From: Balanoglossus misakiensis
Taxonomy: Eukaryota; Animalia; Hemichordata
DNA: 64,000 nucleotides
Reading direction: 5' to 3'
Assembly: GCA_040954595.2 (NCBI GenBank)
Contig: CM082584.2
Location: 13,137,337-13,201,336 of the forward strand
Position numbers and translations under genes: made by a program. A model generated the notes under the pieces. The model had not been told where the DNA came from. It was given only the letters and a program-made list of their open reading frames with translations, and searched no databases. The stretch's first letter is position 1; every line of letters starts with the position of its first letter. Positions 1 through 64,000 of the stretch are shown piece by piece.

Positions 1-3000
1 CACAGGCTGTGTTCTGTCTGGAAACATCTGGGTTTTTTTAAGTTTGGAATAAAAAAGAAGTGAGATCATAGAATAAATGCGAGATTGGACAATCCTTCAG
101 TATAGAAATAAAGAGACAGATGAACAAAAAAATAAAAGTGGGGGCAGAAGGGTGATGATGATTGCTTTGATAAATTAATAGTCCAAAATAAGGGAATTAA
201 TAATATCAAATATAACTTGATAATTCACCTAATCAGCATTACAGTTCTATAGTAAATTTGTTCATTATAATTCTATGGCAAATTTATTATATTAGAACCT
301 AACCTTATTCAATTTTGGTATTGAAAGAATTTGACTAGTCCTTACTTTAATTTTTGTTTCAAATGCATACAAATTTGTGCTTGTTTAAGAGTAATGTACA
401 ACGCTGTCTTCAACACACTAATGTAAGTTAACTTGTTGCTCTATCTAATAAATGTCACAAACATTTTCTTTTCGAGTTTGAACGTAGCTACTCCAACATT
501 AATGGATTGAATTTATTAAATCCATACAGCCTCCTGGAGGCTTACATCTCAACAATGGAGTAACGATGTGTCCGCATCTTCATCTATTTCCACACTCTTA
601 GGGGGTACTTTCTAGCCTCCTAGCTTTGAATATATTAATTGGGCTGTGTTTACTTTCAATTGTGCAATGCTCCCCCGCTTGGCCAACAAATCACCTACAC
701 AGAAACCCGCCTACAAGTTGCCAATGCTAAATAGCGGGAGTGTTCAAACATGACTCAACAGCCAGGGGCTGGTGACAAAGGGCCACAGCAGCGGGATGGG
801 CAGCATTGACTAGAAGAGCATAATGCTCTTTCTTTCCTAAAATGTGACTATCTCTTACACTTCATCCCATTTTAATACATATTTAACACATCTGTCCTGT
901 CAATGTACATAAGTTAAACAGTGACCTACACACAAAACATGGCAGTTTGCATTTAGGTGAGACAGAAGGTCATAAATAAACCCAGACAACGAACTCTATG
1001 AGAATCTCGTGCTTTCTCTCTTTTTTTTCAATTCTCTGAACCTGCTGGTATTAAAAGGCCACCCAAGGTTCACCATTGTTCTAGAATTGTAAAATAGGCC
1101 AACCGGTACACCAGACTTTCAATGGCACACTCATAGTGTCGAGTAAACGAGTCTAAAGGTACGCATAGTACCATCATGTAAAAAGGTGTAACTAGTACCT
1201 TTATTTTGTATTGACCACTGTTTATATTCCCTTTTCTTTTCACAAAAGGCGTCAAGCAAAGGTGACCCAGTCTCCCCTGCAGATACAGTTACTGATCTTT
1301 ATGGGTCCCAAGGTGAAATCGACATCACTGGCATAATGCCAGTATCCAATCAGAAGCCAGCTTTCATTGCACACATTCAAAACATAACTATGCCCCTCAG
1401 AGGTAACGCATCTGATCGCCAAGACTGAATGCTAATACAATTACAACCCACTTTAGTATTTATTTAAAATGACGAACAGAAAACTATTCTACAATAAATA
1501 TTTTACACCATCAAAATTTCGATTAATTATTGTGAAATGGGAAGATATTAAACAACCATAGAAACTAATGATTTACCATATTAGGAAAATTGATTTGAAC
1601 ACTATCACATACATGTACTCTCAGATGGCTCATTGTCATAATAACAGTCCACTGATATTTACATATTCTGCTAAGATACATCATTAACAGTGGGAGACTA
1701 AATTTCGACCCAAATTGGTCATCATGTCTTTTTATTCCCTATGAATTCATTGAATTCATTAACTGAAATCTCACCCTGACTTGAAGATCAATATTCCACC
1801 GACAATCCCAGCCCCAGCTACCATCCATTATTCACGCTACCGTATTCCGCATTCCTCAAGACGAATTTCGTTCCTCAAGAGGCGAAAAGACTTCCCCTGC
1901 AAACACCCACATCAGCGCATTTGCAAACAAATCATTTTTTGAGATACTGCCTAATACTGAATCTTCTGCGTCTCATGGAAATTTAAGGACTAACGATGAA
2001 ATGATCCAAAAGCTTTGTTTCGTCATTTGTGATACTGAAATATCCACCCCCAAATGCTCATAAATTTCAGATTGAAAGCTTCTTGATGGGTTTAATTTCT
2101 TTCCCTGAAATCATCTCCTCAGATCAATTACCCAGATGACATCTTTGGTTATACATAACTTGCCATAACACCATTAATCTGACAATTTGTAATCATGTAT
2201 GTTGTTCCTAGTATATTCATTTAACACAACCTATTCTGTGTATAACCTGTCAGCTCCTGTAAAATTCATGCTGTATCTTCAGTGAAATATGCCCCTCGTC
2301 AAATCAACTCTCACAGATTAATAAAAAATTTCAGAAGAGGGAAATAGCAGAACACATTCGAATGACAAGATAATTCAATTACACATTTCGCTGTTCTGTA
2401 TTAAAGTTTGATTTTTTTTACATGTTCACCACTGCCCTCGGAGGACGGTTGATGATTTCATAAAGCCGATAGATAGAGGCAGAGGCGGCTAATAACACTA
2501 TCATACTCTTCCTTAGTCAAATGGCTTGGGACGACCCAGCTCGGTGAAAAATCTCTTGTGCGATCGTCGTCTGCTGTCAGTACAGAGAGAACTAGGGTAA
2601 TACTTGTAGTAGATGTTATCACTTTCTGCATGCTGGCAATCAGCATGAGCTGTACATCCCTGCACTATCCTTACAATCAACCACAACTCTGTTCGCTCTT
2701 CTCAGTGGTGTATTTTATCAAAATCGTTCCAAATCTGTATTTTTTTTCCTCCACTGTATGTGAATTGATGACATTTAGTGAAAGCAAATACTTTTTCTGT
2801 CCCTTTGACACAGAACCACACGTTAAAACAACCTCTATAAACCGAACAATATCTTCAGTCCCTGTGGTGTTCAGTTTAAACAGGTTAATACTGTATAACA
2901 TGATGTGTCACATAACTTTTGTATGTTTTTATTGTAAGACTCTTCTGTGGTTAGTCCTCAGTCTTAATTCAAACCTGTCAAGTTCGGAAAGTGTGAATAT

Positions 3001-6000
3001 ATTGACCTAGTTACAATTCTCTTATCCTAAGTGCCCTTGGTCTTTATTTAACTTTCCAACTGAGAAAATTGAAGCCCTTGGAAATTTTATGCCTAATGTT
3101 GAAATTGGATTTGGGTCAAAACCAAGTATCCTGAAGATGGTGGAAAATCACAAAACGAGTTTCACAGAATCAAATCTATTTTTTTACTTTCCCTACAGTC
3201 TTTTATAATGTGTGATCTTGGCACTGACGCATCTGAATTGATGTACACTATACCCACAATGCACTGGTGCTCAACTGCCTGATCACATGATGATGTGGAC
3301 CCAGAACCGATACAGTTTTCAGCAAAGGAAAGACCAACGTGTGCAAGACACAAATCTCTTGCCTTGCTTTGTAGCCGATATACAGAAAGCACATTTCCGA
3401 TTACTTCCCCTGAACCAACCTGCGGCAGGCCTGACCTTGCTCACACTCTAAATATACTCAGAGGAGTCACTATCAAATTATACACTGCAGTAAAAAAACT
3501 CTGACTGAAACAACTTGAGGGAATTCCTCAGCTATTTATCCGGTACATAAAAACCACACAACACAGTAATGACAAAAACACAATCTACTTTTTTCTCTTT
3601 ATTTGCCCAACTGCTCAATTATTTCGGTATTTTTATAATTTATACACGATTTCAAAGTCCAAAGGATGAACATTCTAAAGTCACACATCATTCTACAGAG
3701 TAGATCTCTAGGTCAAAGTTCACATTGCATGATGGCCTTTTGAGGAACTGCTGCACGTCTACTTGTCTGAGGTGTTTAGACCATAGACAGTAGAGGGGGG
3801 ACAGTCCGTTACACATCTTAGCATTCAACGGCTTTGATAAAATGAACTCTGCTGCTCATGGACAATTCACCAGCCCAGGATTACATAATCTCTGGCTGCA
3901 CTGATTTGGTCTTCATGAATAATTCGGAGGTGATAATTTGGGGAGAAACTAAAACAATAGACAGTGGAGGGCAGTGGACAATAGACAGTGGAGCCCAGTG
4001 GACAATAATTCTGAATAAATTATTCTAGAAAATATGCTCAGCAATGCACCTGGAAGATGGTATAAAAGGGTTGCATGCCCATGCTTGTTGGGAGAGACTG
4101 ACATGACAGCCAGCGATAGCACTGCTGAGGAACTGTGTGTGTAGCTCTACCAGAATCTGACTGCCAGGCCTGTTTGGTGAAACAACAGCGGAGTTTTCCA
4201 CCAAGTGTGATCACAGACATCCTGTGCAGCCACGGAACAACCATCTTCTCGATGAAACTGGAAAGATTGATGTATTCTGTGAAAGGTTCACATGGCATCC
4301 CTGAACAAATTTGTAAGACATACACGCTTCTAATTTTTCAGACACTTCTCCAAGTTTGTTGCACTAATATTCTATTACATGTAAATGATAGTTGCAGGTT
4401 ATCAGGTGATCCATTGCCAAATGTTAACACTCTCTCCTACTTTCCAACATGATCTAAACCACCATACACATCAATGCAACTCCTTAATCTCTTCCTTTTT
4501 TATCAACCTGAATTGAACATTGGGAGAATGAGGGGAGCGAGAGACCATTATCTTCATGCATCGCAACAATATTTTTCAAAAACAAACAATATTGCCAGGT
4601 ACGGCCAGCAACAATTACAAAACACCCTGGCAAGTTTACAATACTGCTGGTTGACATAGTTGATACGTTCAAGTAAGATGAGATCAGCTTGTTGTACACA
4701 AAGGGCAACAGCATAGAAGTTTGTTATACACTCCACATGAGTGGTTTGTTCAGATTTGCTTCAGTGCTCTTCCCACAAACAGGGGCTGCCAAAGTTTTAA
4801 GTTTCAAGCTTTTCATTGCTCTGCTAAAAAGTGTCTCCTCCTCGTTGCAGCTTGTGCAAATCAAGTAAAATCAACTCAATTTCAAAAAAGAAATTTCCAA
4901 AATGTTCGCACTGGATAAGTGATAGACCAGTCACAATTTTTGCTGGCATGAGCTGAAAACTTTATATTTAGTGAATAGTTGATTTTGTTTCTTTGCTGAA
5001 GGCTGGCGTAACACACTTTGTTACGGTCTGTACCAGGAACAATGACAGTAACAGCTTCATACGACCTTTGAACCTGATCTTTGGACCAAACCACAAAATT
5101 CCTGTTCCAGTAAGACACCCCCCACCCCACCCCTACTTGTATGACCCCATAAATTACTGGCAGTGCAGAAAAAAAAGACGCGAACAGATCTGAGAAGTAG
5201 GTCGCACTGTGTACAAAATTGATGAAAATTAAGCAGGTATGCCAGTACCGCGTGGTAGAAATTCTTCAAAACAAACATCCGCGAACATTCATGCTACCAG
5301 ACAGTACAGCAACCTGACAAGGTCAATCTGCTGAAAGAGAGAAGACTGATTTCACTAAGGGCTATAAATCTTGCATTCAGACAAAGTGCAACAGAGATGT
5401 TAGGGGCAACCCTGATCAGCTGCACTTCACAAAACAACCCTAGTTTACATTACAATTATATCCAGTTACATTGGTTGAGTAAACTGTGAGGAGTTCACTT
5501 GCTACATGACGTTCTCTTTATTCACTCTACACTTCACAATGATTTAACCAAATGTGCCGCTGAAAGTCTCTATTAACGTGTAATTTGCCGAGGGGATAAT
5601 GAACTCTGCAGTGAGCGAACAACCAAGCTGGTCTCCCCCCCCCCCTTCCCCCACGACTCAACGAAACAAAGATGGGATTCATGTCACCTTGTCTCTCCCT
5701 GACACATGAAATATGTGGCCACATTTCTGACATCGTGGTCATTTAGTTACACCATTTTATGGGCAACAGTGTCTCCTCCATACCACTTCCACAACAAAAT
5801 CATTTGTGGTACTCTACTGCCTGTTCTGACGACAAATTTGTTTGAATGTCTCTAAAACAAACAGCGGAAATGAAAAAAGCACACTCTCCTACATCATCTG
5901 GACAATCCGAGACCATGCTTCAAAGGTCAACCATCACTACAATGAACATCACGGAAGTATATTGGTATAATGTTGGAATCATTGTTTGCAGTAAATAATG

Positions 6001-9000
6001 AGACAATATGGCACAACAAATACTACAGGCCATCGAGAAGTTTAGATGATTATACGCATTAGAAAATGGACATTCCAAGTTCACCGTTTCTAAGTATTAT
6101 TTTATTTTACAGAAAACAAAACAACAATGTTGTACTGTATGTTTCTCAACTGGTTTGCCAGATTTAAAAAAAAATCTAGAGCAATCTACTTATCTTACAC
6201 CCTGGCTCAAGGTTACATATTTCAAATTTTATTTGCTAGAATTAAGGACAGACCAAATTTGATCTCAAGGAAATCCTTCAAGATTGGTAAAACAACAATG
6301 AGTAGGGTTCAAGCTGTGACGTCAGCACTACCATATTGTGAGGTCACGACCCCAAGCATCAGTTTTCCATCTTCACAGTTCTATTGATTTAGCCTTGGTG
6401 ATTATTATGGGATGGCATGTGGGAGGGGCGTGTAGCTATCATGTTTCTAGACCCCTTAAATTGGTGAGATTTCCCGTTTGGGGGACACCCAACAAATTTT
6501 CATATCAGGGAGTACATCATGGCTATCATATCTATTGACCCCTGACAGTGGACAACCCCCTATCACATAACTCCTCACCTCAAACAGTGTGACCAGTAAA
6601 ATGTTTACATACACAAATCAACGCTAAAGGAAATGGCAAGGTCATTTATAGCAATGCATAAATATTAACAATAAATAACAATTATTAAGTCTGACCTACT
6701 TCATTTAAGTACATGTACTACTTTTAATCAAAATCAATCAAGATATTATTTGATATAGATATTTAGTATTAAAATAATTTGCAACCAAAGTTAACTGGGA
6801 ACCTTTCAATCACAGACGTCAGATTTTTTTTCTCAGCACCTTTCTTTGAAATTTTTATAGTGGTATGATAATATACGACTGTTTTTGTTTGATCTGTTAC
6901 ATGTGTAACCATTGACTCCACTCGACTACTATCTCTGATAGTCCTCAGATTTCCCACTAGCTTAGAGGACCTTAGTCAACAAGCTAACTTTACTCCTGGG
7001 ACTCAATAAAGCATGCAGCTAACAGGGGCTGTTCCAACAGCTGCCGGTATTCCCCACAGATAAACAATTAGCCGTTTGACTGCTGCTCTACATGAGTGAG
7101 TGACTCTCTTTCAAGTGTATCTGAATGGGATGTCCATCCCACTTAATGATTATTTAATTGCTTTCACAGGAAATTCTCAGGGAGAGACTGGCCCTTAAAT
7201 TAATAAACTGCCAACAATCACAGCCAATTAACGAGTGTCTTTAAATCTATTTAAAATTTCACCTTTTGAGCACGATTGGTGCAGAAGTGACAAATTTCAC
7301 CCTAAAGAGGCATTTCCTGTACTGGGAAAACATTAACACTGACCAAGCCACAAAACACGACCAATTTGGGAAAGGGCTGATTGATATAATTCAGTGGTTA
7401 TCCTCGTCACAGAAGTGTCTCTTCTTCTGCTGGCAAGCCGCCAGTAGTTTAGTTTAAAACAAATGAATTCATGCCAACAGATGGGCAAAGTGGTGAGGGG
7501 AGAATTACAGATAATCTTTTTGCATGCAACAGTAGAATGAACAATGGCATATCTTTGATTGGTCACAATGCGTAATATGACATCTATATATCATATATAG
7601 TACACAGTCAGTATGACAATTTGAATCACTTATCAAATCGAAACAATAGTATAACTCAGTCTATTTTGTCCATCAGAAAGTGACACTCAATATATGACAC
7701 ACACACATTCACACAAATACGGATTAAGGACAATGTTTACACACATCAGTGAAGGGAATCAAAAGTTGAGGTACACTGCACTTAGTGTTAACTCTGAAAT
7801 AACATCTGTATTATGATACACACACGTGTCAATGGCTAACAGTCACATGTGCAGGTACACACGTCTGCAATCCCATTCTGGCAATGCTGCTCACAGTCAC
7901 ATAGCCATGCATTGCTATACTGTTGCTCAACCAGGGTGAACAGAATGCCACCTAAGTCCTGTATGAATACAAAGTCACTCAGCGTATTACAACTGCACAA
8001 CAGTAACAGTCACATGGCCAAGCTGATCCCCTCCACACAATGTCTGGCTGAGGTGATCACAGATACAATCAGGCGTACAAAACAACATGGTCCTTTCATA
8101 ATTGCACAATCATTAACAGTCACCACGCAATGTATTACATCATACATCATCATTTGTAGCTGTGGAATTATTGAATACAAAGGAGTTTGGGGAGCCATTT
8201 TGTCATGCTTGTGAATACATTTCAGAATTCATTTTCCCACCATCGGGAATCATAATGTATCAATACACAGACACATTTGCTACGCCACATCCACTGAGAC
8301 AGAACACAACAGAGAACACAGCACACACTGCAAACCAGAGCAGTCCGCCAACTACCGTCATCAAACATGTCTGTCGCTCTGACTGGGAACCCTATGATAG
8401 ATTGTGATTCTGTCCACCAATCAGCAGGATGTTGCTTACATGTTCAGGAAATCTATCGTACTTTAATTCCAATTATAAAGTAGTAGAATTGGCACTATCA
8501 TTAAATCTGCATTGCCAACAGTTTACATGCTGCCCAGTTATCCTTACTGCATATTTTCATTCAAGTGAAGACTTAAAGGGAAAGATGTACACAAATATTT
8601 TAGATTCATCAAATCACTACACTTCAAAAGCTGTACAACAAACTGTAATCTTCACATTTTCACCTTGGCCTGACGGGGATGACCTTGTTTTTTCCTCATC
8701 TTTTTAATGGGCATACCTCTAGAATTTGGAATTTCACTAAAATCACTGCCGGCGACAGTCTTCTGCGCATTCAACATTAATACTTAAGGGGCAGTGGTGG
8801 CTTACACAAATAAAGATGCTTAGGACCAATTTTTAAATCCTACTTCTTTTTTCAGTGTGATGAAATTTCCAGAAACAATATGTGTAATGGGATGGTAGAC
8901 CTTCAGAATGATTTGAAATGGCTTTTCTATGTGATGACAATACTCCCTCTATTCATGCATTGCAAGTTAAGCCCCTAAAACCCCTTTACATCTCTGGTGA

Positions 9001-12000
9001 GTACCTACAAGTTTTATGTGGTGTTAACAATAAACTTGATATCGCAATCACTGAACACATGAAATTTCCTGCCATGTGAGTTTTATCACAGAGACAATGC
9101 GCTCCCTTTTGCGATTGTATCATTATGCACGAACAATACCCAAATACAAAAATATATAATTATTAAATCAATGAGTAAAATATACCTTAGAGACATACAA
9201 TTCTTAAAGTAATCTTCAACAGTCATTGTAAGTTAACACATGTCATTGAATGTGGTACATAAACAACAATTATACATAGACAAAACCTTTCTTGAAGGGA
9301 AGACACTCGACAAAAAGTTTATTTTTCATTTTCCTTGTCTGTTTAAAATTTTCTATTTGGGTCAAGGTCTATCTTATCTACTTTTAGCTGCCAAATGAGC
9401 TTCTTCAATGCCACTGGAGGCAATATGAAAACTGTCAGTGGCTACCTGGGATGGAATTGTGCTATCAGTCAACAACCATCATTATAATTCTACAAGTCTG
9501 GAAAGACAAATCAATGGATTACATAACATCCTTCTTTTATTTAGCCTTGTGTATGATAAATGAACTGGCTAGTAGCAAAGAGGTATTTTAAATGGAGACT
9601 TGCTCAGTTTCAGGGACTTCTCTGCAAATTTATCTGTCTGTCTGTCTGTATGTATGTCTGTTCATAATTAATACTCAGTTCTTATCAAACGATTACACGC
9701 CAATACATGTATACATGAATACCAGTATTTCCGTTCTGGGGTCAATCAAAAGTATAATATCACCATCACTGTCCTGGCATAGAGTACCAAAAACCTGTCA
9801 TTGACATTTAAATGCTAGTCACGTTTCCAAATTGACATTAGAACATTTTATTCCGGTCTGCCTGAGAGGTGGGCGAAAGCAAGCTAAAACTGGAAACTGT
9901 AGTATGGCCAAAGCAATTTAATTACACAGGGTTTTTTTTTGCCAACGTGCACATGGATTTCGGAAGAATTCTTACAAATTTCAGCCATCAGCTACATCCT
10001 GTGACAAATAAGGCAATGAATTTTGTTTCAGAAAAGAAAATTATTGCCACAGATCATCAACTTATTCATCTCGTGATCTGTCTGTATGGAACACCTGAAT
10101 TCTTACTTGGATTCAGAAAGAGAGCATAATATTTTCAGAAGTACATAAACATGTGCTGTTCTTTTACCACATGCACTTGAAATTTTGCAGAGGACATGAA
10201 ACACAAAGTTTCTTTACTATGGCCACATCGGCCCACACTTTCCTTTATATGTTTCTACTGCAGTAACTGCGATGAACAGACAATACCTGTAAATATATGT
10301 CAAACATTTCCCACACATTTTAGCAATGGCTAAAGCTAGTATTGGTATCAACAAAGAGTAGCTGGTAGTAAATTTAGACAGTCACACATTTACAGAAACT
10401 TCTAAAAATATCTTTTCTTTCACGGTACACTTGCTTTAAATATAATTAAATACCCGACCTCGCTTCCGTGAAAAAAACGCAGAGTGGGAAACTTGAATCA
10501 CTTTTTCACTTGTTCGGGGGAAAAAATCAAACAACCCATTCAGGAAATTTGAAAAAGCAAAGCTTTTGATAATCTATTGTGGTCTGTAAGATGATACGCC
10601 ATTCTCTGATAAATTGATGATAACAAGAGTCAATGGAGGAGACCTCCCGGTCCCTGCCACTGTAAATTCCCTTACACACAACATTCTCAATCCCATTACA
10701 TTTACAATTCAAACAAACTTCATAATAAAGCTCCTCTCAGTGTATTTAACAAGAATTAAACGTTTTCATGAATGGCAAATCCATTCTTTGACAGTGTAAT
10801 TGGCTAACGATACTGCTAAACATCTCTAAATTTCCCCTCTGCACCACAAGTGAATTGTAGCTGGTTAATAAAGCATACCAGTGAACCCACGAGATCACTG
10901 AATTTCGTGTATCTGAATGTTGTAGTGACTAATTCATATACGGCATTATTTCATGTGCTTGTCTCGCATATACATGTAACTTCAGTCTTGGCCAACACAC
11001 AATTGCTAAACACGACTAGAAGACAATCTCTGTCTGTCTGTCTCTACAGTTAAGCAATCATGGCCTCCCCTGGATCAACCTAGGTGTGTTGGCCAGATCT
11101 ATTACATCCCCTGACCTCTGCTACTCTCTCCTTTGTATCTCTTTAATAGTCTCCTGGTCAGACCACGCCTTGGGGAGGAACCCGATCACGGTTCTTGAAC
11201 AACAGAAAACACCCCGCCATGCACCTAGACGCATACCCAGTCTTTTCCCCAACACCACGGCAGACACACATGAGCAATTGGAGAACGGAGAAGAACACCC
11301 GATATTATTGATGTCCATATTAATGTCAATAAGAATCTGCATTGATCTTGGCCCAAAAACCTAGTTCATATAAAAGCAATACCAAGCAAAAGTACACAGT
11401 TCCAACAGGGTACGTATCAAATTTACATCTGTAAATCCTAAAAATAATCCTCTCCAACTACAGGAAAGGAAGGTCTCTTTTCCCCTGATCGATTGCAGTA
11501 TTTGCTTGGGATATGAAATTATTTTTGACTGGACTAAGGGGACAGAGTAGCCATACTGTGCAAATAATAGAGGATTCAGTCCTATTGAAACGGATTTGAC
11601 AATGCATAAATTGAGCCCCAAATTACCCTCAGGATGGAGTGAATAGAAATACTATGATCACCCAGAGTCAACACTCCCAAATGATGATCCATAATAACAG
11701 TCTCAAGGAAACTTGGCGACCTTATATTTTGGGAGGTTTGGAAGAGAACTAAAGGCGATAATTTGTTGGCTGCAATGTTGTCATGGTAATGGCTCACAGT
11801 CATACAAATATATGATAATTGCACAGGCGGTTACCACCAGATCCAAAAGGACTTTCAAACCAAATTGCACATGATGAGACTTAGCAATGAACAATGTCAC
11901 AGGTATCATGGCCTGAACCCTGAACGAATGAATATCTACAATTTGGAATCTGGAGAAACAAAATCTGACTAAGGGATTGCTCAACTGTCACAACTGTGAG

Positions 12001-15000
12001 CAATTTTTATTTGTTCAATTTCATAAAACCATCAGCTGAATTCTGATTTCTTGTACATCATTGAGTTAGCAAGAGTTGACATTGCAGGTACTTTTGCTGG
12101 AGTTGTACTGCACCTTTTCTCAGACCTGACTGTGGTAGAGATATTGCGAGTATCTTTACAGGTACAAAGTTACTGGATAACAGCTTCTGAAGGAAAGTTA
12201 ATTTCTTGTCAGGTATACAGCTGCTTGGAAGTTGGATCCACTGATCAGAATCTGGCACGGTGCCAAGAATGATGGCTACAATCATACACATACATGGTAC
12301 AAGTATATTATTTATGACTATACCTTCCCATCTCTCTTTCGTCACAAACATAATCATTTCACTTTCCCTGCGAGTACAATTTTTTTTCTTGTCAGACCCT
12401 ACTGAGATTTTCTTTTAAACAACAAGGCCATTTTTTTTAGAGTGACAATTATTCCCAGTATACGTATGTTTTCATCGGCGTGCACACATTTGAAAAACCA
12501 CATCTTTTGTTATTGAAATTTGAAATTCAAATTAGGCAAATTGCTACTTCACATCTGCTGGTCTTTTTACACATGCCCACAAAGTTGTTTTTAGAAGGCA
12601 CTTTAATCTTAGACTCTAATAGGATTCACAATAAGAGTTAAATGTCATATAAATGAAATCTTCAAAGGTGAACACTTTTTTACATGCAATTTACAAAAAA
12701 AATCTCAACTCAAAAAATTCACAAGTCTGCCATACAAACTGCAAACTGTGCTTATTTACGAAATGGACGCAGAACAATGGTGTATATTGCAGTGAATAAT
12801 GCATGTATAAACATACAAAAATATCTTAGAAAAGTCATTCACTGGGATGACTTAATCTTTTACTCAACATCTACCTAACCCCTCTCTCCCTCATTCCTCT
12901 TTTCTCTCATTCCATCACTCCACCCCCACCCTCCCACTAAGCTTATTACCTTGTTTCATATTGAAGTTAATGGTGCATGTACAGCTAACACATCGGACAA
13001 TTATTTCAGCAAACAGTTAAATTCATCCAAGAAGTGGCAGCATTGTTACTGATTGGTTTAGTGCAGACCTCTGCACCCCCAGGCCCAAAATCCCTTTAAC
13101 CCCTTCTTTGTATTCTCTTCAGTGACGTTGCATAAAAAAGAGAGACATAGCTAGAAGCTCTTTTCGGTGACTCCTAAGCTGTCGTGAATGTTGCCGTGGC
13201 AGGCTGGTATCCTGTTGCCATGGCAGCTAGAAGTTATCAGGCCATGTCTTGAAGTTCTCAACGTCAACTATATAACACGTACAATCTGGTTCATTTCATT
13301 CTTTTAATAAACATTATACATATACATATATACATCTATTCAACAGGTTTCTTTTTTATTTACAGACCTCGTAGTTGTAGATGGAATGGTGTATCTAGAA
13401 CACATCCTAAGCTGCAATGTTGTTAATCAATAGCATTTGCTATCTCTCCGTCTTAATACAGAATACACACCTTGCAACTGCTCTGCAATGCTTGCAAAAT
13501 CTCCACGGCAAAATCTTCTACTGAATTTAAAAACTGATAGATTAGTCAAGTTGAGGGCAGATGGTTTTATAGCAAATATTTGGCTCATTTAAATCACAAT
13601 ATATTAACAGATATTTTTTATAATATACTACAAAACCAATATACATCAAAACATTGACTTTTATTTTGATTATTTCTGTACTTTGCATGCTGTACATAAA
13701 ATCTGTTTTCAATATGAGGTAGATTCTGTGTAAATTGATTGTCATACACTAGTTTGGTTATAAATAGAACACTTTTATTGTTGGCCTTGCCTTGCCCTGG
13801 TTTTTATAGCAAAGTACCAAAAAAACGACGATAAAAACATGATGAGTTTTTATTTCGATGGTGGATTTTTTTCCAGGTTAGCCTTGGATGTTATACTGAA
13901 TCAACTTTATAAGAAACAGTTTTAATTAAAAGAACCAGCTCCCTGTAATAATGCAGTTTTTTTAGTTCGTTTGCTTTTTGTGTGACATACATGTACATGT
14001 TGAATTTGATTTGAATGAGACTCTGTGGCAAGTGGTAACAAGTCAAATATTTTGATGAATCAAAGCAGTTGTCTTTATCAGATCCACTAAAGCTTGTCAA
14101 AACACATGCACTGTATTCCAAGCAGAACACATCACTTGTTAACGGGCACTGGAATTTGATGTCACAAAATGAATCCATCATCAACCTGCAATGGGAGGAG
14201 CAACCCACTGTAATGGAGCGCTTTCGGCCTCAAACGTGAAACCCGACATAAACCCAGAGAGAGAAAATCCAACATCGTTTAACAGAGGAGGAAAATGAGG
14301 CCATCAATTTGTTCAACGGCAAGGCAATTTATTTATTGTAGTTTTTTTTAACAAATCTCATGTCGGATATTACACACTACCCATGATGATGAAGTGGCTA
14401 ATGACTGCTCATCAAGAAACTGCTGCAATCAATGCTAAGTAATATTACGAGGGTACCCTGTCCTGGAACATATGAGAAATACAGCTCACTTATTTGCAGG
14501 CTGTTGTTATCTTTTTTTTCAAAGCACTTTGGATATTTCCCAAGTAATTTTAATTACTTCAATAGTTATCTTCAAAAACGTTGCACATCTTTCTTATACT
14601 GTGTCTGTAGTATTCGGACAATATGGTTGTAAACTTGTATCTCTTGTCTCATTTGGCCTGTACTGTTGTTTACACAAAATATCACTGATAAAATTCGGTC
14701 ACTTTTGTCACCCAAGTTGCTATGCCAAATATGTGACCAGGTCGTGATGGCAACATACTCCGAATTTTTTACGTATACTCAGTTTGACTGGAGACATTTT
14801 TGGTCCTTGTTCTATGGTGGTGCATAGAAATGTAATGTTTCAGACAAATTTGAGAGCAACCTAGTCATTTCCATAACAACCAAATATTCATTTTGCAAAC
14901 AGACTACAAGATGTGCCTTAATAAGGATGATATGTTTTCCAATTTTCATCCTAAATTATTTATCACTACTGGCGGACACGAGAGGAAGACTTGCGCAAGG

Positions 15001-18000
15001 GTGTAAGAGATTAGCCGGATTTGGGAACACTGATCTCCATCACCTCCAGGAATAATTCACACCCAACACGCCATTTTCAGAGGTTACTTTCAAAATCTAC
15101 GTGGCCATTTAAAGAGATCCCTCATTCGCTGAGGCACAGAGATTCAAGAGTTTGATGGAACAGAAGAAGAACAACTGAGCATGCTCAGAGAGCATCTTCC
15201 ATCTCCTCTTAGTGTTCAACAGCAACTTTATTTTCTTTTGTCTGAGTCAACAGCTAGCATACAATGTACTATTGGCACAGGCTGGTATTTTTACTTGTGT
15301 TTTTCACTACTTTATAAGTCGACACAAAATTATTGAAAACTTGCCAAAAGTTCCATTTAATGCAACAAAATATTTGGGATACATGCACAGATTTTGAATA
15401 CTGCCCTCTAACCCTCGACGTTTCAAGAAATCTTGATTTTGACAAGCAATTTGGGTCTTCCTGATTAAGTTCTTAAAACAGCATAAGATATTCCCTGAAA
15501 CATACAAAAGCCCATGAACATTGTTTGTCTAAATGTCAGTTAGTGAAGCTATCTGGTATATTTGAATTAATAATTTACATAATCACAAGTTTCCAAGCTG
15601 TCTTTTATGCAAATGAAGTCAATGTGTATTCCTAATTTAGCTTTGTAAATTAGTTTCATTATATACCACTCTTTGATGAGGTAAATAAACACAATCATGT
15701 CTGGTCTCTGTTTCTAAAACGAGATGTTCATTCTGTGACATCACATGACCTTTGACCCTTGGCATCCGGCTTACACGCTTAGAAATAACCAAATCAAGGT
15801 CACCAATAGCATGTGTACAAGGGTCTGGCTTGGTGATTTTATTTTATCACCATGATATTTTCAGTTGGACATCCAGACAGCTGAAAGACTGCATTTAACA
15901 GTGTCTACATTTCATAGAAATACAACTGTCATGGTTTTCCAACCATACACAGTGCCTCCTACCCAATTATACTCAACACAATTGACTACTCGTACATTCA
16001 GTGCTACAAATTTGATGACTACATTTACTGTACAATGACACTAAGATATTTCTATTATTTTGTTGGAAAAATTTAACAAACAAAACATTAATTTTGATTT
16101 TGTACAGAAAATTTTTCAAACCAAATCTTACTTAGATAACTGCATTTTGCAGTACATATATTACATGGCTTTATTTCGTATCACAAATGCTAATTATTGT
16201 TGTTTATTTGCCACTGAATCTATCATCTTGTTTTACTCTGATAAAACAAAATCATACTTCCACAAAGAAGAAAGACTGATTCTCTAGAAATGGACTAATT
16301 GAAAATATACAACCCACTTTGGTTACTATATTCAACAGAACTGGTTTAATTTGTCACTGAATTCAAAGATTATCACGTTGCTTTCAATATGCTAACGCCG
16401 ATGAAAAAGGTCAAAGGTCATACCATATCAATTGTAGCATCTCCATCACTTGGGGTTACTGACTAGTGAAATTCACTTATTCCATGAATACAAATTTCAA
16501 CATGTTTAGGCCATTTTGTCAAGTCAAGGGCACATAATCTCCAATAATTGATAACATTTTAGGATTCACCTTTGGAAATATAATAAAATATGCATTCTAC
16601 AATTAAATATACCATTGAATGTAAAAAATATCATGCAAAGCTAGTGATTCCAAAGCAGTACTACTTGTTGGAAACAAAGCTATTCAGAATAAATGTGCAA
16701 GACCCTTTCCTATAACACAAAAATATCTTGTACCTATTTTGAAATTTAACTGATGTCAAGTAATTTTTCACACTGCAGTACACTACACTGTGTAAATGCA
16801 TGCATTCTATTATTAGACAAGTTAAATGGCCCTGCTACAGAAGATTTGCTTGATTTCTCAGGTTTGGGAGGGGGTGATGAAGACATTTTTCTGGAAACCA
16901 AGCAGTTAGAGCGATACTAAATTTTGGTTGATGTGTTTTTATCACAAAAAGACGTAACAGAAACAGCTGCAATTTTGTCAGTCCTAGAACAAAGCAATGT
17001 TAACAAAGGCAAATTATAAACAATAAAAGAGAATTACTTTCACATTTGGCCCTCAAATGTTCATTTCTATCATTTCAATTTACAAATTTTATGGAGAAAT
17101 ACAAAAAAGAATGAAGTATCGAAATAATAATTATTGAATGTACAAATACCACATCTGGGAATCCCACGCAACACAGGGACCACATTTGCATAATAAATTA
17201 AGGTGAGCTTCTACTCCTCTCTTTGTAATGGTTGAGTCCGTATGCCCCCTAAGCTGGTGTGTATGAATATGCACACCACAGCGACACAGTGAAAAGCAAA
17301 CACATAAATCAAGGGCTATCCTGGACGTTCAGTCACATGTCTGAAAATTGCAATGTATTATCACTGCTCATGATCAAGTTATTATTCATATGACCCGTAA
17401 TAATATTCTGACATGGTACGCATCATTCTGGGTGCTTGACCCAACAGAGTTATTATTAAAGTGCATCTCAAAACGGCAAGTTAAAAAATACTAATCACAT
17501 TATTTCTGATACTTCCTTACTAGCGTATAACCTCGGTGTATTGTCTTTCTCCTTCATTTGTGGGGAAATTTCGAGTCATCTGGAAAGACCTATCCGTCTT
17601 ATACATCTGATCTTGCTGATGGATTATTAACCCTTAACAAGCATGTTGGGACAGATTTCTACATGTTTTGCTGGAGTTCTGATACACATACACACAGTTT
17701 ATATGCACTTCAAAATTTTTTCGGGAAAAAAATTAAAACTTGCAGTTACAATGCACTGCTATGTTATTAGGAACTGTACAATTACAAAAAAGTTTTTATT
17801 TATGTTCATACTAGTTGTTTCTTTGTGAATGCAACCACTTGTAACATTCTAAAATGCAATAAATTTCCTGAGGGCAAAAAGCAAATTGATGTATTCTGTG
17901 TCATTCAATGTCCTCCCAATGCATCATGTGATCCATTGCACCTTTTCCTGCAAAATCGCCAGTTCACATGAAGGGAATTTAACTTCTTTTGTCAATGTAT

Positions 18001-21000
18001 GCTTTTCAGCTGTTATCTTCTCTAGTAGCCTTATGTAATCTACCCACTCTAGAATATGCTAATTAGAACCTACAAGGTGCATCCATACAGTGGTGGCGGT
18101 TTCACTGGGGTCAAGAGAGAGCCTTGTACAACAAGCTTGGCTTGAAGTCAACTCCTTGTACTCAATACTGTGCAATTAACCGAGGCAAGCAGTTAGACCA
18201 CTGTCAGCCCTCCCCCCTCCCTAACAAGTATAAACAACTTGACAGAATTAAACACCTTCCTAATGCCTTCCAAAAACAACTTAATACATCATTCATGGGA
18301 TTGTGGTAACAAATACCAGTCGCTGGATAATTGTCCAGTGTATACTAAACACTGGCGATAAATCACAAACCGGTCACGTTTTCACACACTACAAACATTT
18401 TGATACGTATACAGGAAATTCATTCTAACAACAGATTAATATATTCCCTGTAGGATACAATGAAAGAAACAGTTTTTACAATATATATTTCTTAAAACTG
18501 TAAATAAATTGCACATAAAATTTATTTAAAAATGTTAGTATTTTTCAATGAAATAAAATATGCCACACTGATATGGCCCAGGTCCAATATAACATTTTGA
18601 TAAACATTAAAATGTAAATTAACACTATTTGACGGTTTTGGGGAAAAAAAACTTCTCCAGCTATGCTCAAAATAAATCTTTTGTGGCAAAAGCCACTCCA
18701 GTATGGATGAAGTGAATCTGCTCTATTGACATTTAACCAAAATAAAAACAGAAGTTGCAACTGATCCGACTGTTTAAATCCTTCCTCCAAGCTATCCATC
18801 CATCTGTTCGATTCAAACTTCTGTCATCTCCTTTCACTACCTATAACATTTTTTCTCACTTCTATGACTGAAAATATTTAAGGTGGCATAATTATTAATA
18901 ACCCCAGCAGTTAATGTTTATTGATAATTATGATGACTCTTGATTCCCGATGGACTATTTTTAAACAAGTTGGCCCTTTTCACAGTGTTAATCTAAAAGT
19001 GTGATTACCCATAGACAGTTATCAAATACAAAATATAACTCCAACATGTTAATATGACTATCTTTAGTACTGGACTCCACCCACAACACCTTCCCACTTA
19101 ACCAGTTCCAATTTTCTCTTCTTGTTTACTGGTAAAGATTGTCTTGGTTTGTTTGTATTTGTTATTAGACAGTGTTTTGACTGCTGCAGGATGGTTAATT
19201 GACGCAGAAATTGACTAACGTAAAGTTCATCTTCGCGCTTCAGACCTGTTCTCGTTTCTTTTGTTCTATGCTAAATGTATGCAGAATTCCTTTGTGTAGT
19301 GGCAGAGACCAACTCTGACACAGAACCCATTGTTGCATAATATGTTTAAGTTATGTGCCACAATTGTGGTACAATCAAACAACAGCCAACACAAGGCCAC
19401 TGGACTAACAGCGACAATTTTATGATTGGGCTTTGAATAATAAAGCAAATGTCTTGTGCAATTTTAATTTTTTTGTTCGGTTTGATGTGGTATTCCATTT
19501 ACATATTGCAAAATGTTATCAGAATTTTCTGATTACAAATATTCTGTAAGAGTGCCAGGACTTTTCACTAGGCTTCACAGGAGGAGGATCTGTTTGATTA
19601 TCCACTCAAAGACTGCAAAAGAAACTACAACCTAGCAGCTTTCTGCTTGTATGCAGTTATCAGACCTTCCTCAATTTATTAAATCAAAAGATGGGCTCAA
19701 AATTATGAATTATGGTGGACATTTAGACAAACTTCAAACCATCCAATGAAATAAGCCAGGACACCTCGTCTATATGTTTGTTTCCACCAACTGTATTTCC
19801 TCCACTTAGGATGATTATGCTGAACTGAAGTAAGCAGGTCATGCTATTCCAGAGATTTCACTCCACTGGGGGCCCTTCCATAGGTGGTTTTATTTATTGA
19901 CACTTGAGGGGCCCTCTGGAGTGCAGTACCACTGCTGTATATACTATCAACACTCAATTATAACTCCTTGCAGAGAGAAGAAATCAAAATGTTATTGCAG
20001 CAATGCACTTTGCCATGCTCTTTTTAATTTGACAATGGGATATAAACTTTACGTAAGTACTGCACAGCAGACAGAAACCTTAACAATCCAAACTCATGCC
20101 TGTAAGCTAACATGTAAATCCCAGACTCTCTCATCTCCATCTGCTGGACTGTGCTGTTGAAATTTTAATAAATCTATCATAAACAAAACAAAAACAGAGA
20201 CAGAAAGTCCCTTTTTTCTCTCAACTATTACATCAGAGTTGTTGTCACCCACGGGAAGTGAAAGCAAAATAAATCCAATTTTTGACAAATAATGGGATAA
20301 TGACAAATATTCTGTCCAAGAGCAAGACAGGGACTGAAAAATCTTGCCAGAGATTTAGCGAACACATTACAGATGGCGTCAACAGTTCCAAATCACAGCA
20401 CACCCACCTCCTGCATTTCTATTGGTCGACAAGCTCCGACTCAAATAATTAACTTCTGCCAGCACCATAAACTGAACGGACAATTCAGAGTGCCTGACAC
20501 CTGAAGAGCATAGTGGTGGATGAGAATAGGCTTTCCAATGCAAAGCCACGTGCTCAATGGTTGCGGAACTTGGGAGACTTGGTTAATTACCATAGTAACA
20601 GGTTGCTGGCCAGAATAGAAGTCAAGCTTTGGATGGAACTACATGTATAATAGGTGCAGAGTTGAACAAAAATTGTAAATTTTGTGATGTTTAACAGGAT
20701 GAGCCATGTGTTGTTTGTCCTGTATCACAAGAGAATGTCCTCTCATATACACTGTCTAGTCACGCGAGATCTCACAAGGTCTCGTTGAGTTTAACAAATG
20801 GTCTATTACTGACTTACGACATAAATTTGGTTATTTCTAATTCACATGAGAATCATGGCGCTCTCCTCACTGGATCATGCTGACATGTCTCACATAAATG
20901 AGAAATAACCAAAAAAATATCGCACCAATAATCATGTATTACAGAAATGTCACAACTAACATGAGGAACAATCTTGCTATTTTATTTAATCATTTTATAA

Positions 21001-21487
21001 CATGTATATACTAGAATTCATTCAAGGAGCATTAGATACTGCCCTGATTTACCCATAATACAACTGTACATCACCTGTGCCCAGTGTCTCCAATTACCTA
21101 TGACTTAAATTTTACAACAGTCTGCAGGACGCATTCTCATTTCAATTTTATCATTACACATTAAAGACAGTCAACAGCATCTTAGACCCTAATACTTGAC
21201 ATTTTAGTTAATATTGTTTTATAATACTTGTATATATCAATCAGATGATTAAATCATATAAAATTTCCGTAACTATTCAATGTTTCTCAAACTATTAAAT
21301 GTATTCTTTAAAAAATATCAGTAAATTATCTTAAAGATTATTATCAATGCTTATTCCCTCGATTTCATATTCATAGGTTGTTTTTTCAAGGGCCCTGGAC
21401 CCATGGAAAAGAAAATCCCAAAACATAAAAGTGAATAAGAAACAGGAAGAAAGAGAGGGGAATACTTACATTATACTCTCTACTTAC
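1..21487 (-). other. SSBP intron 4 (>21 kb, 3' end outside the window)
   Basis: Donor GTAAGT at 21487. No exon encoding the expected Pro/Gly/Met-rich SSBP continuation was found between 1 and 21487, and there are no credible ORFs. A small exon could have been missed. Confidence 0.75.
3957..4006. repeat. Two-copy 24-bp tandem repeat related to the CATAGACAGT mini-element end
   Basis: ATAGACAGTGGAGGGCAGTGGACA followed by ATAGACAGTGGAGCCCAGTGGACA; a further CCATAGACAGTAGA at 3781. Confidence 0.6.
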
Positions 21488-24237
21488 ATAATCATGGAAA
21501 GCTTTTGCTTCACTCGAATGTTCACATGTTTCCCTCCTTTCAGGAGCTGCGCAGTATAAATCCCAAAAAACACTGAAACAGGAAAAAAATAGATATTATT
21601 ACATACATGTCACAGTATCAAACATTTGTATGCTGTATTGCTTGAATTACTGTACTTGGGAAAAGTAGAAGAATCAATTGTTTTACTCGTTTTTAATTTA
21701 AAGGCCCAGTGACTCTTAATCACTGGATCTCTCTTTAAGACAATATTCTAAACCTTAGAGAGGATAACTAAGGTCCAATTAATCTAAGTATCTCATATAA
21801 AAGCCTGATTCTCAATTACTTGGTCTCATTTACAGCCTGATACATCTCTGGATTTCAATTAAAGACCTAATTACCGACTTGATTCTAACTTAATCTCTTT
21901 ATTTAAAGGCCCATTTCTCAATCCCTGTTTTCCACTTAACTAAAGGCTATATTCTAAATCTAGATCTCTCTAAAGATCTGATACATCCCCGGATTTCACT
22001 TATAATGGATCTAATTTCTTATTACCGGCCTTACTAAATGGCTTGATCCTAAATCACTGTCTCCAACTTAATAAAAGGTTTGAGTCCCAATCACTGTTTC
22101 TCACTTAAAGGCCGATATTCAAATCTTTTCCTCTTACTAAAATGCATCCAATAACATAAATATGATTTTCAATATATTCTTATTCTATGTCTCAAATTAT
22201 TGACTAATAGCAACAAAGTTGACTCTACCTGTTAAAAATGTATTCATCTGAACAGCACACAACATACAGAAATAAGTTCTGCATGCAGTAAACATCACAA
22301 AAAATATTTCCCAACAAAGTAATGTTTACCCAAAGTAGACATTTATAAATTTCAGAATAAAAGTGGATTAATTGCCAGGTCCCTTTGATGAGAAACAATG
22401 GAAATCAGTTCAAACCATTAAAATATTGCCCATCACATCTACGAAAAGACAATAGTCACATCCTAGTCTCTGAAACAAGGACAGGCTGACAATAAATGTT
22501 CATGTCAATTTCCATAAAATTGGATACAAAATTTGTTACAATGTGATTTATTTTGAAACTAACACCAGAGAAACCTACATCTATACTGAGCAAATTTAAA
22601 TATTGCAACATGAGTTGAAGTAGCAGACGACACTGTCACAGTCAGTGATGAAATATCTCTTCCTTTTTTGTTAACCGACTTCCTTTGTTTTACCACAAAG
22701 CCCACTTATGAGTTAGTCTTCCACACAAAGAACGGTAGCTGGCACATTACATTTTCTCACCCTACAAGGGCTAACACCTCCCTGCCGTTGGTCACATTTT
22801 TTTTATTCCGTCATAAGTTTTGTAGAGGTTAGGGTGGCATACAGACGACCGACTCTGTAACCTTTGAGGTGCCCAAAAGGTGGTCGTCTTCGCATGTTTA
22901 TACAAGGCTGACGTGCACAAAAGTGGTAGCACACACACAAAATAACCGTTTTCGGTGATATTTAGTGGCTGACGAGAAGGTTTACGCTAACGGGCCACAA
23001 AATCTGACAAGGGGAACTTAGGAGGCGCACGAGAGATCATACGCCTCCGAGGCATTTTACGGATTTTCGTTGATTACAAATCAAATAATTGACAGAGCCT
23101 CCAACAAAAGGTAAATTTAAATGATCTCCGTATAAGTTACAATTCATGCGGTCCGTGGACTAGAAAAACTTGAGGAACCGCTTTCATGAAGTCTGAAGCT
23201 GACGTCTTAACTGGTGCTTTACTGTCACAGAGCTTATCACCCGCACACAAAACACACATCACAAAGGATTTTGTCGACGTTTGCACGGGTTAATATTAAC
23301 CAGATTTTATTCATAACGCGAGGCTAGGTCAGTGCCACCACAGCGAAACAAAAGATAGGGCCTCCTTTCAACATGGAGGGCTACCATGGCACACCAATAA
23401 CAGTGGCCGGTACAACCATATCTTATGTATCACTCGACTAGTGACCAAATATCAAAACATACTTAAATCAACCCCAAGTGTTAAGTCATTGCCTATGGAG
23501 TAAAATTATCACACAGTCGGACAATGGTGTCGCAGTTTACAATACAGACACTGCACTGTTGTGAGTGCGTAACTTTGTATCATTTCATCTATATTATATG
23601 TATATACTTGACTCACCACCACCACGAATGTAGAAAACCCGGCGGTTCTCCTAACGTTATATTTTTCTCCCATCGTATCTGAAACGGCAAAATGTAAGCA
23701 CTTATTTAACATACACAACAAATTTGGTCAACACACTATACACATAAATCGTTTACCATTGTGTTCGCCATGTCACGGCGTGTATTTATTATCACGAAGC
23801 GTGGAGGGAACCACACAAAATTCAAAATGGAGGGACGGTATACACAAAAAGGTACTGTATAAAAATTAACTTACCTCTGAAAGAAATGTCTGTGCACTTT
23901 TTTGAGCTCCGACATGGAGTAAATATTCATAAACGTACAGTGCTAACCTGAATCGAGAAAAGGAAATGAGTAAAAATTACCACGTTGTTTACTAGGTAAG
24001 CAACCAGGAGGCCATAATGACTGAAGACCGAACGCTGAGCCGGAGGAGACCGACGGATGAAATTACGAATTACGACTTTCCGTGAACGGATCTCGCCGAA
24101 ACAAGTATCAAACCCAATAGATCCAATACTGTAGATTCGAATTATACACTTGGTTTTGCACTACAAGTCAAAGAAACTTACTTTTCCCTCGCCTGACTGT
24201 CCGAAGGTACGCTAGAACCCTTTCCTTTGGCGTACAT
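21488..24237 (-). CDS. SSBP3: Single-stranded DNA-binding protein SSBP2/3/4 (Ssdp) family, 5' coding exons 1-4 (LisH/LUFS domain); gene continues beyond the left edge
   Basis: Exons 24237-24182, 23947-23875, 23678-23617 and 21572-21488 (56/73/62/85 nt, all GT-AG, 92 codons) translate [92 protein letters not shown]. This is near-identical to the N-terminus of vertebrate SSBP2/3/4 as I recall it. The paralogue number is arbitrary for an invertebrate. Confidence 0.97.
21695..22140. repeat. Degenerate minisatellite (~30-38 bp units) in SSBP intron 3
   Basis: Recurring variants of TAAAGGCC-gAT-TCTCAATCACTG-(GA/TT)TCTCACT, e.g. ~21700, ~21800, ~21904, ~21941, ~22074, ~22106. Unit boundaries are approximate. 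Confidence 0.55.
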
Positions 24238-25016
24238 GCTGGGTAGCTGAACTGTCACGCACCTGTCAAGCCATCAAGGCCGAGTCCGACCTCGTTGTCA
24301 TAGGAACTGTAGTTGATGACCTGTCGAAACGGCAGTTTTGATTGGCTGATTCACCTTAATTGGTTGGGAGATCTTGAAACCGCACCAAGCTGTGTTCACG
24401 TGATATATATAATTATATTCAATAGGCCATTTTGTTCCGAGGGACCTTCGGATGCGTGAAGTTGCTCAACAAAATTGCTCCCCTCACGAAAAAAGAAAAG
24501 GAAGTTGATTTCACTTTATAATCATCATATCATTCTATGGACTTTTCTCTCAATCTTAAGAAACATTTAAAACGCATATTCGTGACATATCTTTTTATCT
24601 TATCTCAATTAAACATTGGTAACATTTCCGCACTTTTAAAATAAAAGGGGGTAAGTTAAATAGCAATAAAAGCCTCGTGTTGCAATGTGAACAGACTGTA
24701 TCTACTCTACATTGGATGTATATTTCATCTTTTAAACACCAGTTCATAGGGATTTTACGCTGTTGACTTCGATAGAATGAAAGCAACATCTGTGTCTATT
24801 TCCAAATCAATCCATAAAACTTTTCTGGAATTAGCGCTCAATATTATGAAGGCATCGGACACATTGTTGCAGACGGCTTCTACCGTTGTTGTAACGAGGT
24901 TGAATGATCTTGAAACCGCTATACAACAAATTAGAGGCGGGCATTCCCTTTCATTTCGAGCCCGCTGTTACAACAACCGTCTTTATTCCCCATTCACAAA
25001 ATCATTCATCACAAAA
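24238..25016. promoter_or_regulatory. Divergent promoter/5'-UTR region shared by SSBP and ATG10
   Basis: Only 779 bp separate the two ATGs. The region is locally CpG-rich, with reverse CCAAT boxes (GATTGG ~24340, AATTGG ~24358), palindromic E-box TCACGTGA at 24396-24403, and a YY1-like AAAATGGCG overlapping the ATG10 start codon. Confidence 0.7.
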
Positions 25017-28000
25017 ATGGCGACTGGTACCATATCCTGGACAAAATTCAAGAAAGATGCGCTTGAAATTATAAGACATTCGGGGCATATTCATGATGGC
25101 TGGCAGTATACGACGATCCAGGTTTGTTTCATACTCACAAAAAGTATATTATAGTTCAAAGAAAAACATGTAGAATGCCTGAACACCTTAGAAAAAATAA
25201 TGGGATTTTGCTTAAAACTCAGGAACGAGCGAGGTAAACATATCCTTACTGCCAGCTGATGACGATCAGCTGTGAGAGGCCAGCAAAGGGGTTACCCGTG
25301 CACGGTTCGCGTATATACGCTTACGAAGTTGGAGTGGCATATACACGTCGTCTGCTACGGTGCAAACCCATTGACAGAAGTTTTACGCACGAAAACTTGA
25401 GGCAGGGGAACTTTGGGATAAAACGTTAACTTCGTGCGTTTTTTGTTTGCTAAGTGTGTCAGAAAGATTATTCCCAGTAATAACTAATATTTCCACGAAT
25501 ATTTTGCGTGAGATGCTTCCTGGTGATGAACTGTGTATAAAAGACGCCGGCAAAATCGTTTACAGGTCGTCGTATTGCAATGTACATGTAGTGATGAAAT
25601 GAACAAAGGACGTATTGTATTGTATATTTCGGAGCGCAAAGTTCACGAGAGTTCGCGATCTACTGCGCACCAGTGTACCTGGGCCATACGCGTATAACAC
25701 TACCTAGGCAACATGCGCAAACATGCAACCAGCGACTGTCGAGTATAACGGACCCGAGCGCAAAAGCAGGCCACTTTGCGCGAACGATTTGTAAGATCTA
25801 GGACGAGGAGGAAATCGCATTTTTGGAAATGGGGTGTCTTTGTTGCATACGCGTACCAACCGGCAACCTCTTTGATCACATCCAGTTCTCCTACAGTTTC
25901 CAAAAGTAATTGACAATGAGCTTTATAATGTGACTCAAATTTAACTTTGTTGTTTCGTGAAAATGTAAAACTTTTAAAATACAGCGAACCTAAGTGGTTC
26001 AAGTCCAGAACAATACACTTTAAATACATTGACCAATCAGAAGCCGTTTATTTGCACTTTTAATATCCGAAAGCAACAAAGTCACTCCTCATTGGCCAAA
26101 GAAGTAAGGTGACTTTTCATTGGTTACCATGGTAGAAAAAAAGACAGAAACGTTTTCTTTCTGATTTAGTTACCTTTATTGAACAAAGTAGAAAATGAAA
26201 CTATGCTAATATGGTGGATTAATATAATACCTATTGCCTCAAATATTATCAAAACAAATTTTGACATCACATTTTCAGGGGTGTCACTGTTGAAGTAAAG
26301 AAAAGCCAGGGAAGATAATAAACATTCAGTTCTTGATTTACATGTAGATAGTTGAATCTTCTTTCACTTTGTTGTTTTCTAACAATCATATAGTTAAGTT
26401 TCTCTAGTAAGGTCTGTCAATAGCTACCTCTCCAACCTCTACTGATGCACTTTAAACTATACAAAAGTGAAGCCTCAAAAACCATAGACAGTAGAAAGAG
26501 TTTCTACTGTCTATGCAAAAACGCAGCAGACATAACTACAAATGCGGTCACAGCAGTCTGAGTGGCTGGTCTGTGTGACCTTGCCAGTACAGGTTACCAG
26601 ATACATTGTGTATGACCTTTGACCTTAAAGTGCACACACACGCTTTCAGGAACTGTCAAGGATATAAAAGCAAAGTCGGTGACAAAAGGGGTGGAACCAC
26701 CAGGTATATGTCAAGCTGTAACTTTGCCAACTATTTTTCTTAAATTTATTTAATATAATTGTTTAGTACAGAGTAAGTACTAGTATATTTGACATTTGAT
26801 ACATGGAACAAAAATGGTTAGAAAAATACTGTCACATGATAAAATACAAAAATCAAGATATGAAGAACAAAAATCAGGCTGAATAAAAACTGTTTTTTTA
26901 CACTAGATGTCATGTACATCACAAGTTTTCATGCCCATAGTAACAGAGCAGACTTTGGTTTGTTTGTGGTTTATGTGCTCCACCCACTTTCCATGATTTA
27001 TGTGGGGGTTTTTTTAGAAAAAATCCTTCCCCATTTCTTTATTCACATTGAAGGGGGATTGAAGACCAGTCTAGCCTGTTCTTGCAACATGGATTTAACA
27101 CAGCTTGGTTACATTGGAATTGCAAGGCTTGTTATGAACCATGCCTGTGTTCATTGAAGACTCATTATCTTGTATGGTCAATTCCATCCACAAAACTATC
27201 ACAAAATACTACAACCAGATTTTTTTTAATATGACCTTGTTGTGTGCAGTAAACAATTAAATTAGTCTTTCTGGAAGTGTCAATTTTACACATCTCAGTA
27301 TTTTTCATTTTCTAGCTGCGTTTTTTCCACTTTGCTCAAGTTTTGGAGCACAATGGAAAAGCACAGCTAGATACTAGACGAGCTTTCTTGATACAGATTC
27401 TGAATTATAATCTCACATGTTTTCTGCCAGTGTCAAGCCAATACATGTTGGTGTATACAAATGTTTGCATTCTGGTTAAATATGTTTTATCAGTGAACTA
27501 ATATTTCATCATTTTCAACACTTCTGCTTGTTGGCAAATAACTTAAATGGCTAATAAAAACGAGTCTTACATTTTTGTTTGAAAATCAAATGACCAGATA
27601 ATATTTCTGTTCCACTAGAGATTACTACTTGTTTGAGGTCACTTGAATGTCGGAGTGAAATCCATGCCTTCTCCAAGTAGACTTGCTCACTTTATGATGG
27701 GGATGATGGGAAGAGAAAGTGGCAATATGCTTGCACGAAAATGATGAAGATGAAATATTTTTACCCGGGTAAAACTTTGCAGTATGTGAAAACCTAGTAG
27801 GCATGATTAGCCCAGCACCCAATTTTCGCTCACATGCCTGCATGTAAGGGCTTCATTCACATGTGATGTCCTACTTTACCCAGACAGTATTAGTTCCTCC
27901 CTATTCATATGCAGATAAGCTATTGGCTCAATGCCAAACTTATTTGACCCCTCTTTCTTCTGACTGTGTATGGCCTTGTGTATTTTTTCTAAGTTCGGTC

Positions 28001-31000
28001 ATGCATAATGAATGATGTACATATCTATTATTTCTCTTTTACCAGAGTAAAGCAGCAAAGAGAAGTGCAGACGCAGTGTTTTTCCTAATTTTCATCCGTC
28101 CAAGTTACAAGTCAAATCTACGTGCCGTTTGATCTCGTGTGAATGGGATGGAACCATGATCCCATCAGAAGTTGTTCATTGAAATATATTAATTCATATC
28201 TATGGCCAAAATATGACTTAATTTTTTTTCTGTATACATTTCACAAAATGCTCTGGTATATTTGTATTAAATGTTCTTTTTTTAATGTTCACAAGTTTGA
28301 AGTATCCTGTTTGTGTACGGTTTCAATTATAGTAAAAATGTGTGATTGTCCATAGTTCTTGCCAGATTTCATTATCTGTATCAAATATTAGTATTTTTTT
28401 TATAAATTACCGACCAAAAGCACTGCAAAAGACATACTGTAGGGTCCTGATGTCTTTTGTGCTGTGGTTGTGCGTTGACTTGTGGGTGATTAGTCTGTTG
28501 CCGATGCCAACCAGCCATCCCAGGATGCACCAACGTGTGGTGGCACTAACAGCCGCATGGCAAAGCCTAATAGTGTTAAGGTCATTGTATTATTGGCCTG
28601 TGATATTCACACCTGCAATTGAGCCAACATACCACATGCAGACAAACGCTACTTTCTGAAAATACAGAGACTAGATTCCTCTCTCCCTATCTCATGAATC
28701 GTGGCATTTTCGCGCATCAGCAAATTAAGCCAGCTATTAATTAATTGTTGACCTGTGAAACACGATGGCACTGGGTGTTCATTGTATCACGTTACACTGG
28801 ATAATCTCTGAACATTCCTAATACCAACATAATGAATATAGATGTCTCATTCCAACTCAACTACAAATGTGATGTGATGGTCCGCAATGTAGAATTTAAT
28901 GTTCCATCCACCTGGGAAAGGATACATTTACACATTGTACATGGCTTTTAATTTCCAGTTGTAATTTTGAGACCTCGAGTCTTTGCGCATTCCTCGTCTG
29001 TAGTCGATGTGATTCGGAAAATGATCTGAATGGACTGATGCGATAGGCCCTTGATCAAATTTGTGATTCGGATGATGATTAGCATAAATTTGATTCTAAT
29101 AATTTCCCTCTGTCAACACAAGAAATCTTATTATATGGAACAGGTCTTATTATTTAAATCTATAGAAAGTGTTTTCAAAATGCCAACAATAAAACAAAAA
29201 AACATCCTCTTCTGGGTTTTTATTACAATCTACTTAAAAAAATATTTTCAAATAAAAAATAAATAAAAAATACATCCTAGAACTTATTGTATTTCTGGAT
29301 GCAAAATACATACGCTGGTATTCAAGTTCCTATACATATTTTTATGACAAGCTTCAAGAAAAAAATACAATACTTTTCTGTTTTCAGATATGTCAGGGTA
29401 CTATCTATGGTAAACCTTGTGATACTCATTTTTAAAGAAAATTTCAAGTATTTGTATAATAATTCAAAACTATAGTTTAGTTCAGTGTTGCTAAATATGA
29501 CACTTTTGTATCATGTAATAACAAACATAGGAAAACTGTCAGATTTGATTTCCGTTATGATTTTTTCCATATTTTCTGAGGGAGATTATCAGTGGCATTT
29601 GATTTGGTGTTGTAATGTTTTAAAATACATCTAGGTCAGCAGAAGCAATATGCAAATAGCAGTCTAGAGTTGATGAGTCACTCGAACCCAGCCACACCAT
29701 TAAAAAAAGTTGTTATCACAGAATTTCGGCAGTCCCATTTCTAGAAATTAGCCATTGAGGTAGAGTATGCATTATTTATGTCGTTTCATAATTTATAAGT
29801 GTAGAAATATAAATGGCCATATTTTTCAATAGAAATAAATATAAATTATCATTAAAATGCATGACAACCCAGTGCCTGAGGTTTAATTTTGATTTTGACA
29901 TGTTGCATATTTGGACAATCATGTAAAAAATGTCCAGAACATTAATTTTACATGAACACACAAAAACCACAACATGATATTTCACACGTCTGATATCTGA
30001 CAAGTTTATCACTGTATCTTTAAAAGTACAATTTTGTAAATTCTAGTTTTTAATTCTTTATATCTTAAATCATAATTTTTGTTAGAAATATGTTAGATGT
30101 TTGAATATTTTCATTTCTTTTATGAGCAAAACAACCAGTGGTATATCCAACAAGGAAAATTTTATGAACTCAAAAGTCACATATTTTTATTTTGGAATTC
30201 CAACATTCCCATATGTTACCATGCATGCCATACAGTTCAAATCATTTGTTTCTACGCTCACCAAACTGGTCACAAACTCTCATTTCGGAATATCCCACTA
30301 TATATCTCTTCCTGGAGGGGCACAAGGTTTTTCCCACAATGCACTGTTCTATTCACAATGCTATATGTGTGTTTAGGCAGCCAATAATCACATGGCTCCT
30401 TCTCAAATTCACTTACTCACCACGAACAGTTATTAACACTTTTCCTCAAAACAATTATGTGTAACATTTTTTGTTCATAGTCGTATATATCTAAACAGAC
30501 ATTTCACTCCATGAATGACAATGCAATCCAGTGCAATGCAGTCATGTAAAAAAAATCAACAACACAGATCTGTACTCTATTTCTCAAAAAAACAACAATA
30601 TAATTTCTGTGTATGTATGTGTATGACTCTAAAACCGATACCATGGGAACCATGCTCTACGTCATAATTGAAGAGTTCAGAAATTTCAGTCGTTAAGAAC
30701 ATACCACACAGTACTACATACTTAGTGACCAGGAGAGTTCAATGCTATATTAAAGTTCCTTCTTTGTGTTCATTCAGCGTAGGTTGTAATGTGTGAATAA
30801 ATTTCCGAAAAGCTTGAGAAATGACAGCCTATAAAAATTTGGGTTGCTGTGAACTGGATATATGACAGCCATAAGTAAATAATTAGTTATTATTGTATTT
30901 ATACAGTTCTCTTTCAGTATGTAACAAACGTGTATTTTACATGTGTAAAGCATTTTAAATGTTTTGCACCATTTAAAGGATTTCAACACAAAGTTTTGAG

Positions 31001-34000
31001 CGTAATTGATTATAGTAAAAGCCAGGTGTAGCTATATTTCCACAAATTCATAAAAAATATTTATATTTATGACGTTGTTATCAAGATTATTATGACATTG
31101 ATGTAACCATGGCAACCATCTGAGTCTTAAAGTCCTTCATCAATTACCATAATAGCTGTCTGTTTCAGGGTGAACTGTCCTTCATCAATTTGTGACTGTT
31201 TTCAGCCTCTTCCAACTCTTACTTTCTAACATTTCCAATACATGTATTAGCAAACATTGTTTTATACCATATAATTACTTCTATAATATAATTTTGGGCC
31301 AGAACCTTTAATTTCCATTGAACTAGTCATATGTATGTCTGTGCCCATGAACGTGGTTTGAGTTGAGGCAAGCAGCTAAAGATCCAGCACTTCAGACCCG
31401 TATCAATTATTTAGCAAGTGAAACGAAAAATAACCAAAATAATGTCAAAGTGTGCATCTTTGTCTCTTGAAATACCTGAATAATTTATGTAACGTCTGTC
31501 AGTACATAAGAGGCATATTATCTAAACGCTAAGTGTCATTATTAAAAATATCACAGGTCAGCTAAACCAAAAAAAATTCCTTCTGGTCTCAGAATGTTTT
31601 AATCTGATGTCCTGCTAGCCATGGAAACAAAGCTGGGAACAGTGGTGTAACTTTCAGTTGATTCCAAATTTTTTTCAGGTAATTTCAGAACTCAGTTTCT
31701 TATTCCACTGCCTGAAGCCTAAAGCATGTTCAAACATTCAACAGTGATCGGTTTGTCGGTGCATGTCTAAACACCTATGGTTGGTGTTGCTGATTTAAGT
31801 CTTGGTCTCAATTTATTTTCGGTTATCAACAACAATAATGCATATCTCTGTCACTTGTACCTGTCAAAAATCACTGTAAACAGTTTTACAGTAAAAGTTT
31901 TTAAAAATAAACGGGCAGCAGTCAAGTTCTGATATATGGAATACCACTGTTGGTCAGAACTGTAATTTTGTGGCACGTACACAGTTCGAGTCATGCAAAT
32001 ATTCATGGGTGTGGCACAAGCAAAGTATTAAATTCAGAAAGTTGCTGAATATACTGACCAAAGTCTTCAAATTACTTCCCTGGGGGCACTTACAAAGCTG
32101 GAAGTTTCACCAAGCTTTTTGCAGTGGAAGGGAAAGATGTTGATCCACAAAATAAAAATTCTAACAAATGTTTTCAAAAGTTTGATTAGCTGCTACAAGT
32201 GGAGCTTGTACGAAACTAGTCTAGAATAGGTGGACAGAAAAGGAGATGTCTCTGAAAGGTGGAATAAAATATTGCTCAGCAAGTCAAGCACGCGTCAAAT
32301 CATAATGTTTTTATTATCAAGCACTAGACTGGGACAAAATATTGTTTTGTGAAGTACGGTGTTTGGACTCTACCAACACGCATGTAGTTTAATGTTTAAT
32401 CAGAGTCAATTTATCGTCACGGCAGCATTTCAAAAGATGCAGAGAATTCCAAATATTAGTAAAACACTGCTCATAAAACAAAATGATCAAGGCTACCAAA
32501 ACTGGTAATATTTGCAAGCTCTGAATTTAAAAACAGAAATACTACAGGTATACAGTAATGTCATGTTTTCCTTCATAAAATGATCCCAGTTTTATTTTCT
32601 AGTAGGTAGCATTGTGGCGCATATATTTCATTTCCTGTCATGAAGTTTTTTATTGATCATTTCATTTCAAAACTATGGCAAGACTTTTGCACATACTGAA
32701 ATCAGTGCGCATTATCAAGATTTTAGTCTGAAGATTTGATTGGCTAAAAAAACATCGCTAATCTAAATGATTGATAATTGAAAAACACAGAAAAGTATCA
32801 TATCTATAGTGACTTGCCCCGTAGCAACAGCATGAAATTCATTTCCGTAACTGAATAAGAATGTTAGTGAGATAGTATACAATATTAATTTTACTTAACA
32901 CCGTTGGTCTGGAAAGGGACATTCATGTATGTCAATTACAAGGCAGTAACCGCAAGTAGATATGTTACAAGAAATAACAAGACTGATGTTGGCACTCTGA
33001 TCAAGTGACTTGTTAAATTAATAATTGCTTGTATCAACAACTAATTATCTGAGCATTAACAGATGGTCTGTAAGCACAGCTGACATGGTACCATAGCTGA
33101 AGGGTTGTTGGCAAATCAATATATCAAAATGGGAATCTATTACCTTATATAATTTATTCAAAAAGTATATTTTTTAAATTAGCCAATAACTAATGCTTAC
33201 CATATTTTTACAAGTGTGTTCTGATGAAACATTCAGCTTATTTAAAAACATATGAAATGGTACACATCTTGAGATCTTAACTGTTAGAAATTTTCTTGAT
33301 AAAATTACATGAACCGTTCTCAGGAGGGTCATGATGCAGATTGTTGAACCCAGGTTATCTAAAAGTTTTATCAGTACATGAAAATTAAAGTGATATACCA
33401 GATTTCTAGTAACTCTCAGTATGTATTTAACAAGACATTGTTCCTTATTATTTCTAGGTAGGTATGAAAATAATCCCTAATATTTAGGGGTGAGGGCAAA
33501 GACAAGTATTGTTTTAGAGATTTTTGTTTCTGTGAAAAATATTGATTTCCGTGTTCTGTTAAACCATAGAAAACATTCACTTTTTTGAAGATCTGTGAAT
33601 ATAGCAATACTCAAGTACAACTCTGAGACTATAAGACTAAACAGACCAAAATACCAGTAGTGATGGAAAAAAATTATTTAAGAGGGAGACATTGAGCACA
33701 TGATGCGCTGAACTGTAGGTCGTGTTCATGTGCCTTGCCCAATTTTGGAAATTATTAACTGAAAGTCTGTTGAATTAGTGCATAGAATTGGCAGCATGCA
33801 GAGTGAAAAAAACGTAAGTCGCTATGAGAAAGTAGAAATCTCTGTTTCCATAGCAACCAGTGAAGTGAGCCCCCTTAGCTGCTACAATTTTTTTCTGCGT
33901 CACAGTTTCTTCTGTTCAGAGATGCTATTCAAAGAGGTCATTAATCGTTCGTATATACTCATAAGCAACAAATGACTGGCAAGTCCTTGTCGTTATTTTT

Positions 34001-36444
34001 GCTAAAAATTTTCAGATTGTGCTTTGTCTTGGTGGAGTTTTAATTGTCCAAAATGGTTGTCGTAGTTAAGTTCAAGGACATTTTAGCGATCTGATGAGTA
34101 AACGTTAAAAGTACCTTTTGATGGTCGTCTTTTAATTCAATACAAGACTATTCAGTCCAAGGACTTTTTACCAAATTTACCCAGCATTCATTTGCTTGAT
34201 AGATTTTAACATTACCTGATTGGCTGTCGGTGCAAGTAAAGTCACCAGAGAGAGAAAAACACAAAAAAAGTCTGGCTTACAGATGAATGCACGTAGGAGG
34301 CAATATGTCATTTTATGCCGCATACACCATCTAACGTGATTGGTGTGACAAAGTAGATCTCAGCCAGTCATCAGTTCAAGCACAACTTGGAGTGAATTTA
34401 CTGATTTACTGAAATGCATGTAAAAAAAGTCCAACGAGTAAATTTTTTTGTTGGGGACATTGTACTGCTTTTATTACACATGTCGCAGTGAAAGCAAACA
34501 AGATTGTCGACAGTTAACAGGTGGTACATGACTAGAGGTCATGCTAAGGTCAACTCATGAGTTACATTGTACATTACTGCATGCATTTTCACAGGTTCAA
34601 CATGTACTTTAACACTAAGGTTTTCAAGCATTTTAATAGAGACATCAAACTGTTTTCCTACAAGTATATTTATTTTCCTGTAAGAAAATCAACATCATTC
34701 TTATTTTTCAGAGCTTTTTCCATATTTCCATTAGCTTTGAAATGGGAACTGTTTCTTCATTCTTTTGTTTTATATCCAAATTTATTTTTCCAGGCAACAC
34801 ACTGACTCAATAAATATTAAGTGATTGCCATCCAGGCTTGGAATGCATTGTCCTGTTGTTGAACAGCGCCACCAGTGGTCAGTTCCATAGAAGTACATGC
34901 TGTGCAAAAAATGTATACCTAATAGTAAACTAAAATTTTAAACTCATTCCTTTAATGCAGATTGGAAGTGAACAGTGCGGATTTCTTCAGAAGAGAAATG
35001 TACACAGGCTGTCGAACATCATGCAGAAATCAAATTCAACAGATAACGGTGACCAATTGGTTACCATGGACACAGAGAATAAAGATGCCATCAGTATGGA
35101 GAAAGATCTGGAGGTAGCATCCCTATATGAATGTATAAAATGTTTTGTTACAAATTCCATAATTATCAAGGATGTGTCTGAGTCATGAATGATTCTTTCA
35201 TTTTAGTTCTGTTGAGGAAAGCAATCAATGTGAAATCTGTTGCTGATTTTCTTGCAGGATGACAGGGCTGTGGCGATCAGCCAATCAGAATTGACAGCCA
35301 GGTGTGTTTATGAATACCACGTCGTGTACAGTCTCAGTTATGCTGTCCCGGTGCTCTACTTCAATGCTTCAAAAGAAGGTTGGTCAGAAATGTCTACCAG
35401 TCATTTTTGAATAGGACAGAGTATATCACACTCGGGGCATATAATCCAGTGAAACAGTGTTGTTTGCATTTGATGTGACAATCATTCATGCAGTGTCTGC
35501 TTTCAACAACTGAGCTGAGGTATCAAATTTCAACCAAAAAAAGTCAGTCAGTCATTCAGATTATCAGACATGGAACATAACAAAATAAACTTCACTCCAT
35601 TTAAAAATGCCTGTCATATTCATTCCTGTAACTTTCATTTCAGATGGCAGAATGCTTTCATTGGAGGAAGTGTGGGACAATGTGACAGATAGCTATCAGT
35701 CGAGTGTCTCTTTCGATAAATGGTCATTCATAACTCAACAGGTATGGTTCATTTTGCCCAAGAATCATTAAAGACTAAAATTAAATTCTTTTCTTTCAGT
35801 GAGCATGTAAGCTGCTAATCAGATACCACATGGAAGTAGAACAATTAGGAAACTCAGTAAATATAAATACAAAAGAAGTAAAGGCTTTTCCCCTCTGTCT
35901 TCTCAACAGGAACACCCATTTCTCAGAAGACCATTCTTCCAGATCCATCCATGCCACACTGCAGATGTGATGAAAGCAACAGGAGTAGATTGGACTGATA
36001 ACGAGTATGTCTTGCATTTATTTTTGACTTTTTGAAGAGCGCCATCTTGAGTTCAATGAACAGTTTGAAAATAAGAGTGTGGCAGGGATAACAGTATTGC
36101 TTGATTTGTGACATCTGAATTTTGATCCAAATTACAAATAAGTATTACAGAGCCAAGTGTGAGTGAGTTTTATTACCATATGAGGGCACATTTTTTATCA
36201 AATGGATTATAGCTGAAGCAGTCCGTCAGGGGGATAAATCCTTGATTATTTCTTTTCTGAAGTAAATGATGTGGTCACTCCACAAATGGATGGGAAAATT
36301 TATACACTCAAAAGACACTGACTCAGTACGTTGTTGTCTATTTTCCTTCGTAGGAATAATTATTTGGTGACTTGGTTGAGTACAATTGGACCTGTAGTTG
36401 GCCTCAATCTGGCATTCAGTTATGGAACACTGGACAAAGGTTGA
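25017..36444 (+). CDS. ATG10: Ubiquitin-like-conjugating (E2-like) autophagy enzyme ATG10, complete, 6 exons, 220 aa
   Basis: Exons 25017-25121, 34961-35113, 35258-35378, 35644-35741, 35910-36004 and 36354-36444, all GT-AG and in frame. Translation: MATGTISWTKFKKDALEIIRHSGHIHDGWQY...[79 protein letters not shown]. It has the catalytic HPC motif and the typical ATG10 blocks. Confidence 0.95.
26476..26522. mobile_element. 33-bp palindromic mini-MITE or transposon footprint with 7-bp target-site duplication
   Basis: CATAGACAGTAGAAA-gag-TTTCTACTGTCTATG (26483-26515, perfect 15-bp inverted arms), flanked on both sides by CAAAAAC (26476-26482 and 26516-26522). Confidence 0.7.
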
Positions 36445-36520
36445 ACATGGTCACACCATCAAATCACTGCAGTTAATAGTGGCCTGCAAAGCCAGCATGG
36501 TCCATGGCAATTTAAGCCGT

Positions 36521-36790
36521 TGGGTCTGTGTGAGCCAATACGAAGCCAGCATGGTCCGTGAAAGCCAATAAGAAACCAGCATGGTTAATATGAGCCAATA
36601 CGAAACCAGCGTGGTCTGTGTGAGCCAATACGAAGCCAGCATGGTCCGTGAAAGCCAATAAGAAACCAGCATGGTTAATATGAGCCAATACGAAACCAGC
36701 GTGGTCTGTGTGAGCCAATACGAAGCCAGCATGGTCCGTGAAAGGCAATAAGAATCAAGCATGGTTCGTATGAGCCAATACGAAGCCAGT
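36521..36790 (+). repeat. 30-bp minisatellite (~9 units) with 90-bp higher-order periodicity in the ATG10 3' UTR
   Basis: AGCCAATA recurs every 30 bp from 36533 to 36773 (AGGCAATA at 36743). Unit variants A/B/C repeat in the order ABCABCAB'. Confidence 0.92.
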
Positions 36791-37057
36791 GTGGAGTGAC
36801 CGTGATATTTTAAAACATTTGAGAGTCGTAACATTGAGATGGGAGTCTGCTACCTACCTATATGTCTTAATGTTCACCAGTGAGGGCATCCTTCACTTCT
36901 TCTGACAAGTACTCTATACCCAGAAAAGGAACAACTGCTTATTAGTAGTTTGAACAAGCCTCACACTCACCAAGTATCCAAAAGTATGTCTAGCTGTTAG
37001 TTCTATGCTTAGCTTCAGTTAATCCAAAGTCATCCTGATGTCTTGTCTTCTCCTTTC

Positions 37058-37063
37058 AATAAA
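37058..37063 (+). terminator. Candidate polyadenylation signal of ATG10
   Basis: First AATAAA I found downstream of the ATG10 stop (~610 nt 3'). Confidence 0.5.
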
Positions 37064-37184
37064 CATGTCACATACATCGGTCTACTGTTACCAGTGTGTT
37101 CTATACCACCACCTCTATTGCTGATTGGCCAGTATCTTATTCACATAAATTAGAAAAAAAAACATGATTTATAATATTATATTT

Positions 37185-37190
37185 TTTATT
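37185..37190 (-). terminator. Candidate polyadenylation signal of the convergent receptor gene
   Basis: TTTATT on the plus strand (AATAAA on minus), ~1.3 kb downstream of the stop at 38509, after an AT-rich UTR-like stretch. Confidence 0.45.
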
Positions 37191-38508
37191 CCAAATCAAT
37201 TATCCCAGATTACAAAATAGTGTGATTGCATTCTTTTTCTCAAAAATATATATGGCATTGTATAATATGTAACAACTAGGACAAAATGAAACATTTATAA
37301 TAGAACTCTGTCCTCAACCTCTTCAACTATTCTTGAACATTTTAGTCACAGTGTAATGTATACAGTCATATAATATAGTATTAATATCATGTTACTATCT
37401 ACATACCCATCCATCCATAATAAATATACCTGCAAATGCAATCTGTTTGAAAAAATATGTAAATAATAAAGTGAAGTCAACTTTAAATGTTCCGGTTTTG
37501 TATGTTTTGATTGTTTCAACATTCACATAATAATTTGATTTGCATAGTCAAGATAAAATACTGTTATCTGTCACCCACCTGCAAAATATATATGTCTAAA
37601 AAAAGGTGATGAGTTGTGTAAGTTAGCCAACAGACACCATGACAATATAGGAATATCTGTACACAATTTAAAATGTGACAGAAATAATTCATCGTGTTTG
37701 AGTTGTATCTGTTTACCAATGATTATTTAAAATTCCAGTTAATATAAAATGTGGATTAAAAAAAATGGAAATAAAGAAATACTGAAAATCAATACTGAAC
37801 TAAAAACAGTTGATTTGGAAATGATTCACTTGGTATGTAGTCACAAATTTATGGCATTTTATAAAATAGTAAATGGTTCATCAAAGAAAATAAAAACTTG
37901 TCAAAGGATATGATGTAATTGATCTATCTCTACAAAAATGCAGCTGCTCTGGCACCTAAGTTCTTTGAATGTCTTGAGATTTCTGCAAAATATAAATTGT
38001 AAGAGGATTTGAACTCGGACCCAGTCACCTCGAATTATTTTGACGAAGAACCTTGGCATAAAGAAAACATTGACTCTGAAGACTGAACATGTGCCTTACA
38101 AAATTGCTATTCACCAGCAATGTCAATGGAGCCTGACAATGTGATGTTTAATGCATTCTATTTTACCACACCTGATAGTGGTACAGAAAATTTAAATATA
38201 AAGCATTTCCCCCTTTTAATCCAATACTGCGCACGGTAATCACAGATGAAAGAAAATTAAAATGGACAGTTTAGGGGAATAAATAAGTCGTGAATAATTC
38301 AAACAACGGAGTTATAAATATTTATGCACCATATCTTTGCCTAATTATATTCATCTTGCAAAATATTTTCCCTAATCCCACCATCATAGATGATCAATGA
38401 TTTCTTTTTTAATATTAAAACACGTCCTAGTTGTAACCATATAGATCTGACAACATTTGTGACCCAGCCAGCATTGATGCAGTCTGGATGAAGTTGTGGG
38501 TCGTTCCA

Positions 38509-39095
38509 CTAAAAATATGTTATCTGATCTTCATCATCTGAAACCGATTCAAATGACGAATGTGACGTAGATGGGTCCATCATTCGGAGAGGGGTTTCTT
38601 CTGGTTGGGTATCTGCAGACTGCTCACTGGCACTACTTTCGATGTTCATACTTTTTGATCCCAAGAATGTTTCGAAAGTGGCCTCTTCTCCGTTGTCATC
38701 CAAAGCTGACGACTGTTCGACTTGAGTTTTGCCTAGGGTTATATCCTCCCCAAAGAATGATGTCAAGGTCTCTTCTGCATTCATTTCTTTTCCTTGTTCG
38801 CCTTCGACTTCTCCAGGTTCACGTTCCTCTGCCATTTGTGATACAGGTTCAGACTCTTGCTGGTGCTCAATTGCAGATTCTTGGGTCTCTTCTGCAGCTT
38901 TGTCACTTGTGTCCACCATTGAGCTCTCCCTACTGATCTGTATCCTGACTTCGCTGTGGTATTGCTTGCGTTGTGTCAACTTCACTGCAATCATTTTACC
39001 CATGGTGATACTGGATATGGATGGCCTGATGATCCTCAGTGTGGCGAGTAAGCGATGTTGGATTCCGGGCGACAACTGGATGATGACGTTGGTTT
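38509..39095 (-). CDS. Terminal exon: novel basic then acidic low-complexity tail ending DQITYF*
   Basis: Acceptor cacaacag| at 39096. The phase-1 entry matches the preceding exon and the frame of ORF 38509..39075. Glu/Ser-rich, with no resemblance to the ECM29 continuation. Confidence 0.8.
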
Positions 39096-42000
39096 CTGTT
39101 GTGAGGAAGACAACAAGAAAAGCTCACAAAAACCCTTTGTTGAAAAAATGCATTATTTAGGTCAGAATTATGGTTGATTGGGAGACAAATGTTCACACAC
39201 CCATACATAGATATATACACACACACCAGCACCTACACACACCACATTCAGATCGATATCACTTCCTACCTTCCCAGTGATTCACCATCTGAGTAACTGC
39301 ATGTTGTATATCTCCAAGACGTGACTGTAAGTACACACACAAATACAGTAACATTAGTATGCACATAAATTAATATGACCCACTACTGACATAGTTAGCA
39401 AGTCACAAATGATTAAAAAAATGCACAGGTTGTGAGTCAGGAACCCAATGTCCAGATCAGATGGTACTCATGGTCATCCTGCCCAAACTCAGTATATCAA
39501 CCTACATGATAACTTTATTCATCGGCAGCTTACCTCAATAGCTGGATGTGTTCTGAAGTTTGCAGTTAACACAAGTAGCCAGACACATATCGCCTGAAAT
39601 GAAATAAAAAACGAAAGATGAACACACTGAATTGCGGTACGGGATTACTAGCATGTTTCAAGTTACTAGCATATACAAATTTTCGGTGTAGGGGTGTATT
39701 TTATTTGATCAATCAAACTAAGACATGGTCTACGGTGTTTTTGTATGTTGCCTGTGTGAAAATATGGTGAAAGAAGTGGTTATTGATACCATCTAAAAGT
39801 GCTTGGAATAATTATTCTATACTCTACAAGACGGGATGGAGGAAGCTGTTATGTAAAGGATTTGGAAATACTACGTTTTAAGACTAAAATTAAAACACAA
39901 TTTTAATAAAAATACTATATTCAAAGAAATGACACACTAGATTGGATTAATACATTTAGTGTATGATCTCTTGAGACACAGTTAGAGGTGTTGATATTAG
40001 ACATAAAGTGGTGTTTTTTTAGGGGGGAGGGGTCAGCATGAGGAAGGTTCACATAAATCCTTGAAATTACCTCTTTCATGGTACCCATGGCCTGTTTCAT
40101 GTAACAAAAGACATATTTACTAAAATATTAGAATCTTAACCAAATGAAATTGCAAACAAACCACAGCACGCTACACTACAGGTTACATCTATAGTGATAA
40201 TTTACGCAAAAAGAACTTTAACTTGATGACCATGATGTTGTCGTTGATTTTTGGAGTGCCTTCTGAGCGTTGTATTTTTTCATTCTCCGTGTTTCTAGAA
40301 AAATGCTGAGCATGTTTTAAAGACAGAATGGTGCGAGTTGTCATGGTAATCTCCTTTAACTTTTTGCAAAGCACCGACAGGACTACATATTGGAAAGTGT
40401 GTTAGATGCTTGCATGGTTCAGAGGTAACATTTTCTATTTGATGTATTTTTGCGGACAGGTATGCTATTGAAAGAAAGTGACCATTTCAAAAATGGATTT
40501 CTTTCATTGAAATGGGTAAACTAATGCAAGATACATCACACAGTGCCAGGAATAAATTAACTGGTAAAATTTACACACAGTTTTATTAAATGCCTAGCGA
40601 ATTTGAAAACTGGCATGACGGTTGCGCTGGTGATGAAAAGTGGTGTGAGGGATCTTGCCCACAAAAGCTACAGCTGCTGTGATAGTGCGCGTAATTTACA
40701 AAACGGCAACGAAGCAACTTTGCCAGCATTGCCAGCGATGCTTGCACACTTTTCACAATACTTACTAAAAAGCTTTCACCCATGTCAAGTTCAATGTCCA
40801 CGAAGTCCTGATGTAACATAAATTTGACATTTAGCAAAATGCATCCAATCACAACACAGCACTGATAGCATTCGAACATGAAATATTGTCGTTACTCTTG
40901 TAAAAGAATTTGCGCTGGCTTCATTTTTTTTTGCAGTCGGGGCTTTGCTACGAAGGAGGTCATCATTCAGCTGACACATGACATACAAATTCAGACATAG
41001 AAACATGTGGTTGCCAGTATTTATATTAAACACCTACAACTGCCCTGTTATCAGCAACACCTGCTAGCATGCATGCATTTCATATTCTGAAGGATCAAAT
41101 GAAGGCTTCCAAAGAAAAAAACATGCCATACATGAGAAAGCACCAAGCATTTACTTATCCTTTCATTCAGTTGTAAAACCCATTTGTAGTAATTGTACAA
41201 GTAGCTGTGAAATTTAAATTACCTCCGTGTTATCAGCTGGTACATCATCCAGGTATTTTTCCAGCAGGAGATTCAGAATCCAGACCAGGTCTTCTCCATA
41301 GGGTTCGCGTGTTCCCCTGTCTTCCATGCGCACTTTCCATACATCTCCACCATGGGGCGAAAAGGGACCTTGGATTGCAGTGACCAGGGAATCACCGATG
41401 GAGAAGTGAAGTGCTATGTGTTCTGTTCTCGGCTGCACACGTATCTACGGACAAATGTATGTTTAATATGTTAAGTACATGTGTACAGGCACAGTTACCA
41501 TTCTAATATATTTGTTGAACATGTACCTTGTGATCCATGGCTGCTTTGGAAGCCTACCATAGGTCATGAAATTCTCTGTACAAAGTTTGGGAGCTGACTG
41601 TATAAAACTGCCCACATGGTAATTGATTATTGTGAACTTACTGTAGCGCTTTCCAAAAGTCCTTTGAGAACAATATTTCTGAATGGGTAATGGACATCTC
41701 CTATGGTTTGGAATGCCACAGCCTCAGCTGCTTTGGCCTTTTCCTACAGAGAAGGAAACAACATGCACTCAGATTGTGAGCCTCTGGATTGTTGGATAGC
41801 AAAACCAGTTCAGAATTTCAGCATTCGTTAGTTTCATAGGTCTCCAAAATAAACCACACACACCTCTATTGAGTCGTTTGCTGAAAGGACTTTCCCCATG
41901 ACTTTTTGTAGCACAGCCAGTCTTGTCATTTCCTCCACTTCTGTTTCTTCCTCACTTTTGGATACACCTTCAATTGCCTTCTCTTTCCCACCTTCTCCGT

Positions 42001-45000
42001 TGTTCAGAGGGAGTGGCCCATTTCTGCCGATCTCTCCAAGCGCTGTGCACGCCGCTTCAACCAGCATCACAACAACACTGTCCAACTTTGTCACTGAAAA
42101 TCAGACATTGGGAGAATTTTGTCAAGTCTACTGTCTAGCAAGATGTAATTATCTATCTGATAAGCTAAATGTTTGCAGGTAACTAACTCATTTGATTAGT
42201 CGGGCCACACAAAGTGCAACAACCTGTACCCAATATTACAACTTTACTGACCATCTTAGCTATTTTGTTTCTGGGGACAAAGCCTCCACGTTCATATTTG
42301 CTTCACATCACCTTGTTTCTCAACAATCTTGGTCAGCAGCTGAAGACTACAGCTGAAGGAAATATAGTCTACATACCGATGGCTTTAACGGCTTCCGTGA
42401 AGATAACATCCTCGTTGCTAGAATCACCAATATGTTCGATATTCTCGTGACTTGCAAGTCTTCTTCGCTTTTGGAGATACTTGCCGATGATGTGACCAAG
42501 TGCCAGTGTGGAACCATGTTGGACCTCCAGATGCTGTGTTGCAAAAATAATTGTCTGTCATTATTTGATTGCCTATCTGATGTGCATGATACCATAGCAA
42601 TACAGCTACATGTACTTCAACACCAAAGCGATATTTTGTCACTATTGGTCCTTGTTTGGGTACACTTACCTCATGGTTGAGGTCCTGTGTCATGTCGTGT
42701 ATTTCTGTGAGTAAGATATTCTTGTCCACATATTGCAGCAGGACACCGTAAAGTTCAGCAGCAAATCCTCGCATCTCCATGTTCTCTGAATGCAGGAATA
42801 CCTGGAGAACAGAAAACACACATGCTTTGTGTCATGGTCTAAAATATGCTCTTCATAAACATTTTCACTTAAACATCTACCATATACTTATTAAGTGCAT
42901 GTTGCTAGTCAGTGGCATAATTACCTGATACGGACATTTAAGCCAATATTATCAGCCTATTAAACAAAGCCCTACTGAAGACTCTGAAAACTTTTATCAA
43001 TGACAGAAGTATAGAATACTGTAGGTTAAAAGGGTTTTGCTGACCTTCAATCGACCAAAGCTGGAGATAAATTCCGGGGCGAGTCTGTCCGATGCCACAG
43101 CCACCAGCTCCAGGATTCTGTACATGGTAGCTGGTCCGCCGACAGCAGATACATACTGGCGCAACATTGCAGAGTAGAGTCCAATGGGACTCTCAGACGA
43201 ACTATCACCAAACTCCTCCAGAATTGCATTTACACGTTTGGATAGCAGAGGTCCCTGGAGTCGCATCTCTTCGGGAGTGGCCACGTTCGGGTTGACTCGC
43301 GATTCGTAGGCCAGGCACATGCGCAAGTAAATGGTCATCTGTGAAAGAGAGATACATTCTTAGAAAGGATATCATGCATGAACCGTTGAGTACCATGTTT
43401 AGCTGGATAGTCATGATCCAAATAAACCATTATGAACGATAATACATGTACACATCTCACCTTTTCGTATGCAGTCGGTGAAAATGGAATAGTGTGTGTC
43501 CCTAGTGGTCCACTAGCTTTGATTGTTTTCGTTGTAATTCTGTCTTTGGCCTGCAATGAGAAAATAAACACTTTCATCTAACTCAATATCATTATAAAAT
43601 CTATGCAAAATTCTAAAATTCATTTGATCTGGACAGGATGAATAGTTTCACCATTTAGTTTATATTGCTTACTCTCAGACTGATGAAAGTCACAAGGGAA
43701 ACAAAGTCTGGGAATAAATTGGCCTTTGCTTTGTCATCTGCCTTCAGGTTATCAGCTTTCTTGGCTTGGATTCGCAGAGCCTCCAGAGCTTGGGTCCGTA
43801 TAATCTTCACCCTATCAAGTAAACAAACATGCATGTGTAAATCCTGTGATCATGCATTTCCTATTATGACAGTTATAAACTGACACATGCATGTTAATGT
43901 ACACACAACTTACATTCATCATTATAATCTTTAGTGGTATAAGTAGCACTGTACTGGCCCAGAAGACCAGGCAAAATGGCCTTTTGTGACTTGCAAAACT
44001 GGGTTATTATTGATCGGCAGATAGTACTTACTCATCTCCAGAAGCAAGCAGCAAGGCATATTTGGATGGTACATGATTGGATGCAAAGACTGCAAAAGCA
44101 TATTGCACTGCCATCAGACGTGACTGGGGAAGTGGCTGAAAAAGAAAAATACAAATAGGCTTTAACCGCAGTTTGCATCACAGTATAATGTCTGTAAGGT
44201 TAGCATCAGATGGCCTGGAATCTGCCAATGTCTTTTACATATGGGCATGCACCAGCTTTGTTAAAGGAAAACAAGAAAGGTACACACCTTTTCAATGTTA
44301 CTCAGAATCAAATCTTCCAACAACGTCACTTGGTAGTCATTCCAGTTGGTGTAGTTATCGGCCAATACCGACAAACTCTCCAGAACATACTTCCTCATGT
44401 TTTCAGTCTAAAGATAAAACAAATGACACTTAGAACATCTCTCCACAGGTATTGCTGATACGGAAACAAAAATGAACTACGCTTTATAACATAATGGTTG
44501 CATACAAAAGGGAAATAAGAACAGTTACTGCCTGTGTCTTTGACAGACTTTGATGTGGTGCATCCTCCGTTGTGATCATGGCTAATTGATGTGGAGGAAA
44601 CCCCCGGTCTTTTACCTGTAATTCTGAACTCTTCTGCAAAATCGTGAGTCTATCTGTGAGTTCATAGAATGACGGGCGATGTTTCGGTTCCATGGCCCAA
44701 CACTTGCTCATCAAAAGGAACCTATTGAAGAAGAATGAGACAATGGTGTTAATTCTCTGACCTTGATGTTCTGGACAGGATCAACAGACTAAGAGAACGT
44801 TGGAGAACACTGTGTTCAAAAGGTAGACTGATTCCATAAGGTCCCATGGTATATATACATACCAAAACAGGACCTAAAAAGACTCTGCAATCAACACCAC
44901 TTCTATGAATCTGCATTGCAAGAAACCAGGTTAGACTTACAAATCTTCCGGGATGACAGATGGATTTTCAAGTCTATGTCCGGCTCGAATTGCAACCCTG

Positions 45001-48000
45001 AGTTCCTCAAGCTTTGTTTCTTCATACGGAATACGACCTGCGTGCGACATACAGTAAATATGTTAGAAATATGAGGAGCATACCAGCCATCTTTACAACA
45101 CATGTACCTCCAAATTTTCTGACTCAAAAACAGACCTATCCAAGGACAGAAATGTTGATAAATGACATACCAATTGTCGCTAACTCCCACAGAATTACAC
45201 CAAAGGACCACCTGTGAGAAGAAAAAGTGCAATGATTACAATCACACAAGATATACAAGTACTTTCTATGATAGAAATAAAATTAACAAAATCGATAAGA
45301 CTTCTATGACTAATTTATATTTTTTTGTACTTACACATTGCTTTTGCCCGTGTAGTTATTGTAAAAGAGTGATTCATGTGACATCCACCTGATGTCGTCT
45401 GGAGTCTACAAAAAAATCACAAAAATAGCATAAGTATGGTGGACATGTACAAAGAAGAGCATGTGCATCACTCTACGGTATCTGTAATATACACGTTGTG
45501 TGATAAATAGGTATTGCATGATAGAAAAAGCCATCTTACCTGTGACTCGCGAGGCAGTGATGCGTATCTACTCTCTTCCGGCAGGGGTACTGCAAAGTCT
45601 GTCACCCTGGCAACCAGGTTGGCACTGACGATCACATTCCTTGCGCCAAGATGGTGTTGAACACACTGTCAAACAAAATCCAGAATTTACTTTAATATGG
45701 ATGAATGTTTATGTAATGTTTAATATGTTTATTTACATGTACACCATTGTTCATCTTAACTTGGAAAATCATCCTAATACAGAGTAATTCATTATTTATT
45801 AAATGTTGTCATAGGGCCTAACCTGGGTGGAAATACCAGCACACAAGCAGGTCTGGCCACATTATTGCTCAGAGGAGTTTTATAAACACTGAAGAAAATG
45901 GTTGATATTCATACTCACTTTCAGCGAGGCCAGGTAACCCATGCCTTTGGAAATATCAATGGCAAAATCGTACAGTTGTGGCATCACCTGAAGAGCGACA
46001 TTGAACCCAGGCACCGACAGACGCACAGGGTCATGAAGACGATCTAGATTTCTGAGCCAAATGTCTAATCGAACATTTTCTGAATCATCATTTACGATCA
46101 TCACAGGACCTGTAACGCAGGAATGTAATTCTTTTCAGAAATCAAACTTGCAAATTTGTTATAGAATTGTTTACTGTTTAACATAAAAAGTACAGCAACC
46201 AACATCATTGAGAAAGGCCAAATGTTAACTATATTTGACAGAAAAGGTTGCAGTCTCTGATAATTCGAAATGCATTGATTCCTTACCATTGACTGAACAT
46301 GCTCCAACCAGATTCACAATATTTGTATGTTTACCGACTCGACTCAACACATCCAATTCTTGCTTCAGAAGTGTCTTGCCATCATCATCATCGTCATCTG
46401 GGAAGATTGTATGGGAGACACATTGCACAAAGACCAACAAAATGTTTGTTTCTTTGAAAGCCATGTAAGGCAGATGGGATTCAAGGTCAGTCTGCCTGGT
46501 TGTGAAGTTTTAGACAATAACCCCCCAAAATTACTCAGACCACAAAAGAACATTGATGATCCTCCTGACATCCTACCTTGTAACTTCTTCACTCCAACGT
46601 CTGCAACCTCACCAAATGATTCCACCTTTCCTTCCCAAAGTTCGTCTCTAAATTTGCCGGCCGCCAGAAGCCTGATGAGAACGAGTTTGTCTCTTGGGAT
46701 CTCCCACCACTGGGCCTTGGTCACATGGATGCTAACAGCTGTTTCATCCACTTCTGTTACAGGATGGCTCGGTTCAACTGAATATGGAATGTCGGCCTGT
46801 TCAAGACAGGAAAGATACCATTAAGACTTGAACTTTTCAAAATCTGGTACTGATATCAAAAAAGATTTTGAACACTTTTACACGAATCTTCACTATGCTG
46901 GAAAAGTACGGTATATTATAAAGCAAGAAATAAGAATGTAGCTTACTGCAAATTTGATATTAAGATAATTTATATCAGATACTCATAGTAGCTAGCATAC
47001 CTTCCTCGCCTCTTCTATTGTCAGGGCTTCTTTGTCGGCGGAATATTTCTTCTTACGGAGACATGCCACCATGCATAATATACAGCAAAGCAGTAACACA
47101 AACACTACTATCACTATAGCAACAATGAGGTAGAACCACCAACTGTCGACGGATAATACTGGTGCAGTCACTCCAACTTCTGCAAATTATCAAGAATGAA
47201 TTTTCTTGGTTTTTCTACGAATAGTAGGTTATTCTCAATATCATTATTAGGTGCACGAGTTTTACATTTGAACAATGAGAAAACGGGTCATCGTCTTTTT
47301 CATTTTTCCAGTGTGCAGCGACTATTTGAAACAGTGCATAGGCAGATGTTGCAGAAAGAACAATTTGCAAGTCAAAAATGGATAAATGGACCCCTTGACA
47401 AATTACCTGTTTCTGTTGTAAAAAGAACGAAAGGCGTGTACGTAATGGATCCTTCCACACCAACAATCTTCATCATCACAACATACTGGGAACCTGGGGT
47501 CAATTGAATCAGTTGTACAGATTCTGTGCCGACTGGCAGGAATGATGTCATAAGCCAGTCTTCATCGGCCGTCTTGTACTGAATGACATAGCCGTCAATG
47601 CCAGCGGTGTCGTTGAAATACCAAATTGCAGTAGCGGTCCTGTCCTTCACGGCGATGACTCTCAGTGAGAATGGCAAAGGAGGTACCAGAGCTGGAAGAG
47701 TTATGACTGTGATTAGTGCTATTTTCAACTGTTGATGCAAGATAGTCATGATATACTGTGGTTATCTTTCTCATTTTCTTGTGTGAACTTTGTTGCTTGA
47801 TTTCTACGGTGCCTGTAAATGGACCTCTGATCAGTTGAATAACCAAAAAAAAAACAAATAAATAAATAAATATGACTGATCAATACTGGTGCGCTGAAAG
47901 ACAGGAGCAAAAGAGAAGGACGATCAGTGTCCATGTGATTCTGCTGTGGTGTTGCCGCTAGCAAGGATTGTAGACTTTGTGTGATTGTGGCAAAGATTGC

Positions 48001-51000
48001 AATTCCAGTGAATTAATCAGCAAAGAAGCAACATGCATGGAACACTGCAATGCAGATGCATTTCTTCTGCATATATGGATTGGTGAGCTCAGGATTTGTC
48101 GTCTGCTGTCCTGGAAAGTCGTCTGCATTCGTTGGAATGGTGGAGACCATCCTGAATCGAGCTTGTTCTCATCATATCACTTTGCGCGTTTTGTTCTTCA
48201 CTTGGAAAGCAGCAGTTGCTTGTGTTGGTGCATTGTGATTGCTTGACTACTTCACGTCATACAAGCCACAATAAGACAAAGTTGTCAGATAACATGGCAA
48301 ACAAGACATGCATAGAGAGGGTGTTCGCTACAACATTTAGTGCCAGATACGGTAACTTCTTCTTGTGGAAGCCACACTATGCCACAGCAAACACTAGAGA
48401 AAGCAGCATGTGCATTGCATGTCAGAAAAGCCTTTTGAAGGATAGTCCAACTTCTGTTGAAATGAAGTCATAGAATTACCAACACGTAGATTAATTCACA
48501 AACCTAATGTTTCGAAGAAGTACGCTGGAGTCAAAGTAACCTCGTCTGAGTATTTGTGGAAGAATATTATACGGAAAATGTACTTGGCTTTGGGGTACAA
48601 ATCAGTCAGTAATGCACTTGTGTTTGGCATGGCCACATACGAGGAGTTGTGCCAAGTTTCGTTGGACGTCCGATACTGGACAATAGCACCGTCCGTTGTG
48701 AAGTTGCTAGTCAAGTCCCACTGGACGGTGGCTCTAGAACTAGTGATGTCTTTCACCCTGACATTATAGGGCGATGGTTCACCTATGGACACATAAAGTA
48801 TGTGATTTTCTCAATGAGAGAAGCTTTCGATGGAAATATGGTCGAAGAAAAATAACATGAGAAAGTGGCCAAAAGTTAGAGTCAATGGAGGAGCTTTAAA
48901 ATTATGGATACATTGTTGTCTGATGGCCTGGTACGTGAGTGAAACTACAAACCAGTCAACCTTATTAGATGCTATATTTTACATCATGAAATTGCATGTA
49001 ACTTTTTCTCAAGACTGGTAATGGCGACAGCATTACTGGGGCAGCCCTGACACTTTTAGCAGGGCAAAACTTTCCATAGTGTCTAACCTGTCGTCATGAA
49101 GTTGTAGAACGGCGAAACCGCAGTGCCTTGGTCTGTTGCAACAACCACCAAACGATATGTGTACGGAGTTCCCGGAAGCAGAGATGACAACGTCACGGAG
49201 TTGTTACCCACGGCAACAAAGGATGAGTCCATCCAATTATCACCATCATGGGTGTACTGCACCGTAACACCAGCAACATTGACATCGGCGTCAAGCTGCC
49301 ATAACACTGTGGCTGAATTGTCGGTTATATCAATAACTTTCACATCATATGGCAGAGGTAAACCTAAGGGACATAGGAGTTTATTAATGAAGTGAACCTG
49401 AAAAAAATATGCTCGTTATTGTGATCTCTCTCTCTCTCTCTCAAACCGTATGAAAACATCGAAACAATGTCCAATATAAACACATAATACGTTTATCAAC
49501 TTACTTTCTGTTTGCAGCACCTGTGGCTCACTCTCCCCAGTCCTTCCATCGACACCGACCACTACAACTCTGATTTCATAGCTAGTACCGGCTGATAAAC
49601 CCTCCAATACGAAGTTGTTGCTGTCAGGTGGAAGGACAGCAGCGTCAACCCAATCAGCATCAGGGTCATCAGATGGCCGGTACTGCACAATGACTGAATC
49701 CACACCTGTTGGATCCAGCGTAGGCCAGCTGATTGTGGCACCCCCGGGGCCGATGTCAGAAATTTCAATGTCACTAGGAACTGGCAGTGGTGATGGAGCT
49801 GAGTAAAAACAAACCATGAGATTTGTATTTGTGCACAGAATATAACCAAAGTTTAGGAAACAGGCCGACAAGTCAAGACCTTCAAATTGAGGTTTTTTAA
49901 AAATTTACAACAATAGTGCAACAGTTTTGATAGTTCACGGAAAGTATGAATAATTAAATACCAAAATACACGTAAAAAGAGGTGCAAGAAAAAATCACAG
50001 TAGTAATTGAGAGAAACAAAAATGTCTGAAACATTAATAGTGACAAGAAATTACCATTGGTTGTGAAATCTGTACTTTCGGTAAAATCTTCGTAGGCACC
50101 ATCGCTACTGACAACATAAAGACGAACATTATAAGGTGTTTCTGCAGTCAAGTTGACTATTTTGTGGGATGTTGTTGACGGATCCAGTGCGCTTGAATTT
50201 GACCAAGCAGGTTCAGCAGTGTCCCTAGCAACACGCTCTCTGTTTTCACGATACTGCACCATTAGGGATCCGACATTGGAATCATTGTCGAGTTTCCAGG
50301 TGAGCTCCACTGATTCGTCTGTCAGGCTTGCAATGGTGACGTTATACGGTAGAAGCATAGCTGGGGGGAAAGGAACAAATAGCAATCAGAGACAAGAATG
50401 GGTGAGAAATCACATCAGTGGATGTCAGAAGTAAACAAATTATGTCACATGCATTGATTAAAAATCTGTCTGAAGACACACTTACTGTTAGTAGTAAATG
50501 TAACAGGTTCTGTTTCGTCATACATGCCGGCAGTTCCAGCGATTATCTCCAGCTTGTAGGTGTAGTCGGTGTTCGGGGAAAGACCCTCTATGACGAAAGT
50601 ACCACCAGGGGCAGGTATGAAGGAGGACTTGACCCAGTCGTCAGCTGAACCAGTTTTCCTGTAATTCACCCGTGCACCTACGGTCTCGGCATCAGAGTCA
50701 AATGTCCATGTTAATGTTGCCGTGAAGGGTCGTGTTTGAACTTGTATGTGGCTTATAGATGGTACAACTGTGGATTGAAGAAAAATTTGTGAAGAAAAGA
50801 TTATTTCAAGGGATGACAAAACTCTGTAAGCTGGTGAAAAAATCATTGCACCAATCCCCAAACCAACTTCTTTTAAATCAGTGTCCTTTACAAAATGTTC
50901 TGTTTTTGCAAATCTGACACAATTGGTATTTCAATGAAATCAATTCCGAAAAATGGAGATGCCAAGATACCTGCTGTTCGGAACGATATTGTTTCACTGT

Positions 51001-54000
51001 GTGACGAGCTGTCATAATGTCCTTGTGTCAAGATCCTTACAAGGTAAGTAGAGTTGGGCGTGAAAATGTGGACAGAACCAAACCGAAGATTGCCGGCAAG
51101 CTCCGGGTTGTTACTCCATCCACTGCCATCGCCAGCAAGCTTGTACTGGATAACGATGCTTTGCACTCTGTTTTGTGGGTCCTCCAAGTCCCATGTAAAT
51201 TTGGCAGATGTTACTGTAATGTCCACTGCTTCAACATTGGTAGCTGTGGGCAAGGCTGCAAAACAGTATTTGAACAATGTTTTTTATAGATACACAACAC
51301 ACCTTTCTAACACACAACTTAAGGTGGATTTTACTGTGCAGGTTCTTGTTCAACTTCTCAAGGCATGACAATATGCTCAGAGCTTAGCTCATCAAAATGA
51401 AACACTGTGTATTCCTATGCTTGCGAACAAAAAACTTTAGCCCTGGAATATCTTACCCTGTAGAGTTGTCAAACTTGTTGTAGGTGAAATCCTCGAGTCT
51501 TCCCCATTCTGTGCAACAACCATTAAACGAACACTGTATTCTGTATTTGCCAATAAACCAGACAACTGTGCTGAATTGGTTGGTGGTACCACTGTCTTGT
51601 TCTGCCAGTTGTCATCACCATCAACCTTGTATTGGATGATGACAACAGAAACAAGATCTTCATCCTCAGGAATGGTCCATGATACGATGAAGCCCTCGTC
51701 TGTTACTTCCCCAAAATTTATTCCAACTGGTAATGGTACAGCTGAAAGGGGGAAAAACAAATATTCTCAATAGTTAATATCCAGATAAGAAAGTGTTGAT
51801 TTGTTCATTATGCTGACATCTTCCATAGACAGTTTGTTTCAACCTTAACAGAGGAAAACATATTTGTTGGTTTGACAGAAAGTACTTACCTTCAGTTGTG
51901 AGAACGCTTTCATCTGAATATTCCATCCTTCCATCTGTATGGATGGCCAATAACCGAACAGCATAATCCTCTTTGGCTGAGAGTCCACCAATAACAAATG
52001 ATGTCTCAGAGGGAGATAGAATTATTGAAGTGTTTGTCCAATCAGAACTACCGTCTGTTGGTTTGATCTGCACCACAAGTCCTGAGAGATCAGTATTATC
52101 ATCTAAGGACCATGTGACTGTTGCTTGTTTTGTAGTGATGTTAACAAACTCCAGGCTGTGAGGAATAGGAACACCTGCAGGAAGATAATCAGTATTTCCG
52201 GTTAAAACTGTAGTTCTTGCAATTTTCACAATATTTCTGTTTTGTGTTCTTCTTCAACATTCTAATGAAATCTTGATTCAAAGTTGCCATGTCTAGAAAA
52301 TTAAATCAATCCAGACCTGAATTCATTTGCCACAGAGAACAACTATTACAGAACATAATATCTTACCCTGTAGAGTTGTCAAACTTGTTGTAGGTGAAAT
52401 CCTCGAGTCCTCACCATTCTGTGCAACAACCATTAAACGAACACTGTATTCTGTATTTGCCAATAAACCAGACACCTGTGCTGAATTGGTTGGTGGTACC
52501 ACTGTCATGTTCTGCCACTTGTCATCACCATCAACCTTGTATTGGATGATGACAGCAGAAACAAGATCTTCATCCTCAGGAATGGTCCATGATACGATGA
52601 AGCCCTCGTCTGTTACTTCCCCAAAATTTATTCCAACTGGTAATGGTACAGCTGAAAGGGGGAAAAACAAATATTCTCAATAGTTAATATCCAGATAAGA
52701 AAGTGCATCTTCCATAGACAGTTTGTTTCAACCTTAACAGAAAAAAAAAACATTTGTTGGTTTGACAGAAAGTACTTACCTTCAGTTGTGAGAACGCTTT
52801 CATCTGAATATTCCATCCTTCCATCTGTATGGATGGCCAATAACCGAACAGCATAATCCTCTTTGGCTGAGAGTCCACCAATAACAAATGATGTCTCAGA
52901 GGGAGATAGAATTGTTGAAGCGTTTGTCCAATCAGCACTACCATCTGTTGGTTTGATCTGCACCACAAGTCCTGAGAGATCAGTATTATCATCTAAGGAC
53001 CAGGTGACTGTTGCTTGCTTTGTGGTGATGTTAACAAACTCCAGGCTATGAGGAACAGGAATAGCTGTAGGAAGAAAATCAGTCATTCTGCCATAACTGT
53101 TTGAATGTCACACTGTGGAATCTTGTTAATAGTTGCTAATCTGACAATGCTATTAAACAAACAATCAATGCACCATGCACTTATAGAGCCTCACACATAC
53201 CTGTTTGCGTGGCAAACGATATTATTGTAGAAACTCTCGCGTCATCGCCATCCTGACTTTGGATTACCAGACGGACATGATAGTCAGTATTGGGTTCGAG
53301 ATCACCCAAAACAACTGAGCTGTTGAAAGGTGAAACTGTTTCATTGGTCCAGTCACTATCTTCCCCGGTTTTGTACTGGAGAATTATTACCCCAATGAGG
53401 TCTCTATCCTCTGGTATTGTCCAAGAAATCGTTGCACTATCATCGCTCACGCCACTTACTGTAATATCACTTGGGAGGGGAACAGCTGAAATAAAAAATA
53501 TTAAATAAACAAATAAATACAGTAGGTATGATGAACACATGATATGAACACTAGATATTATCAGGAGAACAGATTGAAATTTATTAGCCATTTATGTGTT
53601 TGTATAAATCTCACCATATGTCACAAAGACAATCTCATCACTGCTTTCCTCACGAGATCCATCATCATTCCTCGAAATAAGTCTGACTGTATACTCTATT
53701 TTCGCAGAGAGTCCCACTATGGTGAATTCTGTGACGTCATTGTTGAGGTCTGAAGAGCTTATCCAGTTTCCAGTCCCTGTTTGCATGTACTGGACCGTTA
53801 TAGTGGACACTGATGATTCTGGTGGTAGTGTCCAAGTCAACGTGACTGCATTGGTAGTTTTGTTAACGATTGCAATGTCATGTGGTAACAGGAAAGCTGA
53901 AAAATATAACAAAGGAGAAAATAGTGGATATACGGTACATGAAGACTGCAGGACAACACGAATGGAATAAAGTAATATGTCAGTATGGCAAGCTTTACAA

Positions 54001-57000
54001 GTTTTTACAAATTTAACATGCACTCAAGTTTGAAATAAGGTTTAAGGCACCCTTTCCTCATTCAGTGGAAAGTTAATGTTTTTTACATACCAGGTGATGT
54101 TGAGAATGAATAGTCGTGTGACATCACCGTTGTTTTACCATCACTGCTCACTACAATGAAGTGGAAAGTGTAGTGTGTGTCTGGATCCAGGTTAGTCAAC
54201 GTGAGAGAGTTTGTATTCAGTGCCAAGGTGACGTTCTCCCATTGTCCATCTGCTGTCTTGTATCGCAACAGAAATTCTCCAAGCTGGTCCATATTTTCAA
54301 GAGTCCACAATATGGTGACACTGGTATCCGAGATGTCTTCGATGACAATATCTCCAGGCAATAGTAAATCTGTGTAGAAAATGCAAGCGTTGATAAGGCA
54401 TTTGTGATCCAACAAGTGTATAAAATATAAACATGTGGCAACTAAAATTGGCTCCAATATTGACAGAAGAATATCTCTACCTTTTGACGTCACAAAAGTG
54501 TACTGGGGTGTTGTTGTATTGTATGTAGCGTTCACTGATTCCACGACCAGTTGGAAGAAATATTGGGTGTCTGGTTCTAAATTAGATAACTGTACAGAGC
54601 TTGAATCCACCGACAAAGACATGGTCATCAGTTCTCCATCTTTTTTGTTATACTGGAGGACAATTTGGCCAATGAAGATCCTCTCCTCATCAGAGATGGT
54701 CCAAGAAATAAGTGCACCATTTGAAGATACGTCTGTGATGATGACATCTGATGGCATAGGCAGAGCTGGCAAAAATAATAGTAGATTGTCTTTTGAGAGA
54801 TGTGCTCCAATCAAAAACTATTACTAGACAGCAAGTGCGACAACCTAACTCTTGGAGACATTATTGCATTCAATAGATGTACCGCTATCATTAAGCTGAC
54901 TTCATAATCATAGATTGTTCACATTTTAACAATCCTCTGATTTCAACAGTGGTAAACATAGTTAGACAAAGACTTTTACCTCTTGCAGTTTCAAACACAA
55001 CTGGGTCAGTTGTCTGGGTGTCACTGCCATCTTCACTTATCACTACAACACGGATGGTGTATTCTTTGCTAGGTTCTAAATCTTGCAAGGTAACTGAAGT
55101 GTCATTAGGTGTGGCGGTCAGATTTGTCCACTCATTGGCATCGTCAGTTTTGTACTGTACAACAATACTGCCGATAGGGCCTCCCTCTTCTGGTATTGTC
55201 CAGGACACTGTGGCTCCATTGTCAGTGACGTCACTGATTAGCAGATCCGTTGGCGAAGGTACACCTGTTTGAGATAGCAATGGATAATTAAATAAATATT
55301 TTTTTTACAAGGACAGATTTATCTAAAATGTTGGTCATGCAACTTTTGTCTCCACAGTCCAATGGAGCTACCACACAAAGAGTCTCCAAGCAATGCATCT
55401 ATCTGACAATCCTCCTACATTATATTCATTGGATTGAGTGCACTAGGTGTGATACTCTAGCGTTTGACTTACCTGGTGAAGTTTCAAACGATATTGGTGT
55501 TGTTGATCGCCTGTCGACGCCGTCGGTGCTGACAATAATGAGAATGAGCATGTAGGTTTCACCCGAGGTCAAGCCGGTCAACGTCACAGAATTTCTTGGA
55601 TAGGGAACGTCTACAAACAACCACTGCATATCGCCACGCTTCTGGAATTCCACAGTTATGTAGCCTATATCTGTTTGGCCCTCGAAATCAATGAACCAGG
55701 ACACCCCGGCTGTCGTCGATGTTATATTGGTGATGGTCACTGACGTTGGTAAAGGAAGAACTTTAAAAAAGAGAAAACAGGAGAAGCATGAACATGACTT
55801 TGTCATCCAGACAGAACATAATAATGGATTCAAAGCGTACAAGACATGGGCTATTACAGGCTGTATGTGTACAAAGAAATGATTTCAAAAATATAAAACT
55901 GCGTTGCTTTGTTTTTTCTTCATATAATTGTGTGTACCACTACTTTAACAGATGTCAATAGTTTGGTGCGAATGAACATTAAGTTGAACACATTTGTCAA
56001 ACAATAATGGACCAATTGCAACAGTTACAAAAAGATATATATGGCAATTGAAAGTACAATGCACACAAGATAATGCAGGATGGATTTATCTTCTAAAATC
56101 AAGGTTTACTCTACAAGTAAAAGGGATACATAGCAATGCGAAGCACGCAAAGCAAGGATATGTTTACTACACGCAAAACATGAAATACACAACAAAGTAT
56201 AGCATTAATTACAAATATCAGGAAGATATTTCATAGAAAATTCATATAACTTACATGTTAACGTTATTACTAGAATAGCTGTTAGCAAGCAAAGTGGCAT
56301 ATACTTTTTTAAGTTGAAAAAGCAGACATGGAAAAAATCTGATAGATGTTAGGTAAAAGCCTGAAGTTAAAATGGTGACAAGCCATCTTAAAAGCAAAGA
56401 CAGTTATACATAAATCAGTTAATGTAAATAAACATACACTTAGTAAATAAATAATACATGTTACATTGTGCCTTGCACTTAATTGTTACTATTATGTTAC
56501 ATTTTCTATATCTAATATAAAATATGTAGTAAGGGGCGTCATCATGCCAACCTGAAGACGTTCTAAACGTTATCGGTTGTGATGTACTACTGTCATCACC
56601 ATCTGGACTCACAACCATCACACGGACAGTGTATTCTTGGGCTGAATTAAGATGCGAGAGCCTAACTGACTGAGTAGGAGGAGACACTGTCACATTCTCC
56701 CATTGGTCATCGTCACTTGACGTGTACCACACAATGATGTCTCCGATCATGCTGGTGTCTTCTGGGTTGATCCAAGATATAGTGGCAGTATAGTTGGTTA
56801 TCTGTGTGACCGTAATGTTGGTTGGTAATGGGAGAGGGGGCAATTCTAAAGGGGAAAGATAAAGGAACAACAATGAAATTCACTTTCAATATGAAGATCG
56901 ACATTGGTTCAAAGACACCTCTCTATTTCATTAAAATATTTTAGACGACAAACACCCCTTTCGACCATAATCTAAACAACTATTACTTTATTACAATTGC

Positions 57001-60000
57001 ACAATTACCTGCTTGGGTGATAAAGGTGATATTCTCTGTCGTACGCTGATGCAAGCCATCCTGACTGATTGTCTTGATATTAAACGTATATGTACTATCA
57101 GGAGCAAGTCTTGATAACGTCACTGAATTCTCATGCGGCTGCAATGACATACTTATGAAGTCATCATCACCCGACTTCATATACTGCAAGATAAGTTTGC
57201 TGACAAGTCCTTCATCTGGTAGAGTCCAGGCAATGGTGGCTGTTTCCTGTGTCACGTTCACTGTTACGTCGGTTGGTAGAGACACACCTATGAAACAAAA
57301 CAAATAGAAGATGTGTCATTGACAGTGATGAAAACTAATAGACCATTTTCCGAACTACATGAGGAACACAGCATATTGTCATGTCCAATTATACCATTAG
57401 AATTGTTCAAAGACACTTGTTCACTTCTAAGCGTCAGCTGTCAAACTTTGTTACTGTTTGGTATGAAATGATTGATAAATGCAGGTGTCATACACAAAAA
57501 TCAAGCTTACCATATGTTTCAAAAACAATGACATCTGTTGCCAAAAATCGTGTACCATTCTCCCATGATGTTAACAAACGTACATTGTATTCAATGCCAG
57601 GAGTGAGTTCTGTTAACGTAAAAGATCTCTCATCGCGCCCAACAAAAGAAATGTTTTGCCAAGGGGATCCCTCCGCTGTATATATGCTACTTGGAGCATC
57701 CGAGAGTTTGATTTGGACAACAGATCCATCAAGTGTTGAATTTTCATTCAACATCCATGTGAGCGTAGCCTCTCTGGTTGTGATGTTGATCACTTGCAGA
57801 TTCTCGGGTAATAATGGTTCTAGAAGGAGAAAATAATGAAGAATTAACATGTGAGATTCCAAATAACCTTTCATCATGACAGTTTTCAGAGATATACTGA
57901 TTGTTTATCACTGATTTTCATTACATGAAAAGTATGTAGAAAAAAACATGCCAGTACCTGACAAAGTCTGAAATTCATACACTGGTGTCTTGTCTGTTAT
58001 CTGATCACCTGCCCTAACGACTTCAAACTGAAATTGGTATGTCGTATCAGGTTCGAGGTCTGTCAGATCGATCACAGGCAACATGTTTTCTGGTATTGTT
58101 TCATTCCACCATGGCTCCAGATCTGCTTTCTCTCTCATCCAGAAGACAACTCTCCCGATGAGGTTAGGATCATCTACAAATCTCCATGATATTGCGGCAG
58201 AATCTTCCTCAATGTTGCTCACTCTGACATCAATTGGCAGAGGAACAGCTGTGAAATGTGAATGATAATCGCACAGAGATAAAAATCATGTATTGATAAA
58301 TTAGTAATATTGGATTGGTCAACTAATAGCTCAAGATATAGACTGGATGACATAAATATGTTCCTGAAAGACAGGACTTAAGAGTGGCAACATAAAACAA
58401 AATATGTGGGTTTGGCTTGCCTTTAGTGGTGAAGTACTGGGTCTCTGTATTTCCAATGAATCCAAAGTTGGTGTCTTCCAAAAGAAGTCTGTATCTGTAC
58501 GTAGTGAATACATCTAGATCAGTAATTCTGAGTTCTCCGACCTCTCGTGGGACTTTTGCCGTGGGATTCCAAACTTCAGTGTCAAAGCCACTCCTTGACG
58601 ATGCAGTTCCACTTTTAAAATATTCCACTGAAACATATGCTGTATTGTCGTAGTCTGTGCCAATCGACCATGCCACCAAGGATGTTGTAGCTGTTATCTC
58701 AATTGTATCAAAGGTTGTGTTCACTGAAAATAACAAACAAACGACTGTCAGAATTTAAAACAGTAAACACCATCATTCAAAAAATGTTGTATTAACCAAG
58801 ATAATAATCAAACTGCATGCCAAAAAAATAGGAACTCACAGTGCCAGTATTTCCTATATCATCAACGTGATCACTTACCCACTGGTGTTTGCGTTGTCAC
58901 TTGTGGAGTCGGCATGCTTACATTCATCACCTCTGAGACATCAGTTGTGACTTCTGTCTCTGACATTGTCACTACAGTAACAAGTGGTGTTGTGGTGCTT
59001 CCCCTTGTGGCATCTGTTTCATACGTTGCATTCCTGTCACTGGGAGTACTTGCAGTGATCATCGTCTCAGTCAGTAATTCCGATACCGGTGAAGTTTGGC
59101 TAATAGATGTATCCACCTGTGTCACATGGTCACGTGTTGTGCCCTGCTTGGTAGTTTCAAGTACTGCAGTCGTCATTTGTACAGAGGTTTTCATTGCAGT
59201 GGTGTTTACAGTTATTTCTGTTGATGAGACATCAGTTGCCAAAGATGATGTGGGGCTAGGCCCTGCAGTAACATCTGTTTTGTATGTTACATTCGTATCA
59301 ATTAGCGTACTTGCTGTGTACATCCTTTCAGTGAATAATTCTGATACAATTGAAGTTGTTCCAGTTGATACCATCCCTTCTGTTGTTTTATCATAAGTTG
59401 TGGTTCCCTGCACTGAAGTTGTTAAATCTTGTGGCATTTGTGTTGTTACATCTTGTGATGGGGGCAGACTGCCAGTTTCTGATGTCTGCATCCCCTCTGT
59501 TGTAAAACCAAGCGTTGTTGGTTGCGAAGTTGTTACAGGCCTTGTAATGGTCGATGGTGGCGGAGGGGGTGATGTCGGTGGTGGCAAAGACACAGTTGGT
59601 GTCGGAGTGCTTCTTGCTTCATCAGTAGTTTTTACAACTGTTGTCATTTGTACAGAGGTAGCTTCTTTTTCCGTGACGTCAGTAGTTATCTCTGTCTGTA
59701 TGGTTGCTACGTCAGTGGCCAATACTGTTGTTGGACTTGTCCTAGTAGCGTCTGTTTCATAGGTTACAGTTCTGTCACTTGGAGTACTTGATGTATATAT
59801 CCTTTCTGTCAGCTGTTCTGAGACGCTTGGAATAGGGGTAGAGAAAGCCTCTTCAGTACTTTCAACTTCTGTTACCATTTTCTCAGATGTAGATTCCATT
59901 TCTGTGATGTCTGTAGTTAATTCTGGTTGTGTTGTCAATACACTAGTGGCCACAGGTGTTTCTGATGTCTGCATCTTGTGTGTTGTAAATGTATGTGTTG

Positions 60001-63000
60001 TTTGTTGTGTTGTCGATATATCAGTGGTCAAAGATCCTGTAGGAACAGTCCCAATTCCATCTGTTTCTTGTATTGTTGTCCTATCACTTAGGGTACTTGC
60101 TGTGTACATCTTCTCTGTTAACAGTTCTGACGCAACTGAAGTTGATATCAGATCTTCTGTTGTTTTATCATAAATTGTGGTCAGCTGCTCTGTTGTTACA
60201 CCTTGTGATGTTGGTTGACTGCCAGTTTCTGATGTCTGCATCTCCTGTGTTGTTAAAACAAGCGTTGTTGGTTGCGGAGTTGTTACTGGCCTTGTAATGG
60301 TTGACGGTGGCGGAGGGGGTGATGACGGTGGTGGTGGAGGTGGTGGTAAAGACACTGTTGGCCTTGGGGTAGTGCTCGCCCCTTCAGTTGTTCCAACTAC
60401 TGTTGTCATTTTTACAGTTGTTTCCATTTCTGTGATGTCTGTAGTTAATTCTGGTTGTGTTGTTGATACATCAGTGGTCAAAGATCCTGTAGGAGCAGTC
60501 CCAATTCCATCTGTTTCTTGTATTGTTGTCCTGTCACTAAGTGTACTTGCTGTATACATCCTCTCTGTTAACAGTTCTGACGCAACTGAAGTTGATCTGG
60601 TCGATATCATATCTTCTGTTGTTTTATCATAAACTGTGGTCAGCTTCTCTGATGTTCCTACATCTTGTGATGTGGACTCCTGTGTTGTAAACACACGCGT
60701 TGTTGGTTGCGGAGTTGTTACGGGCCTTGTAATGGTTGATGGTGGCGGAGGGGGTGATGACGGTGGTGGTGGAGGTGGTGGTAAAGATACAGTTGGCGTC
60801 GGGGTGCTCCTTGCTTCATCAGTAGTTTTTACAACTGTTGTCATTTGTACAGAGGTAGTTTCTTTTTCCGTGACGTCAGTAGTTATCTCTGTCTGTATGG
60901 TTGCTACGTCAGTGGCCGATACTGTCGTGGAACCAGTCTTAGTAGCATCTGTTTCATAGGTTACAGTTCTGTCACTTGGAGTACTTGATGTATACATCCT
61001 TTCTGTCAGTTGCTCTGACACATCTGATATATCCCCTTCTGTCGTTTCATCATAACCAGTTGTAGTGAGTTTCTGTGTAGTTTGTACTGCTGTTACGGTT
61101 CTGTCAGTGGTTGGTTGAGGTTGGACAGAAGTACTGGATGCAGAGACTGTGCTTACTTCATCAGCAGTTTTATTCGTTCTCATGACTCCAGTTGTTGATT
61201 GTGGTAAAGTAACAGATGTAGTTATCTGGGGGCCAGTTGTTGTTTCTGATTCTTCAGTGGTCCTCATTGATGTTGTTTGGTATTTTGTTGCTGGATGTGT
61301 GACTGTTTCTGTTGTCTCCATTAGAGATGGTGTATATGTGTCTGTTGCTTGCTCAGTTGCTGTTCTAACTGGTGTTTCAGTTGGTTGCTCTTCAGATGTA
61401 AACAGACCAGTCACCATTGAAGAAGTTCTCTGTGCAGTTGTCTCTTTGACAGTGGTGGCCTCTTGAGTTGCTCTGTCATCAGGTGTACTTTGATCTGGAG
61501 CTGAGGTTGTTGGATAGTTTGTCACGAAGGGTGTGGATTCAAGTAATGTTGTGACTGGCTTTTGTGATGTTGTTGGCTCTAAAGTGGTTTTTGATGTAGT
61601 TGTTCCTGTTGGTGTTGTTGTAATCATTGGTTGCTGTGATGATGATGTTGACGGTGGTAATGACGAATCAGCCTTTGCTTCAGTTGTCAATACGCTGGTT
61701 CTAACATCTGTTGTTTGTTGCTGAGATGTTGTTTGTGACTCGCCAAGAGTGGTAACAAGCAATGTTGTCTCTGCAGCACTGGTGGATCCTGTCTGTGTTG
61801 TCAAACCAGCTGTTGTTACTGCTTGCGTAGTTTTCATCATTGTTGAAGGAGGCTGTTTTGGTACAGTAACCGTTGTTGGTTGTGGCGGTGGTGTTGACGA
61901 TGTTGAAGTTTCTGGGACTGGAACAGTCGTCATGCCGATGCTACTCACATATTCGGTTGTTTGTCTTTGAGATGTGGTTGTTTCCTTTGGAACAATTGTT
62001 GTGGGCTTTGTTTCCCCTACTGTTGTGTGAGTGGCTGTAGTTTCTTGCTCTGTCAAAGATGCAGTAGACAGTTTGTCTGTTGTATGTATTGTTGATGGTT
62101 GATACTTCTGACTTGTCATGACATCGGGTGTGCCTAATTTAGTTGTTGCCACTGTTGCAGGTCTTGTCTTGGTCAACATAGATGTTTCGGGTGTTGTGAC
62201 AATTTGTGGCTTTGTTGTTATAGGTATCCCACTGCTTACACTTGTGTATGTTGATGGTAGTGAGGTCTGCGGCACATGAGTTGTGATTGGAACTTGGCTG
62301 GTTTTATCAACTGTTGATTCTTCACGTTCAGAAGTAGTGGACAATGTTGTCTTAGGTTGTGTTCTCATCAAAGTGGAAGAACTAGGTTTTGTGGTCATGG
62401 AAGCACTGGAGGTTTCTGCTATTGTGGTCGCGGGTTGAGTATATATTCCCGTCGATTTTTGTACCTCGGGTGTAGATGAAAGAGATGTGGCAGAGGTAGT
62501 GAGTGGTTCTTGTGAAGTCTCCACAACAGTAGACTTCTCCTTGGTTACAGGCTGTGTTACTGTTGTTGAGTGGGTTGGTGTTACAGATGTCAACTTAGAT
62601 GTGAGCGTTGTATCAAAGCCACTTGGTGACTGACTAGCGGAGGATGGTTGCTCAGATGACGTTGAAGATGTTGTTGCCCGCACAGTTGTAGTTGTTGCTT
62701 CTGATGTAGTCACTGGCATGCGTGTAGTACCTTCAGGTTTAGTTTCTTCAGGTGTTTTTTGAGATGGTGTCATTACTGAAGTCTTTCCAATCACTGTTGT
62801 TTTTGCTGGTGTTTCAGTAGTTGTACGTTCTTGTTCTAAGCTTGTCAGTGGTGCAGTAGTAGCCTCTATTGCTGTTGATCTCGCGGCAGTTGTTTCTCCA
62901 GATTCTGTTGATTTCAGTGGTTCATCAGTAGTCAGTTTTTCTGTTACTACAGTTGTAGCGACTTTGGTTGTTTGTTTACTTTCTGTTGTCTGCTGCATTG

Positions 63001-63633
63001 TTGTAGCAGATGTTGTTGCATGGACAGGGGCTGTCGATCGCATCGGTGGTTCTGGTGAAGTTGCCAAACCTGTTGATACTGAGACAGTACTTGCTTCTTT
63101 CATCGCTGTGGTTCTTGCTGGAGTTTCTGCCGTTGTATGTTCCGGTACTTTTGTGGTCACTCTCTCCATAGTAGAATGTGTCGTTGATGATGGCACTGCA
63201 GTTGATGGTGATGAGGGAGCTATTGTCTCCTTAGTCGTACGTGCTGCAGCAGTTGTTTCTCCAAACTCTGTTGATTTAAGTCTCTCGTCAGTTGTTGGTT
63301 TTTCCGTCACCATGGTTACTCTTCTTTCTGTCGTCTGTTTTACTGTTGTAGTGGGCGCCACTGTTGTGTGGACCATTGTCTGTATTGGTGGTTCTGGTTC
63401 AGTTGTCAGATCTGTTGTCAGTGACAGAGTGCTTGCTTCTCTGGTTGTTATCTTCAAAGTAGGTGTTCCTACAAATTCTGTTGACTTCATAGGTGCAGCA
63501 GTTGAAGCTTTTTCTGTCACAATAGTTGTAGCAGCTTTGGTTGTTACTTTTTGTTCAGTTGTTTCTTTATCAGTTGTAGCAGATGTTGTTGTATGGAGCA
63601 TAGTTGTTGTTTGAATCGGTGCAGTTGTTGGAC
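38509..63633 (-). CDS. Giant single-pass receptor: mucin-like region, 22x FN3, TM, tyrosine-kinase-like pseudokinase, ECM29-derived HEAT segment, acidic tail (5' partial)
   Basis: 45 exons joined with compatible phases sum to 14,516 nt (2 + 4,838 codons including the stop TAG at 38511-38509) with no internal stop. The first visible exon starts in phase 1 after an AG at 63634, so the signal peptide lies beyond the window. The single-gene interpretation is inferred from splice-phase compatibility, not from transcripts. Confidence 0.78.
39270..44407 (-). CDS. ECPAS: Internal segment (~570 aa, 12 exons) homologous to proteasome adapter and scaffold ECM29/ECPAS; partial copy
   Basis: Exons 44407-44288, 44135-44032, 43811-43673, 43550-43461, 43338-43045, 42801-42670, 42533-42377, 42093-41864, 41743-41642, 41444-41223, 39593-39534 and 39324-39270. 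Colinear motifs match human ECPAS as recalled: NHVPSKYALLLASGD (DHIPSRYLLLLAAGD), IPFSPTAYEKMTIYLRMCLA ([20 protein letters not shown]), EVQHGSTLALG (EIQHGSLLALG), AACTALGEIGRNGPLP (identical), LHFSIGDSL (LQFTIGEAI), AICVWLL (AACIWLL). Confidence 0.9.
44616..46796 (-). CDS. Tie/FGFR-type receptor tyrosine kinase domain, catalytically degenerate (8 exons)
   Basis: Exons 46796-46577, 46397-46287, 46109-45919, 45665-45540, 45405-45335, 45211-45171, 45037-44941 and 44721-44616. Motifs: WEIPRDKL, VGVKKL, ELDVLSRVGKHTNIVNLVGACS, FAIDISKGMGYLASLKCVQHHLGARNV, VTDFA, IRWMSHESL, KSNVWSFGVILWELATIGRIPY, MSKCWAMEPKHRPSF. Confidence 0.93.
47001..47179 (-). CDS. Transmembrane exon
   Basis: Translates EVGVTAPVLSVDSWWFYLIVAIVIVVFVLLLCCILCMVACLRKKKYSADKEALTIEEARK: a hydrophobic helix, a Cys cluster and a basic stop-transfer motif. 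Phase 1 in, phase 0 out. Confidence 0.92.
47407..58723 (-). CDS. Array of 22 fibronectin type III domains, one phase 1-1 exon each
   Basis: Exons 58723-58421, 58248-57958, 57819-57511, 57287-57009, 56845-56552, 55760-55473, 55264-54980, 54765-54481, 54369-54091, 53896-53615, 53485-53201, 53064-52780, 52651-52367, 52174-51890, 51741-51457, 51255-50971, 50767-50486, 50360-50055, 49798-49505, 49363-49088, 48782-48504, 47691-47407. All are 276-309 nt and multiples of 3, with the FN3 signature P..i....vt..sa.isW......y.vqY......W.......l..L.p.t.Y.vrv. Confidence 0.93.
49425..49442. repeat. (TC)9 microsatellite, intronic
   Basis: tctctctctctctctctc. Confidence 0.85.
51451..53070. repeat. Recent tandem duplication (~900 bp unit) of a two-FN3-exon cassette including its intron
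   Basis: 51451-52180 is nearly identical to 52361-53070. The internal introns are 148 vs 128 nt and otherwise almost identical. Confidence 0.93.
58879..63633 (-). CDS. Mucin-like Thr/Ser/Pro-rich exon, 4,755 nt (1,585 aa), phase 1-1
   Basis: ORF 58871..63655, acceptor ttaacag| at 63634 and donor |gtaagt at 58878. Dominated by Thr/Ser/Pro/Glu with no Cys. Internal repeats include LTERMYTxSTxSDR and PTVSLPPPPPPPSSPPPPPSTITRPVTT. Confidence 0.93.
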
Positions 63634-64000
63634 CTGTTAACATAAATATTATCAATTTACATCCAGAAGTGTATCATATAAAAACAATTGAATAAAAAGC
63701 TTATACCCAACAGTCTATCATTAATAAAATACAATAAAGTTGGAAAGTTAGTCTGTTTTGGATAACAAATTATGAAAAGACAGAACATGTAGAATGTGTG
63801 TATCTGTGGTCCTTTTAAACATAAAGTGTTACTGTTAGACATTTCTGCACAACCAAGACATGTGTAAGTGCAGAGCCTCACATAGTATGAACAGTTGCCA
63901 TGTGTACTGGTTAATGTCCTGGGCAAAGCTGTAACCTATGACGATAGGCTTTCCTGGGCACATTGCCCCTGTTTTGTACTGGGTATTTTACCGTGCTTCA

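Follow-up and report, generated by a model that had tools for sequence, protein, structure and literature searches.

A putative receptor pseudokinase with an ECM29-derived cytoplasmic piece, probably older than the split between echinoderms and hemichordates

Organisation of the locus

The window, a 64,000-nucleotide stretch of the Balanoglossus misakiensis genome, contains a minus-strand gene whose 46 exons can be spliced to a single open reading frame, ending in a stop at 38509 (Table 1). The first-pass annotation had given this gene the span 38509..47179. Both of these positions are correct, but the gene runs on past 47179 to 63633, through 22 FN3-type exons and a mucin exon. Further upstream exons, any signal peptide and the 5' end of the gene lie beyond 63633, outside the window. 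Among the FN3-type exons, 20 of 22 have a Pfam fn3 match at E<=1e-4. From the transmembrane (TM) exon to the stop, the frame is open across 22 exons and 21 GT-AG introns, with the TM stretch itself called by eye and by alignment with the TM of the sea urchin Diadema. The product has an ectodomain, one predicted TM helix and a PTK-type kinase domain, which is the layout of the receptor tyrosine kinase (RTK) superfamily.

Table 1. Features of the fused gene, in window coordinates
Feature	Position	Strand	Description
Mucin-like exon	58880..63633	-	Single exon, 4.75 kb, ~1584 aa; 29% Thr, 11% Ser, 9% Pro
22 FN3-type exons	47407..58723	-	Phase-1/1, one FN3-type domain per exon; open frame
TM exon	47001..47179	-	One hydrophobic stretch, Cys cluster, basic stop-transfer motif
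Juxtamembrane part and RTK-type pseudokinase	44616..46796	-	8 exons
Junction intron	44408..44615	-	208 bp, phase 0
ECM29-derived exons 1-10	41223..44407	-	End of ECM29_N and whole ARM_ECM29
Acidic exon, not ECM29	40766..40807	-	42 nt, phase-0/0, within a 1.6-kb intron
ECM29-derived exons 11-12	39270..39593	-	39593-39534 and 39324-39270
Terminal exon	38509..39095	-	Start conserved and predicted to form a capping helix; then an acidic low-complexity linker, T-x-F at the C-terminus and the stop

The pseudokinase domain

In the kinase domain of the window gene, the HRD motif reads QHH, DFG reads DFA and the glycine loop is degenerate; in Diadema, HRD reads HHS and DFG reads DFK. The catalytic Asp is missing from both kinases seen whole (window and Diadema). 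An intact HRD Asp, DFG and glycine-rich loop, as in an active RTK, are not found, and the loss of these motifs suggests that the kinase is likely inactive. The window kinase retains the beta3 Lys and alphaC Glu, and the catalytic-loop Asn and DFG Asp are also kept, so nucleotide binding is possible. The window and Diadema kinases are identical at 108 of 278 positions. The best single-domain PDB matches of the Diadema kinase are FGFR1, Tie2 and VEGFR2, with similar scores (about 125-133 bits), and to our knowledge the ectodomain fits none of the named FGFR, Tie and VEGFR families.

Receptor tyrosine pseudokinases include PTK7/CCK4, ROR1/2, RYK, ErbB3 and EphA10/B6, and we know of none with a HEAT domain C-terminal to the kinase. 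Like them, the present protein is a receptor that crosses the membrane once and has an RTK-type kinase fold in which catalytic residues are lost. It differs in its mucin and FN3 ectodomain, in a kinase nearest to the FGFR/Tie/VEGFR group, and in the 570-residue HEAT domain that follows the kinase. CCK4 is named among receptor tyrosine pseudokinases in the available text of PMC8662651.

The junction between kinase and ECM29 exons

The join had been described as a phase-0 donor at 44616 spliced over 208 bp to an acceptor at 44407, with an alternative phase-0 donor at 44529 and a read-through stop at 44486-44484, and each of these elements is present in the sequence. The donor (6.6 bits) outscores 15 of the 44 donors of the same gene and the acceptor 17 of its 44 acceptors, while the intron is of ordinary length for the gene (median 186 bp). 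Two things speak against the alternative donor at 44529, its low score (2.4 vs 6.6 bits) and the linker length of the orthologues: between the RP motif of the kinase and the junction, 21 residues align without a gap in all three species (window, Saccoglossus and Diadema).

It is improbable that a kinase-only receptor ending at 44484 is the main product and the fusion a minor isoform. Past the donor the reading frame does run on for 43 codons before it meets a stop, which overlaps a TATAAA variant at 44488, and the donor falls in the lower half of those in the gene. However, the intron contains no AATAAA (the single TATAAA variant apart), the orthologous gene models of both other species use the junction, and the downstream part is strongly conserved and has no conserved start Met.

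The match to ECM29 begins at the junction, and the N-terminal exons of ECM29 are absent. Both breakpoints of the piece lie at introns or a few codons off, positions compatible with exon shuffling, of which this gene would be a well-preserved example with both breakpoints still legible at introns.

The ECM29-derived piece

The captured span corresponds to about residues 452-999 of mammalian ECM29, the middle third of the protein, and comprises about 570 residues. Pfam ECM29_N or ARM_ECM29 is matched in 5 of 11 scanned exons (best E 6.8e-16, weakest 0.11), and an HMM of canonical ECM29 only matches at E 7e-125, from 1 residue past the junction to 3 residues short of the last exon. Together these matches bear out the alignability to ECM29 that had been named beforehand as a check. 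The previously proposed 12 intact, colinear ECM29-like exons do form an open frame, but the 42-nt exon had been overlooked. At this position the Saccoglossus orthologue carries 14 inserted residues, and Diadema has no such insertion.

HEAT_ECM29 and ARM_ECM29_C are missing from the orthologues (Saccoglossus and Diadema). The terminal exon, earlier called unrelated, indeed contains no detectable ECM29, although the orthologues do conserve its beginning. Its identity as a diverged ECM29 exon is unsupported: the HMM alignment stops before it, with an envelope extending 6 residues in. All three fused proteins end in T-x-hydrophobic, as against 0 of 121 canonical ECM29 proteins, a tail that may be a PDZ-binding motif.

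Canonical ECM29/ECPAS is a full-length soluble protein of ~1850 aa with N- and C-terminal HEAT blocks. The receptor shares with it homology over ~570 residues, common intron positions and a predicted HEAT solenoid. In contrast, the receptor lacks ~450 N-terminal and ~850 C-terminal residues, is membrane-anchored, with TM and kinase exons preceding the piece, and has much longer branches. Because intron positions of the captured piece are shared with canonical ECM29, an origin as a retrocopy is ruled out. The canonical gene model of Tegillarca skips ~41 aa equivalent to the first captured exon, and that of B. floridae skips exactly the 20-aa exon.

The captured copy is 30-35% identical to ECM29 (about 33%), whereas canonical orthologues are 44-51% identical among themselves. 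In all three fused copies, 48 of 116 canonical-invariant residues are retained, with no excess of hydrophobic over charged ones (34/78 vs 10/23, p=1.0). Retention at core versus surface positions in the window copy alone was likewise not significant (p 0.09). A PDB sequence search matched no ECM29 entry.

Orthologues and age of the fusion

The same junction occurs in two species besides the window, among the matches listed. The Saccoglossus model XP_006820085.1 (ECM29-like, partial) opens at the last kinase exon and continues directly into the ECM29 piece; it is 56% identical to the window protein over 721 columns, and 59% across the ECM29 part, along its whole length. Two Diadema models, XP_071510669.1 and XP_071509929.1, whose last 1006 residues are identical to each other, align without a break from the TM across the kinase and into the ECM29 piece (34% identity over the ECM29 part). 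Junction, tree and tail make these models orthologues of the window gene. The ectodomain differs, as Diadema has EGF repeats, mucin, a SEA-like stretch (called by eye) and one FN3, and the window gene has 22 FN3. In databases the orthologues are named ECM29-like or uncharacterized, and none is called a fusion.

Other searches added no further cases. A word-based search with the 98-aa exon gave 0 of 117 candidates, and a metagenome scan gave 31 pattern matches with 0 confirmed. Comparison of the Diadema cytoplasmic region with proteins of 2004-6379 aa left 3 of 3987 candidates (itself and two fish kinases), which weakly supports an absence from that set. Full-length ECM29 is present separately in the hemichordate Ptychodera; among the best 120 of 304 matches listed, none is named as a full-length echinoderm ECM29.

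The three fused copies form one clade (support 100/100; stem 1.02) apart from full-length ECM29, and separate origins are rejected (p-AU 1.9e-5). Supporting this, the three copies share two insertions as well as 24 fixed positions, the latter absent from 13 of 13 canonical rows. As the same junction is found in both phyla, within a single clade apart from full-length ECM29, the fusion is likely older than the split between echinoderms and hemichordates. The fused clade falls outside all deuterostome ECM29, and grouping with Ptychodera ECM29 is rejected (p-AU 0.0185); the date may therefore be older still, or long branches may distort the tree.

The joins in Saccoglossus and Diadema are computational NCBI gene models, and that in the window is likewise a prediction. 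A misassembly, or a truncated ECM29 duplicate lying beside an unrelated kinase gene and joined by software only, is nevertheless very hard to credit. The adjacency and linker length recur in three species of two phyla, each assembled independently, the match starts at the junction with the preceding ECM29 exons gone, and the copies form one clade with common new features.

Very probably, before the split, 12 ECM29 exons were copied at the DNA level and inserted by recombination into a mucin/FN3 RTK gene, in the phase-0 intron that follows its final kinase exon; the copy then evolved fast and has since stayed under purifying selection. This agrees with the original proposal of an old, selected, intron-containing partial duplicate that provides a kinase-dead receptor with its cytoplasmic part, to which the common junction, single clade, shared introns and separate Ptychodera ECM29 all speak. 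The age of the fusion is much greater than the first reading could tell.

Predicted structure and likeness to SCYL and ULK4

As modelled by AF2, the Saccoglossus piece forms a solenoid that is helical almost throughout (pLDDT 77.9, pTM 0.77), and Foldseek matched it to HEAT folds of the importin-beta, PP2A-A and CAND1 type. The ECM29 piece is thus predicted, from this orthologue, to be a HEAT solenoid. In this one model a single helix spans the junction (pLDDT 59-81 there), a prediction biased by the presence of the preceding helix of ECM29 itself in the alignment. A second fold left the kinase unfolded and scored the junction <50.

In the available text on SCYL1/2/3 (PMC4774220) and ULK4 (PMC10721220), a pseudokinase is likewise followed by helical repeats, and these proteins are proposed as scaffolds in trafficking or signalling. 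SCYL1 also shares repeats followed by a tail that ends in a short C-terminal binding motif (PMC4774220, same portion). However, SCYL and ULK4 are not transmembrane receptors, whereas the present gene has a TM exon, an RTK-type kinase and repeats from ECM29. Because the kinase is PTK-type and the repeats derive from ECM29, the likeness is best read as convergent and used as an analogy only; the pseudokinase-plus-HEAT layout would then have evolved anew, on a surface receptor. An Atlas search returned a SCYL1-like cluster as a weak lead (score 0.80).

The invariant linker length and the predicted continuous helix could also fit a HEAT part that works inside the receptor, as a clamp on the pseudokinase, a spacer or a surface for oligomerisation, leaving all output to the tail. 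HEAT repeats of SCYL1 mediate homo-oligomerisation, according to the accessible part of PMC4774220. Such a purely internal role seems rather unlikely, as ~570 residues at 59% identity between the window and Saccoglossus throughout exceed the needs of a spacer.

Proteasome contacts

The first-pass annotation had raised a possible coupling to proteasome or endosomal machinery, and one proteasome contact in humans falls within the captured span: among the rows listed, 1 of 8 unique ECM29-proteasome cross-links (K694 to Rpn1). The other 7 of 8, with 174 of 175 spectra, lie outside, at residues 67-336 or 1217-1324. Most of the proteasome cross-link contacts, among the human links listed, are therefore in residues left behind. 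The proteasome part of the suggestion is weakened by this distribution and by the drift of the copy to ~33% identity.

A fused receptor whose ECM29 piece still binds the 19S particle, and so tethers or regulates proteasomes at the membrane, is accordingly a minority reading, though the least doubtful of those set against a scaffold. It can draw on K694, on yeast links among the first 30 of 89 places (K613-Rpn1 in 2 rows, K650-Rpt1 and K519-Rpt5, in yeast numbering unaligned to the span), and on the 48 invariant residues kept in all three copies. In the available portions of the sources, a docking model sets the N-terminal shank of ECM29 on Rpn1/Rpn10 (bioRxiv 2022.06.06.495046), and the N-terminal region of ECM29 pulls down Rpt1 (PMC7041676). 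Against such a tether stand the links in left-behind residues, a published model that places Rpt5 on ECM29 1-540, and an identity to ECM29 below that among canonical orthologues. With 1 of 8 human cross-links in the span, a SCYL-like docking scaffold is likelier than a proteasome tether. In favour of a scaffold, the partners of the N-terminal region of ECM29 given in PMC7041676 include ankyrin G, Arp1 and KIF5B besides Rpt1, though the sites they bind may fall outside the captured span.

Proposed function and wider significance

The reading that we favour, by somewhat better than an even chance, is of one gene in one frame that encodes a very large single-pass receptor, in which a likely dead kinase is joined directly to a mid-ECM29 solenoid, the two together likely forming a non-catalytic scaffold on which trafficking or cortical partners dock. 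The mechanism as a whole, a sensing stalk, a solenoid held by the pseudokinase, and adaptor and PDZ binding, is about evenly balanced between right and wrong. In it, the mucin/FN3 stalk would sense contact or load at the cell surface. The last kinase helix would be continuous with the first HEAT helix, an arrangement that would let the pseudokinase hold or orient the solenoid. By analogy with SCYL pseudokinase-HEAT proteins, the solenoid might dock trafficking or cytoskeletal adaptors, and the tail could bind to a PDZ scaffold. Contact with the proteasome, if any, would be residual.

The architecture was not found described in the literature searched, and the gene likely represents an ancient, undescribed receptor type in which the ECM29 piece would act as docking scaffold. 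It would be an RTK-type pseudokinase with an output domain borrowed from a housekeeping proteasome adaptor and kept in two phyla. A bolder and doubtful version is an undescribed echinoderm-hemichordate receptor class in which a mucin-stalk sensor and a dead kinase rigidly joined to the ECM29 solenoid recruit or remodel 26S proteasomes at the membrane; if true, this would be surface-to-proteasome signalling without phosphorylation. The receptor also offers a natural deletion construct for the role of the middle third of ECM29. Its location and partners are open to test in embryos of Saccoglossus and sea urchins, which are workable models.

Gene model and junction

The fusion of a receptor pseudokinase with a piece of ECM29 is very likely real, of single origin and ancient. 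When rebuilt by coordinates, the gene from its membrane exon (47179) to the stop codon (38509) comprises 22 exons and 21 GT-AG introns in one open frame of 1143 residues. The first-pass annotation had claimed that the last kinase exon is spliced directly to an ECM29-derived exon, and this junction is present in the window as a donor at 44616, a phase-0 intron of 208 bp and an acceptor at 44407. In weight matrices made from the gene's own other introns, the junction donor is better than 15 of 44 donors and the acceptor better than 17 of 44, while an alternative donor at 44529 scores 2.4, compared with 6.6 at 44616. No AATAAA occurs in the intron; the one variant present, TATAAA, overlaps with the read-through stop. 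In our view it is very likely that the fusion exists as a gene product.

Pfam ECM29 models match five of the 11 scanned exons of the ECM29 part (E 6.8e-16 to 0.11), and PK_Tyr_Ser-Thr matches four of the six scanned kinase exons, weakly because single kinase exons are short. The 12 colinear ECM29-like exons described earlier were recovered, but a 42-nt exon among them had been missed; it was exposed by alignment, has good splice sites and corresponds to a 14-residue insertion in Saccoglossus. In all, the window model comprises 46 exons and encodes 4851 residues without an internal stop; the 5' end of the gene lies beyond the window. One GC donor is assumed, which the first FN3-type exon requires for an open frame.

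Features of the window (receptor gene on the minus strand)
Feature	Position	Strand	Remark
Mucin exon	58880-63633	minus	single, 4.75 kb; upstream of FN3-type exons
GC donor (inferred)	58421	minus	first FN3-type exon
FN3 exon pair	53064-52367	minus	tandem duplicate
FN3 exon pair	51457-52174	minus	tandem duplicate
Membrane exon	47001-47179	minus	
42-nt exon	40807-40766	minus	between ECM29-derived exons
Tandem repeat	36523-36794		
ATG10/ATG3-family (Autophagy_act_C) exons	35234-35407, 35811-36032	plus	Pfam; gene within 34900-36500, convergent with receptor gene
Open reading frame	24750-25151	plus	

The same junction in other species

A kinase joined to ECM29 is also present in predicted database gene models of Saccoglossus kowalevskii and Diadema antillarum, on which the comparisons below are based. 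A HMMER search with the 98-residue exon against 1.84 billion representatives gave 18 matches, the top one (62%) being Saccoglossus XP_006820085.1, annotated "ECM29-like, partial". This protein begins at the last kinase exon, enters the ECM29 piece where the window model does and is 56% identical to it over 721 columns. Searching longer proteins with XP_006820085.1 gave 304 matches; the best among the 120 listed, above every full-length ECM29, is a 3645-residue Diadema protein with FN3, tyrosine kinase and ARM_ECM29 domains. Its alignment with the window model is unbroken across the membrane helix, the kinase and the whole ECM29 piece (34.5% over 993 columns), and another Diadema model, on a different scaffold, is identical to it over the last 1006 residues.

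In all three species, 21 gap-free residues lead from the kinase RP motif to the junction. The Met directly past the window junction is unconserved in the fused copies, so the ECM29 part has no common start of its own. Over this part, the window copy is 59% identical to Saccoglossus and 34% to Diadema, values by which the window is probably acorn worm DNA. Two further matches of the 98-residue exon, the short database proteins P0006 and P0009, each carry by eye some residues fixed in the fused clade and may be exons of another family member.

Origin of the ECM29 piece

In a tree of 17 rows (three fused, including the window, and 13 canonical by name; 16 proteins were hand-picked from the matches for spread), all three fused pieces group together with support of 100/100 on a long stem (1.02). 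Long-branch attraction could produce such a grouping, but this is countered by 24 fixed positions common to the fused copies and absent from all 13 canonical rows, as well as by two insertions and the junction that they have in common. A tree grouping the window and Saccoglossus copies with Ptychodera ECM29, to the exclusion of Diadema, was rejected (p-AU 1.9e-5). Echinoderms and hemichordates split more than 500 million years ago. The earlier suggestion of an old, selected fusion is supported by the same junction in two phyla and by the single clade.

A full-length ECM29 (1885 residues) occurs separately in Ptychodera, so that in hemichordates, at least, the receptor's piece is a duplicate. 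No canonical echinoderm ECM29 was among the 120 listed of the 304 matches, so the placement of the fused clade is unsure. It falls outside all deuterostome ECM29 and joining it to Ptychodera is rejected (p-AU 0.0185), so that either the duplication is older or long branches have drawn the clade outwards.

An HMM of canonical ECM29 (18 proteins) confirms the identity of the segment, matching residues 382-960 of the window model. With the junction at residue 381 and the last exon starting at 963, both breakpoints lie at introns or within a few codons of them. Across 134 alignments of canonical models in this part of ECM29, six internal gaps of at least 10 residues were found, of which two match window exons and four fall outside the captured span. 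A Tegillarca canonical model lacks about 41 residues corresponding to the first captured exon, with the boundary within one codon, and one from B. floridae lacks precisely the 20-residue exon. Unnamed single-exon fragments also start or stop at window exon boundaries. The copying therefore took place at the DNA level, consistent with the intron-containing partial duplicate first proposed, and the piece was probably acquired by exon shuffling, once. Matches to the ECM29 fragments P0012-P0015 and P0018 break off midway through the 294-nt exon, suggesting that some lineages have an extra ECM29 intron in this region that is missing from the fused copy.

Cytoplasmic part and possible function

The kinase is of RTK type, the Diadema domain scoring similarly against FGFR1, Tie2 and VEGFR2. 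In both whole kinases (window and Diadema) the catalytic Asp is gone, replaced differently in each (QHH, HHS), and the glycine loop is degenerate; both retain the beta3 Lys, alphaC Glu, catalytic-loop Asn and DFG Asp. The kinase is probably inactive, and the receptor differs from an active RTK, whose motifs it is missing. Nor is the fused protein an ECM29, because two thirds of ECM29 are absent.

From an alignment of the Saccoglossus piece and 36 relatives, AlphaFold2 predicts a nearly all-helical solenoid (pLDDT 77.9, pTM 0.77), whose Foldseek matches are generic HEAT proteins and to which the start of the last exon contributes one more helix. A single predicted helix spans the last kinase helix and the first ECM29 helix (pLDDT 59-81 there). 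This is weak evidence, because the alignment contained the helix that precedes this point in ECM29 itself, and because the kinase stayed unfolded in a second model that included the whole Diadema kinase. All three fused proteins end in an acidic patch followed by T-x-F or T-x-L, which we take to be a class I PDZ ligand; none of the 121 canonical ECM29 proteins collected, many of them close vertebrate relatives, has a [ST]-x-[VLIF] C-terminus.

The captured span covers approximately residues 452-999 in mammalian numbering. Among 20 supplement rows listed for human cells, seven of the eight unique ECM29-proteasome links lie outside it, at K67, K156, K285 (two), K336, K1217 and K1324; the one inside, K694-Rpn1, accounts for 1 of 175 spectra (PMC12663562). 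A proteasome tether is thus an unlikely reading. ECM29 binds ankyrin G, Arp1, KIF5B and Rpt1 through sites in its N-terminal region that may lie outside the captured span (PMC7041676). Yeast cross-links, among 30 of 89 supplement places, are mostly at both ends, with four rows for K519-K650 in yeast numbering (PMC8214149). A docking model places the N-terminal shank on Rpn1/Rpn10 (bioRxiv 2022.06.06.495046).

Fused copies are 30-35% identical to ECM29, compared with 44-51% between canonical orthologues, yet the window and Saccoglossus copies remain 59% identical, which fits a new, constrained role. On this and the cross-link evidence we favour, by a little, a cytoplasmic unit acting as a non-catalytic scaffold for trafficking or cortical partners; an internal clamp is more doubtful still than a tether. 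In such a scaffold, the mucin/FN3 stalk would stand outside, the pseudokinase would hold the HEAT solenoid, the solenoid would dock partners of trafficking or the cortex, and the tail would bind a PDZ protein.

The receptor is a variant of the receptor pseudokinases whose output domain we did not find in earlier descriptions. Among the papers listed by full-text searches of openly accessible literature, none described a receptor-ECM29 fusion; subscription papers, such as a sea urchin kinome survey, might contain one. The main text of a holozoan kinome paper mentions neither ECM29 nor HEAT (PMC8662651).

Ectodomain and remainder of the window

Upstream of the membrane exon lie 22 FN3-type exons, 20 of which match Pfam fn3 at 1e-4. 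One exon pair has been tandemly duplicated recently (exons 96% and 98% identical, inner intron 97%); the ectodomain is still growing. Repeats also occur within the mucin exon (112 repeated 30-mers), among them duplicated blocks rich in proline. By eye, the membrane helix has four Cys at its inner end, which are possible palmitoylation sites and were not seen in Diadema. In the Diadema fused protein, a SEA-like stretch noted by eye (approximately residues 2310-2430, no Pfam call) precedes EGF and FN3 domains and contains a GSII motif.

Across positions 1-37000, none of 43 ORFs picked by hand on the two strands matched Pfam at 0.01. One ORF on the plus strand is protein-like in appearance, with no Pfam match. 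Near the 3' part of the ATG10-like gene, a 30-bp tandem repeat forms three near-identical 90-bp units that are open on both strands.
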